A stretch of DNA of 64,000 nt. Source: an uncultured Candidatus Saccharibacteria bacterium. Its GTDB lineage: Bacteria > Patescibacteriota > Saccharimonadia > Saccharimonadales > 2-12-FULL-41-12. The first letter of the stretch is position 1. The number at the start of each line of letters is the position of its first letter. This document shows, piece after piece, positions 1 to 64,000 of the stretch. A model generated the notes under the pieces. It was not told the DNA's origin. It was given only the letters and a program-made list of their open reading frames with translations, and ran no database searches. The stretch is from contig CAZYMH010000005.1 of NCBI GenBank assembly GCA_964648105.1, positions 36 through 64,035 of the forward strand. The letters are read 5' to 3'. The position numbers and the translations under genes were made by a program.

Positions 1-39
1 CCTTTCTCGGTACTTGTTGAAAGCACTCTTTCACAAAAT

Positions 40-114
40 TGGCTCGGGAGGCCGGACTCGAACCGGCAACCTCGAAGTTAACAGCTTCTTGCTCCACCAT
101 TGAGCTACTCCCGA
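40..114 (-). tRNA. tRNA-Asn (anticodon GTT), CCA encoded
   Basis: The reverse complement folds as a cloverleaf. Acceptor is TCGGGAG/CTCCCGA, D-arm GCTC/GAGC, anticodon loop CTGTTAA, T-arm GCCGG-TTCGAGT-CCGGC, and the 3' end is GCCA. Confidence 0.9.
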
Positions 115-201
115 ATGTGATCAATTATAAAAGAACATATTAAAATGTTGCTCTTAATATCAATATTTTACAGATGAGAAGCAGAAAAGTAAATAATGAA
201 A

Positions 202-666
202 TTAGTGAGTAAATTTTTTGACAGCGTTCATTGCATCGCGAGATTGGTCGCGTTTTTTGAGGAGTTCGCGTTTGTCGTATTTTTTGCGGCCTGTGCCAGT
301 ACTAATCCGTAATTTTATGTATTTTTGGTTAGTGACTATCTCTGTTGGTATGATGTTCTTACCTTGTTTTTTGGCTTCGATTAGCTCATCAAGTTCGCGT
401 TTTTTGAGCAATAATTTACGGGTGCGAACTTGCTCTGATTCGGTTAATTTACCACCTAAAAAGCCAGTGATTGTCGCATTGAGTAGGTACAGCTCATTGT
501 CTTTTACGACTACGTATGCCCCACGCAGGTGGCCATGGCCCAGCCTTAGAGATTTGGTTTCTCTGCCAGTCAAAACTAAGCCTGCTAAGTACGAATCTTT
601 TAGATTGTAGTCAAACTTAGCACGCTTGTTGGTTATTTTCTTGGTTTGGACTTGTTTTTTGGCCAT
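202..666 (-). CDS. smpB: SsrA-binding protein SmpB
   Basis: 154 aa. The N-terminus KRAKFDY, the stretch LAGLVLTGRETKSLR and the basic C-terminal tail are typical of SmpB. Confidence 0.9.
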   Translation of the reverse strand: MAKKQVQTKKITNKRAKFDYNLKDSYLAGLVLTGRETKSLRLGHGHLRGAYVVVKDNELYLLNATITGFLGGKLTESEQVRTRKLLLKKRELDELIEAKKQGKNIIPTEIVTNQKYIKLRISTGTGRKKYDKRELLKKRDQSRDAMNAVKKFTH

Positions 667-709
667 AAACTAATTATGAAGTAAATTGACAAAATTTACA
701 ATAGAGTAA

Positions 710-1894
710 TTAATATACTTTTCGCTCAGCACCAGTGTATTCAACATTTTCTTCGGCTAAGGCATTCACTTGATTGATTTTGGTTTTGGCGACGTCCCAT
801 AACTCTGGGTGGCCGTTTTGTTTGAGCCAATACCACCACTCTGGTCCCCACAAGTAAATCTCTTTAATACCCGTATCAAGTCCATACTGAATACGGCTAT
901 CTAGTCGTTCGGCGTCGACCGATTTGGTCATCTCGGGTATATCGTTAACTTGATTCATTTTGTAGCCTTTTGGCAACCACGCCTCTGTTTGTAGTTCGTG
1001 AATAACCATACTTTTACCCGATACAAGCTCGCCATAACCACCTAAACTAGAGTAAAACCATGGTGGATATGGGTATTCGAAGTAGCGTTTGGTGGCAGTC
1101 TTGTCCCATACTCGTTTATAGATAGAGACTGCAAATTGATCAGGTGTTGGCTGACGAAGTGGAATTCCTCCCCAGTTGTTGCTGCGGCTAATGATAAGTT
1201 TGTGATTTGGATCTAGTCGTTTGACCAAATCTGCTTCATAGACCAATCTATCTCGGCTAAAGTCGGTACATTCGCCAAAAACGCTCATAAAATACTCATT
1301 TTCGAGCTGATAACTCTCGAGAGCTGGGTTATCTTTGTAACGATTGACGGTGGCTTCGATATAGCGGTATAGATCTGCTCGCCACTGCTCAATCGGCCGA
1401 CCTTTGGCCCAAGCTGGCTCGTGACACTCTGGCCAACGAGGTTGACGCAGTCCAACTGCCAACGAAACTTTCGAACCAGACTCTTCGGCCTTTTTGAATT
1501 GCCAATCGAGTTCTGAGAAATCGTATGTGCCTTTGGTGGATTCAATATTTTTCCAGTAACTAACTAAGCGAAATTGTCTTATACCTAGGTCATTTATCAT
1601 CTCGTCCATCGTTACCTTGGGGTTTAGGCCAAAATAACGAGCGTAGTCTGGTACAAAGGTGGCTCCAAGCTTGGTCGGTTCGTTTTTGTGTTTGACAATA
1701 TAATATTTTCCACCTACATAAGTAAAAATAACTACTCCAACAGCTATAGCGACCAAAACTGTAAAAACTCGGTAAGTGATCGATAATTTTTTGAACAAAA
1801 TTATCAACTTAGGGTAAATATTGAGTGAACTTCTTGGAGTTGGTTTGGGCATAAATTTAGCTAAAATAATTTGAAAATCTGCTGGTAGCAGCAA
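710..1894 (-). CDS. Membrane-anchored TIM-barrel glycoside hydrolase (clan GH-A, GH5-like)
   Basis: 394 aa with an N-terminal TM helix (VFTVLVAIAVGVVIFTYV). LENEYF is an acid/base-type NE motif, and a second conserved Glu lies in IHELQTEAW. An alternative ATG start is at 1852. Confidence 0.6.
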   Translation of the reverse strand: MLLPADFQIILAKFMPKPTPRSSLNIYPKLIILFKKLSITYRVFTVLVAIAVGVVIFTYVGGKYYIVKHKNEPTKLGATFVPDYARYFGLNPKVTMDEMINDLGIRQFRLVSYWKNIESTKGTYDFSELDWQFKKAEESGSKVSLAVGLRQPRWPECHEPAWAKGRPIEQWRADLYRYIEATVNRYKDNPALESYQLENEYFMSVFGECTDFSRDRLVYEADLVKRLDPNHKLIISRSNNWGGIPLRQPTPDQFAVSIYKRVWDKTATKRYFEYPYPPWFYSSLGGYGELVSGKSMVIHELQTEAWLPKGYKMNQVNDIPEMTKSVDAERLDSRIQYGLDTGIKEIYLWGPEWWYWLKQNGHPELWDVAKTKINQVNALAEENVEYTGAERKVY

Positions 1895-1932
1895 CTGTTG
1901 TATAATATAAGCATAACAGTAATAAAAAAAAT

Positions 1933-2082
1933 ATGAAAGACAAAATACACAGTCTGTTTGAGCAACAAACCTTCGACGTCACTTGGAATTACGACCAATT
2001 GAATATTTGGGGTGCGGCGAAAATTTATTGGCCGTTTTTTATGTTTATGGTTTGTCAAAAGAAAGAAATCGATAAGTTATGA
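1933..2082 (+). CDS. Possible 49-aa upstream small ORF translationally coupled to the GT2 gene
   Basis: ATG at 1933. The TGA stop (2080-2082) overlaps the GT2 ATG (2079) as ATGA. It has a hydrophobic stretch IYWPFFMFMV, no obvious SD, and a TGTTGTATAAT extended -10-like box upstream at about 1905. Confidence 0.25.
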   Translation: MKDKIHSLFEQQTFDVTWNYDQLNIWGAAKIYWPFFMFMVCQKKEIDKL

Positions 2083-2891
2083 CTAAGCCAACTCTGTCGA
2101 TTGTTATACCAGTTTATAATGAGGAGTTTGATATAGCGGAGTGCTTGTGGTCGATTGCTCGCCAAACTACTCCGCCAGACGAAGTGATAGTTGTCGATAA
2201 CAACTCATCTGATAATTCGGTACAAATTGCTAGAAAGTTCAAATTTGTAACTGTTATTCGCGAGCCTAACCAAGGCATTGCATATGCCCGAAATGCAGGA
2301 TTTGATGCCGCCAAAAGCCAAATAATTGGCCGAATTGATGCCGACACTCGCCTAAAACCTGGTTGGGTAGAGACTGTTAAAAAGTATTATTCTAACGAAA
2401 ATAATTTGCAAACTGCCGTCAGTGGACAAGCATATCTGTACAACACTATCTGGCCCAAATTTGCAGGTCGAGTTCAGCACAGCTTTGCCTTCGAATATAA
2501 TAAGTTAATCTTGGGTAATTATATATTGTGGGGGTCGAATATGGCCTTGCCTAAATACTTGTGGGACGTTGTCAAAAGTGATACTTGTTTTCGGCGTGAT
2601 ATACACGAAGATATTGACCTGGCAATTCACCTTAGCCGCATGGGATTTAAAATAAATTATCGCAAGAGTATGTTGGTCGGAGTTCGGATGAAAAGAGTTA
2701 TGAACCAACGTAGCAGTTTATGGGGTAACTTAATGCTTTGGCCACGGACTTTTAGGGTTCATAATTATAGTTTGTGGATTTTAGCGTACTTAGGGGCAAT
2801 ATTACTTTATATCCTGTCTTTCCCTGTTCGTTTAACAGATTACTTCAGGATATATGCCCTAAATAAGCCTAAAAGAACTAGAAATTTTTAG
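2079..2891 (+). CDS. Family 2 glycosyltransferase
   Basis: 270 aa. LSIVIPVYNEE, the VVDNNSSD motif and RIDADT (DxD-type) are typical of GT2. Confidence 0.85.
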   Translation: MTKPTLSIVIPVYNEEFDIAECLWSIARQTTPPDEVIVVDNNSSDNSVQIARKFKFVTVIREPNQGIAYARNAGFDAAKSQIIGRIDADTRLKPGWVETVKKYYSNENNLQTAVSGQAYLYNTIWPKFAGRVQHSFAFEYNKLILGNYILWGSNMALPKYLWDVVKSDTCFRRDIHEDIDLAIHLSRMGFKINYRKSMLVGVRMKRVMNQRSSLWGNLMLWPRTFRVHNYSLWILAYLGAILLYILSFPVRLTDYFRIYALNKPKRTRNF

Positions 2892-2915
2892 TATACTTAA
2901 CTCTTATAAGGATAT

Positions 2916-4175
2916 ATGTTGAGAATTGGATTTTTTACCGATAGTTTTTACCCAAATACCAATGGCATAACTGTAATTGTTGATTCTATGCAAAAGAGTC
3001 TAATGCAGCTTGGCCACGAAGTTTATGTATTTGCTCCAAAACCTATCAATAAAAAAGATAGTAGTGTTCATGATTCGCGGTATATCAAACGGGTGTCTGC
3101 AATAAATGGCATGATTTATCATGAGCAATCGACTAGCATCTTCTTCCCTGCTCGCCAGTACTCTAGGGTCAAAAAACTAGATTTAGATGTGATTGTAGTT
3201 TTTACGCCCGCCCAAATTGGCATGCTGGGAAGTTACTGTGCCTTGAAGCAAAAAATACCGTTAGTTTCGTATTATTCAACCGATTTAGTTGAGTATATCG
3301 AGCAATATCCCAATGCAATTTTTGGAGTTTTGGCACTAATTAGCACCACTCCGATCGCTCTGCGTATGAAACCAAAAGAAATACTAAAATTATCTAAGCT
3401 AGCCATGCCCAGTATCAAACGAGATGAGAAGTGGCGAAAAAAAGTAGTTCGCGAGATGGTCAACGACTACCATAATAGATGTCAATATGTGATTGTGCCA
3501 TCTGTTAAATCTCATAATCAGATGAAATCTTGGGGCCTAAAAACGGCAGTGAGTGTGTTGCCTGCGGGAGTTGATCCTCCCAATGACCTAGAAGAGTTAA
3601 ATGGCGATGATTTTCGTCGTAAATACAAAATTCCTCCTCGAGTACCTGTGATTATGTATTTGGGACGTGTGGCCAAAGAAAAAAATATAGAATTAGCAAT
3701 AAACGCTATGAAAGATATTCTACCCAAAAACCCCGAAGTTTTTTTGGTGATTGTTGGAGATTTTGATTATCGCCGCGAACTAGAGAAAAAAGTGAAGCAA
3801 CTTAAGCTCGAAGCATCTGTCATCTTTACTGGCAAAGTCTCGTTTGAAGAACGTTGGCAAGCCTTCAGGGCGGCTAACATTTTTGTCTTTCCATCTGTTA
3901 CCGATACACAAGCTATAGTTATAAATGAGGCTGGATTATGCGAATTGCCGATAGTTTGGTGCGATGAACAAGTTAATGAGTTGCTAGTAGATGGCGTAAG
4001 CGGACAATTGTCGACTAATCACCCCAAATCGTTTGCTATTACAGTAAACAAACTTCTTAATGATAAAATTTACGCTCAATATTTAGCTCAAAATGCAAAA
4101 AATAATGCCCTCCAAATGAGCCAAATTAACCAAGCCAAAAAATTAATAAAAATCTTAGAGAAGTTAACAAAGTAA
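2916..4175 (+). CDS. Family 4 (GT-B) glycosyltransferase
   Basis: 419 aa. N-terminus is FFTDSFYPNTNGI. The C-terminal part has a GRVAKEKN-type motif and FVFPSVTDTQAIVINEA (an EX7E-like region). Confidence 0.8.
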   Translation: MLRIGFFTDSFYPNTNGITVIVDSMQKSLMQLGHEVYVFAPKPINKKDSSVHDSRYIKRVSAINGMIYHEQSTSIFFPARQYSRVKKLDLDVIVVFTPAQIGMLGSYCALKQKIPLVSYYSTDLVEYIEQYPNAIFGVLALISTTPIALRMKPKEILKLSKLAMPSIKRDEKWRKKVVREMVNDYHNRCQYVIVPSVKSHNQMKSWGLKTAVSVLPAGVDPPNDLEELNGDDFRRKYKIPPRVPVIMYLGRVAKEKNIELAINAMKDILPKNPEVFLVIVGDFDYRRELEKKVKQLKLEASVIFTGKVSFEERWQAFRAANIFVFPSVTDTQAIVINEAGLCELPIVWCDEQVNELLVDGVSGQLSTNHPKSFAITVNKLLNDKIYAQYLAQNAKNNALQMSQINQAKKLIKILEKLTK

Positions 4176-4181
4176 TCTTAC

Positions 4182-4751
4182 TCAGTAGTCGATACCAGGG
4201 TTGGCCAAATATTTTTGGTCGTAATGGTGTTTGAGTTTGTGCATTTCGGTAGCGATATCTACATACGGAAGTAATTCTTCTGGGAAATTGCGGCCAGTTA
4301 GGCACAAACTGGTTTGAGGCGATTTGTCTTTGATCATTTTTTTTAGCTGAGCTTTGGTGAGCAGTCCATCGTTAACTGCATTGTTAATCTCGTCGCAAAT
4401 AACTAGTTTGTACTTGCCAGAGGTAGCTGCCTTGTAGGCTTGATCGTAAGTGTCTTGAGCGGCTTGCTTATGCTGGGCTTTGGATATATTTGTTGCACTG
4501 AGGTCACCTGCATCATAAAAGCCCTTGCCTCCCTTATAAAAAAACAATTGGTCTTCATAGATCGATTGGATATCACGGATAAAATTATGCTCACCAACTC
4601 CCCAATATTTGATAAATTGGATAAATGCTACGTTCCAACGAGTCCCCAATGCTCTAACCATTAGCCCTAGTCCAGCTGATGTTTTGCCTTTGCCATCACC
4701 TGTATAAACCAACACAACACTATCTTTTGTCTTAAAATCCTCAAACGCCAT
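4182..4751 (-). CDS. cobO: Cob(I)yrinic acid a,c-diamide (corrinoid) adenosyltransferase, CobA/CobO/BtuR type
   Basis: P-loop YTGDGKGKTSAGLG and LVICDEINNA are family motifs. The start is taken at MAFEDF (4751); the 26 AT-rich codons upstream in the ORF track look non-coding. Confidence 0.75.
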   Translation of the reverse strand: MAFEDFKTKDSVVLVYTGDGKGKTSAGLGLMVRALGTRWNVAFIQFIKYWGVGEHNFIRDIQSIYEDQLFFYKGGKGFYDAGDLSATNISKAQHKQAAQDTYDQAYKAATSGKYKLVICDEINNAVNDGLLTKAQLKKMIKDKSPQTSLCLTGRNFPEELLPYVDIATEMHKLKHHYDQKYLANPGIDY

Positions 4752-4822
4752 ACTAATATTGTAAATGTCGTAAACATAAATATAAATTAGATTTTTGGAT
4801 AAGTACGTGTTATAAAAATAAA

Positions 4823-5746
4823 ATGACACATGGTGAATTACCGAATGAATCTAATCGATCAATCGAAAATTTGAGGGAACAATTTTTTCTACCCAGTGGT
4901 GTGCTGGATAATTCCTCATTAGATATACCAGGTGCAAATAAAAATGAACTTGAGTTACTGGAAAGTTTAATTGTTAGGAAAAATAGTTTTAGAGGATTTT
5001 CGATATATGGCGACGAAACAGAAGACGAGAAGATATCGGTAGTTAGTAAAGTATGTGAAAAAAACGGTATCGACTTGGTGGTTGGCAGATTTCGAAATTA
5101 TCCGATACATAATTATGCTCAAGGTTCTGATCGAGTGCTACGGAGTTTTATCGATGAAGCCTACCAAGTTGATTCTAATAAGCCGCTTATGATTGTTTTG
5201 GCTGGTTTGCAAAACTATTTGATAAGAGTTAATGAGGGGGCTGAGAAACAATACGAAGATCGAGAGTATGATTATCGAAAAGGTGCTTTTCATCGGAGTT
5301 TAGCCGAAGTAATATCCAACTCATTATATATTTACCCTAAATTAATGCTTTGCTCACCTATCATTGGTATAAGTAAAACTTTGCCAAGCAGTTTTTTGAG
5401 CGATGGTGTGTTTACTGAATTTTCTGAAATCAATAAACCCAATAAATCAGCTCGAAAAAAATTGATTTTGGCCACTATCGCTGAGCATGAGTTAGATGAA
5501 GTTTACAGGGGTTACAATGGAATATTTGATGCCGAGGAAGATGTTGAATTTGTTCACAGGATTGTAAAGTCAACCAAAAATAAATCAACTCAGGAAATAA
5601 AAGATGCAATATTACGTGCTTTGAATAACTTCAAAGATGGAGTTTACGAATATCAAAATTCAAGCGACCAAAGCGTTCCGAACGAAAACGTACCAAGCAT
5701 TACCATGAGAAATTTGTGGCAATTAGTCTGTCTTTCTCCAAAATAA
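4823..5746 (+). CDS. Hypothetical protein; layout resembles an AAA+-type ATPase with both Walker motifs degenerate
   Basis: 307 aa. GFSIYGDETEDEKIS sits where a GxxGxGK[ST] P-loop would be, and PLMIVLAGLQN sits where a hhhhDE Walker B would be. Similarity is judged by eye only. Confidence 0.35.
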   Translation: MTHGELPNESNRSIENLREQFFLPSGVLDNSSLDIPGANKNELELLESLIVRKNSFRGFSIYGDETEDEKISVVSKVCEKNGIDLVVGRFRNYPIHNYAQGSDRVLRSFIDEAYQVDSNKPLMIVLAGLQNYLIRVNEGAEKQYEDREYDYRKGAFHRSLAEVISNSLYIYPKLMLCSPIIGISKTLPSSFLSDGVFTEFSEINKPNKSARKKLILATIAEHELDEVYRGYNGIFDAEEDVEFVHRIVKSTKNKSTQEIKDAILRALNNFKDGVYEYQNSSDQSVPNENVPSITMRNLWQLVCLSPK

Positions 5747-5790
5747 ATTAATCTTGAAGCAGATTAATAGAGGTGGTATAGTATAAGTAA

Positions 5791-6039
5791 ATGTACGTTA
5801 TGGTCGATAAAAAACCGTCCACTAGTGATGAAATTATTAAAGCTAAACTAGCTTTTATTAGTGGCTCTATGGATACTTTTTGGCGATTAGGCTCGGCGGT
5901 GTTGCTGCCAATGATAATTGGTGGTGTAGTCGATCAAATAAAACATACCGATAAATATGTTGTAATTGGTCTTTTTGTTGGTATAATTTTGGCGGTTATG
6001 ATGATAATTAAACAGGCCTTGGAGGCTAATAAAAAATGA
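5791..6039 (+). CDS. AtpZ/AtpI-type small membrane protein of the ATP synthase operon
   Basis: 82 aa with two TM helices. It is the first gene of the atp operon, and its TGA stop overlaps the atpB ATG (ATGA). Confidence 0.6.
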   Translation: MYVMVDKKPSTSDEIIKAKLAFISGSMDTFWRLGSAVLLPMIIGGVVDQIKHTDKYVVIGLFVGIILAVMMIIKQALEANKK

Positions 6040-6824
6040 ACTTTATATTAGCCGAGGCATCAGGACCTCACATCGCGATAACTCCCGAAAAATTATTCGA
6101 GATTGGTGGATTTCAGATTACTAACTCGATTTTGTTTGGCTGGATTTCGGCAGTAATTGTGATTAGCATTCTTCTATTTATGAAAAGTAGAGTCAAATTA
6201 AATGGCACCAAAGGCGTGTCTGACCTACTTGATAGCGGAAGTGAATTTATGCTGGATGTACTGGAATCGAGCTTAGGCTCTAGAGCTAGAGCAGTTAAGT
6301 ATGCCCCGCTGTTCGTGACGACCTTTTTCTTTATTGTTATGAATAATTGGCTCGGATTGTTGCCAGGTGTTGGCCCTGCAATTGAATACCATGGTTCGCC
6401 TCTACTCAGGCCGTTTACCGCAGACTTGAACGCGACGCTGTCGATGGCATTAGTTATGGTAGTGGTAGTTATCTACTTATCTATGAAGGAGTCTAGCCCG
6501 CTCCAGCATCTGCGACACTACTTTCAGGGTAGTCTCAAAAATCCGATGACTATTATACTTGGGTTGCTCGAAATATTTAGTGAATTTACGCGAATTGCTT
6601 CGTTAGCTCTTCGACTCTTCCTAAACGTCGTAATAGGCGAAATTTTGATTGCAATTTTTGCATATTTGGGGGCTTTTGCGGCACCTGTGTCTGCCCTACC
6701 ATTTACTCTGCTAGAAATATTTGTTGGCCTACTTCAGGCCTATATATTTGTAGTTTTGTGTGTTTCTTATCTTGCGGTTGCAACATCGCATAATCATGAT
6801 GATCATGACAAGGAGACAGCTTAA
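6036..6824 (+). CDS. atpB: F0F1 ATP synthase subunit a
   Basis: 262 aa, polytopic. It has the conserved Arg motif ALRLFLNVVIGE and fits the operon position. Confidence 0.9.
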   Translation: MNFILAEASGPHIAITPEKLFEIGGFQITNSILFGWISAVIVISILLFMKSRVKLNGTKGVSDLLDSGSEFMLDVLESSLGSRARAVKYAPLFVTTFFFIVMNNWLGLLPGVGPAIEYHGSPLLRPFTADLNATLSMALVMVVVVIYLSMKESSPLQHLRHYFQGSLKNPMTIILGLLEIFSEFTRIASLALRLFLNVVIGEILIAIFAYLGAFAAPVSALPFTLLEIFVGLLQAYIFVVLCVSYLAVATSHNHDDHDKETA

Positions 6825-6905
6825 AGATAAGAAAACAGATTGACTAAAGGTCAAAAACTATATAAATTTAGGTTAAATAAATAAAATAATTTAAGGAGTA
6901 AATAA

Positions 6906-7136
6906 ATGCATTTATTAGCAGAAGCAGTTAATGTTGTACCACTGGCAAAAGGAATTGCCCTAGGATTTGGTGTGATGGGACCAGCCATTGCCATTGGTTT
7001 GATCGGTGCGTCGTTCATGAACGGAGTTAGCCGTAATCCAGAAAGTGCAAAATTTTTGGGACAAATCTTGGTGTTTGTATCTTTGGCCGAGTTGTTTGGT
7101 CTAATCGCCTTTGCCAGCATATTCATTATAAAATAG
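6906..7136 (+). CDS. atpE: F0F1 ATP synthase subunit c
   Basis: 76 aa helical hairpin with an RNPE loop and a carboxylate in SLAELFGLIAF. The SD is AAGGAG. Confidence 0.9.
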   Translation: MHLLAEAVNVVPLAKGIALGFGVMGPAIAIGLIGASFMNGVSRNPESAKFLGQILVFVSLAELFGLIAFASIFIIK

Positions 7137-7148
7137 CAAGGATATATA

Positions 7149-7255
7149 TCTAGAATGCACATTTTGAACAAAAAACTCCGATTTACATTCACCGTACCTT
7201 TAAGTACGGCTCATTTGCGGTTCTCGTTTTTTGTGCCAAACTGCATTATTCTAGA
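7149..7255 (+). other. 107-nt imperfect inverted repeat (long hairpin) in the atpE-atpF spacer
   Basis: The ends are TCTAGAATGCA...TGCATTATTCTAGA. An internal ACAAAAAAC/GTTTTTTGT pairing is present. The apical stem is CCGTAC-CTTTAA-GTACGG (7192-7209). Confidence 0.6.
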
Positions 7256-7294
7256 AAATATCCCATCTAATGAATGTACGAGGAAAAATAACTT

Positions 7295-7843
7295 ATGATC
7301 AATTTATTAATTACCAATTTTGCTAGCGAGGCGGCCGAAGGTGGCAGTGCTTTGTCGGCCCTAGGAGTCGATGGCAAAGCATTTTTGATTCAGTTTATTA
7401 CTTGGATTTTAGTATTTGTGATATTGATAAAATTTGTTTTTCGACCAGTAATTAACCTGCTCGAAAAACGTCGCAAAACTATCGGTCAAGGTATCGAACT
7501 AACCTCTGAAATGTTGGAAGAAAAAGCTAAACTCGATAAAGAGGTCGAGAAAACTATGGCTCAAGCTCGAGCTGACGCCAAGGATATTGTTGCCAAAACT
7601 CACGAACAAGCCAAAGAAATTATCAAAGAGGCCGAAAACCAAGCAAAAACTAATGTTGACGCTATGGTCAAAGATGCCAAATCAAAGATCAATGATGAGT
7701 CACTAAAAGCTCGACGATCTTTAGAAAAAGACATTGTCAATTTAGTCGTCGAAGCAACTGAAATTGTCGCCAGCCAAAAAATCGATGCCAAAAAAGATGC
7801 CGAGCTAATCAACCAAGCTTTGAAGGGTAAACTAAATGGCTAA
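7295..7843 (+). CDS. atpF: F0F1 ATP synthase subunit b
   Basis: 182 aa. One N-terminal TM helix is followed by a long charged Ala/Lys/Glu-rich helix, in the expected operon position. Confidence 0.85.
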   Translation: MINLLITNFASEAAEGGSALSALGVDGKAFLIQFITWILVFVILIKFVFRPVINLLEKRRKTIGQGIELTSEMLEEKAKLDKEVEKTMAQARADAKDIVAKTHEQAKEIIKEAENQAKTNVDAMVKDAKSKINDESLKARRSLEKDIVNLVVEATEIVASQKIDAKKDAELINQALKGKLNG

Positions 7844-8222
7844 ATACTCGCGTTCTGAGCTAGTTAAGTACATTGCCAATAATTTGAGTAAGGCTGACTT
7901 GCCAAATAAAACAGCAGCTTTTTTGATCGATAATAACAAAGCCAGCGAACTAGATTCGATTATGCGAGACGTAAACGAACTTCGTAAGAAAAATCAAGCA
8001 ACTAGCGAGGTAACAGTCAAAACTGCTCACCCATTAACACCGGAAATCCGCCGTCAAATTGAATATACTATCAAATCGCAATTTCCAGATGTCAACCAAG
8101 TTATTTTACATGAAGTTATTGACCAAAAAATAATTGGCGGAATTGTACTAGAATTTGCCAATGAAGTTATTGACGCAAGCGTTCGCGGCAAACTAAATAA
8201 ACTTAAAGAAGCAATATTATGA
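7836..8222 (+). CDS. atpH: F0F1 ATP synthase subunit delta (OSCP), unusually short
   Basis: 128 aa. The C-terminal IIGGIVLEFANEVIDASVRGKLNKL matches the OSCP signature. It overlaps atpF by 8 nt (ATGGCTAA). Confidence 0.8.
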   Translation: MAKYSRSELVKYIANNLSKADLPNKTAAFLIDNNKASELDSIMRDVNELRKKNQATSEVTVKTAHPLTPEIRRQIEYTIKSQFPDVNQVILHEVIDQKIIGGIVLEFANEVIDASVRGKLNKLKEAIL

Positions 8223-8323
8223 AATTAAATTTGAGTGTACTGAGGAATTGTGAGTCAAAAGTTAGAATCATCTGCCTTTTGTCTCATGGTTCGTGAGTGT
8301 AATAGTTTGAAGGGAGTAAATAA

Positions 8324-9850
8324 ATGAGTGAAATTAATGTAAAAGAATTATCGAACGAAATTAGACAAGCCATATCAGGTCTAAAAAACCAGCCCGAAGT
8401 CCAAAATGTTGGTGTAGTAACCAGAGTCGGTGATGGCGTAGCCTGGATTTATGGGCTGCGTGATGCTGGGTTTAATGAAGTGCTTGAGATCGAGAATTCC
8501 GATGGTACTAAAGTCACGGCTTTTGCCCTTAACTTAGGCGAAAATGAAATCGGTGCTGTAATTTTGGGCAGTGATCTTGGCGTTAAAGCTGGCTCAAAAG
8601 TATCTCTAACTGGTAAAAGTTTGCAAATTCCAGTTGGCAAAGAGATTTTGGGGCGTGTAGTTGATCCGCTTGGCAATCCACTTGACGGCAAAGGACCGCT
8701 GAAGACTAAGCAAACCAACCCGATTGAGCGAAATGCTATAGGTGTGTTAGGCCGAAAAGGTGTCCACGAGCCTTTAATGACAGGTATTACCGCGATTGAC
8801 GCTCTTGTACCAATTGGACGGGGCCAGCGTGAGTTGATCATCGGGGATAGGCAAACTGGTAAGACAGCAATTGCTGTCGATACTATGATTAACCAACATC
8901 GTCAAAAAACTGGTGTCTATAACATCTATGTAGCAGTTGGCCAAAAAGCGTCGAAGGTCGCCAGAATTGTCGAGCGGCTCAAGCGTGAAGGTGTTATGGA
9001 TCAAACCGTAGTAGTTTCTACATCAGCTTCAGACCCAGCAGCAATGCAATATTTGGCTCCTTATGCAGGAACGGCGATCGGCGAATATTTCCGAGATAAT
9101 GGCGAGCATGCTTTGATTATTCATGATGATTTATCAAAACATGCCAATGCTTATCGGCAAATGAGCTTATTATTGCGTCGTCCACCAGGTCGCGAAGCCT
9201 TCCCTGGTGACGTATTTTATCTTCATTCACGTTTACTCGAGCGAGCCTCAAAATTATCCGATAAATTAGGTGGTGGTTCACTAACAGCCTTGCCGATTAT
9301 TGAAACCCAAGCTGGTGATATCTCAGCTTATATCCCAACTAACGTCATTTCGATTACTGATGGTCAAATCTTCCTCGAGACAAACTTGTTTTATCAGGGT
9401 ATTCGACCTGCTATTTCGGTCGGTACATCGGTGTCGCGTGTTGGTGGCTCAGCCCAAACCAAGGTAGTTAAACAAGCTTCGGGTGGCTTGAAGTTAAGCT
9501 TGGCTCAATTTCGTGAACTTGCGGCGTTTGCCCAATTCTCTACAGATCTTGATGCCGACACTAAACATCGTATCGAGCGCGGTCGCCGACTGACTGAGCT
9601 GCTAAAACAACCACAATACTCGCCATTCGCTATCTGGGAACAAGCTGCCATGCTATTTGCAGCTAACGATGGAGCCTTTGATGATGTGCCTGTCGAAAAA
9701 ATCAACGAAGTTCGCGATAGTTTGCTAGGTGAACTCAAACGATCTCACAAAAAATTGGTTGATCTATTAAATTCTGGTGACAAGCCAGACGACAAGACCG
9801 TCGAGACAATCACTAAAGTGGCCAAAGATATCGCTAAGGGTTACAAATAA
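8324..9850 (+). CDS. atpA: F0F1 ATP synthase subunit alpha
   Basis: 508 aa with Walker A GDRQTGKT and full-length alpha-subunit sequence character. Confidence 0.97.
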
Positions 9851-9881
9851 TGCATAAGAATAATTGCTAGGAGAACTTTAA

Positions 9882-10757
9882 ATGGCTAATACAACTTCGC
9901 TAAAAAGACGAATTGGCTCGGTCAAAAACACCAAGCAAATTACTAAAGCTATGGAACTTGTGGCAGCTTCCAAGATGAAAAAAGCTCAAGATCAAGCTTT
10001 GGCGTCGAGGAACTATCGGATTGCGGCTGGTGATTTGCTGAGGAAACTGAGCAGTGTTAGTGATGTCGAGCGAAATAGCTTGTTTGAGCTACGAGAAATC
10101 AAAAAAAGTTTATTCGTGATAATTACTAGTGATATAGGATTAGCGGGGGCTTATGATGCCAATGCTCTCAAGCAAATTACCGTGAAATTACGTGAAAACC
10201 ATCATAAATCAATCAAAAATCAAGTGATAGCTATCGGTAAAAAAGGTTCTCAATTTTGCTCGAAACTTAAAAATGTTGATATGATTGCTAGTTTCCCTGC
10301 TTTTGGCACTCAGCCAAAAGGGTCAGATATACGGCCAATTGTCCAAACTATTTTGGATAAATATGAATCACAAGAAGTCGACCAAGTAGTAATAATTTAT
10401 ACAAAATTTATATCTAGTATCAACCAGACGGTTGAAAGTCTCCAAATTTTGCCTGCTCGCTCACCTGTTGAAGATAAAAAATTATCAGAACTTGAAGTTG
10501 CTATTTTTGAGCCATCGATCGAATCGATTATCGAGTCTTGCGTTAAGCGATTGATTGAAGTTCAGATCTGGCAAGCGATTTTAGAAAGTATGGCCAGCGA
10601 ATTCTCGTCAAGAATGATGGCTATGAAAAACGCTACTGACAATGCCAATGATATTATTGATGATTTGACGCTAGAGTTCAACACTGCTCGTCAAGCGGCA
10701 ATTACTCAAGAAATTGCTGAAATTGTTGGCGGAGCAGAGGCAGTTAAGGTAGATTAA
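9882..10757 (+). CDS. atpG: F0F1 ATP synthase subunit gamma
   Basis: 291 aa. N-terminus has IGSVKNTKQITKAMELVAASKMKKAQ and the C-terminus has ARQAAITQEIAEIVGGAEA. Confidence 0.95.
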   Translation: MANTTSLKRRIGSVKNTKQITKAMELVAASKMKKAQDQALASRNYRIAAGDLLRKLSSVSDVERNSLFELREIKKSLFVIITSDIGLAGAYDANALKQITVKLRENHHKSIKNQVIAIGKKGSQFCSKLKNVDMIASFPAFGTQPKGSDIRPIVQTILDKYESQEVDQVVIIYTKFISSINQTVESLQILPARSPVEDKKLSELEVAIFEPSIESIIESCVKRLIEVQIWQAILESMASEFSSRMMAMKNATDNANDIIDDLTLEFNTARQAAITQEIAEIVGGAEAVKVD

Positions 10758-10812
10758 GATAAATTATATGAGAATAGCATGATGGTAATAGAAAATATAG
10801 ACGAATTTTTAG

Positions 10813-12209
<1,397 letters not shown>

Positions 12210-12210
<1 letters not shown>

Positions 12211-12638
12211 TGGCTTTGCAACTGCAAATTATTCATCTTAATGGAGTTTTCACCGATCGGGCGATTTTTCAGATCGATGTGCCAACTACCGCTGGCCCAA
12301 TCGCTATCAACGAAGGACATGCTCCTTTAGTTGGTGACATCAAACCAGGAATTGTCACTATTATCAATAAAAAAGGCGATGCTCAGAGTCACCACGAAAA
12401 CCTCGCAATTTACGAAGGCACTGTTGAAGTTTTGAATAATAACGTAACAATTCTCGTTGATGATGTTGATACCCCTGAAGAAATCACTGAAGCCGAAGCT
12501 CAAAAGGCATACCAGCGAGCCAAAGACCTGACCTCTAAGTCAGGCAAAGCTGTTGAGCTAGCCGAAGCTCATAGTATGATGGACCGCTCGGCCGTTCGTT
12601 TGCAACTAGCTAGCCTAAAACGCCGCCGTCGATCATAA
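12210..12638 (+). CDS. atpC: F0F1 ATP synthase subunit epsilon
   Basis: 142 aa. Its ATG overlaps the atpD stop (TAATG). It has beta-sandwich plus helical-hairpin character. Its last 68 nt include the left copy of the 58-bp repeat. Confidence 0.9.
12571..12628 (+). repeat. 58-bp direct repeat, left copy (inside the atpC 3' end); candidate attL
   Basis: ATAGTATGATGGACCGCTCGGCCGTTCGTTTGCAACTAGCTAGCCTAAAACGCCGCCG is identical to 15363-15420. Confidence 0.95.
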
Positions 12639-12741
12639 TCAGTCGCCTAACCGTGTCTTCTTTATGTATGCTGTGTATTATTAAGTAGATTTATCTTTAA
12701 TGATTTTTTGGAGCAATCTAAATATGTGTGATGGTTAGTGA

Positions 12742-14079
12742 CTATTTTTCGTCCGCTAATTCTGATATTTCTTTTACGGCAGAAGCAATAATGCATAGTT
12801 CATCAAAACTTGCTTGTTTTGGCAGATTTACCTTTAGGTCTAAAGCTAATTCTACCCCATGTTTAATAGTCATATTTTGCTTTTTGCCAAGATTGTCGAT
12901 CATCGACTTATAGTCAACTTTTTTATTATTATTTTTGTATAAGTGCATTCGATATGCCTGGATTGTCTGTTTGACAATGTACGATGTCGAGTTAGGTTTC
13001 TTGTAGTATTGCTGTAACTGTTTGTTGATTTCGTTTTCTAATGAACATAGGACTAAGCTAGCTTCATTTTTTACTGAGCTAAACGGTGGAGGTGCAACTT
13101 GTATGTTTTCTTTTGACAAGCGAATATAATCATAAAATAATTCATGAAGAAATATGTATTTTCTGTTCCTACGAATTAAAATTTTATTGAAATCCTCAAC
13201 ACGATTAATACTAAAAGAGACTTTTACTTCGTAATTAGTACTGAAATAATCACTAATATTGTGCAATGTTTTGTAGTAATCAACGCTGACGTTGCCGATT
13301 AACAATATATCAATATCAGATTGTTTACTTATTAGTTGTGGGTTTAGTAGACTTCCCCAGCAGTAGATAGAAAGTTCGATTTCAGCCAACTGCGAAGCTG
13401 TATATATCTTAGCTAGCGTAAGTATTACAGTTAATCTAGCCAAATTATTGTAGTAACTGTCAATATTGTGTTTACCATGACTTGTGGCAAACAATCCTAG
13501 GTATGGTTTTTCTTTATTGATAGCTTGGATTTTGTCAATAAAATTTTGGCTATACTTTGAGGGGTCATTCTTTGAGTAAGAGATTAATAATGGCACCTCT
13601 ACATCTTTCATGCCCTTAAACCAGCCCAAAGTATCTTTGTTGTTTGGGTGGTTTTGTAGCTCATTTTTTGACTTTTTTAGGTTGGCATTTATTTTTTTGC
13701 TTTGATGCAATTGGTTGATTAATTCAAAAAAATCGTTTTTTATGTGTTTCGTTTCTAGGCTTTGTATTGGAGAGAATAGTAATATAGCCTCACATTTCTT
13801 AAGGAGTGTCGGCTCGATCTGATTGAGAATGTATGTCGAGAATGAGTATGCGATTACTACAAAAGGCTTGTTGTTGGCTGTCATTTTTTGGAGTTCTTTT
13901 TTAACAGATTCGATACAGGCCGAAACAGAAAAAGATTGGTCGCTTCTTTTATCGAATCCAGGGTACGAATGATAATAAATAGTGGCTCCAGCTTTTCTGA
14001 AATCTTGCAGAACTAAGTATTGTTTGTGGGTACTCGGAATGCCAGGCAAAAAGAGTACTTGCAGGTTAAGTTTGTCCAT
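12742..14079 (-). CDS. Fusion protein: N-terminal alpha/beta-hydrolase-like domain plus Pol-beta-superfamily nucleotidyltransferase and a helical C-terminal domain
   Basis: 445 aa. The hydrolase part has VLFLPGIPSTH, the nucleophile-elbow-like VVIAYSFSTY, and later SKNDPS and SHGKHN. The NTase motif is GSLLNPQLISKQSDIDILLIG (G[GS]-x9-13-DxD). Confidence 0.55.
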   Translation of the reverse strand: MDKLNLQVLFLPGIPSTHKQYLVLQDFRKAGATIYYHSYPGFDKRSDQSFSVSACIESVKKELQKMTANNKPFVVIAYSFSTYILNQIEPTLLKKCEAILLFSPIQSLETKHIKNDFFELINQLHQSKKINANLKKSKNELQNHPNNKDTLGWFKGMKDVEVPLLISYSKNDPSKYSQNFIDKIQAINKEKPYLGLFATSHGKHNIDSYYNNLARLTVILTLAKIYTASQLAEIELSIYCWGSLLNPQLISKQSDIDILLIGNVSVDYYKTLHNISDYFSTNYEVKVSFSINRVEDFNKILIRRNRKYIFLHELFYDYIRLSKENIQVAPPPFSSVKNEASLVLCSLENEINKQLQQYYKKPNSTSYIVKQTIQAYRMHLYKNNNKKVDYKSMIDNLGKKQNMTIKHGVELALDLKVNLPKQASFDELCIIASAVKEISELADEK

Positions 14080-15298
14080 ATATTAATTGTATTCCATCAT
14101 TAATTTTTTCTAACATTTCTTGGCTAGGACATTCCCCTGGAGTACATTTGCTGGATAAAGTTTTGCGTATTAGTGTGCTTGTGTCGTTGATCGCCTCATC
14201 TGTTTTTGTAATTGCCGCTTTCTGCAAATTTTCCGTTAATAAATCTGTGATTTCGGGGTGAGTCTTAGATCCATCATATTTAGCTGCATAAGCTCTTATG
14301 TTTCTAAACTTCACCTTTGTACTAGAATATTGCTTATACCTACGATCTAATTCCTCAGAGCTTATTCCTTTTGTCTTTGACAATGCTAAAAGTGGTACAA
14401 ATTTCGTAAAGAAATCAATGTCCCAATTATTTAATATTGTTGATATGTCAATATTGTTTGGAATATAGCTGACTAGTGCGTAGTGTATCGGTATGTCGGG
14501 CGAAACCGTTGTCGTGTATGGTGCAATATTTCTAACTGCACTCTGACCAACTAGCATAACAATATGATTTAACCCTTCGTATTTTTCTATTAACATTTCT
14601 GGCATTAAACTCAAGGCGATTTTCGGATCTAGCACCATTTTATTGCTGCCAATGAAATCTAGGGATAATCCATTTTTTCGTGGTCTCTCAATCCAGGCTT
14701 TTTCTGGCAGTCCAGCAAGCACCCCCTTTAAGTAGTTATGGTTACCTGGTGAAATAATAGGTATATTGCTTGCGTCTAAAGACAGAGATAGGTAGAGATG
14801 ATCGCGTTTTTCGTTTCTGAAATCACATTCCTTACAGTCAGGACATGTCAGCTTAGATAAATTTTTCCCTACTGCCAGAGAAGTATCACAGTTGTTACAT
14901 ATAGTCATCTCCTTGCGTGAGGTCGTTATTTTACCATCTTCATGCATTCGCACTATTTTTTCTTTTATCCAAGCCTGTGTGTCGTCATCACTATCTGCGA
15001 TAATCTTTGCTTGCTCTTGAATGCCCAAATTATTTTTAAGAAAGTCACGCCTTTCGGCTAATAACCTATCAAAAACCTGTGTCCTATCGGTGGGGTTATC
15101 AGGATATGCATCATCCATTTTTTTGCCATAGTTATTCCATAACTCTACCCGTAGAGTGTCACCGTTCGTCAAATAGGATTTGATACCATTAAGCACTCTG
15201 GCGGCTAAAAGTGGCGTTAATCTTTCTAACTGCTGGGCAAAGTTATCTCTATTTTGACTTGCGGCACTAATATAGACAGTGTCTTTACTAAATTCCAT
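14066..15298 (-). CDS. Class Ia (MetRS-like) aminoacyl-tRNA-synthetase paralogue lacking HIGH and KMSKS; retains a CxxC...CxxC zinc knuckle
   Basis: 410 aa. The zinc knuckle is CNNCDTS...CPDCKEC followed by EKRDHLYLSLS (compare the MetRS knuckle plus hyFFrLS). AWIERPRKNGLSLDF resembles W.ISR..WG, and HIVMLVGQSA resembles h.iGkDi. There is no His in the first ~118 aa. It overlaps the next gene by 14 nt. Confidence 0.5.
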   Translation of the reverse strand: MEFSKDTVYISAASQNRDNFAQQLERLTPLLAARVLNGIKSYLTNGDTLRVELWNNYGKKMDDAYPDNPTDRTQVFDRLLAERRDFLKNNLGIQEQAKIIADSDDDTQAWIKEKIVRMHEDGKITTSRKEMTICNNCDTSLAVGKNLSKLTCPDCKECDFRNEKRDHLYLSLSLDASNIPIISPGNHNYLKGVLAGLPEKAWIERPRKNGLSLDFIGSNKMVLDPKIALSLMPEMLIEKYEGLNHIVMLVGQSAVRNIAPYTTTVSPDIPIHYALVSYIPNNIDISTILNNWDIDFFTKFVPLLALSKTKGISSEELDRRYKQYSSTKVKFRNIRAYAAKYDGSKTHPEITDLLTENLQKAAITKTDEAINDTSTLIRKTLSSKCTPGECPSQEMLEKINDGIQLIYGQT

Positions 15299-15309
15299 AA
15301 TATCAACAT

Positions 15310-15318
15310 ATTATAACA
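15310..15318 (-). promoter_or_regulatory. Extended -10 box (TGTTATAAT) for the cassette operon
   Basis: The minus strand reads TGTTATAAT, then 11 nt, then the ATG at 15298. There is no SD, which implies a very short or leaderless 5' UTR. Confidence 0.35.
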
Positions 15319-15362
15319 TCTTAACGCTAGAAATACAGGTGTTGTGCAGTTTTTGATAATTT

Positions 15363-15420
15363 ATAGTATGATGGACCGCTCGGCCGTTCGTTTGCAACTA
15401 GCTAGCCTAAAACGCCGCCG
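15363..15420 (+). repeat. 58-bp direct repeat, right copy; candidate attR and orphaned ancestral atpC end
   Basis: Identical to 12571-12628. In the atpC frame it would read ...SMMDRSAVRLQLASLKRRRK-stop. Confidence 0.95.
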
Positions 15421-15554
15421 CAAATAAAATACTTGAACTGTTAAATAAACAGGAGTATTCTATTTATTTAGTTAATTAAGTAAAATATGAGGAAATAAAA
15501 GTGCCAAGAGAATTTTTTCCAGTTAATAATACGGAAAATCACGAAGGAGAAACA

Positions 15555-16556
15555 ATGACAATAACAGTCGAAACAATCGCACCAAATGGACTTGGGTACG
15601 GCGAAGGAAGTATATCTGCTAAAAATGCCGAAGCTGAACTGGTCAAAAAAGTCGAAGATGCGTCTAAAGACCCTAGAGCAAATATAAAAATCAGCAATGT
15701 CGACTATGATACATGTTCGGACGGAAGATGTACATCTTGTATTCAGTGCATTAAAGACGGTGAGATCAAACAGAGCTTTGAGCAAACGTTCTGTTATAAA
15801 TCATTTGGTAGCGGCATAACTATGGGTGTCGCAGGAAATATTGCAGTTGGCAATAACCAAATAAGTACGGTTGCTGGTCAATTTGATGTATCTAGTAAAA
15901 CGTTCGATAAAACCGATGGTTTAGAGTACGCTGTTCATTCATCTGATCACGCATCTGGAAATGACAGTGGTTGTGGAGCTATCGACAATGCCCCTGTAAT
16001 TTTGAAAAATGCCATCAAGTATAAACAACAAATTATTGATACAATGGCGGCTGTTTTTGGTGAAAATAGTCACACTGACAGCTACATGCAAGCTTTGCAT
16101 GACACTTACGCTAATTTTGAAGAGTTTGTTGTAACCGATGATTTTAAGAACGAAGAATATGCTGGTGCCGATATTGTAGGTCATATTGCTGAGTCAGGCC
16201 GAAAAGTAAAAGTCCTCAGTGGCTCACACCGTGAACTAAGAGTTCGGATCAATGTTGATATCGATGAACACACCACCAACCAAGCTTTTATCCGTGAAGC
16301 AGCCAATGACGAAGCACAGATTTTTGCTGTAGATGTACCACGAATGAAGCAAATAGCCGATAAAATGCATCATTCACTCGATAATAAGCGTAAAGCATTG
16401 ATGGGCATGATGATTTATAGTCTAGCGACAGCAGCCACCTTAACCGACGGCACACTGCCAGTCGACAAAATTTATGCCAAATACCCTTGTCCAAGTGCCG
16501 ATGTCTTTAAATCACACAAAAAAACCAAAGCTAAAGCCAAGTTTGCAACTGTCTAG
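15555..16556 (+). CDS. Hypothetical protein with a Cys cluster (C-x4-C-x2-C-x2-C) and an HSSDH...SGCGAID motif
   Basis: The start is set at ATG 15555, 6 nt after GGAG; the ORF track starts at an upstream GTG (15501). No family was recognised with confidence. Confidence 0.6.
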   Translation: MTITVETIAPNGLGYGEGSISAKNAEAELVKKVEDASKDPRANIKISNVDYDTCSDGRCTSCIQCIKDGEIKQSFEQTFCYKSFGSGITMGVAGNIAVGNNQISTVAGQFDVSSKTFDKTDGLEYAVHSSDHASGNDSGCGAIDNAPVILKNAIKYKQQIIDTMAAVFGENSHTDSYMQALHDTYANFEEFVVTDDFKNEEYAGADIVGHIAESGRKVKVLSGSHRELRVRINVDIDEHTTNQAFIREAANDEAQIFAVDVPRMKQIADKMHHSLDNKRKALMGMMIYSLATAATLTDGTLPVDKIYAKYPCPSADVFKSHKKTKAKAKFATV

Positions 16557-16625
16557 TAAATAATATTCATTCACTAAAGATTTATATAGTTTGGTTCTAT
16601 CAACAATTATTGGTTCAATTTAGTA

Positions 16626-19600
16626 TTAAGGTTGTTGGTTTAATAGATCATCGATGAATTCTAGTGTTCCGAGGTGACTGACTTCATAACGCGAAGTATC
16701 GGGCAAATCATAATTAACAATTTTTTGGTAGACAATTTGGACCAGTTTAGTAACTTGTTCGATTTCATTATGATCAGGTGTATAAGTGCGTGAGAGATTT
16801 TTGGGATTATCGGCATCTAAGTATATCATTTGACCAATAATCTGCTTATTTTTGGTGTCTATTCGGGAGTTATTTCGGAGTAAAATCGCATAAAAAATTA
16901 ACTGCATGCGTTGTCGCCACGCTTTGCTAGCAAGTGTTTTGTCTTGAGTTGTGAAGCTATGGAGCGGCTTGCCAGTTTTGTAATCAGATACTACAATTTC
17001 ATTATCATATTCATCAATTCGATCAAGTTGACCACTTAGAATTGCAGATTCAAGCCTGACTGGCTTAAGATTTTGTTCTGGCAAACTTCCCTTTTTTAAT
17101 TCCAAAAATCCTTCGCTAAACAACTTATCGATCAGATTTTGGCCATGCTCGAGATATTTTTCGGTTTCTATGAATGATAGCTTTTGATCATATAGTGATT
17201 TTTTATAGGCATTTTTGACTTTATTTATATCAAAAGTGTCTAGGTTAGTTAATTTTTGAGCAACTTCTAGAGCCGCATGGGCAGCCGTTCCATACGCTAA
17301 GTGACTAGACTTTGATTCTGGTAAACGGAGGATGTTACGTTGCAAAAAATAATCTGGTCCACCTCTGGTAAGATCAAGAAAATTTAGTAAATGTGTGACG
17401 CTAAGTGTATAATCCTCAAGCCTTTTTTTGAGCATTTCCTTCTCGTCAGCAGGGTATAGCCGAGGAAACTTAAGGGCGTTTTCGAGTATTTCAATCGGCG
17501 AAATTTTATCTGGCCAAATACTCTCGTCGATTACCGAAGCGATGATTGGTGTTGGGGCTACGTCTTTGCCAAAATCATCATAGCGATAATTAGAAATATA
17601 AAGGTTTTGCTTGGCTCTAGTAATTGCTACATACATTAACCTAACATAATCATCGTCTTCGTCACCATTTGCTTGCAAGGGCAAATTAGCTGGGCTGGAA
17701 CGTGCATTACTGCGAGGTGACCACTTGGTTTTGGTAGTGTCAATAATATAAACATTGTCGAATTCTAGGCCCTTAGCTTTATGAACAGACAAGAGTTGCA
17801 CGGCGTTTTTGCCAGATACAAAAAATGATTCGTCGCTAACTATCTCTTCGTTAATAATCTGTTGGTCGACATAATTTACAAAATCTTCTAAACTCGGTTT
17901 ATTTTGGGAGCTAAACTCTTCGGCCAGACTCCTCAAATAATGGACTGCCGATAATCCACTTAAATATTGATTAAAATCTTTGGAACTATTTTTGACAAAA
18001 TAATCATATAAAACGCTTGCGTAGCCATCTGGATTTTTCAAACCCAAAATGTACTCTAAGCTAACCGATAAATTCTCGTGGGCAATTAGTCTAGCGAGTT
18101 CTAAAATATAGTTTGCATGGGTTTGATGAACTTTTTCGGAGCTTTGCTCTAAACTTCCTAACCAATCAGGGTCGTAATAATTCTTTAGAGCCATTTGCCA
18201 TAAATCATGGGCCGACATTCCCCACATTGGGTGCAGTAAACTCTGGTGCAAGTACGTGTTTAGGTCGTATAAATCACCATTTTTGATACACAAAACAATT
18301 TTACTCAGTAGTAACACTTGTTCGACCAGCGGATGTTCTAGTGAATTAGCCTGTTGCTCGAAACTAATTGGCACTTTAAGCTGTAATAATCGAGTTGCTA
18401 TCTCTCTTAAACTAGAGTTATTACGAGCAATAAGTGATGTAGTTTGTTTGGAACTATAATTATTTTTTATGTGACGAGCTAGAGCTTCGTACTGAGTTAA
18501 TTGAGTGTCAAACCGAAAGTAATTTATATGGCTATTTTTTATATTTTTTTGAGCGATAAGGTGTTTATTTAGCGATTTGTCAGTATTTACAACTCGTACT
18601 TCGCAGGCCTCAATTATTTTTTGACTAAAATCTAAGATTTTTTGGCTGGAGCGATAATTGTTTTTCAGTACTATTACTTCGCAAAAAGGCTGATAATAAT
18701 TTTTAAAATGTATTAAGTTATCTAGTTCGGCTCCATTGAATTTAAAAATTGATTGATCGTCGTCACCAACTACCATTATATTTGACTTACCTTCACTACT
18801 GTAATGATCTGCTACCAAATGAGCCAGTCGAAGCTGGGCTGCATTCGTATCCTGAAACTCGTCAATCATCACATAACTAAATCGTTCTTGAATGTCGGCC
18901 AACATCGATGAATTATTCTCCAAAGCCGACAAAACCTCAACTAACATATCGGAATAGTCATAAAAGCCTCGTAGATGCATTGTCTCGCGGTATTTTCGGT
19001 AAAAATCAGCTACTTCTAACCACCATAAATTTTTTCGACGTTCAGCATGCATACCTTTTTGGCCAGCTTCAGTTTTTATCCATTTGTTCTTCCATTTGCT
19101 GACATTTGTCGTTTTATTAGTGCCTGTGTCTTCATCAATAGCTTGAGTTAAGCTGGATTTTATTACTGACGATAAACTTATCAATGGTTTAATATATTCA
19201 TCGATTTTTTGGTCAGGTAGATTATTAACTTGTTCAAGGATTTTTGGTAACTTGTTATAAGCTAACCGAGGAGTGGTGATATTTACTAGTTCTGGTTCAA
19301 TCATGTCTATATATTGCAAATTGGCATCTAAAATTGCCTGGAGCTTATCTGGTGTTAAGCCTGCTTCTTTAGCTAATCTTAGTGCCGATTTCAAATCTTT
19401 GAGCATGGTGTATTTACCAGCGAATTTACTGGTTAACGAAGAGCTTAGTGGAAATTCATCTAACAAACTAATAATGATTTCGTCAGCTACAGCGTCGGGT
19501 ACCGCCGTCAGTTTGGCATTATTCCAAAATGCATCAGGGTAAGCGTTGATAATCTCACTAGCAAAACTATGAAAAGTTTTAACATTTACCTTGCTGGCTT

Positions 19601-19838
19601 TACCTTCGGTTATTCGAATAATTCTTTCCGACATATTATGTGCCGCTTTATTAGTAAATGTCAGACACAAAATATTTCGGGGGTCGGTGTCGGTATTTTC
19701 AAGAATAAATGCCACTCTCGCACTAAGTAGCTGAGTCTTGCCAGTACCAGGCCCTGCGATCACTAAAAGGGGTCCGTCAATTTTTCGGACTGCCCTCTTT
19801 TGCTCATCGTTCAACTCGTCAAAAACTTCTCTAAACAC
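16626..19838 (-). CDS. UvrD/PcrA/AddA-family helicase with a C-terminal PD-(D/E)xK (RecB-type) nuclease domain
   Basis: 1070 aa. Walker A is AGPGTGKTQ, motif II is MIDEFQDTN, and VHKAKGLEFD is present. The C-terminal nuclease motif is LDRIDEYDNEIVVSDYKTGK...QLIFYA. Confidence 0.85.
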   Translation of the reverse strand: MFREVFDELNDEQKRAVRKIDGPLLVIAGPGTGKTQLLSARVAFILENTDTDPRNILCLTFTNKAAHNMSERIIRITEGKASKVNVKTFHSFASEIINAYPDAFWNNAKLTAVPDAVADEIIISLLDEFPLSSSLTSKFAGKYTMLKDLKSALRLAKEAGLTPDKLQAILDANLQYIDMIEPELVNITTPRLAYNKLPKILEQVNNLPDQKIDEYIKPLISLSSVIKSSLTQAIDEDTGTNKTTNVSKWKNKWIKTEAGQKGMHAERRKNLWWLEVADFYRKYRETMHLRGFYDYSDMLVEVLSALENNSSMLADIQERFSYVMIDEFQDTNAAQLRLAHLVADHYSSEGKSNIMVVGDDDQSIFKFNGAELDNLIHFKNYYQPFCEVIVLKNNYRSSQKILDFSQKIIEACEVRVVNTDKSLNKHLIAQKNIKNSHINYFRFDTQLTQYEALARHIKNNYSSKQTTSLIARNNSSLREIATRLLQLKVPISFEQQANSLEHPLVEQVLLLSKIVLCIKNGDLYDLNTYLHQSLLHPMWGMSAHDLWQMALKNYYDPDWLGSLEQSSEKVHQTHANYILELARLIAHENLSVSLEYILGLKNPDGYASVLYDYFVKNSSKDFNQYLSGLSAVHYLRSLAEEFSSQNKPSLEDFVNYVDQQIINEEIVSDESFFVSGKNAVQLLSVHKAKGLEFDNVYIIDTTKTKWSPRSNARSSPANLPLQANGDEDDDYVRLMYVAITRAKQNLYISNYRYDDFGKDVAPTPIIASVIDESIWPDKISPIEILENALKFPRLYPADEKEMLKKRLEDYTLSVTHLLNFLDLTRGGPDYFLQRNILRLPESKSSHLAYGTAAHAALEVAQKLTNLDTFDINKVKNAYKKSLYDQKLSFIETEKYLEHGQNLIDKLFSEGFLELKKGSLPEQNLKPVRLESAILSGQLDRIDEYDNEIVVSDYKTGKPLHSFTTQDKTLASKAWRQRMQLIFYAILLRNNSRIDTKNKQIIGQMIYLDADNPKNLSRTYTPDHNEIEQVTKLVQIVYQKIVNYDLPDTSRYEVSHLGTLEFIDDLLNQQP

Positions 19839-19895
19839 TCTTAGTATTTTAAGCGTTTAGAGAAGTTTTTACAAAGTTAGTCGGTTACTAAAAAG

Positions 19896-20267
19896 TTATC
19901 TTGCTGAATATGCAGGAGTAACTTCTTCGTTCTCTTCTAATTCAAGAGCTTCGATGCCGAAAATGGCTGATGCCTCTAGGAACATAATGGCATCGAGGAT
20001 GTCTAATCTGTTATTAATCAGTGAATTTAGTGAGAAAGCGAAGATTAAAAATGCTAACACACCCAAAAATCTACGATAAGCCAGCGAGCGAGGCGGATTA
20101 GTTAATAGTAAACTTATTAGTACACCTATAAGAGCGAATCTAATTATGTTTAACCCTGAGTTAACTCCGAAAAATTCGGCCATATTTTGATCAATAATAC
20201 CTTTTGTGCCAAATGATAAGATTGCTAGTAATAATATTGATGAGACGATGATTGCTTTTTTTATCAT
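19896..20267 (-). CDS. Small integral membrane protein (about 4 TM), unknown function
   Basis: 123 aa and hydrophobic. GGAG lies 7 nt upstream of the ATG. Confidence 0.6.
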   Translation of the reverse strand: MIKKAIIVSSILLLAILSFGTKGIIDQNMAEFFGVNSGLNIIRFALIGVLISLLLTNPPRSLAYRRFLGVLAFLIFAFSLNSLINNRLDILDAIMFLEASAIFGIEALELEENEEVTPAYSAR

Positions 20268-20274
20268 TATTTTT

Positions 20275-20328
20275 CTCCGTTTTATTAAATTGTGGTTAAT
20301 GAATGATTGTATTTAAATACAAACGGAG
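20275..20328 (-). promoter_or_regulatory. Possible SD-sequestering hairpin in the 5' leader of the 123-aa membrane protein gene
   Basis: The minus-strand RNA has CUCCGUUU (20328-20321) perfectly complementary to AAACGGAG (20282-20275), which contains the SD. The 38-nt loop carries the palindrome TGTATTTAAATACA. Confidence 0.3.
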
Positions 20329-20349
20329 CAATACTTCTGTTGGATAAAA

Positions 20350-20376
20350 CATCTAAAAATTGTTAGCAAGCTAACA
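20350..20376 (-). terminator. Likely rho-independent terminator of the trehalase gene
   Basis: On the minus strand TGTTAGCTTGCTAACA is followed by ATTTTTAGATGTTTT, 36 nt after the stop. Confidence 0.5.
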
Positions 20377-20411
20377 TTTCTTTGATTTTAGCTAGCTTTA
20401 TAGAGTTAAAT

Positions 20412-21656
20412 TTAAACTTTAGCCAGTTCTTGAGGAGATAAAAATTCGTATGCTAATTGCAAAAAGATTGCATTCGTCCAGCCAAAACCAACTTGATGTG
20501 GGTATACACCTTTTTTTGATTTTTCGAGCGGATTAACTACGTTATAACACTCCTTGAATTCGCCGTTAGATAAAAAGTAATCTAAATTAGTCTTGAGCCA
20601 TTTTCGGGCAATCTCCTCAGCCAGATCATTATAGCCGTACTTTTTGAGTCCATCGGTTACCCACCATTGAAGGGGTGACCAACCATTCGGATAAGACCAT
20701 TGTTTGCCAAATAGTCGAGGATCAGTTTCTACTAATGAAGAGGTGGTGGACAACCCTCCCGCAAAATTAAATTTGTCTATGTTTTCAATTAATTTTTGAG
20801 CTTGAGAATGACTAGCTACTTTACAAGATAAAGCATAATAAGCAGCTAAAGAGTAAACTTCTGAGTGATACCCTTCGACAAAATTATAATCAAAGTAAAA
20901 GCCTTTTTCTTCGTTCCATAATACGTCGTTGATATTTTTCTGGCGATAAGCTGCTTTTGCCAGCCAGACATCAGCTTTGTCGGCATCGCCAATGATTTGG
21001 CAATAACGAGCAAAGTCTAGCTCATACTTATGTAATAAACAGTTCAAATCGATCGGAATAAATGACAAACATTTACCGTCGAAGCGAGTTGTCATGTCCC
21101 AGCCGCTTTCGCATTCGGCTAAATCGTCTAAAACATTGACATCATAGTATCGACTTAAATCCTGATATACTTTGCGGTGATTAGGGTGAGAGGTGGCACA
21201 CCAGACATTTTCATATTCTCGCTCGGCGACATTCATTCTTTCCTTCAGCCACGCAGTACTTTTATCGTAAGTCTCAAATATTTCAAATATATAACTTGTT
21301 AAAACTGGTGGTTGTGACCTTGAAGTCATGTAAAATCGGTTAGCGTTTGGAATAATATGGAACTTTTTCATTAGGTATATTAAATTTTCAAGCATTCCTT
21401 CATCGATCTGGGAGTGTCCAGATTGGCGTAAACCTTTGGCCATGAAGTAGCTATCCCAATAATACATTTCCTTGAAGACAAAGCCTTCTGTCGGAATAAC
21501 ACTTGGGACAATATACGGCTGAGGCAAGCCGACTAGTGTGCCATCATCATTTGATTGGTTGAGGGTTAGGTCATACCATTTTAATTCGATGTGAGCTATA
21601 GCTTTAGAAATATCTTGGGTCGAAAATGTTATTTTTTGGTCATTATGCATTATCAA
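20412..21656 (-). CDS. Trehalase (GH37), cytoplasmic type
   Basis: 414 aa. It carries the GH37 signatures FKEMYYWDSYF, SRSQPP, ESGWD, QWSYPNGWSPLQ and GFGWTN. No signal peptide is evident. Confidence 0.9.
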   Translation of the reverse strand: MIMHNDQKITFSTQDISKAIAHIELKWYDLTLNQSNDDGTLVGLPQPYIVPSVIPTEGFVFKEMYYWDSYFMAKGLRQSGHSQIDEGMLENLIYLMKKFHIIPNANRFYMTSRSQPPVLTSYIFEIFETYDKSTAWLKERMNVAEREYENVWCATSHPNHRKVYQDLSRYYDVNVLDDLAECESGWDMTTRFDGKCLSFIPIDLNCLLHKYELDFARYCQIIGDADKADVWLAKAAYRQKNINDVLWNEEKGFYFDYNFVEGYHSEVYSLAAYYALSCKVASHSQAQKLIENIDKFNFAGGLSTTSSLVETDPRLFGKQWSYPNGWSPLQWWVTDGLKKYGYNDLAEEIARKWLKTNLDYFLSNGEFKECYNVVNPLEKSKKGVYPHQVGFGWTNAIFLQLAYEFLSPQELAKV

Positions 21657-21786
21657 ATTCTAACAATTTTACCCCCTGTTTAGTCAACACTATTATTGAT
21701 AATTTTAAGTTATTTCTAAGAATAAGCAGTTATATTAGAGGTAATTCGGATCACCAGCGTAAAAATAATAAATAAAGGAGAATCGA

Positions 21787-21966
21787 ATGAAGAACATTGA
21801 TCATCAAGAAATAAGAAACCAAAGGCGATTTCAGTTGCAACGCCAAGCCATATCGCGTAGCAAATATTCTCGCCAACTAAAAAGTTCTTTGCATCTCGTC
21901 AATAATGTTTCTGCCCAAGAATTTTTTCGAAATTATGATTTTCGATATTTAAGTGTTAATAGTTAA
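21787..21966 (+). CDS. Possible 59-aa basic protein, unknown function
   Basis: ATG lies 6 nt after the SD AAAGGAG. The peptide is MKNIDHQEIRNQRRFQLQRQAISRSKYSRQLK... It falls below the ORF-track cutoff. Confidence 0.4.
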   Translation: MKNIDHQEIRNQRRFQLQRQAISRSKYSRQLKSSLHLVNNVSAQEFFRNYDFRYLSVNS

Positions 21967-21969
21967 CTA

Positions 21970-23238
21970 TTACTCGTATCTCAAGGCCTCGATTGGGTCG
22001 AGCCGACTAGCTTTGAAAGCTGGTATCAATCCTGCAATCAAGGTGATTAGTGACACTAAGCAGACTATTGCAATATCCATCGATGGTGTCAGCTGAAGAA
22101 GTTTGAGACCCTCGATCCCCTTTAGAAAAGTATTATCGGCGATTTTGTTAATTGTTATCTGAGCTATATATGCCAAACCCAAACCCAGCAAACTTCCCCA
22201 CATTCCGAGCAACATTGCTTCTATGCTAAATAAACCAAAAATTGTCTTCTTTTTGGCTCCTAATGCCCTGAAAAGTCCGATCTCACGAGTCCGCTCTAGA
22301 ACGGCCATAAACAAAGTATTAATCACTCCGACAATACTGGCCAAAATTGCAATTCCGCTAAATGCCGCCAAGCCAGTTTGAGCACCAGTTACAATTTTGT
22401 TTAATGTATTATTAATGTCAGCTAAGGTATTGCCACTAAATTTGGCATCTTTTAGATTTTTCTTGAAGGCAGTGTCATTAATATTATTATTTCGCGAGAC
22501 ATACAGGTAATAAATATTTGGTTGGCTAGCAATCGCCTGTTCTTTGGCTATTTTTTCGGCATCATTCTGAGACAATAAAACTTGACTGTCGATAATTGTT
22601 GGTTCGTATACTCCCTTTATTGTTAACTCTTTAGTTTTTTGCTCACCTGTTAAGTTTTTGTATACTAGGCTAACTTTTTTATTAATTGCTTCGCTAGAAG
22701 AGTTAATGCCGTAAGCTTGTAGGTATTTTCTAGAAATGTTAATTGAACCTTGATCGGTTTGTTTAATTTGCTGGCCTGCAACGATTTTGACTGGCACGGC
22801 ATCCAATGTCATTGAACTTGTGAAGACATATTTTTTGTTATTTTTGCCTAGAGTATAGTCAAAACTTGGACTATATGGCGTAATAATCTCTTTTACTCCT
22901 TCAACAGATTTTAGTCTGTCAATGTCAGTTGGCTTCATAAATGAACTCGAAAAATCACCAGAACTGGGGTTTGACGCATTAGGATCGTACTCTTTTGGCT
23001 CGGAATTGCCAAAACTTCCACCAAAATCATTAGCCCCTTGTTTAGTAACTTGGTAGATATTTACATCGCGATAATCTCCCAGTTGCGAGGCGATATAATT
23101 TTTTATACCTTGCCCGAGTGCCATACTGAGGGCTAAAGTGAATGTTCCTATCGAGATCGCTAAAAATGTCAAAAATGTCCTAGTTTTAGATCGACTTAAG
23201 TTGCTGTTGGCTGTTTTGGCGATATCTAAAAATCTCAT
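21970..23238 (-). CDS. ABC transporter permease, MacB/FtsX family
   Basis: 422 aa. One TM is followed by a large extracytoplasmic domain and then a C-terminal FtsX-type 3-TM bundle. It overlaps the ATPase gene by 4 nt. Confidence 0.85.
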   Translation of the reverse strand: MRFLDIAKTANSNLSRSKTRTFLTFLAISIGTFTLALSMALGQGIKNYIASQLGDYRDVNIYQVTKQGANDFGGSFGNSEPKEYDPNASNPSSGDFSSSFMKPTDIDRLKSVEGVKEIITPYSPSFDYTLGKNNKKYVFTSSMTLDAVPVKIVAGQQIKQTDQGSINISRKYLQAYGINSSSEAINKKVSLVYKNLTGEQKTKELTIKGVYEPTIIDSQVLLSQNDAEKIAKEQAIASQPNIYYLYVSRNNNINDTAFKKNLKDAKFSGNTLADINNTLNKIVTGAQTGLAAFSGIAILASIVGVINTLFMAVLERTREIGLFRALGAKKKTIFGLFSIEAMLLGMWGSLLGLGLAYIAQITINKIADNTFLKGIEGLKLLQLTPSMDIAIVCLVSLITLIAGLIPAFKASRLDPIEALRYE

Positions 23239-23921
23239 TTTTTATTCCTTTTTTGGTCGTTAGTATCACTAACTACTCGTCCATCTTTAAGCTCAATTAC
23301 TCGACTACATTTAGCCGCTAAATCTCTATCGTGGGTGACGATTATTAAAGTAGATTTAGTTTTTTTATTTAGTTCGAATAGTAAATTTTCGACAATCATA
23401 CCATTTTCACTATCGAGATTACCTGTTGGCTCATCAGTAATTAGTATGTTCGGATTGTTTGATATTGCCCTAGCAATCGCCACTCTTTGCTTTTGACCAC
23501 CGCTTAGATCGTTGGCTTTGCTTTTTGCTCGATCACTTAAACCAACTTTATCTAAAGCTTCAAGCCCTAATTTATTACGCTTGGATGGTTTCACGCCGAT
23601 AATTTTGAGAGGCAGAACAACATTTTCTAAAACTTTATCTTTTGGCTGGAGGAAAAACTGCTGAAAGACAATACCGACATTTTCACCTCGCCATTTATCA
23701 GTTTTTATCTTGTAGATACTTTGGTTGTCATATAAAACGTCGCCACGAGTTGGTTTGTCGAGTCCGACAATTAAGTGAAGTAAGGTGCTTTTACCCGAAC
23801 CACTTTTGCCGACGATTGCATTGGTTGTACCTTTTTCAAATGTCAAACTTATATTATCTAATGCAGTAAAAGCTGCAGATTTTTTGCCGTATATCCTACT
23901 CAAATTTTTTACTTCTAACAT
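23235..23921 (-). CDS. ABC transporter ATP-binding protein (MacB/LolD-like)
   Basis: Walker A is GKSGSGKST, the signature is LSGGQKQRVAIARA, and Walker B is ILITDEPT. Confidence 0.92.
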   Translation of the reverse strand: MLEVKNLSRIYGKKSAAFTALDNISLTFEKGTTNAIVGKSGSGKSTLLHLIVGLDKPTRGDVLYDNQSIYKIKTDKWRGENVGIVFQQFFLQPKDKVLENVVLPLKIIGVKPSKRNKLGLEALDKVGLSDRAKSKANDLSGGQKQRVAIARAISNNPNILITDEPTGNLDSENGMIVENLLFELNKKTKSTLIIVTHDRDLAAKCSRVIELKDGRVVSDTNDQKRNKK

Positions 23922-23991
23922 TTGCTATTAACCTCCGCTCTATTAGCTATATTATATCTTATTTTAAGCGAGTGATATAAATATTTTTAGT

Positions 23992-24540
23992 TTAGTATTT
24001 TTTGGTAAGTTTCGATAACATAGAGGCAAAGATTAAAAGTAATGCCGCGTAAAAACCTATTTCACCATAAAGTTCAATTTTGTAACCTTCATTAAAATTA
24101 ATTATAAAATATGCCACGGCTACCGATGTATAAACTATCGCTGAAATAATCCCACTGAGCAAAATTACGCCTTTTTTGGCTGTACAAGCGGCGACTAAAA
24201 TTGGTAAACAAAATAACATAACTGCTTTCGAGGCCATGCCTCTGGTTGCATAAACCATATAAGATGCCAAAAATAAATCTGCGAACATCAATAACCAGAC
24301 AATTTTATGCTGGTAATAATTATGATTATTTAGCCTGCTAACATACCAAACGATTGCCGAAACAATCATAAATCCTCCAAATACTAACCACCGTTTCATA
24401 ACGGCTTCGGGTGTAATTAATTTGGCAGCATCAAATGCAATCACTTGAACAATCAATGCTATACCCAAAATAATATGTAAGATAGCAAGTGAATTAATTT
24501 TTAGTTTAGTGGTATTTGTTTTGTCAATCTTTTTGCTCAT
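23992..24540 (-). CDS. Integral membrane protein (5-6 TM), unknown function
   Basis: 182 aa and hydrophobic throughout. Confidence 0.55.
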   Translation of the reverse strand: MSKKIDKTNTTKLKINSLAILHIILGIALIVQVIAFDAAKLITPEAVMKRWLVFGGFMIVSAIVWYVSRLNNHNYYQHKIVWLLMFADLFLASYMVYATRGMASKAVMLFCLPILVAACTAKKGVILLSGIISAIVYTSVAVAYFIINFNEGYKIELYGEIGFYAALLLIFASMLSKLTKKY

Positions 24541-24562
24541 GCTTAATCAAAAGTATAGCATA

Positions 24563-25453
24563 TTAATCTGTTACAGCATCTTTGCCGACCCAGACATATT
24601 CCCAAGATTCTGGCTCAGGCCCCTGTTGTCCTGCTCCTTCAGGATAGCTAGGAATCCAGCCGCCGAGTTTGGCATTTTTGTAATTATCTTTTGATAGCCA
24701 ATCAAAGCACGCACTATTTTCGAACAAGCCACCAGTCTGGTTGTTGCATTTAATATCAATGCTATAACCTGTATGATGACGAGAATACCCCGGAATTGCT
24801 GTCGTGGCTAAAATATTATTAAACTCGCTATCATATTTGCCTGCTAATATTCCATTCTGATTTGATAAAATTTGAGGAGGAACTTTAGACAAAAATATAT
24901 CACGTTGATCTTTGGCATTTCTGAAAGCAGCCGTCAATGTAAGATCAATATTGTCTTTCTGAGCAGAAATTTTTAGATTTTGCCAATCTTCGGCGGCTAA
25001 CCGCTGCAAAAACATATCTGGCTCTTGAACGTTTATAAAATTATTAGCGATTGGTGCATGCCGCCTAATGTATCCTCGGGCTTCGGCGATTTTTTGAATA
25101 TGATTGTCCACCGCTTGATTACCCGTAATAACTGAATCATCAGCGATTAAAACTGTGTTCGGGTAATTAAATGTATTATATAAATCTCTAAATTCTTGAC
25201 CTGTGAAAGTTTTTAGTTGGCCAGTTTTTGGCTTATTATTTATTAAATTTTGGTTTAAGATCTGATCTGTTGTTATCTGCGATTTTGAGGAATTATTTTT
25301 TTTGTACACTTCGAAATAATAATATGCTCCTCCACCTAGTAATATTGTTATAAGCAAGAATAAAACAACGAGATAAATTGGTCTATGAGAATTTTTTTTG
25401 ATAACATTTTGTTGATTATGAACAAAAGTTTTTGATTTAAAGTTTTTTTCCAT
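24563..25453 (-). CDS. D-alanyl-D-alanine carboxypeptidase, VanY/peptidase M15B family, membrane-anchored
   Basis: SRHHTGYSIDI matches the SxHxxGxAxD zinc motif. A C-terminal ESWEYVWVG and an N-terminal TM are present. Confidence 0.8.
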   Translation of the reverse strand: MEKNFKSKTFVHNQQNVIKKNSHRPIYLVVLFLLITILLGGGAYYYFEVYKKNNSSKSQITTDQILNQNLINNKPKTGQLKTFTGQEFRDLYNTFNYPNTVLIADDSVITGNQAVDNHIQKIAEARGYIRRHAPIANNFINVQEPDMFLQRLAAEDWQNLKISAQKDNIDLTLTAAFRNAKDQRDIFLSKVPPQILSNQNGILAGKYDSEFNNILATTAIPGYSRHHTGYSIDIKCNNQTGGLFENSACFDWLSKDNYKNAKLGGWIPSYPEGAGQQGPEPESWEYVWVGKDAVTD

Positions 25454-25545
25454 TTGTGCTTACAATCATTATTGCATTTTTTTAATACGTTAACCATATA
25501 GATTTTGATATAATGATATTAATTAAGCAGTAGTTTGGGATATAT

Positions 25546-27453
25546 ATGGCAAAAGATAAAAATCAAGATAAATTCGACGGTGAGTTAATAATTTCTCATC
25601 ACAATTCATCTGATATTCAACCAAATCAAGAAATTGCCCAAAAACAACCCGATGTGATTAGTGATACCGAGTCGCCTGAAGTAGAACCACTAGCTGATAC
25701 GACCCCAGAGCAAGATCCTGAAAAAGTAGTCGTTAGCCAAAATATAGCAGTAAACGAGCCATTAAATACCCCTCATAATAATTTGTCTTCTGAGTCAATG
25801 TCGAAAGAGGAGTTAGATAAACACCTTGTGCCGAGAGATTTATTCGGGATAGAAAATGATGTCGAGACCGAATTACAAAAAACTAATCAAGGTAGTGAAA
25901 ATAAGCTTTCCGAAAACTCGATATTAGTGCCTGGTGGAATTAACGAAAAACCACTAGATCCCAATAAATTTTTTGGTAGTTTTTATAAAAAACCACATCG
26001 TACCTCTAACCCTTACTCCAATAATCCAGCTAACCAAATGCAAAATTTACCAACAAATCAGAGTGTATTTGGTAATTTGGCTAATTCGATATATACTCCC
26101 AACTTCAATAAGCAAAACAATAACAGTGCCTTATCATCAATTTTTAATAAATTGAATTTCAAAAATAATTTACTTATTATCACGATCGGCTCAATCCTCG
26201 GTGTAGCAACATTGATCTTAGTGATAATCTACGGAATTATAATTCCGTCCAAACCTGAAAATATTTACAAATCAGGACTGAAGAATACCTCAAAATTACT
26301 CGATCAATTGCCAAAAAACGTTCTCAATGAAAAGTTCTTCTCGGCATTCGATAAGCAGCAAATTAACGGAACCTTCGAAAGTACTGCTAGTTCAGACAAA
26401 ATCGATGGCATAATTTCTGGCAAAATAGACGGCAAAAAAGTTATTTTAAAAATGGAAAGCTCTAATAGCGATGGGGCGAGCGGTAAATTAGTAAAAGCCG
26501 AATATGTAATTGACCCGACTGAGCGTTATCCAAATGTGTATTACAAAGCCAACGGTATGGAACGAATTGGTGGCCAAAATTTGGCTCCCATGTCTCAAGA
26601 ATTTAGCAATAAATGGATTTTGGCTGATCAAGCATATTTTAAATCAATGGACGCAAATTTGAGAAACGTTGATAGTAATAATGAATTCGGCAATTTATTC
26701 GACTATTCGACTGCTAATAATATGTTTTATGTTAATAACACAAAAGTTATAATTAATATCCTTCAAAAATATTTCACGACACCTAATAACCCAAATTCGG
26801 TGATTAATTATAGTAAATTTTTAGGCAAAGAAAATTTGAATGGCAAAAAATTATATCATTATCAAATAAAACTATCCAAAAGTAATTTTGGGTCGTCTTG
26901 CAAAGAACTAGTCGATCAAGCAACCAGCCAAGATACTTACCAAAGTAACACTACTAACGTCGAGGATGTTCGCAGTTCGATGAATGCGAAATGCGACGTT
27001 TGGGCCGATGGGATTGATGAGCAACAAGAACATGATTTGTGGATAGCGAAAGGTGGAATAGTCAATAAAATAAAGCTCAATAATAATTTAGGTGGCTATA
27101 AAGAATTGGTGCTTAATGCTGCTGGTAGCAAAGTTGGCATAGGTTATAACTACCAAACAACCAATGATTCATTTATTGAAAATTACAATTATATTCTGGA
27201 TTATAAATCAAAATTGGCTAATTTGAGTTACAGCTACAAAAAGCCAAATCAAACTACCAATATCTTACAGCTAAAACTTAATTTTTCGCCGAGTCAGACT
27301 GGGATAGATAACTTAAATATTCCCAAAGCTGATTTACTCTTAAAAGACATCAAACCTATAAAACCAAGCAGTATTTCGCCTAACATAGCACCTGATGCAA
27401 ATCCGTCTGGGTCTACTCCAAACAAACCAGTTCCTGGTGTTGATATCTTTTAG
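25546..27453 (+). CDS. Large membrane-anchored surface protein, paralogue of 44732-46576
   Basis: 635 aa. A low-complexity N-terminus and a single TM precede a big extracytoplasmic domain. Blocks shared with the paralogue are IPxKPEN, INGxF, YPxVxxKxNG, NKWIxxD, KKxYHY and DLWI. Confidence 0.7.
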   Translation: MAKDKNQDKFDGELIISHHNSSDIQPNQEIAQKQPDVISDTESPEVEPLADTTPEQDPEKVVVSQNIAVNEPLNTPHNNLSSESMSKEELDKHLVPRDLFGIENDVETELQKTNQGSENKLSENSILVPGGINEKPLDPNKFFGSFYKKPHRTSNPYSNNPANQMQNLPTNQSVFGNLANSIYTPNFNKQNNNSALSSIFNKLNFKNNLLIITIGSILGVATLILVIIYGIIIPSKPENIYKSGLKNTSKLLDQLPKNVLNEKFFSAFDKQQINGTFESTASSDKIDGIISGKIDGKKVILKMESSNSDGASGKLVKAEYVIDPTERYPNVYYKANGMERIGGQNLAPMSQEFSNKWILADQAYFKSMDANLRNVDSNNEFGNLFDYSTANNMFYVNNTKVIINILQKYFTTPNNPNSVINYSKFLGKENLNGKKLYHYQIKLSKSNFGSSCKELVDQATSQDTYQSNTTNVEDVRSSMNAKCDVWADGIDEQQEHDLWIAKGGIVNKIKLNNNLGGYKELVLNAAGSKVGIGYNYQTTNDSFIENYNYILDYKSKLANLSYSYKKPNQTTNILQLKLNFSPSQTGIDNLNIPKADLLLKDIKPIKPSSISPNIAPDANPSGSTPNKPVPGVDIF

Positions 27454-27456
27454 ATT

Positions 27457-28146
27457 TTAGATATTTACACCAAAAAGTCGACCAACAAAATAAGTGATAA
27501 TCATAGCAAATACTCCACCGACAATTACTCTCATTGTAGCTTTTCGACGGCTGGCTTGACCCAATGTAGCACTAACGTAGCCAGTGATAATTAATGCAAT
27601 AATAACAGCCACAAAAGCGACAGGCACTCGCCATTTAACAGCTGGTAAAATTATGGCAATAACAGGTATCAAAGCACCAATCGTAAACGATAATGCCGAA
27701 GCGATCGCAGCGTGAGTCGGATTAGTTAAATCATCTTCGGCAATGTTCATTTCGGCATCTAAATGAGCCTTGATCGGGTCATGTTCGGTTAATTCAACCG
27801 CAACTTGATTAGCTGTTTTCTTGCTCAAGCCTTTAGATTGATATATTTCGGCTAGTTCGGCTAGCTCTTTTTCTGGATTTTCTTGTAATAATATTTTTTC
27901 ACGCTCAATTAACGCTCTTTCGGTATCACGCTGGCTGCTAACCGAAACATATTCGCCAGCTGCCATCGATAACGCTCCAGCAACAAGCCCAGCTATTCCA
28001 GCCATTAAAATCGTGTGTTTGTTGGTAGTTGCTCCCGCAATACCAACAACTAGTCCGGCTACCGAAACAATTCCGTCATTGGCTCCTAAGACGGCTGCCC
28101 TAATCCAGTTTAATTTTTGATTTATTGTGTAATTTTTATCAATCAT
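27457..28146 (-). CDS. VIT1/CCC1-family iron/manganese transporter
   Basis: 229 aa with LNWIRAAVLGANDGIVSVAGLVVG and a central acidic loop between two TM bundles. Confidence 0.85.
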   Translation of the reverse strand: MIDKNYTINQKLNWIRAAVLGANDGIVSVAGLVVGIAGATTNKHTILMAGIAGLVAGALSMAAGEYVSVSSQRDTERALIEREKILLQENPEKELAELAEIYQSKGLSKKTANQVAVELTEHDPIKAHLDAEMNIAEDDLTNPTHAAIASALSFTIGALIPVIAIILPAVKWRVPVAFVAVIIALIITGYVSATLGQASRRKATMRVIVGGVFAMIITYFVGRLFGVNI

Positions 28147-28194
28147 AGTAATTTAATTATACGCTTTTAATGCAACTTTAGATAAATTATAAAA

Positions 28195-28560
28195 CTAATT
28201 TGTGTAATTATTATGAAGCATTAAGTCATTGCCGCCTGGGTCGGTGAACATGGCCATTTTACACACACCTGTATCGTATGGATCACCAAAAAATTTTACA
28301 CCTTTTGACTCAAGTTCTTTCTTTGCGGCATCGATATCATCGACATGTAAGGCAATATGTGCATTTTTTTGAGGCGAAAATTTCATGCCCATTTTTTCTG
28401 GCTCCCAGATGCTAAAACAAGTATTATCTACCCAAAATTCGTATTTGGTTTTTTTGTCTTTTTCTAGTCCTAAAACATTTGTATAAAAATCAATTGACCT
28501 ATCCGCGTCGGTTGATGGCACGGCTACAAAATCTATCTTTTTGATAATATTATCACTCAT
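28195..28560 (-). CDS. VOC/glyoxalase-family protein
   Basis: 121 aa with FYTNVLGLE and a HIALHVDDID-type beta-alpha-beta-beta-beta module. Confidence 0.8.
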   Translation of the reverse strand: MSDNIIKKIDFVAVPSTDADRSIDFYTNVLGLEKDKKTKYEFWVDNTCFSIWEPEKMGMKFSPQKNAHIALHVDDIDAAKKELESKGVKFFGDPYDTGVCKMAMFTDPGGNDLMLHNNYTN

Positions 28561-28675
28561 AATTCATTCCCCCATTTAGTATTTTTAGCATAGCATATAA
28601 CTTTTCGTGGTAAAATTTATTTGTTAAATAATCAGGTGGGTCGAATCCGATTCGAACCCCATCGTACATTTTAGT

Positions 28676-28681
28676 TATAAT
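28676..28681 (+). promoter_or_regulatory. -10 box (TATAAT) upstream of tRNA-Gln
   Basis: A perfect TATAAT ends 9 nt before the tRNA 5' end. No convincing -35 was seen. Confidence 0.4.
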
Positions 28682-28690
28682 CAAAGTTAT

Positions 28691-28764
28691 TGGGGATTGG
28701 CCAAGTGGTAAGGCAACGGGTTCTGGTCCCGTGATCGGGGGTTCGAATCCCTCATCCCCAGCCA
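28691..28764 (+). tRNA. tRNA-Gln (anticodon CTG), CCA encoded
   Basis: Acceptor is TGGGGAT/ATCCCCA, anticodon stem ACGGG/CCCGT with loop TTCTGGT, and T-arm GGGGG-TTCGAAT-CCCTC. The overall form is close to E. coli tRNA-Gln. Confidence 0.9.
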
Positions 28765-28835
28765 GATGCGACAGCAGAATTTGAGACCTATGTCCCTCAT
28801 TCTGCTTTGGCATCAGCAAAGAGAGAAATACTAAC

Positions 28836-28865
28836 AAAAAGAGTCGTTTATCCGACTCTTTTTGT
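28836..28865 (+). terminator. Rho-independent (bidirectional) terminator
   Basis: The sequence is AAAAAGAGTCG-TTTATC-CGACTCTTTTTG. An additional 8-bp hairpin, AGCAGAAT...ATTCTGCT, lies at 28773-28806. Confidence 0.6.
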
Positions 28866-29060
28866 TTAGACGCTTAGTCTACGGTATATCTGCTTATTTT
28901 TTACGAAGAGCGGTAAGTTTAGACCTCGTATGAATCCATCTTGTTCGTTTATGTTTCCCTGTCTAAGAACATAGCTCGCATAGTTTCTGAAATGTGCTCT
29001 TTCGGATGATTCGATTCCATGATCCTTTATAAGTTGGCTTGTAACGCGTTTGAACTGTAG
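28866..29060 (-). pseudogene. Possible C-terminal remnant of a tyrosine recombinase/integrase
   Basis: A start-less 64-codon frame reads FKRVTSQLIKDHGIESSERAHFRNYASYVLRQGNINEQDGFIRGLNLPLFVKNKQIYRRLSV. This resembles the integrase pattern GI...H.LRH.fA..ll..G......lLGH....tTQIY, with Tyr 36 residues after the His. It lies about 100 nt from tRNA-Gln. Confidence 0.3.
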
Positions 29061-29063
29061 CTA

Positions 29064-29552
29064 CTATTTAAGCTTGAATATCTTTAACACTTTTCTTTGA
29101 TATGGATCTTCGTTTGGGAACATATCGATCAAAGCAAGATTGTTAATACTCAAGATATCACCCACTTTAATTTGTCTATGTTTCTGAACGGTAGAGTGTG
29201 GCAAATAACCTTCCTCACTGTACTGTGGATCGTTTAATAGGAGGTTACCCTCTTTAAGCTTATGTAAAAGTGCGTAATGTATGGTCTTTAAGCCTTCGTT
29301 TTTTTCGAGCAAGATGACATGAACTTCTTTATTTGGTCCAAAATATTCGTCTTTTAGCCCTTTGGTCGATGTTGAGATTTGCTCTTGGGCTAATTCAAGA
29401 ATTTTCTTTTGCAAAGTTTCGACATCCCAGTCAATAGCAAAAGTATCAACAAAGGTGGTATGAAGTGGCCAATCACTTGAAGAGAAACTATGACCTTCTT
29501 CGACATCTTCTAATAAGCAAATTATTGTATATTTTTGAGTGAATTTCTGCAT
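29064..29552 (-). CDS. 2H phosphoesterase superfamily protein (LigT/2'-5' RNA ligase-like)
   Basis: 162 aa with two HxT/S motifs, PLHTTF and PHSTVQ, at the expected spacing. Confidence 0.65.
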   Translation of the reverse strand: MQKFTQKYTIICLLEDVEEGHSFSSSDWPLHTTFVDTFAIDWDVETLQKKILELAQEQISTSTKGLKDEYFGPNKEVHVILLEKNEGLKTIHYALLHKLKEGNLLLNDPQYSEEGYLPHSTVQKHRQIKVGDILSINNLALIDMFPNEDPYQRKVLKIFKLK

Positions 29553-29686
29553 TTAGCTATCATATCACGAGACACTTCCTCACTAAGCATATTGTGTCTC
29601 ATTTGTCCCATTTTAACCTGTTAAACTGTACTAGACCTGTATGCTCAGCCAAAATAAACCTCTAGCAAAGTCGGAAGTTTATTAGT

Positions 29687-30469
29687 TTAAGACGTTTTCT
29701 TTGGGGGCCATGGGATTAGGATGCTTGTTCGGCGTTTGTAGTTTATCCAACCTTTTTTGTTTTGAAATCTTTTCTCTGATAGCGGAACGCCTGAAATGAA
29801 GCAGATAAGTATTGTTATAGTTAAAGCACCAATAATGCCTACAAACCATAAAGAAGTAGAAATTGATAATAGTGCGATTCCCCACCACATGGTAACTTCA
29901 CCAAAATAGTTAGGGTGCCTTGAATAACGCCATAGCTTTTCTTGCATTAAATCAGGATGATTTTTGTTTGCTAAAAATTCTTTAAGTTGTTTGTCGGCTA
30001 ACGACTCGATAATAAAACCTGTTAACCAAACCAAAATACCGATGATCGATATCAGTGTAATACTTGGCTTGAAATGATGAATAACAATAACAGGTAAAAT
30101 AATCAGTGTCGCAAGCACCGCTTGAACCAAAAAAATCCTTAGTAGTATCTGAACTTTTATCATATTTTTCGGCCACTTTTTCATAATATCGGTGTAACGT
30201 TCGTCTTGAATTTGCGAGCGTCTAAAACGCTTAAAAATATGCCAAGACAAGCGTACTCCCCATAAAATCACCAATAAATCTGCGATCAGTACTAACATCG
30301 AGTTAGATGACTCAAAAATTTGCATCATCAGGACAGCCATGATAAAACTAATCCCCCATGCTGAGTCAATGATATCAACTCTGTTAGATTTTAGAGCATA
30401 AGTATATGCAATTATTTGTACGATTAGCGTTCCTATAAACGCTACGACAACTAAATTTAAGAAGTCCAT
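29687..30469 (-). CDS. DUF1295 / steroid 5-alpha-reductase-like membrane protein
   Basis: LWRYSRHPNYFGEVTMWWG is the family signature. The start is set at MDFLNLVV (30469). Confidence 0.8.
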   Translation of the reverse strand: MDFLNLVVVAFIGTLIVQIIAYTYALKSNRVDIIDSAWGISFIMAVLMMQIFESSNSMLVLIADLLVILWGVRLSWHIFKRFRRSQIQDERYTDIMKKWPKNMIKVQILLRIFLVQAVLATLIILPVIVIHHFKPSITLISIIGILVWLTGFIIESLADKQLKEFLANKNHPDLMQEKLWRYSRHPNYFGEVTMWWGIALLSISTSLWFVGIIGALTITILICFISGVPLSEKRFQNKKGWINYKRRTSILIPWPPKKTS

Positions 30470-30858
30470 AATCTGATCAAGTAAAATGAAGCTCCTGATA
30501 CAACGGCAGTCAATAATGTCCCCCATAATAGGTCGATCACCACAATCTTTGAGCTAAAACCTTTGATTACAGCTAGACTAGTTAAGTCGTAAGTTACATA
30601 AGCAACAAACCCAAATAATGCACCATAACCAATTGCATATGACAAAGAATCTTTACTCAAAGCGGGGTTAATTACAAAGATAATTACACCAATTATGTAA
30701 ACAATATAAAAAAGTAATGCTGGAACTAAATTAAATTTCTCAAGCAAAATTGAGCCCATTTCATTGTAATAGATCTTTTTGGCTATATAACCTAACCACG
30801 CTACATCAAGCATGCCCATAATTCCACCAGTTACAAGTAATTTTATTAACAAATCCAT
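30457..30858 (-). CDS. DUF2177 family membrane protein
   Basis: LDVAWLGYIAKKIYY, GALFGFVAYVTYDLTSLA and IDLLWGTLLTAV match the DUF2177 consensus. The start is taken at MDLLIK. Confidence 0.75.
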   Translation of the reverse strand: MDLLIKLLVTGGIMGMLDVAWLGYIAKKIYYNEMGSILLEKFNLVPALLFYIVYIIGVIIFVINPALSKDSLSYAIGYGALFGFVAYVTYDLTSLAVIKGFSSKIVVIDLLWGTLLTAVVSGASFYLIRLWTS

Positions 30859-30859
30859 A

Positions 30860-31675
30860 TTATTCCCTCTCGACACTCTTAGGATATTTATATAGTAACC
30901 AAATAGTTAACAAACTGAGTACTACCAAAATAATTACTAAAGTCCTAACTATTTGTGGATAGCCATTGTTGTAGCCAACTGAGCTAGTATGCTTAAGCCA
31001 AATTCCATAGTAAGCCCAGACAAAAACGGCAATAAATGGCCAACTTTTTAGCCGCCAAGCTGTAATAACTCCAATCAATATACCAACTATCAATATAATA
31101 ACCGTCCAAGTTTGCGGTGCAACTCCCCATCCGTTCCAATTAATGCTGACTAGCCAAACGCTAATATTGGCAATTGTCGCGATAGTTATCCAACCGAAAT
31201 ATATACTAAATGGTAGCTTAATAGTCAACCAATCGATAAATGAAAACTCGCTAGTATCTTTTATTTGCAGATTAATTTTAGCGAGCGTCCAGAGTAATCC
31301 AACCATCAAAATAACAGATAGCCAAAAAATTCTATATTGCCAACTTATTAACCAAGCTGCATTAAGCAGTGAGACAATAATAAAATTCGGAATAATTTCG
31401 TGGGCTAATTGGTCGGCAGATTTTTGTCTTTTCTGACCAAAGTCAGTGTATAGTCTCACACAGTAGGCCGCCACAAGCATATAAATAATTCCCCATATTG
31501 CAAAAGTAACACCATCTGGCGTAAAAAGTGTTGGATATCTGTCTGAGACCTCTGCAGTATTATTGCCCCCAAGAATGGTAGTATTAGATAAACCGTTAAT
31601 CACCAGCGATATAATAAAAATAATTACGGCTACTGAGCGATATTTAGCCAGATTAGAAATCGAAAACTCCTTCAT
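30860..31675 (-). CDS. Tryptophan-rich polytopic membrane protein, TspO/MBR-related
   Basis: 271 aa with FAIWGIIYML, NAAWLISWQY and FSIYFGWITIATIANI. The family assignment is tentative. Confidence 0.45.
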   Translation of the reverse strand: MKEFSISNLAKYRSVAVIIFIISLVINGLSNTTILGGNNTAEVSDRYPTLFTPDGVTFAIWGIIYMLVAAYCVRLYTDFGQKRQKSADQLAHEIIPNFIIVSLLNAAWLISWQYRIFWLSVILMVGLLWTLAKINLQIKDTSEFSFIDWLTIKLPFSIYFGWITIATIANISVWLVSINWNGWGVAPQTWTVIILIVGILIGVITAWRLKSWPFIAVFVWAYYGIWLKHTSSVGYNNGYPQIVRTLVIILVVLSLLTIWLLYKYPKSVERE

Positions 31676-31742
31676 TGCTATTAATTATAAAGCATAAGAT
31701 TTAATATAAAAAGTGGCTAATTTTTAACTATCTATATAGTTT

Positions 31743-32159
31743 TTACTCTAAGTTACTTGATTCGTCTTGATTTGTTGGCATCAATATTGCGTCAACAAGG
31801 TCATCTAGTTCGCTGTTAGATAAATTTGCTTTGACCGCAAACCCTTCGATACCCTGATCACGCAATCCTGCAGGAGCATCAGCTTCATTTAAATTAGAAA
31901 TAATCTGTACTTTGATATATTTACTCCAGTCTTCTTGCCTGATCCGCTTTAAGATCTCATCACCAGCTACTACAGGTACCATCAAATCAAGCAAAACCAA
32001 ATCAGGTATCTCTTGGCGTATCAAGTCTAAAGCTTTTTGGCCATCGTAAGCCACTAGTACTTTATAGCCCAGAATTTCCAAGCGAGTTTTATATATTTCT
32101 GCTAAATCTTGGTTGTCTTCGACAATTAAGACTTTTAAATTCATTCTAAAATTACTCAT
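31743..32159 (-). CDS. Stand-alone response-regulator receiver domain (CheY-like)
   Basis: 138 aa with KVLIVEDN, the phosphoacceptor context LVLLDLMVP, and a conserved K in AVKAN. Confidence 0.85.
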   Translation of the reverse strand: MSNFRMNLKVLIVEDNQDLAEIYKTRLEILGYKVLVAYDGQKALDLIRQEIPDLVLLDLMVPVVAGDEILKRIRQEDWSKYIKVQIISNLNEADAPAGLRDQGIEGFAVKANLSNSELDDLVDAILMPTNQDESSNLE

Positions 32160-32445
32160 ATTTTAATTGTAAACCTATTTAGATATTCAGCAACCATCAA
32201 TAAACTAATGTTTTTTTGTCAATAAAACATTTTAATAGATACTAGTTATGTATATAATATACAAGTATAAAAGGTATGGATAAAACTAACAGATCAATTA
32301 ACGACAGTTTTTGGCAAAATTTTTTAGGATATTTGTTTGTATTTTTGTTTGTGGTACCAGTAATCCCTTATCTTATTTATAAATTTATTTTAAGTATATA
32401 AATTAGTATATCGCATTTTATGCAATAATGTGATAAAGTAAGTCT

Positions 32446-34983
32446 ATGACTATGCATAGAGGGCGTATGACGCTCTCTATGCGTCGTGCGTTATTTATTT
32501 TACCTTTTTGGTTATTTTCTGTTTATTGGATGTGGAATTGGTGGATTTTTGACACCGAAATTAATTTTTTGGCGATTTATGTTGTTTTGACGTTTGCAAT
32601 GATATATGAATTTACTTTGTTGCCATCATTTTTTATGTTTTTTCTTTTACGAAGTAAAATTCCTAAACGCCGAATTGCACCAAAAAATCAAAAAGTTGCA
32701 GTAATAACTCTTTGCGTCCCTTCTTCGGAATCATTAGATATCATCGAAAGACAGTTAATCGCCATGACAAATATTACATATCCTCATGATAGCTGGATAT
32801 TAGATGAAGGCAAAAATACTGAAATAAAAAAAATGGCCAAAAAATACGGTGTAATGTATTTCTCACGTAAAGGGGTTAAGAAGTATAACCAACCTGACCC
32901 TCCGTTCAAGGCCAAAACCAAAGCAGGTAATGTAAATGCATGGCTACAACATGTAAAAAGACGTAAGTATGATTATTTTGTACAATTTGATATCGATCAT
33001 ATTGCGAAACCTAATTATTTGAATAAGACTTTAGGACATTTTAGAGATGAGAAGGTCGGTTGGGTCCAAGCTCCATCTGTCTACTCTAACTTAACAAGTT
33101 GGACGGCTCGCGGTGCAGCTGAGCAAGAATTAGTTTTGCAAGGACCACTACAAATGGGTTTTTATGGGTTTAGTAAAACACCTTTTTTTATAATCGGTTC
33201 TCATTGCACCTATCGAATGTCGGCGATACGAAAGATTGGCGGCTTTCAGCCTACTAGAGCCGAAGATCACTTGGACACTTTATATTTATCAAAGATCGGC
33301 TATAAAGGAGTATTTATACCAGAAATAATTGCTGAAGGTGATGGGCCAGAAACATTAAGTACTTATCTAGCACAACAATTTGCGTGGGCCTACAGTATGT
33401 TTCAAGTTTTGATAGATCACACTCCGCGAGCAATCTTAACACTTTCATGGAAGCAAAGATTTCAATTTTTGTTTGCTCAAACCTGGTACCCATTTTGGTC
33501 GTTATCGTACCTAGTATTGTTTCTATCACCTCTTATAGCTTTATGGCTAAATAGAGATATAGTCACTGCCAGTCCAAATGATATGCTAATTCATTTTATG
33601 CCAGTTTTCTTAGGTGGATTTTTGGTTTGGTGGGCTGGAAGACCATTAATGCAACCACAAAATATCTCACTAACTTGGCGTGGCATAATTTTACATGCAA
33701 TAAGGTGGCCAATTATTTTGCGAGCAATATTGGCAGCATTTTTTAGAGTTAAAAAACCTTACATGATTACCCCAAAAGGTAAGTTTTCTCACACGGCACC
33801 ATCTATTGAGACATATAGACCATTTTTAGGCTGGGGATTATTATGTTTATTTTCTGTAATTATTAATGATATTTTACGTTTAGATAAAATGACAGAAGCC
33901 CAATCATTTTTTGCATTGTCGAATTCAATATTTATGCTGAGTGTGTGTCTAGTTGATTTAATAATCAGGTATAAAGCTATTAAGCCGAAATTTCGAGATT
34001 TGAGATTAGAGTGGATAAAACCTGTAAGTGCAGTTTGGTTTTTTATTGTACTATTTATTGCCGCTAACTTTATAAATCTATATACATTGAATGACTATGC
34101 TGAAGCCGAGTCAAAAACCAACAAAAATCTAAGTGCAGTTAACGTCGAGAATGACCAAGATTACTCGCATAAAATAGCGAATTTAGCTTATAACAAAAAT
34201 CAGACTCCTCGTTTAGGAATATATGAACAAAACCCGTCAATATTCACTGCATCAAAAACACCGATTATTCAACATGACTTTATTGATTGGAGAAATGAGA
34301 GTAAACTTGCAAAACGAGTTTATGAAATCGAAAAAAACCAAAATACTCCCCTAATAACTATCGAGCCCAAAGGTGAAAGTTATGGCACAAAATTATTAAA
34401 TGACATTAACCAAGGGATATATGATAAAAGACTTAATAAAATTGCCGATGTATTAAAAAATTCCAAATCACCTATTTACATAAGATTTGCACACGAAATG
34501 GAACTAGAAGATTTGTATCCGTGGGGCAACCAAGATCCTAGTTCGTATATCGAAGCTTATAAACGTGCAGCTAAAATATTCAAATCATCTAACCCAAATA
34601 ATATAAAAATGGTTTGGTCACCAGCAGGCAATCCAGGTGCCGAAGCTTACTACCCTGGCGATGAATATGTAGACGTAATTGGTGTGACAGTTTTGCATGA
34701 TTCATATTGGTATGGAGATAATATGGTAAGTTTTTACAATCTTGTTGTCAGTCGTCAATGGACATTAAATTATCACAAGCCATTATGGATAGTTGAATTT
34801 GGTGCAGGACACTCTACGCCTGCTATTCAAAAAGAAGTTATTTCTGAAGCACGCAATCAATACCGCGACTATGGCTATGATGTATTGATTTATCTCAATA
34901 CTTACGATGTTAATATTAACGGCCCAGATTATAGAATCAATCAAAATAGTGATTTTTTGGTTGACGACTCAGTGCTAAATTAA
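32446..34983 (+). CDS. Processive cellulose-synthase-like GT2 fused to a C-terminal GH26-like glycoside hydrolase
   Basis: 845 aa. The GT2 core has VAVITLCVPSSE, LDEGK, KAGNVNAW, QFDIDH, RAEDHLDT and QQFAWAYS (a QxxRW variant), flanked by TM helices. The C-terminal part has RFAHEME, YYPGDEYVDVIGVT and WIVEFGA, which are GH26 motifs. Confidence 0.75.
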   Translation: MTMHRGRMTLSMRRALFILPFWLFSVYWMWNWWIFDTEINFLAIYVVLTFAMIYEFTLLPSFFMFFLLRSKIPKRRIAPKNQKVAVITLCVPSSESLDIIERQLIAMTNITYPHDSWILDEGKNTEIKKMAKKYGVMYFSRKGVKKYNQPDPPFKAKTKAGNVNAWLQHVKRRKYDYFVQFDIDHIAKPNYLNKTLGHFRDEKVGWVQAPSVYSNLTSWTARGAAEQELVLQGPLQMGFYGFSKTPFFIIGSHCTYRMSAIRKIGGFQPTRAEDHLDTLYLSKIGYKGVFIPEIIAEGDGPETLSTYLAQQFAWAYSMFQVLIDHTPRAILTLSWKQRFQFLFAQTWYPFWSLSYLVLFLSPLIALWLNRDIVTASPNDMLIHFMPVFLGGFLVWWAGRPLMQPQNISLTWRGIILHAIRWPIILRAILAAFFRVKKPYMITPKGKFSHTAPSIETYRPFLGWGLLCLFSVIINDILRLDKMTEAQSFFALSNSIFMLSVCLVDLIIRYKAIKPKFRDLRLEWIKPVSAVWFFIVLFIAANFINLYTLNDYAEAESKTNKNLSAVNVENDQDYSHKIANLAYNKNQTPRLGIYEQNPSIFTASKTPIIQHDFIDWRNESKLAKRVYEIEKNQNTPLITIEPKGESYGTKLLNDINQGIYDKRLNKIADVLKNSKSPIYIRFAHEMELEDLYPWGNQDPSSYIEAYKRAAKIFKSSNPNNIKMVWSPAGNPGAEAYYPGDEYVDVIGVTVLHDSYWYGDNMVSFYNLVVSRQWTLNYHKPLWIVEFGAGHSTPAIQKEVISEARNQYRDYGYDVLIYLNTYDVNINGPDYRINQNSDFLVDDSVLN

Positions 34984-35789
34984 TTTATATCTCTTGATTT
35001 GAAGCCGATGATCGCTAAAACTGTGCCGACTATGTAGACGGCTAATAGATAAAAAACTAGACCCTTTGATATATTGCCATTTAATATATTGAGAGGCGAA
35101 AAATAATGAAATGGGAATAACTTAATAAGTTGTGACAACCAGTCAGTTAAACTACTAAACGATGCCAAAATATAACCCCCAAAGCTAGCAATTACTCCTA
35201 TACTGACAGCAACTTTCCTGCTAATTTGGCTAATGGCATTCAAAACAAAAACTATATAACCAAAGCTCAAACAAAAAATTAAGGTCATTAAAGAAGTTAA
35301 AATTAAACGCGAGTTAGCGATGTGTAAGTCAAAAATCGGGCAGAAAATAACAATAAAAATAGTTGTCAAAGCACCAATCAATAACATTTCACTAATCAAA
35401 CTTAACGCTTTGGCCAGTAACAACTTAACCCGCGAAATTGGTCGTGCGAGCAAGAGTTCTAAAACGTGATCATTCTCTTCCCGACCGATGATATTATTGC
35501 CCCTTGAGATAGCTAAAATAATCCATATAATTGGCAAAGTTGCATAAAAAAGTTGAGAGTTTAAAAACTGTTCTGGGTTGCCAACATCGACATTGTTGAC
35601 ACCACCAGCCTTGAGATTGCGTAATTCGACTGGAAGTTGATTGATTACTTGGTTCATTTGAGCAGCTTGATCTCTGATAGGTGGATAAAGTGTAAGGATA
35701 ACAACTGATAAAATAATGCTGCCCACACTCCACCAAAAAATCGATGTTTTTCTTCTATGCAGTTCCCACTTTATAATCTCAATTATTTG
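34980..35789 (-). CDS. ABC-2 type transporter permease
   Basis: Six TM segments, downstream of and overlapping an ABC ATPase gene. The start is set at MQIIEIIKWEL. Confidence 0.7.
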   Translation of the reverse strand, partial: QIIEIIKWELHRRKTSIFWWSVGSIILSVVILTLYPPIRDQAAQMNQVINQLPVELRNLKAGGVNNVDVGNPEQFLNSQLFYATLPIIWIILAISRGNNIIGREENDHVLELLLARPISRVKLLLAKALSLISEMLLIGALTTIFIVIFCPIFDLHIANSRLILTSLMTLIFCLSFGYIVFVLNAISQISRKVAVSIGVIASFGGYILASFSSLTDWLSQLIKLFPFHYFSPLNILNGNISKGLVFYLLAVYIVGTVLAIIGFKSRDIN

Positions 35790-36684
35790 CATCATTTTCT
35801 CCATAATATTCCAAAAATTCGTCACCAAGAGTTACTTGTTCACTTACAAAATTTATTAGTTTATATTTGCTGATAATGCTAAGCAAATGATCGATTGATG
35901 AAACAGGTTGGACAAGAACTTGATTAGGAGTTTGCGAAATTATTTTATAACCATTTGGCTTTAGGTCAATAAACTTTTTATAATCATGATCAGTGGCGAA
36001 CGTGACACGATAACTAGCAATGTTTAACCTGGAGTCGTTATCAATATCTTGTTCGTGAATCAGCTTACCTTGCTTGATTATGCCAATTTTTGTACACAAA
36101 CTTTGTGCCTCATACAAATTATGACTACTAATCAAAATTGCCGAACCTTGTGAGGCAAAATCGCGGATTATATCATAAAAAACCTCTTGAATTAGCGGGT
36201 CAAGTCCAGAAGTTGGCTCGTCTAAAATTAGTACTTTAGGTTGATGCATCAAAGCTTGAATTAGGCCGATTTTTTGACGATTGCCTTTACTGAGCTGATT
36301 AATTTTTTTGTGTGGTTCAGTGTCAAGTTTTTTGATTAAGTAGTCCAAAAATTCTTTATCAACAGGCTTACCAATTTTCGATAAAAATTCAAATATTTCT
36401 TGACCTGTCGACTTTCCCCATAGAGCTACATCCCCCGACAAGTATCCTATCTCACGTCGAAGTTCACTTTTAGTGACATTTTCCCCGAAAATTTTGGCGT
36501 TGCCGCTCGTGGGTTGAATGAAATTTAATAACAAGCGTATAGTAGTTGATTTGCCTGCACCATTTGCTCCCAAAAATCCATAAATTTCACCCGATTTAAC
36601 ACTTAAGTTAAGTTCGTTGACAGCTGGGGTGATACCCCTTGAATAAGTCTTAGTAAGATTGGAGGTTTCGATTAGATAACTCAT
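35779..36684 (-). CDS. ABC transporter ATP-binding protein (ABC-2/DrrA-like)
   Basis: Walker A is GANGAGKST, the signature is LSKGNRQKIGL, and Walker B is LILDEPTSGLD. Confidence 0.9.
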   Translation of the reverse strand: MSYLIETSNLTKTYSRGITPAVNELNLSVKSGEIYGFLGANGAGKSTTIRLLLNFIQPTSGNAKIFGENVTKSELRREIGYLSGDVALWGKSTGQEIFEFLSKIGKPVDKEFLDYLIKKLDTEPHKKINQLSKGNRQKIGLIQALMHQPKVLILDEPTSGLDPLIQEVFYDIIRDFASQGSAILISSHNLYEAQSLCTKIGIIKQGKLIHEQDIDNDSRLNIASYRVTFATDHDYKKFIDLKPNGYKIISQTPNQVLVQPVSSIDHLLSIISKYKLINFVSEQVTLGDEFLEYYGENDANN

Positions 36685-36747
36685 ATTTTTATATGATTGA
36701 TTATAACCTACAAATGCAAGTTCAAATAGCTTATACTAAAACCAGAT

Positions 36748-37887
36748 ATGAATAATAAAAGCTATTTGGCAATTAATGTCGGGTCGTCAAGCCTGAAGCT
36801 GGCTGCTTTCGATGTAAATTCGATGGATAAAATATTCGTGAGCAAAGTTTTGTTGATAGGAAGTGATAATTCCAGCCTAATTATAGCTAATCAATCACAA
36901 GATTTAGGTAAAATTGACTTTTATAAAGCCTTCGATGTATTAATCGAAAAATACTTCGAGAAGTTCGGGTCAGAAAATATCCAGATGATTGGACATCGGG
37001 TTGTATTTTCGGGTGGGTTATATAAAAATCATCAATTGATAACACCACAGTTAATAGATAATTTGAGCCAAAATATCGATTTTGACCCTGATCATTTGCC
37101 TCAATCTCTTGATGTAATAAAAGCTAGTTTAGATAAATTTCCAACCTCCAAACAAATAGCGTGCTTTGATAGTGTTTTTTTTGGTGAATTACCACAAGAG
37201 GCAAAAGTACTTGCCCTGCCCCATGTTTATCAGCAGACTAACTTAACTAAAAACGGTTATCACGGGTTATCTTATGATTTTTTGATGAAAAATGTTGATG
37301 ATTATCGGAACAAGAAAATTATAATTGCTCAACTTGGTAGCGGAAGTAGTCTGGCGGCAATTGACTGTGGTCGAGCAGTTGACACGACTATGAGTTTTTC
37401 ACCAAATTCTGGAGTTTTGATGAGTTCCCGCTCTGGCGATATTGACCCGACCGTAATATTCGCTTTGCACAAAAAATACAATTTGTCACTAGATCAAATC
37501 AATAGTCAACTTAATCATCAAGCTGGACTAATGGGTATTTCAGGTGTGTCGAGTGATATGTTAACGCTACTCGAAAGTTATGAAAGCAATGAATTATGTA
37601 GATTAGCAGTTGATAAATATTGTTACGAAATCAAAAAAACCATCGGTGCTTATGCGGCTAGTATGGGTGGATTAGATGTGATTGTTTTCTCAGGTGGAAT
37701 TGGTGAAAAATCTGCCTTTATTAGGTCGAAAATATGCGAAAAACTGGAGTATTTAGGTATCGAAGTTGACCAAGAAAAAAATAATCTTAATTGCAAATTA
37801 TTTGACAGAGGTGGTAAAATAAAGCTTATGGTAATACCAACTGACGAAGAGCTGGTAATTGCAGAGATAATAAAAAATTTTAATTAA
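36748..37887 (+). CDS. ackA: Acetate kinase
   Basis: 379 aa with LAINVGSSSLKLAAF, HRVVFSG and GGIGEKS. It is adjacent to phosphoketolase. Confidence 0.85.
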   Translation: MNNKSYLAINVGSSSLKLAAFDVNSMDKIFVSKVLLIGSDNSSLIIANQSQDLGKIDFYKAFDVLIEKYFEKFGSENIQMIGHRVVFSGGLYKNHQLITPQLIDNLSQNIDFDPDHLPQSLDVIKASLDKFPTSKQIACFDSVFFGELPQEAKVLALPHVYQQTNLTKNGYHGLSYDFLMKNVDDYRNKKIIIAQLGSGSSLAAIDCGRAVDTTMSFSPNSGVLMSSRSGDIDPTVIFALHKKYNLSLDQINSQLNHQAGLMGISGVSSDMLTLLESYESNELCRLAVDKYCYEIKKTIGAYAASMGGLDVIVFSGGIGEKSAFIRSKICEKLEYLGIEVDQEKNNLNCKLFDRGGKIKLMVIPTDEELVIAEIIKNFN

Positions 37888-37915
37888 AACGCGTTAAATT
37901 CAAAGGGTGTGGACG

Positions 37916-40303
37916 ATGCAAAATTTCGAAAATCCTCTTCATGAGGAAGAACTTCATAAAATTCATAGCTATTGGAGAGCGTCTAATTATATTGCTGTTG
38001 GGCAAATATATCTTAAAGACAACCCCCTTCTAAGAGAGCCTCTAAAACTCAGTCATATAAAAAAGGTTTTACTCGGTCATTGGGGTACTACACCAGGACA
38101 AAATTTTATTTATGTTCATTTAAATCGTGCTATAAAAAAATATGACACCGATATGATTTATCTATCAGGTCCAGGACATGGTGGACCAGCTTTGATGAGC
38201 AACGTGTATTTAGAAGGTTCGTTTACAGATTATTATCCAGATGTTGAGCAAAATGCTAGCGGACTTAAGAAATTTTTCAAAATGTTTTCTTATCCAGGAG
38301 GCTTATCTAGCCACGTATCACCGCAAGTTCCAGGCTCTATTCACGAAGGCGGTGAGTTAGGTTATTCGCTTAGTCATGCTTATGGAGCAATATTAGATAA
38401 CCCTAATTTGATTGCTACTTGCGTAGTTGGTGACGGCGAAGCAGAGACTGGTCCGCTAGCTACTGCCTGGCATTCAAATAAATTCATTAACCCAATCACT
38501 GATGGTGCTGTTTTGCCGATTCTTCATTTGAATGGCTACAAAATCAGCAATCCTAGCTTGCTGGCTCGAATCGAAAAAGAGGAACTGGAGCAATTATTTA
38601 GAGGTTATGGCTATTATCCGTTGTTTGTTGAGGGCGATGACCCACTATATATGCATCAAAAAATGGCTTATGAACTAGATAATGCCATGAACGAAATCAA
38701 ACGTATTCAAAGCAATGCACGAGAAAATAATGATTCGTCACGACCCCGTTGGCCGATGATAATTTTGAATACTCCAAAAGGCTGGACTGGTCCCAAAGAA
38801 GTCGATGGACATAAAATTGAAGGTAATTTTAGGGCTCATCAAGTGCCATTAGTTATCGACGAAAAAAACGAATCTAAGCTCGCTGATTTGGAAGACTGGA
38901 TGAAGAGCTACAAACCTGAAGAATTATTCGATGAATCTGGTCAATTATTTAGTAAATACGCCGAGATAGCTCCGACGGGCAAAAAACGTATGGGTTCCAA
39001 CCCTCATGCAAATGGTGGATTATTACTCCGCGAACTGCATTTACCTGATTTTCGAGATTATGCGGTTGATGTACCATATCCAACTGGTGCTTTGTCGGGC
39101 AACACCCATAATTTAGGTCCATACTTAAGAGACGTAATTAAATTGAATGCAGAAAAACGGAATTTCAGGTTATTTGGGCCTGACGAAACAGTGTCTAATC
39201 GTTTAGAAGCGGTTTTTGAAACAACTAATCGACAATGGCAAGCCCGCACACAAGAGTCGGACGAATTTTTATCACCAGAAGGTTTAGTAATTGACTCTAT
39301 GCTTAGCGAGCATCAATGTCAGGGCTGGATTGAAGGCTATTTATTAACTGGTCGGCATGGTGTATTTCATAGCTATGAAGCATTTATCAGAATTGTCGAT
39401 TCGATGGTCAATCAACACGCTAAATGGATCAAAATGTGTTCTGAACTGCCTTGGCGAGAAAATATAGCTTCGCTAAATTACTTATTAACTTCGCACGTTT
39501 GGCGACAAGATCATAACGGATTTACACACCAAGACCCTGGCTTTATTGATCATTTGGTTAATAAAAAAGCCGCGACAGCTCGGATTTATTTGCCACCAGA
39601 TGCCAACAGCTTGTTATCGGTGATGGACCATTGTCTAAAAAGCAAGAATTACATCAATTTAACAATCTGTGGTAAGCACGATAGTGTTCAGTGGTTAAAT
39701 ATGGAACAAGCGATTGAGCATTGTTCCGAGGGAGTAAGTGTCTGGGATTGGGCCAGCAATGATAATGGTGACCCTGATATTGTTATGGCAGCCGCTGGTG
39801 ATGCTCCGACTCTCGAGATTATGGCGGCGGTGTCGATTATTCGACAGAATTTACCCGAACTCAAAATTAGAGTAGTTAATGTCGTTGATTTGATGCGTTT
39901 GCAACCAGACACTGAACATCCACATGGATTAAGTGACGCTAAATACAACGAAATTTTCACTAAAAATACTTCGATTATCTTTGCCTTTCATGGCTATCCA
40001 TGGTTAATTCACCGCTTGACTTATCGGCGGGCTAACAAAAATATGCATGTAAGAGGTTATGTCGAAGAAGGTACAATCACCACGGCTTTTGATATGACAG
40101 TTATGAACAAAATGGATCGTTTTAATCTAGTAATTGACGCTTTAGAGCGGCTAGCCGAACCAAATGAAGCTAGCGAAAATCTAAAAGAGCAAATGCAAAA
40201 GAAGCTAATCGAACATAAAAACTACATTACTACTCACGGTGAAGATATGCCTGAAGTCCGTGATTGGAAGTGGCAATACGATAGTTCTTTAGTTACTAGT
40301 TAA
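37916..40303 (+). CDS. xfp: Xylulose-5-P/fructose-6-P phosphoketolase
   Basis: About 795 aa with [30 protein letters not shown] and GDGEAETG. The ATG at 37916 is preferred over the upstream GTG. Confidence 0.95.
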
Positions 40304-41225
40304 ATAAGTTATTCGTAAAGTCTTTGACACGCTTTTTATGGCGGTGATAATGCGGGTGCATATAATCATAATATTTGGCAGCCAAATAAGATTTAGTAGG
40401 CCTAGACAATTTATAGGCAATAACAGCGTAAAGACTACCGAGTAATTCGTCGAATAAATAATGTTCACCCATATAAACTGTGCCAAAATAAATCCCTAGC
40501 GGGTAAAACAAGGTTAAATGCCGCCACTTTGATTTGAAGATTTTTGCTACAAAAATATATATTAGTGTTGCGTATGCGGCATGTAGTGATGGCACAGCAG
40601 CAACTAAATTTGGAGAAATTTCGTTATAAAGAGATGGAAAATCTTTGATTCCCATTGCCCACCAAACATCGCTAGATATTCTGTGAATTGGTTCAATTAT
40701 GCCATTTTGGCTAGCCAACCAAGGCGGTGCAGCAGGATAAATAACGTAAGTAATAAATCCTGCCAAGGATAATATCCCAAACGCAGTTACATACCGCCAA
40801 TAATAGCTCGGTGCCTTTCTCCAAATAAATATAAGTAGCGTAATTGGTAACAGAAAATGCAGCATATATATGCCATAAAGCAAAAAATCGTACCATCTGA
40901 CCGATCCGTTCCAAAAAACATTTTGCAGTAGGGTCGTTGGTAAATGTCCAAATGAGATAAATTTATCAAATTCAGGCATAAAGTGGTAGTTGACATTAGA
41001 GTTTAGATAATCAGCAAAGCCCCTGAAAGTGTCATAAATTAACATTATTAAAATAAATGGTGACACTCGTTTGATTGTCTCGATGGCTTCGTTGAAGGCT
41101 AGACCTGCAAAAAATGCCAAAATTAGTAGTTTATCAGGAGTTGGAAAACTAGGATTTTTTAAATAGGTATATACCCAGACAATTACACCACATACACCTA
41201 ATATTCTTAATATATTTTTTTGCAT
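40296..41225 (-). CDS. PAP2-superfamily membrane protein (PAP2_3 / inositolphosphotransferase-like)
   Basis: 309 aa, polytopic. It has VPSLHAAYA and [11 protein letters not shown], the C2/C3 phosphatase motifs. Confidence 0.7.
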
Positions 41226-41267
41226 ACTTTTTTAGAATAATTATTAGGCATATTGCTTAATATTTGC

Positions 41268-41570
41268 TTAACTAGCCTTGTTATTTAATCTTGTTTTAAT
41301 ATTTTGGTACAAAGTTATTTCTTTGCCTGTAATCATAGCACTATGAAGCTTTTCGGAGACATATTGCATGCCTGTAGGACCGTGAGTGAGTAAAATAGTA
41401 TTACTTCCTGCTATTCGGTCGACCAAAGGAATCTTAATATTTAGACCAGAATTTGAAACTTTTTTGATTTTATTAAATCGTACGATTACAGAGGCGGTTT
41501 GTTGGACGACAGTATAAACACCTGAAAGAATTATTACTACTATAATTACTGCAAAGAATACAAAGTCCAT
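41268..41570 (-). CDS. Truncated SPFH/band-7 (stomatin/HflC-like) protein, N-terminal fragment only
   Basis: 100 aa. A TM plus GVYTVVQQTASVIVRFNKIKKVSNSGLNIKIPLVDRIAG matches the SPFH N-terminus. The remaining ~60 aa are unrelated, and the rest of the domain is absent in all frames. Confidence 0.5.
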   Translation of the reverse strand: MDFVFFAVIIVVIILSGVYTVVQQTASVIVRFNKIKKVSNSGLNIKIPLVDRIAGSNTILLTHGPTGMQYVSEKLHSAMITGKEITLYQNIKTRLNNKAS

Positions 41571-41618
41571 TTAACCTCCTTTAGTAAATATATTTTAGCA
41601 TAATTTTTATAATAACTA

Positions 41619-42848
41619 ATGTATAATGCATACGAAATGAACGATGATATTAAGCGACCAAAAACGGCTAATAAACAGTTTGATGTAAATAGAACTTTAT
41701 CGACATATCGACCCGATATTACCAAACATAACCCAAGGAGAGTAAATAATAACCAAGTTAGACTGCCTATAGCAAAACCTTCAAATATCGAAGATCAATC
41801 TGTTGAGAAAAGTCGATTCAAAAAAATTTTGTTACGCTCTACTATATTGTTTTTGTTAATTATTATTATTTTGCCATCGGTTTTTATTTTTTGGAACCTC
41901 AAAAATGCATCTTATGCCTCGAAAAAAATGTTTGGTAGCTCGTCGGCAGCGGCTGGTTTGATACCCAAAGAACTTAAAACTTCTGAAGGAAGGACAAATA
42001 TTCTTTTGATTGGTTATTCGGCAGATGACGAGGGTCATGCTGGGGCGAATTTGACCGACTCGATCATGATTGTCAGTTTAGACAAGTCCAAAAAAACAGG
42101 CTATATGCTAAGTGTACCCAGAGATTTATATGTCAAAATTACCGATTATGGTTATGGCAAAATAAACGAAGCTTACGAAGCTGGTGAGGCACAAAAGTTC
42201 TCGGAAACAGGCTACCCAGTTAACGGAGTGGGAATGCTCGAGAAAGTTGTAAGCCAAATTTTTGATATCAAAATAAATTATTATACTCTGATTAATTATG
42301 GAGCTGTCAGGGATTTAACTAATTCACTGGGTGGAATTACAGTTAATATTGAAAGTCCTGACCCGAGAGGTATTTATGACCCTAATTTCAAACCTCAAGA
42401 AGGAGGTCCGCTTAAACTAACAAATGGCACTCACAAAATCGATGGTCAAACTGCTCTCAGGTTAACTAGAGCCAGAGGTTCAACGTATGGCTCTTATGGC
42501 TTTCCCCAGTCAGATTTCAATCGTGTCCAAAACCAGCAAAAAGTTTTTGCCGCAATCCGCAATCAAATGAACACGTCGTTACTGATTAATCCAACCAAAA
42601 ACAAGCCATTTTTTGACGCAGTAGCCAATAATATTCAAACCGATTTAGATATTCACGAAGTTTTACCGTTGTTTTTACTATTTAGATCGATAAATGATAG
42701 TCAACTTAAATCAGTAGACTTAACTAAAGCTAATGGCCAAAATTTACTTGAAAGTTACCAAACTCGCTATGGCCAATCAGCCTTAGTGCCTGCTGCTGGC
42801 AACGAAGATTATTCTGAACTACGAAAATATATTAAATCTCTCCAGTAA
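41619..42848 (+). CDS. LytR-CpsA-Psr (LCP) family cell-wall glycopolymer transferase
   Basis: 409 aa. A TM is followed by ILLIGYSAD, TDSIMIVSLD, SVPRDLYV, INYYTLINYGAVRDLTNSLGGITV and RLTRAR. Confidence 0.88.
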   Translation: MYNAYEMNDDIKRPKTANKQFDVNRTLSTYRPDITKHNPRRVNNNQVRLPIAKPSNIEDQSVEKSRFKKILLRSTILFLLIIIILPSVFIFWNLKNASYASKKMFGSSSAAAGLIPKELKTSEGRTNILLIGYSADDEGHAGANLTDSIMIVSLDKSKKTGYMLSVPRDLYVKITDYGYGKINEAYEAGEAQKFSETGYPVNGVGMLEKVVSQIFDIKINYYTLINYGAVRDLTNSLGGITVNIESPDPRGIYDPNFKPQEGGPLKLTNGTHKIDGQTALRLTRARGSTYGSYGFPQSDFNRVQNQQKVFAAIRNQMNTSLLINPTKNKPFFDAVANNIQTDLDIHEVLPLFLLFRSINDSQLKSVDLTKANGQNLLESYQTRYGQSALVPAAGNEDYSELRKYIKSLQ

Positions 42849-42850
42849 TC

Positions 42851-43198
42851 TTAATTTGACATACTAAGTGGTACATAATCGGGACAGACAGTTTGTGCAT
42901 TAAATTCACGGATCGCTCTTTCGATTGAGTTGGTAATCATTCTATCGAAAGAAGTGATTACTTCATCTGGCACTGTTCGATGTATTTCGGCTTGGTAAGC
43001 GTTAGACATAATTTCTTCGATACCACCTGCTTTTTCGACAATATCTTTATCAAATAAACGAAGTTTAGGTGTAATATCAATTGTTGAAAGCGGGTCTTTC
43101 GGCATATCTGTTTGTAAGTGATTATACTCTGGTGAGTTGGGGTAAATATTTATTACTGCTGTTGGTGATTTTAAGCGTTCGTGCATACGGTTATCCAT
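42851..43198 (-). CDS. Hypothetical 115-aa soluble protein
   Basis: It has a good SD (AAGGA, 7-nt spacing). No family was recognised. Confidence 0.6.
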   Translation of the reverse strand: MDNRMHERLKSPTAVINIYPNSPEYNHLQTDMPKDPLSTIDITPKLRLFDKDIVEKAGGIEEIMSNAYQAEIHRTVPDEVITSFDRMITNSIERAIREFNAQTVCPDYVPLSMSN

Positions 43199-43230
43199 TT
43201 TTTTATCCTTTTATGGCATTTATTGATTAT

Positions 43231-43273
43231 TAAATTAAAAAAAGACTTCTTATCTAAATTGGTTGGAAGTCTT
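43231..43273 (-). terminator. Intrinsic terminator inside the 5' leader of the 115-aa gene
   Basis: The minus-strand RNA reads AAGACUUC, a 16-nt loop, GAAGUCUU and then UUUUUAAUUU. It ends about 20 nt upstream of the SD of gene 42851-43198. Confidence 0.6.
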
Positions 43274-43295
43274 GTTTCTCGGGCTATACTTGATT

Positions 43296-43391
43296 TTATA
43301 TGTTTTTCGACTCCAACCAACTATAAGCACAGCCCCATACGAGTGTAATGTAGGTAAATGACATGTGTTGTTGATTGAAGTTAAAAGTCAT
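43296..43391 (-). CDS. Candidate 31-aa leader peptide (MTFNFNQQHMSFTYITLVWGCAYSWLESKNI)
   Basis: The ATG starts 7 nt after the -10 box, so the transcript would be leaderless or nearly so. The ORF covers the 5' arm of the antiterminator. Confidence 0.3.
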   Translation of the reverse strand: MTFNFNQQHMSFTYITLVWGCAYSWLESKNI

Positions 43392-43398
43392 AAGCTTA

Positions 43399-43427
43399 TA
43401 TATAACTAAATTTACATATAATGTCAA
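43399..43427 (-). promoter_or_regulatory. Near-consensus sigma-70-type promoter facing the 115-aa gene
   Basis: The minus strand reads TTGACA, a 17-nt spacer, then TATATA. Confidence 0.55.
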
Positions 43428-43477
43428 ATTTTTTTTGCAAAAGCCCCTAAACTTCGCTAAGCTATAAAGTAGTCAAT

Positions 43478-44242
43478 ATGAAAAGAAAAATTGTTAAACC
43501 ACATCATTCCTCGCTTCGCTCAATTGCTGCCGAAGAAAAACTGGCGTTATGGCAACTTGATGATGCTGATATAAAGAAACGTATCAAAAGAATCAATCTT
43601 GATTTTGCCAATGCTTTTAAATTACTCAGACAAAACACGGATACTGTTACCTTTTTTGGGTCGGCTAGATTTGACGAAAATAATCGTTACTATATTCAGG
43701 CCCGCAATTTGGCACGTAAAATTTCTCAAGAGCTTAAACTGACAATTGTATCTGGTGGCGGCCCAGGCATTATGGAAGCAGCAAATCGTGGTGCTAGTGA
43801 AGCCTGTAGTGACCCAGGCCATGAACATTACGACAAAAAAGCCCCACTAATTTGTGGCAGTTCGCTGGCTATGACGATCCAACTACCCAAAGAGCAAGCA
43901 ACTAATCCGTATGTTAAACATTCGGCGGCCTTTTATTATTTTTTCAGTCGTAAAGTCGCTCTCGTTTACTCAGCTCGAGCCTATGTTTATTTTCCTGGTG
44001 GCTTCGGAACATTAGACGAATTCTTCGAAGTCTTAACTCTAAAACAAACTGGCAAAATAGCTGACATACCAATTATTTTATGCGGCAAAGAATATTGGCA
44101 GCCATTATTAAGTTACCTTGAAGAAACTCTTTATGAAAAAACCGACTCCATCTCGAAAAATGATCTGAACTTATATGTTTTATCTGATAATGATGATGAA
44201 ATTGTCCGAATAATTAAAGACTCTAAAGTTAAGCCACTTTAG
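43478..44242 (+). CDS. LOG-family (TIGR00730) nucleotide phosphoribohydrolase
   Basis: 254 aa with GGGPGIMEAANRGA and PGGFGTLDEFFE, the PGGxGTxxE motif. Confidence 0.85.
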   Translation: MKRKIVKPHHSSLRSIAAEEKLALWQLDDADIKKRIKRINLDFANAFKLLRQNTDTVTFFGSARFDENNRYYIQARNLARKISQELKLTIVSGGGPGIMEAANRGASEACSDPGHEHYDKKAPLICGSSLAMTIQLPKEQATNPYVKHSAAFYYFFSRKVALVYSARAYVYFPGGFGTLDEFFEVLTLKQTGKIADIPIILCGKEYWQPLLSYLEETLYEKTDSISKNDLNLYVLSDNDDEIVRIIKDSKVKPL

Positions 44243-44279
44243 ATTATTAATTTAACCTTAAATTAGGCATCAATTAACT

Positions 44280-44684
44280 TTAATGTGTAACTAATTTTTT
44301 GAGAGTTTTTGCGTCGTCAATCATTTTTTGAATTTCGCCAGCTGATGGCACACGATTGACTAAGTTTTTCTTTGTGTTAATTTCGACTAATTTTTCGTAT
44401 AAATTCTCGGCATTGCGATTTGCCAGCTCACTCGGACTATCAACGCCAGCATTCTCGAGTAAATCTGAGAATTCTTCGCCAATTCCTTTTACCCTAAATA
44501 AATCAGCACGATTAACCCACTCCAATAATTTTGCTTCACTGACACCAATTTGATCACTCAAATTTTTACGTCCAGATTTTGAAGCAGCAACTTCTAGTAA
44601 TTTTTCGGTGGTTCTCACACCTACGTTAGCTAATTTATCGGCGTTTTTCCCACCAATACCTTCGATATCAATTAAACTTGCCAT
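44280..44684 (-). CDS. DUF4332-type tandem helix-hairpin-helix protein
   Basis: 134 aa with two HhH-like units, IEGIGGKNADKL and VKGIGEEFSDLL. Confidence 0.6.
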   Translation of the reverse strand: MASLIDIEGIGGKNADKLANVGVRTTEKLLEVAASKSGRKNLSDQIGVSEAKLLEWVNRADLFRVKGIGEEFSDLLENAGVDSPSELANRNAENLYEKLVEINTKKNLVNRVPSAGEIQKMIDDAKTLKKLVTH

Positions 44685-44731
44685 AAAAACCTCCTTCGAT
44701 TAACAATATTTATTATACTCCAATCTACAAG

Positions 44732-46576
44732 CTATTGATTAGAATTTGACGTTTTTTGCTCGTATTTTGTGCCGTCGGATAATATGGCTGTTAAAACATA
44801 TTCTTGGCACTTGGTTTTATTGGGCTGACAGTTTGTGGCAATATAACTATATCGTTCAGGAGTAGGAGTATTTACGAATGTATATTCAATTCCTTTCGGA
44901 TCTCTAAATATTTGGTCATCAGTAACTTTCAGATTTGTTTTAACCCATACTCGGTTAGTGATATCGGTAGATGACGGGTAAGCCCCTTCTCGAGCAAAAT
45001 ATTCCTCTAAGAAAGTACTAAATAACAATAAATCATTTTTTCGTTCTTTGTCATCTGAATTGACATTTAAATTTTTGAATATTGAATCTTTGGCATTGAT
45101 AAAATCTTTAGGTTTATCAAGCGTTATATCGGATTTGTAAGGTTTAGACTCGATATTCACTTTTCCACTAATTTTATCTGTATCGCTACCAGCATTACCA
45201 CTACCATCGAATTTAGTTGTTAAATTCTTGAAATTTGATTTGAAAGTTAGCTTAATCTCTGTAGCATCACTAGAAGTATTGATGTAATTTACAAAAAACT
45301 CAACTTCATCGCCACCACTATAATTTTGACCGAAATCAACATACCGTTGTGCAGAATTATCATCATAAATTCTAATTTTATGAATTAGTTTGTAGCGTGC
45401 ATCAATCCATAAATCAAATTCTTGGCTAGTGGATTTTTTGTTTACTTCGTCTGATGTAGCATCACATTCTTTTTTGGCATTATTAATATCATCTTGATTT
45501 TTTAGATATATTTTGCCTATTTTAGTCTGAGTAGCTACATCGATCACCGCTTTACACATGTCTCGCACGTGAGCTTGATTGATGCTAGCTTTGTAATGAT
45601 AGGCTTTTTTGCCCTCGCTGATCTCCATGCCGACAAAACCTTTTTTATCAATAATTGCCTTATTAATGTCATCAGTAAAGATGTATTGATTGGCAACAGT
45701 CACCATTTGTTTACTAAAGTCCGATATGTCTTTAGAACTGATAGTATAATCTTTTTTGGGTTCTTCATTTGTAATTGATTTGAAGTAATCTGAAATCGTC
45801 TGATTATCGATGAAAATCCATTTATTTTCGTATTTTGACAGTTCGGCATCTGATTCTATCTCGCCCAAAGATTTGAGGCCGTTGAATTTCAAAAATACAT
45901 CTGGATATAGTTTATTTTGAGCCACCTCTGACAATAAATTTATTGATAATTTTTGTTCTTGGTCACCTTGATTGTCTCTTGAAAACAGTACTTCCCCAAT
46001 TACTTTATTTTCATCATATTTAGCATTCATCGACCCAGTGGCAGTAGAATCTTTAGTAGTAAGGTTAAAATTACCATTAATTTCTGATTTTTTGTAATTT
46101 TTTAGTGAATTTTCATCTAGACTTTTGTTGGTAATGGTTTGCAATGCAGTTCCAGTTCGACTAAAACCAGTTTTCCAAGCATTTTCTGGTTTATTGGGAA
46201 TGTAAATAAAATACATATAAGCGGCTGCCAATAAACCTAGCAGAATAACAACTGAAAGTAGTAATATGATTAGCTTTTTCTTAGATTTTTTAGTTATTTG
46301 TGAGCTAACATTTATAGGGGTGGACGGTTGAAATGAATTGGTTTTATTTTGTACAACTGATTGACTACTCAATTGAGTATTATCATGAGCTGGTAGTGAT
46401 GAATTATTAGAAACGGTTGGTTGAGCTATGTCGCTACTTGGCCTAAAACTAGGATTAGACGGCGAAAAAACCGAACTATCTATCTGACTATTTTCGGGAG
46501 CGGTAGTTTGATCATGAGAATTGTTACTATCTGAATTATTTTCCCATGGATTTGATGGATTATTATCTTCTTTCAT
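44732..46576 (-). CDS. Large membrane-anchored surface protein (paralogue of 25546-27453) with a C-terminal type IV pilin-like globular domain
   Basis: 614 aa with the same block pattern as the paralogue. The last ~108 aa read ERKNDLLLFSTFLEEYFAREGAYPSS...NCQPNKTKC, which resembles the pilin RKxDL...LExY...GxYP motif plus a Cys-Cys loop. Confidence 0.7.
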   Translation of the reverse strand: MKEDNNPSNPWENNSDSNNSHDQTTAPENSQIDSSVFSPSNPSFRPSSDIAQPTVSNNSSLPAHDNTQLSSQSVVQNKTNSFQPSTPINVSSQITKKSKKKLIILLLSVVILLGLLAAAYMYFIYIPNKPENAWKTGFSRTGTALQTITNKSLDENSLKNYKKSEINGNFNLTTKDSTATGSMNAKYDENKVIGEVLFSRDNQGDQEQKLSINLLSEVAQNKLYPDVFLKFNGLKSLGEIESDAELSKYENKWIFIDNQTISDYFKSITNEEPKKDYTISSKDISDFSKQMVTVANQYIFTDDINKAIIDKKGFVGMEISEGKKAYHYKASINQAHVRDMCKAVIDVATQTKIGKIYLKNQDDINNAKKECDATSDEVNKKSTSQEFDLWIDARYKLIHKIRIYDDNSAQRYVDFGQNYSGGDEVEFFVNYINTSSDATEIKLTFKSNFKNLTTKFDGSGNAGSDTDKISGKVNIESKPYKSDITLDKPKDFINAKDSIFKNLNVNSDDKERKNDLLLFSTFLEEYFAREGAYPSSTDITNRVWVKTNLKVTDDQIFRDPKGIEYTFVNTPTPERYSYIATNCQPNKTKCQEYVLTAILSDGTKYEQKTSNSNQ

Positions 46577-46682
46577 TTGCTCCCCTTATATAAGTAAGAT
46601 TATCTGTGTTTATAATACCATAAGTGTTTTAATAAGTTGCATGTAAATGTTAGAATATAAACATTAGTCGTAAGGAGGAAAA

Positions 46683-46928
46683 ATGGCAATAACAATATAT
46701 AGTACTCACACTTGTGGATTTTGTAATATGCTAAAAAATTATTTAGATTCAAAAGATATTAAATATGATGTTAAATATGCTGACGACAATCCAAAATACG
46801 CCGAAGAATTGTTCGAAAAAAGTGGCCAAATGGGTGTACCGTTTACGATAATCGATGATGGCGATAATCAAACTAAAATACTAGGTTTTGATAAACCTAA
46901 ATTCGATAAAGTTCTTGATATCAAATAA
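46683..46928 (+). CDS. Glutaredoxin-like protein (NrdH/YruB type)
   Basis: 81 aa with the CGFC redox motif near the N-terminus and GVPFT later. The SD is AAGGAGG. Confidence 0.8.
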   Translation: MAITIYSTHTCGFCNMLKNYLDSKDIKYDVKYADDNPKYAEELFEKSGQMGVPFTIIDDGDNQTKILGFDKPKFDKVLDIK

Positions 46929-46939
46929 GTGATTATTAG

Positions 46940-47941
46940 ATGTTAAACAAGTTTTTTTACTCTTTAGGCTTTGGCTTATTCAGAATATTACTTTATCTAA
47001 CACTAGTTTTTATTGCGATCTTTATCTTTATTAGCTCACCTAATTCACTAAAAAATGCTTTAAATAAATCGAAAAGCTATCAAACTTTACCAGAGGTGGT
47101 TTACACTGAATCCGTTAAGCAAAACCAAACTTTAGATAAATCTCTTCCAATAAATGACCCAAAAATCAAAGAAATTTTCTTGAGTTCTTTCACTCAAAAT
47201 GATGCTCGTTATTTTATTAATTCAATTATCGATGGAAATTATAATTGGTTAACTTCTAAAACTAGTTCAGTAAATTATACGATCGATTTGTCAAATCAAA
47301 GCAATGATTTTGCTAACAAAATTGCTGATTATGGTCTAGAAAAATATTTAAAATTACCGCAATGTTACAATTTGCCAAAAGGTGATTCATTGTTTACGGC
47401 AGAATGCCGATCGGTTTACGTAAATACCGATCGTGTCAAGCAAAATATCAATCAAACACTACAGTCAAATTCTATTTTACCCAGTCAAATCAATCAAGAT
47501 TATTTTTCCAACCAATTTAACTTCTCTCAAAAATATCCTGATGCACCTAAATACTTCAAATTTGTAAAATTATTACTAATTGCTATTACGTGCGTTACCT
47601 TGCTTTTGGGCATTATTCTGATCGTGTTATCTTCGCGTAAATTACATACATTATTTCGGATTTCAAAATCATTCCTGACAGCTGGATTATTCGTAATTTT
47701 CTTACCAATAATATACAGATTTATATTACCTAAGTTTGGTTTTGATCTGTTTGAGATAAAAACCGATGAAATAAGCGTTTATACTTTGCTTACAAACCTT
47801 AGCAGCAGTTTAATTGATCAAGTATTTACCTCTATGCTCTATGTTGGTAGTTTAGCGACACTGATTGGTTTAGTTGGCTATCTTGGGTTAAAATTCTTTG
47901 CCAAAAACGACATAGAAGATAGTTATAAAACGCTTGTATAG
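46940..47941 (+). CDS. Membrane protein, unknown function
   Basis: 333 aa. An N-terminal TM is followed by a ~170-aa extracytoplasmic segment and several C-terminal TMs. Confidence 0.55.
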   Translation: MLNKFFYSLGFGLFRILLYLTLVFIAIFIFISSPNSLKNALNKSKSYQTLPEVVYTESVKQNQTLDKSLPINDPKIKEIFLSSFTQNDARYFINSIIDGNYNWLTSKTSSVNYTIDLSNQSNDFANKIADYGLEKYLKLPQCYNLPKGDSLFTAECRSVYVNTDRVKQNINQTLQSNSILPSQINQDYFSNQFNFSQKYPDAPKYFKFVKLLLIAITCVTLLLGIILIVLSSRKLHTLFRISKSFLTAGLFVIFLPIIYRFILPKFGFDLFEIKTDEISVYTLLTNLSSSLIDQVFTSMLYVGSLATLIGLVGYLGLKFFAKNDIEDSYKTLV

Positions 47942-47952
47942 TAGAAAATAAA

Positions 47953-49140
47953 TTAAGCGTGATTATCTACACATAACGGACAAGATTCTTGCCTGTCGCC
48001 ATCGGCTAAAAACCTAGAAAAAGCTAGTGGCCACGAAGTGTATTCACGGTAAGCACTTAAGTCAGCCATTCGCCTTAGCCACCAGCCAATTCGACCATAT
48101 AGCCTCACCTTGCCCCACAAAACTGCAGCCCATTTATCGCCAGCAGGCATTACATAAATCGGTTTTTTAGCTTTATACGGCAATGTCTCTTGTCCATTAA
48201 GCCGTCTAATAAGATTTTTGGCAACGTAATTTCCGTCATACAGTGCAGTTTGTGCCATACCGCTATAAGGCGTATCGGCATTATCACCGAGTACATATAT
48301 CCCGGGTTCGGCTTGTAGGTATTGATCAACTCTGACGATTCCTCTAGGAGTTAATTGAAAGCCGTTTTCTGCAAAAAATGGATTATTACTCATACCTGCT
48401 GTCCAGACAACTGTGTGTGAGCGGATGGGCGTGTTATGGATCATTAATTCATCGGCAGTTTGAGCTTGAACAATTGTGTTGAGATAAACCCTTACCCCAT
48501 TTTTTCTGAGATTTTTGAGTACTGAGCGGCCAATATCTTTGGGCAATCTAGGTAGTAACCTAGGAGCAGCTTCTATCAAATCGACATGAATATTGGAAAT
48601 CGGTAAGTCGTGAAATTTGGATATTTCTTTAATATACCTCGGTAATGCACCTGCTAATTCCACCCCTGTTGGTCCTCCACCTACTACAATGTAATGCATT
48701 TTATTAACAGATTTATTGGTCAGTTGAGTATGCAAATGTTCTTTCAAGCGAGCAGCTTCGGCCAAAGATTTTATGCCATAAGAATACTCAGCTAATCCTT
48801 TTATGCCAAAATAATTTGTTTGCATACCAAGACCTAATATTAGGGCGTTGTACGAAAATTCTTTGTTTGTAGCTGTAATCAACTTCTGAGATTTTCTGTC
48901 AATATTTTTGATGGAATCGATAACAATATTTATTTGGCGATCTTTGAAAATCTCTGTTAATGGCACGGACGATACAAATCGACTTCCACCAGTGACAGTA
49001 TGGTATAGCGAGCCATATATCTGAAGTTCACGACGATTACTGATCAAGGTGATGTCAAAGCGACTATCATCAGCTAATTCGATAGCTGCTTTAATACCTG
49101 CAAAACCGCCACCACCAATTACTATTTTTTGTTTAGACAT
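47953..49140 (-). CDS. ndh: Type II NADH dehydrogenase (NDH-2)
   Basis: 395 aa with two dinucleotide folds, IVIGGGGFAGIKAA and VVGGGPTGVELAG, and VLGDNA. Confidence 0.8.
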   Translation of the reverse strand: MSKQKIVIGGGGFAGIKAAIELADDSRFDITLISNRRELQIYGSLYHTVTGGSRFVSSVPLTEIFKDRQINIVIDSIKNIDRKSQKLITATNKEFSYNALILGLGMQTNYFGIKGLAEYSYGIKSLAEAARLKEHLHTQLTNKSVNKMHYIVVGGGPTGVELAGALPRYIKEISKFHDLPISNIHVDLIEAAPRLLPRLPKDIGRSVLKNLRKNGVRVYLNTIVQAQTADELMIHNTPIRSHTVVWTAGMSNNPFFAENGFQLTPRGIVRVDQYLQAEPGIYVLGDNADTPYSGMAQTALYDGNYVAKNLIRRLNGQETLPYKAKKPIYVMPAGDKWAAVLWGKVRLYGRIGWWLRRMADLSAYREYTSWPLAFSRFLADGDRQESCPLCVDNHA

Positions 49141-49219
49141 ATTCCCCTATAAAAATCTTTTTTAATTTTGTTATTTTAATTGTACTAAATACTTATGCTT
49201 AGTGTAAAATACTTTTTAG

Positions 49220-50872
49220 ATGAGTAAACTAAAAACAGAATTGTCAAAGCTTATTGATGGTAGCGTGGCCGATGATCCTACGACCAAAGATTTATTTAGT
49301 CATGATGCAAGTATGTTTGAATTGCGTCCTGAGGTAGTAGTTACACCGAGTAATGTCCAAGATATTCAAAACCTTGTGAAATATGTTTCTGAAAACAAAA
49401 ATGACAATCCCAACTTGTCATTAACAGTTCGCAGTGCTGGCACCGATATGAGTGGCGGAGCAATTAACGAATCGATTATCCTCAATATGACTCCAAAATT
49501 TAACCAAATAAAATCAGTCGATCGAGACAGTGCCGAGGTCCAACCGGGCGTGTATTATCGTGATTTTGAAGCAAAAACACTCAAATATGACGCTCTACTT
49601 CCCTGCTATCCCGCTAGTCGAGACTTATGTACAGTTGGTGGCATGGTAGCCAATAATTCTGGTGGTGAGAAATCGCTCGAACATGGCAAAACCGATCGTT
49701 TCGTGAATGAACTTGAGGTTGTTTTAGCCGATGGCAATGTCTATACTTTCAAACCTCTCAATAAGCCTGAACTCGATGAAAAACTCAACCAAAAAGATTA
49801 CGAAGGCGATTTATATCGTCGAGTCTTTGAATTAGTCGATAAAAATTACCAAGCCATTAAAAATGCTAAACCAAATGTCTCAAAAGATTCTACAGGCTAC
49901 CATCTATGGAATATTTGGGATAAAGAGCAACAGATTTTTGATATGAACCAAGCAATTATTGGCTCTCAAGGAACACTTGGTATAGTTACTAATATCAAAT
50001 TTAAACTTATTAAGGCTCCTAAGCACTCAGGTACACTAATTGTGTTTATGCGAAAAATCGATCATTTGGGTGACTTTATTGTTGATGTACTCAAGGCTAA
50101 ACCAGCGACTTTTGAAGGATTCGATAATTACACCTTATGGCTTAGTTTTAAATTGTTTTTCTTTTTTCGGAAAAAACTAGGTTTCTGGGGAATGGTTAAG
50201 TTAGGTCTTCAACTTTTGCCTAGTGGACTAAAAATTGCTAGAAGCATACCTAAAATGGTTTTAATGATTGAATTTAACGGGGAAACTGAAGAAGAAGTTG
50301 CTGCCAAAGTCCATAATATGCGAATGAATCTAGAAAAGTATGGCCATGATATGCTGTTTGAAGAAGACGAAACCGAAGCAAAATCGCGTAAATTTTGGAT
50401 TATGCGCCGCGAAAGCTTTAATCTGCTCAGGCAAAAAGTTAAAGATAAGCACACAGCACCATTTATTGATGATTTAGTTGTACCACCTAAACATTTGCCA
50501 GAATTTTTGCCTAAATTAAGAGTAATTTTGAAAAAATATAGATTCATGGCCACAATTGCTGGCCACTTTGGCGACGGCAATTTTCATGTTATACCACTCA
50601 TGAAAATCGAAGATGCTAAGGAACGAGCTAAGATTGAGCCAGCGTTGAAGGAAGTAAATTCTTTAGTTATGAGCTACCATGGTAGTTTAAGCGGAGAACA
50701 TAATGATGGTATGAGCCGTGGACCGTGGTTGCATCAAATGTACTCACCAGAGGTTATTGACTATTTCAAGCAATTAAAAACCGCTTTTGATCCAGATAAT
50801 ATTTTTAACCCTCACAAAAAAATTGACGCCGACTGGCAGTATTCTCTAAAAAATATTAGAGATCATTTTTAA
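49220..50872 (+). CDS. FAD-linked oxidase/dehydrogenase (GlcD / D-lactate dehydrogenase-like)
   Basis: 550 aa. The FAD_binding_4-type N-terminal part has RSAGTDMSGGAI and GGMVANNSGG. The C-terminal part has GSLSGEHNDG and FDPDNIFNPHK. Confidence 0.75.
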   Translation: MSKLKTELSKLIDGSVADDPTTKDLFSHDASMFELRPEVVVTPSNVQDIQNLVKYVSENKNDNPNLSLTVRSAGTDMSGGAINESIILNMTPKFNQIKSVDRDSAEVQPGVYYRDFEAKTLKYDALLPCYPASRDLCTVGGMVANNSGGEKSLEHGKTDRFVNELEVVLADGNVYTFKPLNKPELDEKLNQKDYEGDLYRRVFELVDKNYQAIKNAKPNVSKDSTGYHLWNIWDKEQQIFDMNQAIIGSQGTLGIVTNIKFKLIKAPKHSGTLIVFMRKIDHLGDFIVDVLKAKPATFEGFDNYTLWLSFKLFFFFRKKLGFWGMVKLGLQLLPSGLKIARSIPKMVLMIEFNGETEEEVAAKVHNMRMNLEKYGHDMLFEEDETEAKSRKFWIMRRESFNLLRQKVKDKHTAPFIDDLVVPPKHLPEFLPKLRVILKKYRFMATIAGHFGDGNFHVIPLMKIEDAKERAKIEPALKEVNSLVMSYHGSLSGEHNDGMSRGPWLHQMYSPEVIDYFKQLKTAFDPDNIFNPHKKIDADWQYSLKNIRDHF

Positions 50873-50886
50873 ATAAACTAGATAAA

Positions 50887-51144
50887 TTATTTTCGAATAA
50901 ATTTTTTGGCAAGTTTGATTTTGGTTGAATAGATCAAACTTGAGATTATCGCAATAAAAACTAATCCTGATAAACAGACGTGAGCGATATTATTGCTAGT
51001 AATAAATATTAAGCTCAGACCAGAGATAATTGTTACAGCACTAAGGCCTTGAGTAAAAGCGATAAGTTTAGTATCTAGTTTAAAATAATTTACAGCAGCA
51101 ATGATCACCGCAGTTATAGCAAAAAATATGTGAATAATAAGCAT
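50887..51144 (-). CDS. Small membrane protein (3 TM)
   Basis: 85 aa and hydrophobic, immediately downstream of cyoE. Confidence 0.5.
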   Translation of the reverse strand: MLIIHIFFAITAVIIAAVNYFKLDTKLIAFTQGLSAVTIISGLSLIFITSNNIAHVCLSGLVFIAIISSLIYSTKIKLAKKFIRK

Positions 51145-51167
51145 AAGTTAATTTTAGCAATTACCAG

Positions 51168-52034
51168 CTAAAATGGCAAAAATTTATAGCAAATCAATAA
51201 TAAACACCACACCGAAAGTACAAAAATAGATCGACCGAATACTTTTTTAGCAAACATATTAGTCTCTAGCTCACCTTTTATGTCTTTTAAGCCAAGTTTT
51301 AACCAGTAAAATCCTAATAACAATATTACTATGACATACAAAAATTTAGTTTGCTCATATAACGCCACTAAACATGCCGAAAGTGTAAAAATAGCTATCA
51401 ATATAACAATTTGCAAATGAAGCGTTGAAAAACTTCTAAAATGTGAAGCTACTTTGATTTTGGCTAATCTGTACTGCTCTTTCCGAAAAATCGAAATCGC
51501 ATAAAAATGAGGCAATTGCCAAATCAGCATAATTACAAACAAAAGCCACGGAGTTTTGGAATATAAATCTGGGTTAGCGGCGAATGCTCCAGCTAAAATT
51601 GGAGTAGCTCCTGGTATGGTTCCAATTTCAGTTCCGTATTTGGTATACCGTTTAGCGTATGTGTAGATAACCACGTAGCTAACAAACCCCAAAATACCAA
51701 CCAGTAATGTCAAGGTATTTGTCAGTATATACAAACTAGCTATACCCAAAATTAATAGTATCAGGCCGTAAATAAAGGCTGCTCGAGTCGAAATTTGGTT
51801 AGTCGCAATCGGCCGATTTTTCGTGCGAGGCATTTTGAGGTCGACTTGTTTATCGATAATATTATTCATAATACAACCACTGGCCACAACAAATGTTGTT
51901 CCTAAAATAACACCTAATAATGTATATTCGATATGCCAATTAGATATCAAAAAATATCCAGCAACTGAAGTGAACAGATTTGCTCTTACAATTCCTGGTT
52001 TAGTAGCTTGATAATATAAGTTTAGAGTTTGCAT
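51168..52034 (-). CDS. cyoE: Protoheme IX farnesyltransferase (heme O synthase)
   Basis: 288 aa UbiA-family protein with YYQATKPGI and NNIIDKQVDLKMPRTKNRP. It is the last gene of the cyo cluster. Confidence 0.9.
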   Translation of the reverse strand: MQTLNLYYQATKPGIVRANLFTSVAGYFLISNWHIEYTLLGVILGTTFVVASGCIMNNIIDKQVDLKMPRTKNRPIATNQISTRAAFIYGLILLILGIASLYILTNTLTLLVGILGFVSYVVIYTYAKRYTKYGTEIGTIPGATPILAGAFAANPDLYSKTPWLLFVIMLIWQLPHFYAISIFRKEQYRLAKIKVASHFRSFSTLHLQIVILIAIFTLSACLVALYEQTKFLYVIVILLLGFYWLKLGLKDIKGELETNMFAKKVFGRSIFVLSVWCLLLICYKFLPF

Positions 52035-52037
52035 GAA

Positions 52038-52442
52038 TTAATTTATGTGGTGGCTAGAATGGTTTTCGTCGGTAGAAGAATTATTTGTGTTGGGAATTTC
52101 ATCTTTGATTGTTTTTTGTTCGTAATTTTTAGTTGTGTTCATGTCCATATTGTAGTGCAGATTACTCATAATCCATATCGAACCAATGACTAAAGTAGCT
52201 ATTGCAAAAACAGTATAATAAAAGGCCAAACTATCCCATTTCGGGCCTTTGCTTTGTCCGATATGCAAGAAAAACATCAACTGAACTACCAACTGTATAG
52301 CGGCTAAAATTCCAATAAATATATATACTCCCTTGCCAGAAATTTGGTTATTCATAACCATAATGAACGCCAATAACGTAATAACCAAAGAAATACTAAA
52401 GCCAATTAAGTATTTTTTGAGTTGATTGTTGATTGTACTCAT
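52038..52442 (-). CDS. cyoD: Cytochrome o ubiquinol oxidase subunit IV
   Basis: 134 aa with 3 TM. Its start overlaps the cyoC stop as ATGA, and it is in the expected operon position. Confidence 0.75.
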   Translation of the reverse strand: MSTINNQLKKYLIGFSISLVITLLAFIMVMNNQISGKGVYIFIGILAAIQLVVQLMFFLHIGQSKGPKWDSLAFYYTVFAIATLVIGSIWIMSNLHYNMDMNTTKNYEQKTIKDEIPNTNNSSTDENHSSHHIN

Positions 52443-53035
52443 GAGCCTGCTCCTGCTAAATATACAACTGAAAAAATAAATATCCAGACGATATCCAAGA
52501 AATGCCAGAATAAACTAAATAACATTAGTCGCTTGTAGATAACTTTATTTAGCCCATTCTCGACTATTAGACCAATTAGTACGGCTGCCCAAATCAAGCC
52601 GATTAAAATATGCAAACCATGTGTACCGACTAAAGTAAAATAGCTCGATAAAAATGCACTCGTTTGCCAGCCATGTCCGTCAGCAACTAGTTTAGAAAAT
52701 TCATGAACCTCCATACTCAAGAAGCTAACTCCAAGCACTAAAGTGATACTTAAAAATATCAATGCTCTATTTTTGTTGTCGTATTTTGCAAATAAAAGCA
52801 TTAAACCAGCTGTTAAGCTACTAATTAATAGTAAAATTGTTTCTACCAATATATATGGCAAGTCAAAAATCTCTTTGCCGCTTACACTGCCATTAGTACT
52901 GTTTTTTAGTACTGCATAAGTCGCAAAGAGCGTAGCGAATACTAAACAGTCGGTCATAATGTATATCCAAAATCCTAATCCGATTTTTTCAGATGGACTC
53001 TTGAAAGTTTTTAGCGATTCACTTATTGTACTCAC
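52439..53035 (-). CDS. cyoC: Cytochrome o ubiquinol oxidase subunit III
   Basis: It has 5 TM and YFTLVGTHGLHILIG. A GTG start at 53035 sits 8 nt after GGAG and overlaps the cyoB stop as GTGA. Confidence 0.85.
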   Translation of the reverse strand: MSTISESLKTFKSPSEKIGLGFWIYIMTDCLVFATLFATYAVLKNSTNGSVSGKEIFDLPYILVETILLLISSLTAGLMLLFAKYDNKNRALIFLSITLVLGVSFLSMEVHEFSKLVADGHGWQTSAFLSSYFTLVGTHGLHILIGLIWAAVLIGLIVENGLNKVIYKRLMLFSLFWHFLDIVWIFIFSVVYLAGAGS

Positions 53036-55032
53036 GCCATCAACTCCTTCCAAGGATTGTTTTTATCGAGTTCCTCAACCTTTTTGGCTGGTATGGTATA
53101 TTCGGTTTCTAGTTGATTACCTCTTATAACAATGCTGACAATAGACATTATTATCGCAATAATTGCTAACCACCAGATATGCCAAACTATACTAAAACAT
53201 GCTAGGAATGCCAAAGCTCCAATCACTATGCCCATTCCGCTGTTCTTGGGCAAGACAATATCGGCGTATTTTAGCTTAGTCGATGATTTTTTGTGTGAGT
53301 TTTTTCTTTCCCAAAATTCGTCCCGACGAGTGATGGTTGGTATGATCGCAAAATTATAAAATGGAGCTGGCGATGGCGTGGCCCATTCGATGGTTCGGCC
53401 ATTCCAAGGGTCGCCACTTTTATCACGCAGACTTTTCCGATTCCAAATACTGTAAACTACTTGAGCTACTTGCAATAATATACCTAGCAAAATTATAAAT
53501 ACACCAATTGCTGAAACAACAAACAATCCTTGCCAACCAAGTGACGGGTCATAATGATCAAGTCGTCTAGTCGCACCCATAAATCCTAAAATGTACAGCG
53601 GCATGAAGGTTAGTAAGAACCCGATAATCCAACAACTTTGCGACAACAAGCCGATTTTTTCACTTAGTTTGAAGCCAAAAATCTTTGGGAACCAATATAT
53701 AAAGCCCGCGATATAGCCGAATACTACGCCACCAATTATGGTGTTATGGAAATGAGCTACCAAAAACAAACTATTGTGTACTTGGAAATCGATCGCAGGT
53801 ACGCTCATCAATACCCCTGTCATTCCACCAATGGTAAATACGAATACAAAGGCCATAAACCATATCATTGGCGTTTTGAAGTCAATTCGACCTCTAAACA
53901 TTGTAAATAACCAGTTGAAAATTTTGACCCCAGTCGGTATGGCGATAATCATAGTCATGATTCCGAAAAAGGCGTTGACGTTTGGTCCTGCACCCATGGT
54001 GAAGAAGTGATGCAACCATACCAAAAATGACAGAACACTAATAGATATCAATGCGGCGACCATAGAGGTATAACCAAATAATTTTTTACGAGAAAATGTG
54101 GCTACAATTTCGGAATATATTCCAAAAGCTGGCAATATCAAAATATAAACTTCTGGATGTCCCCATGCCCAAATAAGATTTATATACATCATTGGATCAC
54201 CACCTGCATTCGACGTAAAGAAGTGCATCCCAAATATTCTATCTAGTGACAGTAAGGCTAAGGTAGCTGTCAGAATTGGAAAAACAATCACCAAAAGCAC
54301 CATGTTAGATAGTACACTCCAAGTAAAAATCGGCATTTTCATCAAGCTCATACCAGGAGCTCGTTCTTTGAGAATAGTAACAATAAAGTTAATACCCGAT
54401 AACAAACTGCCTATACCTGATATCTGTATACTCCATAACCAATAATCTATACCAACGCCTGGACTATATTGCAATTCAGCCAAAGGAGGATACGCCAACC
54501 AACCAGCTGCCGAAAATTCTCCGATTGCCAAAGAAGTGTTAATAAGTGCCATGCCAGCGAAAAATAACCAAAAACTTAAATTATTTAAGAATGGAAAAGC
54601 TACATCTCTGGCTCCAATTTGAAGTGGCATAATTAGGTTAATCAAACCGAACATTAACCCCATTGCCACGAAGAAAATCATTATGGTGCCATGAGCCGAA
54701 AACATCTGTTGAAAATGATCAGACTCTAAAAAACCATTGCTATTACCTGATGACAATGCGGTATGAGAACGCATAATAGCTGCATCTATAACTCCCCTGA
54801 CTAGCATGAGTGTGGATACAACTATATACATAACGCCAATTTTTTTATGATCTAGCGAAGTCAACCAGTTTTTGTATAGCCATTTCCACCGTTTTAGATA
54901 AGTCAATAGAAATACAACTGATATCAGCCCAATAGTCATACTTAGAATGCCGCCCATGACCACCATATTGTGCATAAATGCTTCTTTATTAAGTTTGCCT
55001 AATAATTCTGCAAAATTCATAAAACCACTCAT
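53032..55032 (-). CDS. cyoB: Cytochrome o ubiquinol oxidase subunit I (heme-copper oxidase)
   Basis: 666 aa with WAWGHPEVYILILPAFG and VAHFHNTIIGG. Confidence 0.95.
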   Translation of the reverse strand: MSGFMNFAELLGKLNKEAFMHNMVVMGGILSMTIGLISVVFLLTYLKRWKWLYKNWLTSLDHKKIGVMYIVVSTLMLVRGVIDAAIMRSHTALSSGNSNGFLESDHFQQMFSAHGTIMIFFVAMGLMFGLINLIMPLQIGARDVAFPFLNNLSFWLFFAGMALINTSLAIGEFSAAGWLAYPPLAELQYSPGVGIDYWLWSIQISGIGSLLSGINFIVTILKERAPGMSLMKMPIFTWSVLSNMVLLVIVFPILTATLALLSLDRIFGMHFFTSNAGGDPMMYINLIWAWGHPEVYILILPAFGIYSEIVATFSRKKLFGYTSMVAALISISVLSFLVWLHHFFTMGAGPNVNAFFGIMTMIIAIPTGVKIFNWLFTMFRGRIDFKTPMIWFMAFVFVFTIGGMTGVLMSVPAIDFQVHNSLFLVAHFHNTIIGGVVFGYIAGFIYWFPKIFGFKLSEKIGLLSQSCWIIGFLLTFMPLYILGFMGATRRLDHYDPSLGWQGLFVVSAIGVFIILLGILLQVAQVVYSIWNRKSLRDKSGDPWNGRTIEWATPSPAPFYNFAIIPTITRRDEFWERKNSHKKSSTKLKYADIVLPKNSGMGIVIGALAFLACFSIVWHIWWLAIIAIIMSIVSIVIRGNQLETEYTIPAKKVEELDKNNPWKELMA

Positions 55033-55940
55033 TAGTAACTCTGTCCTTCCATTTGGGGTTGCATCGGCGATGACATTTCATTTGAACTATGACCCATTCC
55101 TTTATGAAGTACATAATCAAAGAGATTATTATCGCTTAATTTATATTCTTTAAGTGATTTATCGGTCGACTTTTCAGCAATTTGGTCGTAAGTTTCTGAA
55201 TTTAAATTCTCGTCGGAATTTTGGACAGTCGAGACCCACTGATTAAATTGTGAATCAGCAACCGAATACACATTGAAATTCATATCCGAAAAGCCCTCGC
55301 CGCTAATATTTGCCGAAACTCCTTTATACACTCCATCCTGACTTGCCTCCAGACTAAGTTGTGATTTCATACCACTCATTGCATAAATTTGCCCACCTAG
55401 ATCTGGAATCCAGAATGAATTCATTGGAGCATCAGACGTAATTTCGAAATTCACTGGTCGATTTGTAGGAATTTTGAGGTAGTTTAAAGTAGCAATGTTC
55501 TGTTCAGGATAAATAAATAACCAACGCCACTGTGTAGCGACTACTTGGACTTTTAAGGGTTGTTCGGTGGAGCTAATTTTCTTAAATGGATCTAAATTAT
55601 GACTTGAATTCCAGGCGACGATCGATAGTATCAAGATAATAATAATCGGAATTCCCCACCAGACTGTCTCTAAAATTTTGTGTGTATCCCAATTTGGACT
55701 ATATTTGTTATTTTTGCTCTCGCGATATTTGTAAGCAAAGAAAAAAGTTAAGAAAAAAACCGGTAATATTACAACTAATGATAAAATTGTTGCGAATCTT
55801 AGTAAATCGTATTGTTCTTTAGCAATAGTTCCTTTGGGATTTAGCAAGCTAGCATCACTGGTTAATAAGTAGTATAAACAGTAGAAGAAAATAGCAAACG
55901 CAAGTATTGCTACGAATCTAACATACAACCCCTTTTTCAT
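55032..55940 (-). CDS. cyoA: Quinol oxidase subunit II (CuA site absent)
   Basis: 302 aa with 2 TM plus a cupredoxin domain. The CuA ligand positions read NSFWIP and SANISGEGFSDM instead of H...CxExC..H..M. Confidence 0.85.
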   Translation of the reverse strand: MKKGLYVRFVAILAFAIFFYCLYYLLTSDASLLNPKGTIAKEQYDLLRFATILSLVVILPVFFLTFFFAYKYRESKNNKYSPNWDTHKILETVWWGIPIIIILILSIVAWNSSHNLDPFKKISSTEQPLKVQVVATQWRWLFIYPEQNIATLNYLKIPTNRPVNFEITSDAPMNSFWIPDLGGQIYAMSGMKSQLSLEASQDGVYKGVSANISGEGFSDMNFNVYSVADSQFNQWVSTVQNSDENLNSETYDQIAEKSTDKSLKEYKLSDNNLFDYVLHKGMGHSSNEMSSPMQPQMEGQSY

Positions 55941-56038
55941 AATTATTTGTATAATAGCATAAGAATTTTTAGAAAAACAATAGATTTTTATGACAAATTA
56001 TGTTGATAAAATTGAAAATTTTCAGTATCGTTTAAGTA

Positions 56039-56971
56039 ATGGATCGCAAAAAAATGAGGCGGAATATTCATCCGCTAAATATTAATAGTCTTAGTGGAAG
56101 GATTCTCAAATTAGATAATCAAGTAAAATCTAAAAATGAATTTTTAATGCTTTATGGTATACATGCTACGCACGAGAGAATGTATTCTTTTGCAGAAGTA
56201 TTTAGTGATTATGGACCAGTTGTTATGCCTGATTTACCAGGTATGGGCGGTATGGACTCATTTTATAAAATCGGCAAAAAACCAACCCTAGATAATTATG
56301 CAGATTATTTTGCTTCTTTCATAAAAATGCGTTATAAACGCAAAAAAGCAATTTTGGTATGTTTTTCGTATTCGGTACCGATCGTCATTCGAACGTTGCA
56401 AAAATATCCAGAATTGATTGAAAAATTCGAATATATCATCAGTATCGCTGGGTTTGTCAGTCATACAGATTTTAAATTTAGCAATATGCAAAAAAATTTT
56501 TATGCTGGTGCATCGACTTTAGGTAAAAATTATGTTGTCTCGACATTTCTTAAAAATTTTATTTACAAAGGAGTAGTAATTAAGTCGGCTTACAAACTTG
56601 TCTCTAGAACTAATCCCAAAATTAGCGATTTAGACAAACAAGCACTAAATGATAGTTTAGATTTCGAAGTTGAATTATGGAAAAAAAATGATCTCAGAAC
56701 ATGGTTTTATCTTATTAAATCGCTTAGTAAGATCGACTTATGTAACGAAAAAATTCGTGGTATAGAAATTATCCATGTTTCGATTAAAGGCGATTCTTTT
56801 CTTAATAATTATGTAGTTAGCCAACATATGAATGTTATTTTTGACAAAGTAAAAAATATTGAAGCAGATATGACTAAGCATATGCCAACAATCTTAGCCA
56901 ACAAACAAGAAGCAAAATATTTTATTCCAGATGAGATAATCAAAAAAATTAAGCAAAATTTGGTTAAATAA
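56039..56971 (+). CDS. Alpha/beta-hydrolase fold protein
   Basis: 310 aa with LMLYGIHATHER and the nucleophile-elbow-like ILVCFSYSVP. Confidence 0.6.
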   Translation: MDRKKMRRNIHPLNINSLSGRILKLDNQVKSKNEFLMLYGIHATHERMYSFAEVFSDYGPVVMPDLPGMGGMDSFYKIGKKPTLDNYADYFASFIKMRYKRKKAILVCFSYSVPIVIRTLQKYPELIEKFEYIISIAGFVSHTDFKFSNMQKNFYAGASTLGKNYVVSTFLKNFIYKGVVIKSAYKLVSRTNPKISDLDKQALNDSLDFEVELWKKNDLRTWFYLIKSLSKIDLCNEKIRGIEIIHVSIKGDSFLNNYVVSQHMNVIFDKVKNIEADMTKHMPTILANKQEAKYFIPDEIIKKIKQNLVK

Positions 56972-56992
56972 AAATAATGGTACAATATTGAA

Positions 56993-58111
56993 ATGAAAAT
57001 AGGCTTAGTTTGCCCCTATAACGTTTTTAGGGGTGGAGGTGTGCAAGAATGCGTTTTGGCACTGCGAGATGGTTTGAATAAGCTTGGCCATGAGAGCTAT
57101 GTTATTACTCCTCAACCCTTAAAATATGATGCTGAAGCCCCTGAAGGGATTATATTTATTGGTAAGGCTAGAGCTTTTCGAGCTGTAAAAACAATGGGTG
57201 ATATATCGATTACAGTTGATACCAAACAACTCGAGCAAGTATTACTCGAAGAAAATTTTGATCTACTACATTTTCATGAGCCGTGGGTACCATGGATTTC
57301 TGTCCAAATAATGCAAAGATCAGACGTCGTCCATATTGCAACTTTTCATGCGGCTATGAGTGAACGAAAATCATCTAAAGCTGTCGAAAAAGTAATTACT
57401 CCATATACCAAAAGTATCTTTACCTACCTCGATGCTCTTACTGCAGTTTCGCAGACCGCGACTAACTATGCTCGTTCACTAACCGATCGTGATATAAAAA
57501 TTATCCCAAATGGAATAGATTTGAGTAAGTATTCGCCACCTAAGGTTTATTCCGCAAATAAACAAAAAACCATCCTTTATATTGGTCGTTTAGAAAAGCG
57601 TAAAGGCTTGAAATATCTAGTTAAAGCTTTTGGCTTGCTAGTTGAAAAGCATCCAGAATATAAGTTATTAATTGCTGGCGATGGCCCAGAAAACGAAAAA
57701 TTGCGTTCATTAATTGAGTACGAAAATATCCCTAATGTCGAATTTTTAGGTTATATTTCAACTGAGAAAAAACATCAGTTACTCCAAACATCTGATGTTT
57801 TTTGCTCGCCTGCAATTTACGGCGAAAGTTTTGGGATTGTACTTTTGGAAGCAATGGCATCGGGTTGTGTGACTGTATGTGGAAATAACTCTGGATATGA
57901 AAGTGTCATGAAAGACTTCGGTCAAATTTCTTTAGTCAATCCTGAAGATTCCAAAGAGTTTGCTAGAAGACTCGAATTACTTGCTACCAATCAAATTCTT
58001 CGCGATCAATGGCGAAAGTGGGCTTTAAAAGAAGTTAAAAAATACGACTATAAAAATGTCGTCAAACAATACCTCGATCTTTATGAAGAGACTTTAATTA
58101 ACCATGGCTAA
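56993..58111 (+). CDS. Family 4 glycosyltransferase (PimA-like)
   Basis: 372 aa with GGVQECV, HFHEPW, GRLEKRKG and ESFGIVLLEAMASG. Confidence 0.85.
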   Translation: MKIGLVCPYNVFRGGGVQECVLALRDGLNKLGHESYVITPQPLKYDAEAPEGIIFIGKARAFRAVKTMGDISITVDTKQLEQVLLEENFDLLHFHEPWVPWISVQIMQRSDVVHIATFHAAMSERKSSKAVEKVITPYTKSIFTYLDALTAVSQTATNYARSLTDRDIKIIPNGIDLSKYSPPKVYSANKQKTILYIGRLEKRKGLKYLVKAFGLLVEKHPEYKLLIAGDGPENEKLRSLIEYENIPNVEFLGYISTEKKHQLLQTSDVFCSPAIYGESFGIVLLEAMASGCVTVCGNNSGYESVMKDFGQISLVNPEDSKEFARRLELLATNQILRDQWRKWALKEVKKYDYKNVVKQYLDLYEETLINHG

Positions 58112-59237
58112 AAAGTCACTAGTTGTCGGCTTCGTACTTGACGATGGACTAGACAGTGAAGATGGAGTTCAAAATTATATTTTGACTCTTGGTCATCAAA
58201 TGAAAAAGCTTGGTCACCAAGTACACTATATTGTTGGCGAGACTAAAAGAGATGATATCAAAAATTTGCACTCACTATCAAAAAATCTAAATGTAAAATT
58301 TAATGGCAATAAACTATCAATTCCACTGCCTGTCAGTAAGAAGAAAATAAATCATCTGCTCGATGAAGTTAAGTTTGATATCTTGCACGTACAAATGCCG
58401 TATAGTCCATTTTATGGTCAGGGAGTTATTAAATTAGCTTCTAAACGTTCAGATATTAAACTTATTGGTACATTTCATATTCTACCCTACTCTTTTTGGT
58501 CTAAATTTGGCTCGATCATACTTGGTCTATGGATTAGGCGTTCAACGAAATCTTTGCATCAAGTAATTTCTGTCTCCGAACCTGCACAAAAATTTGCCAA
58601 AAAATACTATCATACCACATCAATCGTCGTACCCAACACCGTAAATATAGATTTGTATCGAAATACTGCTAAAAAAATCATTGATAACAATCAGCGAATA
58701 AAATTGCTTTTTTTGGGGCGTTTGGTTGAGCGAAAAGGCTGCCAATATTTAATTGAGGCATTGAACGAACTCGAAAAAAATCATCCGAATCTAAATTATC
58801 ATCTTAATATTTGTGGCAAAGGGCCCATGTTATCGGAAATTCGACAAAAAATTGTCAAACATGGATTACTCAAAAAAGTAACTTTTCAGGGTTTTGTTAC
58901 CGAAGTAGAAAAAATCAAATTTATGCAAACTTGTGACTTAGCAATTTTCCCATCTGTTAGTGGTGAAAGTTTTGGGATTGTTTTGATCGAGGCGATGGCG
59001 GCATCAGGCGGTGTTGTCTTGGCGGGCAATAACCAGGGCTATGCTTCGGTAATGAGTGACACACCCGAATGTTTAATCAATCCTAAAGATATTCAAAAAT
59101 TTGCCAAAAAATTAGAAGAATTTATCCTTTCACCTGATTTACGGCGAGCAATGTTTGATAAACAGCAAGAGCAAGTCAAAAAATTTGAAACATCAAAAGT
59201 TGTTAAGCAAATATTAAAAATATATAATGGTCAGTAA
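58104..59237 (+). CDS. Family 4 glycosyltransferase
   Basis: 377 aa with GRLVERKG and ESFGIVLIEAMAASG. It overlaps the previous GT4 gene by 8 nt. Confidence 0.85.
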   Translation: MAKKSLVVGFVLDDGLDSEDGVQNYILTLGHQMKKLGHQVHYIVGETKRDDIKNLHSLSKNLNVKFNGNKLSIPLPVSKKKINHLLDEVKFDILHVQMPYSPFYGQGVIKLASKRSDIKLIGTFHILPYSFWSKFGSIILGLWIRRSTKSLHQVISVSEPAQKFAKKYYHTTSIVVPNTVNIDLYRNTAKKIIDNNQRIKLLFLGRLVERKGCQYLIEALNELEKNHPNLNYHLNICGKGPMLSEIRQKIVKHGLLKKVTFQGFVTEVEKIKFMQTCDLAIFPSVSGESFGIVLIEAMAASGGVVLAGNNQGYASVMSDTPECLINPKDIQKFAKKLEEFILSPDLRRAMFDKQQEQVKKFETSKVVKQILKIYNGQ

Positions 59238-59249
59238 AGCGAGGTAAAT

Positions 59250-60386
59250 ATGCTAAAGTTCAATAAAGATAAAACTCAGGTAATTTCAGTCGAAAATCAA
59301 ACCATTGTAAGGATATTAGCAGTAATTGGACTAGCTGTGTTGGCGGTTTATATGCTGGCCAAAGTTATTACTCCACTAACTTTGATCATCGTTGCTTTCT
59401 TTTTAGCAATTGCTCTTAATCCAATAGTCTCAGCCATATCAAACAAACTAAAAATCAAGAGCCGTGCCGCAGCTACAGGAGTAGCGTATGTGGGTGTTAT
59501 CGGTTTAATCGTAATATTTGTTACTTTAGTTTTTCCGCCTTTAATTGATCAAACTATTACATTTGCTGGTGATGTACCAGAGAAAGTTCAAAATCTCAAA
59601 GATACCAACACACCTACAGGAAATTTTATTCATAAATACGGTATCGACAAACAAATTGATAGTTATTCCAAAGAATTCTCGGGACAGTTAAGTAATTACA
59701 CCAAAACAGCTATTGCCACTGCTGGCAAAATCGGTACAACAATTATAAATGTGGTTGTAGTTTTGGTGCTGGCATTTATGATGATAGTCGAAGGACCTGT
59801 GTGGCTTGATAAATATTTCAACACATTATCAGCTCAAAAACGTAAATATCAAAAAAGCTTATTTAGAAAATGGTATAAAATTATCGTCGGTTACGTGAAC
59901 GGACAAGTCACTGTAGCATTTATTGGAGCTGTATTTACGACAATTGCATTATTTATTACCTCACAAATACTTCATGTTCAAGTTAATCCCATCGCTCTTG
60001 GCGGCATAATCTTTATGTTTGCACTCTTGCCGCTAATCGGAACTACATTAGGGGCAATCATAGTGGTTTTGGCTTGTGCCTTGGTCTCGTTACCGCTAGC
60101 TTTAATTATGATTGGATTCTTTTTGATTTATCAGCAGCTCGAGAACGTTACTATCCAACCTTATATTCAGTCTCGAAGTAATACTTTAACCCCACTTTTA
60201 GTGCTAATTGCGGCTCTAATTGGTGTCGGTGTCGGCGGGATTTTAGGAGCTTTATTAGCTATACCAGTTGCAGGTTGTATAAAAGTTATTTTAGACGAAA
60301 AATACGCTCTGCATAATGAATCAGGTATGCCTAAAGCGGAAATTGGTGATACCTTCCCGAAAAAAGAGTCTGAAAAGAAAAATTAA
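59250..60386 (+). CDS. AI-2E family transporter (PerM/YhhT-like)
   Basis: 378 aa with about 8 TM. The C-terminal part has QQLENVTIQPYIQS and GALLAIPVAG. Confidence 0.8.
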   Translation: MLKFNKDKTQVISVENQTIVRILAVIGLAVLAVYMLAKVITPLTLIIVAFFLAIALNPIVSAISNKLKIKSRAAATGVAYVGVIGLIVIFVTLVFPPLIDQTITFAGDVPEKVQNLKDTNTPTGNFIHKYGIDKQIDSYSKEFSGQLSNYTKTAIATAGKIGTTIINVVVVLVLAFMMIVEGPVWLDKYFNTLSAQKRKYQKSLFRKWYKIIVGYVNGQVTVAFIGAVFTTIALFITSQILHVQVNPIALGGIIFMFALLPLIGTTLGAIIVVLACALVSLPLALIMIGFFLIYQQLENVTIQPYIQSRSNTLTPLLVLIAALIGVGVGGILGALLAIPVAGCIKVILDEKYALHNESGMPKAEIGDTFPKKESEKKN

Positions 60387-61747
60387 ACTTCAGTTCGCGA
60401 CCAAATTGAATCATTATTGGCTAAATCATTTAGCTGGATTTTTTGAGATAATAATGTTCGTCTAAGCTCGTCGGCTTTTTGCCAATCTTTAGATTGTTTG
60501 GCGATCCTGCGTGATTCGATTAACTCTTTTGTCTGATTGTCGATATCAGGTAATTTCAAGTCAATCCCAGTCAAAGCGTTCAAATCACTTAATAGTTGAT
60601 TAAAGTTATCAACTGCCGCTTGATTTAATTTACTCGATTCAACTAGCTCGATTATCTTCTCAAATTCCACTATAGCAGTCGGCGAGTCAAGGTCGTTATT
60701 CATTGCTTGCTTGATTTTGGAAGTCGCATCTTTTATTTGTTGATTAATGTCACCATCACTACCTAATTGCCATCTTAAATCTGCAACCGACTGCCACCTA
60801 AGTAATCGATTTTTGGCACTTTCAATTAATTCAGTTGAGAAGGATAATTGCGATCGATAATGAGCTTGTAAAAAGAATAATCTCAAGACGCTCGGACTGA
60901 ACATCTCTAAGGCATTTTTAATCGAAATAAAATTTTGGTTACTTTTGCCCATCCGTTTGCCATCAATATAAAGCATATTACTATGCACCCAATACTGCAC
61001 AAATGGCTCTAGACCAGATGCAGATTCCATTTGGGTAATTTCGGCTTCGTGATGAGGAAAAATCAAATCAGTTCCACCACCGTGAATATCATATTGTGGA
61101 CCAAAAAAATGCTCGGTGATTGCTGTATCTTCGATATGCCAGCCAGGTCGCCCATCGCCAAAACTTGCTGGCCACGAAGGTTCACTGGGCTTACTGAATT
61201 TCCATAGACAAAAATCATTCCAACCTCGTTTATTGTCTGATTGATCGATTCTTGACTCAGCGTCATCTTCTTTGATGTTTGTTCGCCCAGAAAGTTTACC
61301 ATAGCCCTCAAATTTGGAAATCTCAAAGTAAATTCCATCGTTAGTTTGGTAGGCAAAGCCTTTATTGAGCAGAGTTTGGACTTGGTTAATAACGTCATCG
61401 ATATGATCAGTTGCTCGGGCAAATCTATCGATTCTAACATCTAATTTTTGCATGTCGTCTTTATATTGGGCCTCATATTTATTGGCTAGCTCACGCCAAT
61501 CGATATTTTGCTCTTTTGAACGATTAATAATTTTATCATCGATGTCAGTAATGTTCATTAAGAAATCAAGTTCATAGCCATTCATTCTCAAAACTCTAGC
61601 TAAAACATCCATGACTACCATTGTCCGTGCATTGCCAATGTGTAAAAAGTCATAGACTGTCGGACCACAGACAAACATTTTCACCTGGTTGCTTTTGAGT
61701 GGAGTAAAATCCTCTGTTCTTTTAGTTAGCGTATTATAAATCTTCAT
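60383..61747 (-). CDS. cysS: Cysteine--tRNA ligase
   Basis: 454 aa with CGPTVYDFLHIGNAR (HIGH), WHIEDTA and KRMGKSNQNF (KMSKS). Confidence 0.95.
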   Translation of the reverse strand: MKIYNTLTKRTEDFTPLKSNQVKMFVCGPTVYDFLHIGNARTMVVMDVLARVLRMNGYELDFLMNITDIDDKIINRSKEQNIDWRELANKYEAQYKDDMQKLDVRIDRFARATDHIDDVINQVQTLLNKGFAYQTNDGIYFEISKFEGYGKLSGRTNIKEDDAESRIDQSDNKRGWNDFCLWKFSKPSEPSWPASFGDGRPGWHIEDTAITEHFFGPQYDIHGGGTDLIFPHHEAEITQMESASGLEPFVQYWVHSNMLYIDGKRMGKSNQNFISIKNALEMFSPSVLRLFFLQAHYRSQLSFSTELIESAKNRLLRWQSVADLRWQLGSDGDINQQIKDATSKIKQAMNNDLDSPTAIVEFEKIIELVESSKLNQAAVDNFNQLLSDLNALTGIDLKLPDIDNQTKELIESRRIAKQSKDWQKADELRRTLLSQKIQLNDLANNDSIWSRTEV

Positions 61748-62732
61748 TATCTTTAATTAATTGATTAGCTTCATCAACGCACTGCTGAATAACTGATGCG
61801 GTATTATCATTATAAATTTTAAATCCAGCAGCATAGGCATGTCCACCACCACCGAATTTTTTGGCAAGCTGATCAGCAATTTTATAGCCATAATTACACC
61901 TAATTTTAGCAGTTATTTTGCCATCAGGGTACGATTTAAAGGCAATTGCAACCTGAACTCCTTCTATATATCGCATCTCGTCTAAGACCAGTACCGATGG
62001 ATTATATTCATGAGAATATTCTTCGATTTCTTCAAACGGAATTGTCAAATATGCAACAGAATCTGACACTTCGATTCTTTGAAGTAACTTGCCTTTATAA
62101 TGAGTTATTTTTAGAGATTTCTTCGATAATTCACGTCGGTTATTATCTAGCTGAGCTGGATTTACGCCCAAGTCAACTAGTTCTGACATAATTACAAATG
62201 AGTGAGACGAGACAGCTTCAGAAGTAAGGCCTAGGCTATCAGATAAAATTGAATAGGCAATTAATTCGGCAGTATCTTTTTCGAGTTTATAATTATTATA
62301 TTTGATGAAATTATAAATTACTTCACCAGTAGCTACTGCAGTTTTATCGCAAACAAATAAATCATCAAAATCAATAGTTTTATCGCTCATATGATGATCA
62401 ATAATCGCGAATTTTTTGGTTTTTAGCCAGGCAATTTCGCCAGATTTACTCAAAGCTTCTAGTAAAGATAGAGCAGATGTATCGACAATAACGGCCAGAT
62501 CGAAATTTTTGGGTAAATTGGTTTGAACTCTGTCCCAACCTTGAATATATCGCAGGTATTGAGGAGTTTCGACGCCGCAATACAAGCTAACTTTCTTCGA
62601 TTGATCAAGTAGAACATGCTCCAGAGCTAGAGCTGAGGCTAAACTATCACCGTCTGGATTATCGGCTTGAATAATAACAATATGATTGGCCTCAGCAATC
62701 AATTTTTGTAATTCATCAAATTTTTGGTTCAT
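61734..62732 (-). CDS. nrnA: DHH/DHHA1 phosphoesterase (NrnA-type oligoribonuclease / pAp phosphatase)
   Basis: 332 aa with DNPDGDSLAS, VDTS, IIDHH and GGGHAYAAG. Confidence 0.8.
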   Translation of the reverse strand: MNQKFDELQKLIAEANHIVIIQADNPDGDSLASALALEHVLLDQSKKVSLYCGVETPQYLRYIQGWDRVQTNLPKNFDLAVIVDTSALSLLEALSKSGEIAWLKTKKFAIIDHHMSDKTIDFDDLFVCDKTAVATGEVIYNFIKYNNYKLEKDTAELIAYSILSDSLGLTSEAVSSHSFVIMSELVDLGVNPAQLDNNRRELSKKSLKITHYKGKLLQRIEVSDSVAYLTIPFEEIEEYSHEYNPSVLVLDEMRYIEGVQVAIAFKSYPDGKITAKIRCNYGYKIADQLAKKFGGGGHAYAAGFKIYNDNTASVIQQCVDEANQLIKDNEDL

Positions 62733-63334
62733 ACTTTTTGTCGACCTTCAAAGGCACGTCCTAATGTTATTTGATCAGCATATTCAAGATCTAAACCAAT
62801 CGGTAAGCCTCTAGCAAGACGAGTTATTTCACAATCAATATCATCCAATTGGCCAACAATGTAATGAGAGGTTGACTCACCTTCTACACTCGAACTGACC
62901 GCTAAAATAACTTCGCGAACACCATCTTTTTTAATTCGTTCGACGAGCTGTTTGATGTGTAAACTATCTGGGCCTATACCATCGATTGGCGATAATAAAC
63001 CGCCTAAAACATGATAAGTGCCATTAAAATTATTTGTTTTTTCGATAGCCATAATATCAAAAGAATCTTCCACAACGGATACAATCTTTTTGTCACGAGT
63101 AGATTTTGAATATAGTGGCGAAACTTTTTGGCTAGAATCCATCAAGGCAAAGGTAATTGGGCAAATTGCAACGCCCTCATGTAGGTTAGCTAATGCGGAA
63201 ATAATTTTTTCGGAGTGAGCTTTGTCGGTCCTAAATAAATGATAAGCAAACCGCTCAGCTGATCTTTGACCAACCCCAGGCAAACAACGTAATGCATCAA
63301 TTGCATCTTCCAAACTCTTGGGCAGTATATTCAT
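62729..63334 (-). CDS. recR: Recombination protein RecR (zinc-finger cysteines degenerate)
   Basis: 201 aa. It has the HhH LRCLPGVGQRSAERFA and the Toprim region VSVVEDSFDIMAIE...REVILAVSSSVEGE. The C4 finger region reads CPIT...SPLY. Confidence 0.9.
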   Translation of the reverse strand: MNILPKSLEDAIDALRCLPGVGQRSAERFAYHLFRTDKAHSEKIISALANLHEGVAICPITFALMDSSQKVSPLYSKSTRDKKIVSVVEDSFDIMAIEKTNNFNGTYHVLGGLLSPIDGIGPDSLHIKQLVERIKKDGVREVILAVSSSVEGESTSHYIVGQLDDIDCEITRLARGLPIGLDLEYADQITLGRAFEGRQKV

Positions 63335-63346
63335 TAATAAAATTGA

Positions 63347-63640
63347 CTAAAGGCCTAAATTACCGAGCATTCCCATCATCGGTTGCATTTTTTCGGCGGC
63401 TAATTTTTGACTTTCATTGATTGCAGTTTTTACGGCTTCTTCGACGTATTTTTCGGTAGTTCGCATATCGTCCACATCAATCATCTCAGGATTAATAGTG
63501 ATTTTTTTAATTTTTTGTTCACCAGTAATTTCTACAGTTACTGCACCTTCACCAGCTTCGACTGTGATAATTTCTTTTTGCAATTCTTTTTGCATTTTTT
63601 TGACTTTCATAAGCGTTTTCGCATGATCAAATTTACTCAT
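63347..63640 (-). CDS. ybaB: YbaB/EbfC nucleoid-associated protein
   Basis: 97 aa with KMQKELQKE...EAGEGAVTVEITGEQKIKKITINPE and a Met/Gly-rich tail. It is in the conserved ybaB-recR arrangement. Confidence 0.9.
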   Translation of the reverse strand: MSKFDHAKTLMKVKKMQKELQKEIITVEAGEGAVTVEITGEQKIKKITINPEMIDVDDMRTTEKYVEEAVKTAINESQKLAAEKMQPMMGMLGNLGL

Positions 63641-63653
63641 TATTCCTCCAAAG

Positions 63654-64000
63654 TTAATTCATATTTATATATTGTATCATCACCGACGACGACAAAGCAC
63701 GTTTTGTAGCTGGCGTCGACGGCCACACAACGAAGTATCGATATATATGGAAAGTAGCAATCACAATAACCAATAATGCCAGGCAAGTATTAGCTAAATT
63801 TTTTGCAATTGGATTGAATGGAAAAACCGTAAACCACGATGCTGCCAAAAACACCAAACCGTTGGCTGCAAATAAATATAAAATAGGCAAAATCAAGCTT
63901 ACGCTCAAAATTGAACTTGTGGCAATTAAAATAGAGCTTACTACTCCTAAAAATAATAATAATTTTAGTCTTAACGTATGTTGATTGACAAAATAATTGT
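63654..64000 (-). CDS. Membrane protein, partial (continues past the window edge)
   Basis: The hydrophobic frame stays open upstream of the TTG at 63908 to the end of the window. Confidence 0.5.
   Translation of the reverse strand, partial: NYFVNQHTLRLKLLLFLGVVSSILIATSSILSVSLILPILYLFAANGLVFLAASWFTVFPFNPIAKNLANTCLALLVIVIATFHIYRYFVVWPSTPATKRALSSSVMIQYINMN

Follow-up and report, generated by a model that had tools for sequence, protein, structure and literature searches.

Integrative elements and the comparison with the atpC cassette

In staphylococci, pseudo-SCC elements are small cargo segments that lie between direct repeats at the rlmH (orfX) 3' end. They carry no ccr, mobilisation in trans being presumed, and for this system both the Ccr (large serine) recombinases and the site sequence are known. 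CIMEs are decayed ICEs or IMEs that retain attL and attR (PMC5704250), descending from known ICEs or IMEs with an integrase able to act on their att sites. Integrative elements that target coding sequences use an attP-fragment strategy, bringing part of the target gene along on attP, with repeat blocks of tens to hundreds of bp (up to 250 bp), and in IGEs at the 3' ends of such genes (e.g., icd) the incoming fragment restores the reading frame while the original gene end is displaced as an orphan; at least one integrase gene inside an IGE is required (PMC7192596). Additionally, serial site-specific integration leaves arrays of partial-tRNA repeats together with degenerate remnants that lack integrases, a recognized footprint described for the tycheposons of Prochlorococcus (bioRxiv 10.1101/2020.12.28.424599), which occur in streamlined genomes with cargo beside a conserved gene and are defined by tyrosine-recombinase and replication modules, mostly with tRNA targets.

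Here we examine a unit of 2,792 bp (made up of 2,734 unique bp and a single 58-mer copy) at the 3' end of atpC in a Saccharibacterium, within a 64-kb window, by which we mean the whole stretch of DNA that was analyzed. The unit resembles a CIME in that attL- and attR-like direct repeats which take in the target gene's 3' end are kept without integration or transfer genes and the target gene is intact, and in that related cassettes elsewhere lie in tandem arrays with partial target copies between them (accretion). It differs in that neither a cognate integrase nor a parent element is known for it, and in being only 2.8 kb in size and a single operon in a Saccharibacterium host, with conjugative machinery not evident. 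As in IGEs at coding sequences, there are att-like direct repeats with one copy in the target gene (58/58, atpC 3' end), a displaced orphan gene end, and an uninterrupted site in reference genomes, here in a cross-species comparison (L010 and L011); however, only two ORFs lie between the repeats and the internal integrase required of a full IGE is absent. Repeat arrays similar to those of tycheposons occur at two related loci (L034 and L005), but the atpC element has neither of the tycheposon modules and its target is an ATP-synthase gene, which we did not find reported as an integration target in the literature searched. The likeness to pseudo-SCC elements lies in a repeat-bounded, recombinase-less cargo adjoining the 3' end of a protein-coding housekeeping gene, and the difference in that no equivalent of Ccr or of its site is identified for the atpC cassette.

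Three other classes were rejected. Against an integron cassette, the repeat and both cassette ends fold no better than shuffled sequences (z = 0.1 to 1.0; L024 repeat, z = -1.2), and no IntI-like ORF was found in the window. An IMEX/dif module was discarded given that the 58-mer is atpC coding sequence, that no repeat core is common to the sites and that inspection showed no dif-like dyad, and a transposon or IS given that transposase and terminal inverted repeats are missing and that the duplication is 58 nt as opposed to 2-14 bp.

The repeat, the insert and the uninterrupted locus

The epsilon subunit of ATP synthase (142 aa; Pfam ATP-synt_DE_N, E=1.2e-15) is encoded by atpC on the plus strand (12210-12638). 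The 3' end of this gene includes the proximal, attL-like copy of the 58-mer ATAGTATGATGGACCGCTCGGCCGTTCGTTTGCAACTAGCTAGCCTAAAACGCCGCCG (12571-12628), which recurs on the same strand at 15363-15420 with 58/58 identity and a start-to-start distance of 2792 nt, bearing out the perfect, same-orientation repeat described in an earlier note on this DNA. It is the sole exact direct repeat of at least 28 nt in the 64-kb window, where a search allowing up to 3 mismatches returned these 2 matches only (0 in 100 shuffles), and a degenerate pattern of it had 0 matches in viral and JGI metagenome collections. The 58-mer contains no convincing core-type dyad and folds no better than shuffled sequence. Past the proximal copy, the last 10 nt of atpC (12629-12638, ending R-S-stop) belong to the insert, with the native gene body before them, and the expressed 3' end reads CTA AAA CGC CGC CGT CGA TCA TAA (LKRRRRS*). 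Read in the atpC frame, the distal, attR-like copy terminates CGC AAA TAA (LKRRRK*), with an orphan tail of CAAATAA (R-K-stop) closing the feature on the plus strand (15363-15427).

Only two genes lie between the repeats, as had been claimed: overlapping minus-strand ORFs of 445 aa (gene B, 12742-14079; a putative alpha/beta-hydrolase, a Pol-beta nucleotidyltransferase and a helical C-terminal region) and 410 aa (gene A, 14066-15298; a MetRS fold by AF2, Foldseek and profile), whose 14-nt overlap indicates an operon. The non-coding DNA at the left of the insert (113 nt, 12629-12741) includes the new stop codon of atpC and the spacer that separates it from the convergent gene B; a terminator-like site and a significant fold were sought there and neither was found, and its similarity to the atpC-downstream spacers of L010 and L011 is not significant. 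The right non-coding end (64 nt, 15299-15362, minus strand) is promoter-like, and the extended -10 with a near-leaderless start that the note had pointed to is present as TGTTATAAT, the reverse complement of 15310-15318, 11 nt 5' of the gene A ATG, which implies a leader of ~4-5 nt. A consensus scan listed an overlapping minus-strand site with a TG, and this region may serve as the cassette's own promoter. Outside the insert, the plus-strand gene at 15501-16556 encodes a 351-aa conserved hypothetical protein, the original neighbor of atpC, for which no Pfam, NCBIfam or PHROG family was matched.

The earlier note had also estimated from a few lines a low-G+C insert (23-37% compared to ~45%), a contrast that is not confirmed. 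Interior G+C is 35.3% in the cassette vs. 36.6% in the window, GC3 is 0.34-0.35 vs. 0.32+/-0.04, and the tetranucleotide distance falls at the 84th percentile among equal-sized windows; the true compositional outlier in the window is the ATP-synthase operon. Since composition is host-like in all three profiles, a foreign origin has no independent support from it. Searches for an integrase, resolvase or transposase domain found none in any ORF of at least 110 aa of the 64-kb window, genes A and B had no match to recombinases in Pfam, PADLOC, NCBIfam or PHROGs, and the insert ends carry no terminal inverted repeats, in agreement with the earlier reading of the segment as recombinase-less.

In the two closest Saccharibacteria genomes found, both from other species, atpC is followed directly by a homologue of the 351-aa gene and then by a UvrD-like helicase (L010, AtpC 87% identical, homologue of 356 aa; L011, 65% and 353 aa), and the cassette proteins are absent from both atpC loci. 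These are the empty sites that the earlier note had proposed looking for. The AtpC tails of the relatives, KRRRKS* and KRRKK* (AAATAA), resemble the distal KRRRK*, and the spacer between the distal stop and the 351-aa gene (73 nt) matches its counterpart of 87 nt in L010, as expected of the orphaned original gene end that the note took the distal copy to be. Intergenic tails on either side showed no significant homology to the relatives. The proximal tail, attributed in the note to incoming DNA, departs abruptly past the repeat and still yields an AtpC of 142 aa, a length equal to that of L010; this tail switch with preserved length matches the attP-fragment strategy (PMC7192596). The hypothetical AtpC ending in KRRRK was absent from a 15-billion-protein collection, and neither a same-species empty site, a circular junction nor a second locus was found. 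The 58-nt duplication, the insertion relative to these relatives and the lack of a recombinase domain in the 64 kb are plain observations. Together, the empty sites and the K(S)-stop tails support the insertion reading, in which the cassette is a lineage-specific insertion and the distal copy the displaced original end of atpC.

Related cassettes and the route of insertion

Recombinase-less, repeat-flanked A-B cassettes recur in other ultra-small bacteria at the 3' ends of other genes, both tRNA and ABC ATPase genes. An A-B(-C) cassette lies between direct repeats of the 3' end of an ABC-transporter ATPase gene in L024 (129 nt, 100%), and a cassette is flanked by the same kind of repeat in L025 (134 nt, 91%); related cassettes are bracketed by 3'-end repeats of tRNA-Asn in L005/L006; a five-copy array of tRNA-Ser 3'-end repeats separates toxin-antitoxin and other cassettes in L034/L035; and in L029 an A-B(-C) unit lies between 51-nt repeats. 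Between the repeats of all these cassettes we found no recombinase. Repeat lengths across the sites range from 51 to 230 nt, and no core common to the repeats of different sites was found. Large serine recombinase genes adjoin arrays in L005, where the gene abuts tRNA-Asn, and in L008. The 12 differences between the L025 copies fall at third codon positions in 11 cases and leave identical peptides over 43 aa, a near-synonymous divergence as expected if one copy arrived with the element from another functional allele. The recurrence of such cassettes strengthens the mobile-cassette reading.

The explanation we favor, in which confidence and doubt are evenly balanced, is a decayed or satellite CIME-like integrative element that integrated site-specifically. 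A horizontally acquired 2,792-bp cassette without a recombinase would have been inserted into the final codons of atpC through one reciprocal (Campbell-type) crossover of the chromosome with a circular DNA sharing the 58 bp, joining the native atpC body to the incoming RRRRS-stop tail (attL-like) and moving the original RRRK-stop end 2.8 kb downstream along with its spacer and the 351-aa gene (attR-like); because the crossover would supply a replacement tail, atpC would stay intact. We consider a site-specific crossover more likely than a homology-driven one, and the integrase would have been lost by decay or provided in trans by a helper, which would make the unit a CIME-like remnant or satellite as opposed to an island that moves autonomously. 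We infer that there was a circular intermediate, which class of enzyme acted, and that its integrase was lost or came in trans. No trans-acting enzyme is identified, given that no ORF of at least 110 aa in the 64 kb has a recombinase domain, and we found no parent element or integrase of matching specificity. The lack of a common repeat core weighs against site-specific integration, since one recombinase then cannot account for all the sites and several independent integrase losses must be assumed; furthermore, the perfect identity of the copies and their abrupt boundary are equally expected from a single RecA crossover or from duplication in situ.

The main rival is a homology-driven Campbell insertion, somewhat unlikely in our judgment and deserving of serious weight, in which circular or concatemeric cassette DNA bearing at least 58 nt of the atpC 3' end recombined through RecA with no site-specific recombinase, and from which repeat-repeat recombination can release the cassette as a circle again. 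It accords with the lack of a recombinase in the cassette and the 64 kb, with the 100% identity of the copies here and in L024, and with repeats so variable in length and so unrelated between sites that it is as if only homology mattered. Genes for RecR and for a TfoX_C/HHH-domain protein lie in the window, and Saccharibacteria are naturally competent, which offers a possible route of DNA uptake. However, homology leaves unexplained both how the cassette was first linked to the 3' end of each new target gene and why the repeats always stop at the extreme 3' end with gene function kept; L034 and L005 carry arrays of tRNA 3'-end repeats, a classical integrase footprint, and 58 bp is near the lower length limit for efficient RecA recombination.

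A long target duplication in situ, where a staggered double-strand break, or some unknown form of transposition or repair, led to 58 nt being filled in on both sides and the incoming DNA brought no atpC sequence, appears quite improbable. Under this explanation the new atpC stop arose by chance and was then kept by selection, and the chance is appreciable at 36% G+C (~1/4 for an in-frame stop 3 codons past the repeat in AT-rich DNA); perfectly identical copies, an abrupt end of similarity and intergenic tails without significant homology to those of the relatives would all follow. Against it, we know of no mechanism of prokaryotic transposition with duplications of 50-230 nt, neither terminal inverted repeats nor a transposase is present, and the largely synonymous L025 differences fit separately evolving functional alleles better, with the caveat that a similar pattern could result if the upstream gene underwent allelic replacement afterwards.

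An assembly artefact, in which the cassette is really a separate circle or lies elsewhere and was threaded into atpC via the shared 58-mer, is largely refuted and very improbable. The Logan de Bruijn graph breaks at both repeat copies, its contigs ending inside them as a 58-nt repeat forces at k=31 (contig L004 = 2734+30+30 = 2794 nt), and no independent contig across the right-hand junction was found. However, the left junction is present in two independent ENA assemblies (L002 and L003), which at 100% identity run from atpC through the entire proximal repeat into 134-250 nt of the cassette, and such a junction is impossible in a state of circle plus empty site; the same architecture also occurs in unrelated contigs from other assemblers. 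Finally, an ancient fixed locus, with both genes vertically inherited beside atpC and the repeat incidental, would agree with the host-like G+C, GC3 and tetranucleotide usage but is ruled out by the empty sites of both syntenic relatives, and it is further opposed by the extreme rarity of homologues, always in variable, repeat-flanked settings, and by the 100% identity of a non-coding 58-nt copy, which speaks for a recent event or ongoing conversion.

The A-B gene pair

Gene A shares with MetRS and stand-alone aaRS paralogues a full-length MetRS fold, a zinc knuckle and a helical C-terminal domain. Its AF2 model (pLDDT 93.5) matched T. thermophilus MetRS (2d54/1woy) over its full length in a Foldseek search of the PDB (E=1e-12, TM 0.72-0.74), its profile matched MetRS 5gl7 (E=4e-6), and the knuckle consists of four invariant Cys (C134, C137, C152, C155); the family counts 140 representatives. 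It differs from MetRS in an identity of 10-15%, in constant pairing with a putative hydrolase-nucleotidyltransferase, and in a sub-threshold Pfam score (tRNA-synt_1g, 16.4 bits vs. a cut-off of 20.1, in 1/43 family members). The HIGH motif is absent, its position being occupied by SAxxQNRDNF (N-terminal strand ISAASQNRDNF, family consensus SAPxQNRDxF, no His), and KMSKS was not located in the protein. Gene A probably encodes a tRNA- or aminoacyl-adenylate-binding protein without the HIGH signature. Normal synthetases, CysRS for example, are encoded elsewhere in the window.

The N-terminus of gene B has S79 (AYSFS), D172 and H204 invariant in 6 homologues, with weak profile matches to alpha/beta-hydrolases of the PDB (E=0.04-0.1); one source labels a homologue "esterase/lipase," and L029 has this domain as a protein of its own (237 aa) with GASFGG. 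The center is a minimal Pol-beta-type nucleotidyltransferase (GS...DIDL, residues 242-257) carrying the MNT motif hG[GS]x9-13Dh[DE]h as invariant G242-S243...D255-I-D257; it matched nucleotidyltransferase 1ylq by profile (E=4e-5), and Pfam Polbeta/NTP_transf_2 was hit in 3/6 members (Polbeta 2.4e-5 in relatives). A HEPN-MNT toxin-antitoxin was considered and rejected, as the C-terminal profile found no HEPN or KNTase structure and the L034 and L033 homologues do not conserve the candidate HEPN R-x5-H. Among the known defense systems of PADLOC-DB 2.0, gene A had no match and gene B matched PDC-S09 only, over ~50 residues of the nucleotidyltransferase motif (E=0.011-0.034).

Genes A and B are obligate partners across many CPR-like contigs and form a conserved, undescribed pair. 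With low confidence, the cargo may be an accessory system of the conflict or defense type that combines nucleotidyl transfer with ester hydrolysis, its substrate being tRNA-like or a small molecule. More broadly, and as a conjecture that we consider unlikely in its entirety, Saccharibacteria and related ultra-small bacteria may keep a pool of recombinase-less cassettes (the A-B pair, toxin-antitoxin modules and others) that are shuttled between the 3' ends of tRNA and essential protein genes (atpC, ABC ATPase), either by competence with single RecA crossovers or by a recombinase from another locus. A-B would then be a tRNA-directed conflict system, not described before, in which a synthetase has been catalytically remodelled. 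If true, this would amount to a cassette economy that resembles the one of integrons but lacks attC sites and a linked integrase.

The repeat-bounded insert at the 3' end of atpC

The 58-mer at the end of atpC (12210-12638; Pfam ATP-synt_DE_N, E=1e-15) lies within the last codons of the gene at 12571-12628 and recurs at 15363-15420 in the same orientation, without mismatch and at a spacing of 2792. The exact 58-bp direct repeat described in the earlier note is real (58/58) and unique in the window: searching with up to 3 mismatches returned the same two matches only (0/100 in shuffles), and the pair was the only exact direct repeat of at least 28 nt in the whole window. As had been read, atpC as expressed ends in LKRRRRS-stop (codons CGT CGA TCA TAA), and the distal copy taken in the atpC frame ends in LKRRRK-stop (CGC AAA TAA). 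The attL-like junction consists of GAAGCTC, the 58-mer and TCGATCATAA, and the attR-like junction of GATAATTT, the 58-mer and CAAATAA. Between the copies lie the two opposite-strand genes of the earlier reading, the overlapping minus-strand ORFs A (14066-15298, 410 aa) and B (12742-14079, 445 aa), and all that remains is non-coding DNA of 113 nt and 64 nt; TGTTATAAT is located on the minus strand 11 nt 5' of the A start codon.

No recombinase or transposase model of Pfam, PADLOC, NCBIfam or PHROGs matched A or B, and no terminal inverted repeats were found at the insert, in agreement with the claim that it contains neither an integrase, nor a transposase, nor inverted repeats. An Rfam scan of 12000-16000 matched no family, and the 58-mer and cassette ends gave no fold signal for an attC-like or other structured site. 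A phage origin was considered and rejected, with only one marginal PHROG match (E=0.0025) for A/B and an empty viral scan. Essentially every window ORF of at least 110 aa was also compared with Pfam, and the unannotated ones with PHROGs; these were housekeeping and envelope genes only, with no recombinase. Among other window genes, 52439-55940 holds cytochrome oxidase subunit genes (COX3-like, a 666-aa ORF and COX2-like, the last including a COX_ARM motif) as well as a gene for a UbiA prenyltransferase, and the cytochrome oxidase genes suggest that this Saccharibacterium possesses an aerobic respiratory oxidase. The GT4 glycosyltransferase genes at 56993-58111 and 58104-59237 are neighboring paralogues with a conserved stretch of 38 nt in common (within 57821-58999), and both weakly match the Pfam 'GT4-conflict' model.

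The low G+C content that had been put forward as a sign of foreign DNA did not withstand calculation. Cassette G+C was 35.3% compared with 36.6% for the window, GC3 was 0.34-0.35 compared with 0.32+/-0.04 for window genes, and tetranucleotide distance fell in the 84th percentile among equal-sized windows; a low-GC foreign signature was ruled out, all three measures being host-like. The hand-counted contrast of 23-37% against about 45% G+C was misleading because the cassette had been compared with the unusually GC-rich ATP-synthase genes, whose operon (7500-12600) deviates most in composition within the window, with up to 47% G+C and the largest tetranucleotide distance. Composition speaks neither for nor against a foreign origin, and the donor was probably similar in composition.

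The source organism has seldom been sampled, with exact A and B proteins found on one NCBI contig (81 kb) and a handful of contigs from Logan and ENA. L002 (12146-12878) and L003 (12146-12762), two ENA contigs of other assemblies, run at 100% identity from atpD through atpC and the full 58-mer into the cassette, and this left junction is possible only in the integrated state. An assembly artefact, the doubt attached to the original observation, is essentially excluded by these contigs and thus very improbable; that doubt is lifted for the left junction, and among the contigs found no independent one spans the right junction. Both ENA contigs, from different assemblies, start at window 12146 inside the end of atpD, possibly at a strain-level breakpoint or through shared reads. 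The Logan contigs end inside the repeat, just as a k=31 graph demands (L004 corresponds to 12599-15392, or 2734+30+30 nt, and L001 begins at 15391), and are therefore equally compatible with an integrated copy and with an empty site accompanied by a circle. A short ENA contig, L036, contains the 3' end of the downstream 351-aa gene and no junction.

Scanning species-representative genomes with AtpC identified two related Saccharibacteria MAGs, L010 and L011 (AtpC 87% and 65% identical, respectively). In L010, the next gene, 87 nt past atpC, is a homologue (356 aa) of the window 351-aa gene, with a UvrD-like helicase and a trehalase after it, and L011 has the same gene order. Both were collinear with the window on either side of the cassette by blastn, and tblastn detected no trace of A or B at either locus. 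The expected empty sites, with atpC directly before the 351-aa gene, are thus present in both relatives, and they essentially exclude an ancient fixed locus, a reading that we consider scarcely credible. The atpC tails of the relatives, KRRRKS-stop and KRRKK-stop (AAATAA), resemble the distal orphan tail CGC AAA TAA and not the proximal CGT CGA TCA TAA, and the distal copy retains a normal 73-nt spacer to the 351-aa gene. Gene order, tails and spacer therefore identify the distal copy and everything rightward of it as the original arrangement, as the note had proposed for the ancestral gene end, and the inserted unit is 12629-15362 plus one 58-mer. Post-repeat tails and spacers showed no significant similarity to the atpC-downstream spacers of L010 and L011 (p = 0.26-0.96); the intergenic DNA is too diverged, and the native side is therefore told only by the stop-proximal codons and the spacing.

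No same-species empty site, circular/attP form or second location was found. The proposed search for further sites, run with a degenerate pattern of the 58-mer, found no match in viral_contigs or JGI metagenome_contigs, and the hypothetical AtpC ending in ..KRRRK was absent from the protein collection. That the non-coding orphan copy is still 100% identical points to a recent event or to gene conversion. The neighboring 351-aa gene (15501-16556) is Cys-rich, syntenic in L010 and L011 and without a Pfam, NCBIfam or PHROG match, and is an uncharacterised Saccharibacteria-conserved gene. Further downstream, a 123-aa minus-strand ORF without a family match (19896-20267) lies between the UvrD-like helicase and the trehalase; it is missing from the syntenic region of L010, where this gap is 78 nt, and looks like a second small lineage-specific insertion, with no flanking repeat noticed.

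The cargo genes A and B

A word-indexed search of 5.8 billion proteins detected only two or three homologues each for A and B; a full HMM search from a small alignment extended the A family to 140 representatives. The AlphaFold model of A, built from 43 homologues, reached a pLDDT of 93.5 and replaced a version from a 3-sequence alignment (pLDDT 41). Its best PDB matches were all methionyl-tRNA synthetases (MetRS), over the full length (E=1e-12, TM up to 0.74, 10-15% identity), and the sequence profile also matched MetRS and LeuRS (E=4e-6). Four zinc-knuckle cysteines are invariant, the HIGH position is occupied by SAxxQNRDNF, and the family falls below the threshold of the Pfam MetRS model. 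Taken together, the predicted MetRS fold, the substituted HIGH motif and the failed threshold point to A being a remodelled synthetase scaffold, not a synthetase. B has an N-terminal alpha/beta-hydrolase signature with invariant S79 (in AYSFS), D172 and H204, a central Pol-beta minimal nucleotidyltransferase motif (GS...DID; 1ylq, E=4e-5) and a helical C-terminal region, for which a HEPN domain was tested and not supported.

A and B are adjacent in every homologous locus of sufficient length, often followed by gene C (a histidine-phosphatase/APH-like kinase) and in some loci accompanied by a sugar-phosphate nucleotidylyltransferase; this conserved partnership indicates a functional system. Around the pair lie toxin-antitoxin pairs, DUF3800, DNA methyltransferases, a rolling-circle Rep and large serine recombinases, as is usual in variable or defence islands. 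The pair matched no described defence model in PADLOC, and no description of it was found in the literature searched. From folds and neighbors solely, we propose with low confidence that A-B may combine nucleotidyl transfer with ester hydrolysis in a conflict-type function, directed by the MetRS scaffold toward a tRNA-like or small-molecule substrate.

Repeat-bounded A-B cassettes at other loci

The recurrence of repeat-bounded A-B cassettes is the main new result of this work; related loci were sought with a 14-sequence alignment. At locus L025, a 134-nt direct repeat (91% identical) surrounds an A-B-C operon, the upstream copy being formed by the 3' end of an ABC-transporter ATPase gene (209 aa). 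The corresponding repeat at L024 is 129 nt and perfect, and the two loci are homologous only over repeat-cassette-repeat, with unrelated flanks. Of the 12 differences between the L025 copies, 11 fall at third codon positions (~5e-5 by chance), and the encoded peptides are identical over 43 residues; this near-synonymous pattern suggests that the copies derive from two functional alleles and not from a decaying local duplicate, a pattern which later allelic replacement could mimic. Upstream of the L024 cassette only the last 177 nt of the ABC-ATPase gene are present (7714-7890), and comparison locus L021, with the same flanks, carries the whole FtsX/FtsX/ATPase operon at that place (1274-4589). 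By this comparison L024 looks like a derivative by deletion, and L025 carries operon and cassette together in another context.

Two groups of loci are anchored by tRNA genes. In L005/L006, an A-B-C-D operon lies between ~230-nt repeats holding the last 21 nt of tRNA-Asn(GTT). In L005 this tRNA (14898-14972, minus strand) forms the edge of an island (900-14972) with at least 7 partial tRNA-Asn-like repeats between neighboring cassettes, and the stop region of a large serine recombinase gene (13413-14939) overlaps the tRNA 3' end. The island, like that of L006, also carries Rep (REP_ORF2-G2P), DUF3800 and four minus-strand paralogues with near-identical N-termini. The same tRNA type, tRNA-Asn(GTT), stands at the start of the window (40-114, minus strand), adjoining smpB. 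In L034/L035, five copies of a 72-nt repeat each comprise a terminator-like hairpin and ~12 nt of the 3' acceptor end of tRNA-Ser(GCT). The L034 array (8396-13916) contains HSP20, ParE-RelB, PIN with a 97-aa gene, A-B-histidine phosphatase and a 188-aa gene, each cassette set apart by the 72-nt unit, and ends at the real tRNA-Ser (13888-13980, minus strand), with no recombinase within 14.8 kb.

At L029, a four-gene version (508-5050) lies inside a 51-nt direct repeat (124-174 and 5087-5137, 94% identical) and encodes a 421-aa A homologue, a 237-aa alpha/beta-hydrolase and proteins of 503 and 313 aa. Hydrolase and nucleotidyltransferase are separate genes beside A here, the 503-aa protein having two nucleotidyltransferase motifs, and L029 is a distant version of the A-B system with its domains split. 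None of the loci L025, L024, L005/L006, L034/L035 and L029 has a recombinase between its repeats, and the repeats of different loci share no common core except for the tRNA-like similarity between L034 and L005. No description of Saccharibacteria cassette arrays was found in the literature searched.

Origin and meaning of the cassettes

At the atpC locus, a target gene left intact but with its tail substituted is followed by the cargo and then by the orphaned original 3' end. Such an architecture is produced by integrative elements with a target-gene fragment in attP, with repeat blocks of up to 250 bp at protein-coding targets (PMC7192596). Serial site-specific integration is recognised by the partial-tRNA arrays and integrase-less remnants that it leaves (bioRxiv 10.1101/2020.12.28.424599), a tycheposon-like footprint with which the L034 and L005 tRNA arrays are comparable. 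Cis-mobilizable elements (CIMEs) by definition keep attL and attR and have lost their integration genes (PMC5704250), as in our cassette, with its attL/attR-like repeats and no integration genes. Given the architecture and these three precedents, we favor a CIME-like remnant or satellite at roughly even probability: the cassette would have been integrated site-specifically by a recombinase since lost or encoded elsewhere.

The main rival, which we regard as possible but rather unlikely, is a RecA-mediated single crossover of circular DNA carrying at least 58 nt of atpC; it would account for the absence of any recombinase, the unrelated repeats at different sites and the perfect identity of the 58-mers, but leaves unexplained both the linkage of cassettes to new gene 3' ends and the tRNA arrays. 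Long target duplication in situ is improbable, lacking known enzymology and fitting the synonymous pattern of L025 poorly. The earlier interpretation as an insertion thus stands on the empty sites and tails, without its low-GC argument, and site-specific integration remains the favored, evenly weighted route ahead of the RecA crossover.

We class the element as an integrase-less, att-flanked cassette whose target, atpC, is so far unreported, no description of atpC as an attachment site having been found in the literature searched. Integrase-less att-flanked remnants are already a known category; the cargo is an undescribed conserved gene pair, met again in cassettes of this type in other CPR-like genomes. 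Accessory-gene acquisition is little described in CPR/Patescibacteria, whose genomes are tiny and contain few recognisable mobile elements, and the atpC locus provides a cleanly delimited, base-pair-resolved acquisition event in an essential operon, while the comparison loci show the same cargo family repeatedly in small repeat-bounded cassettes without a recombinase of their own. The A-B pair itself is an unannotated enzyme pair on a MetRS scaffold without HIGH and a candidate new conflict or modification system. Should these cassettes be moved by competence-driven recombination or by an enzyme acting in trans, such movement would amount to a general route for gene flux in CPR/Patescibacteria and might offer a natural 'landing pad' logic for engineering them.
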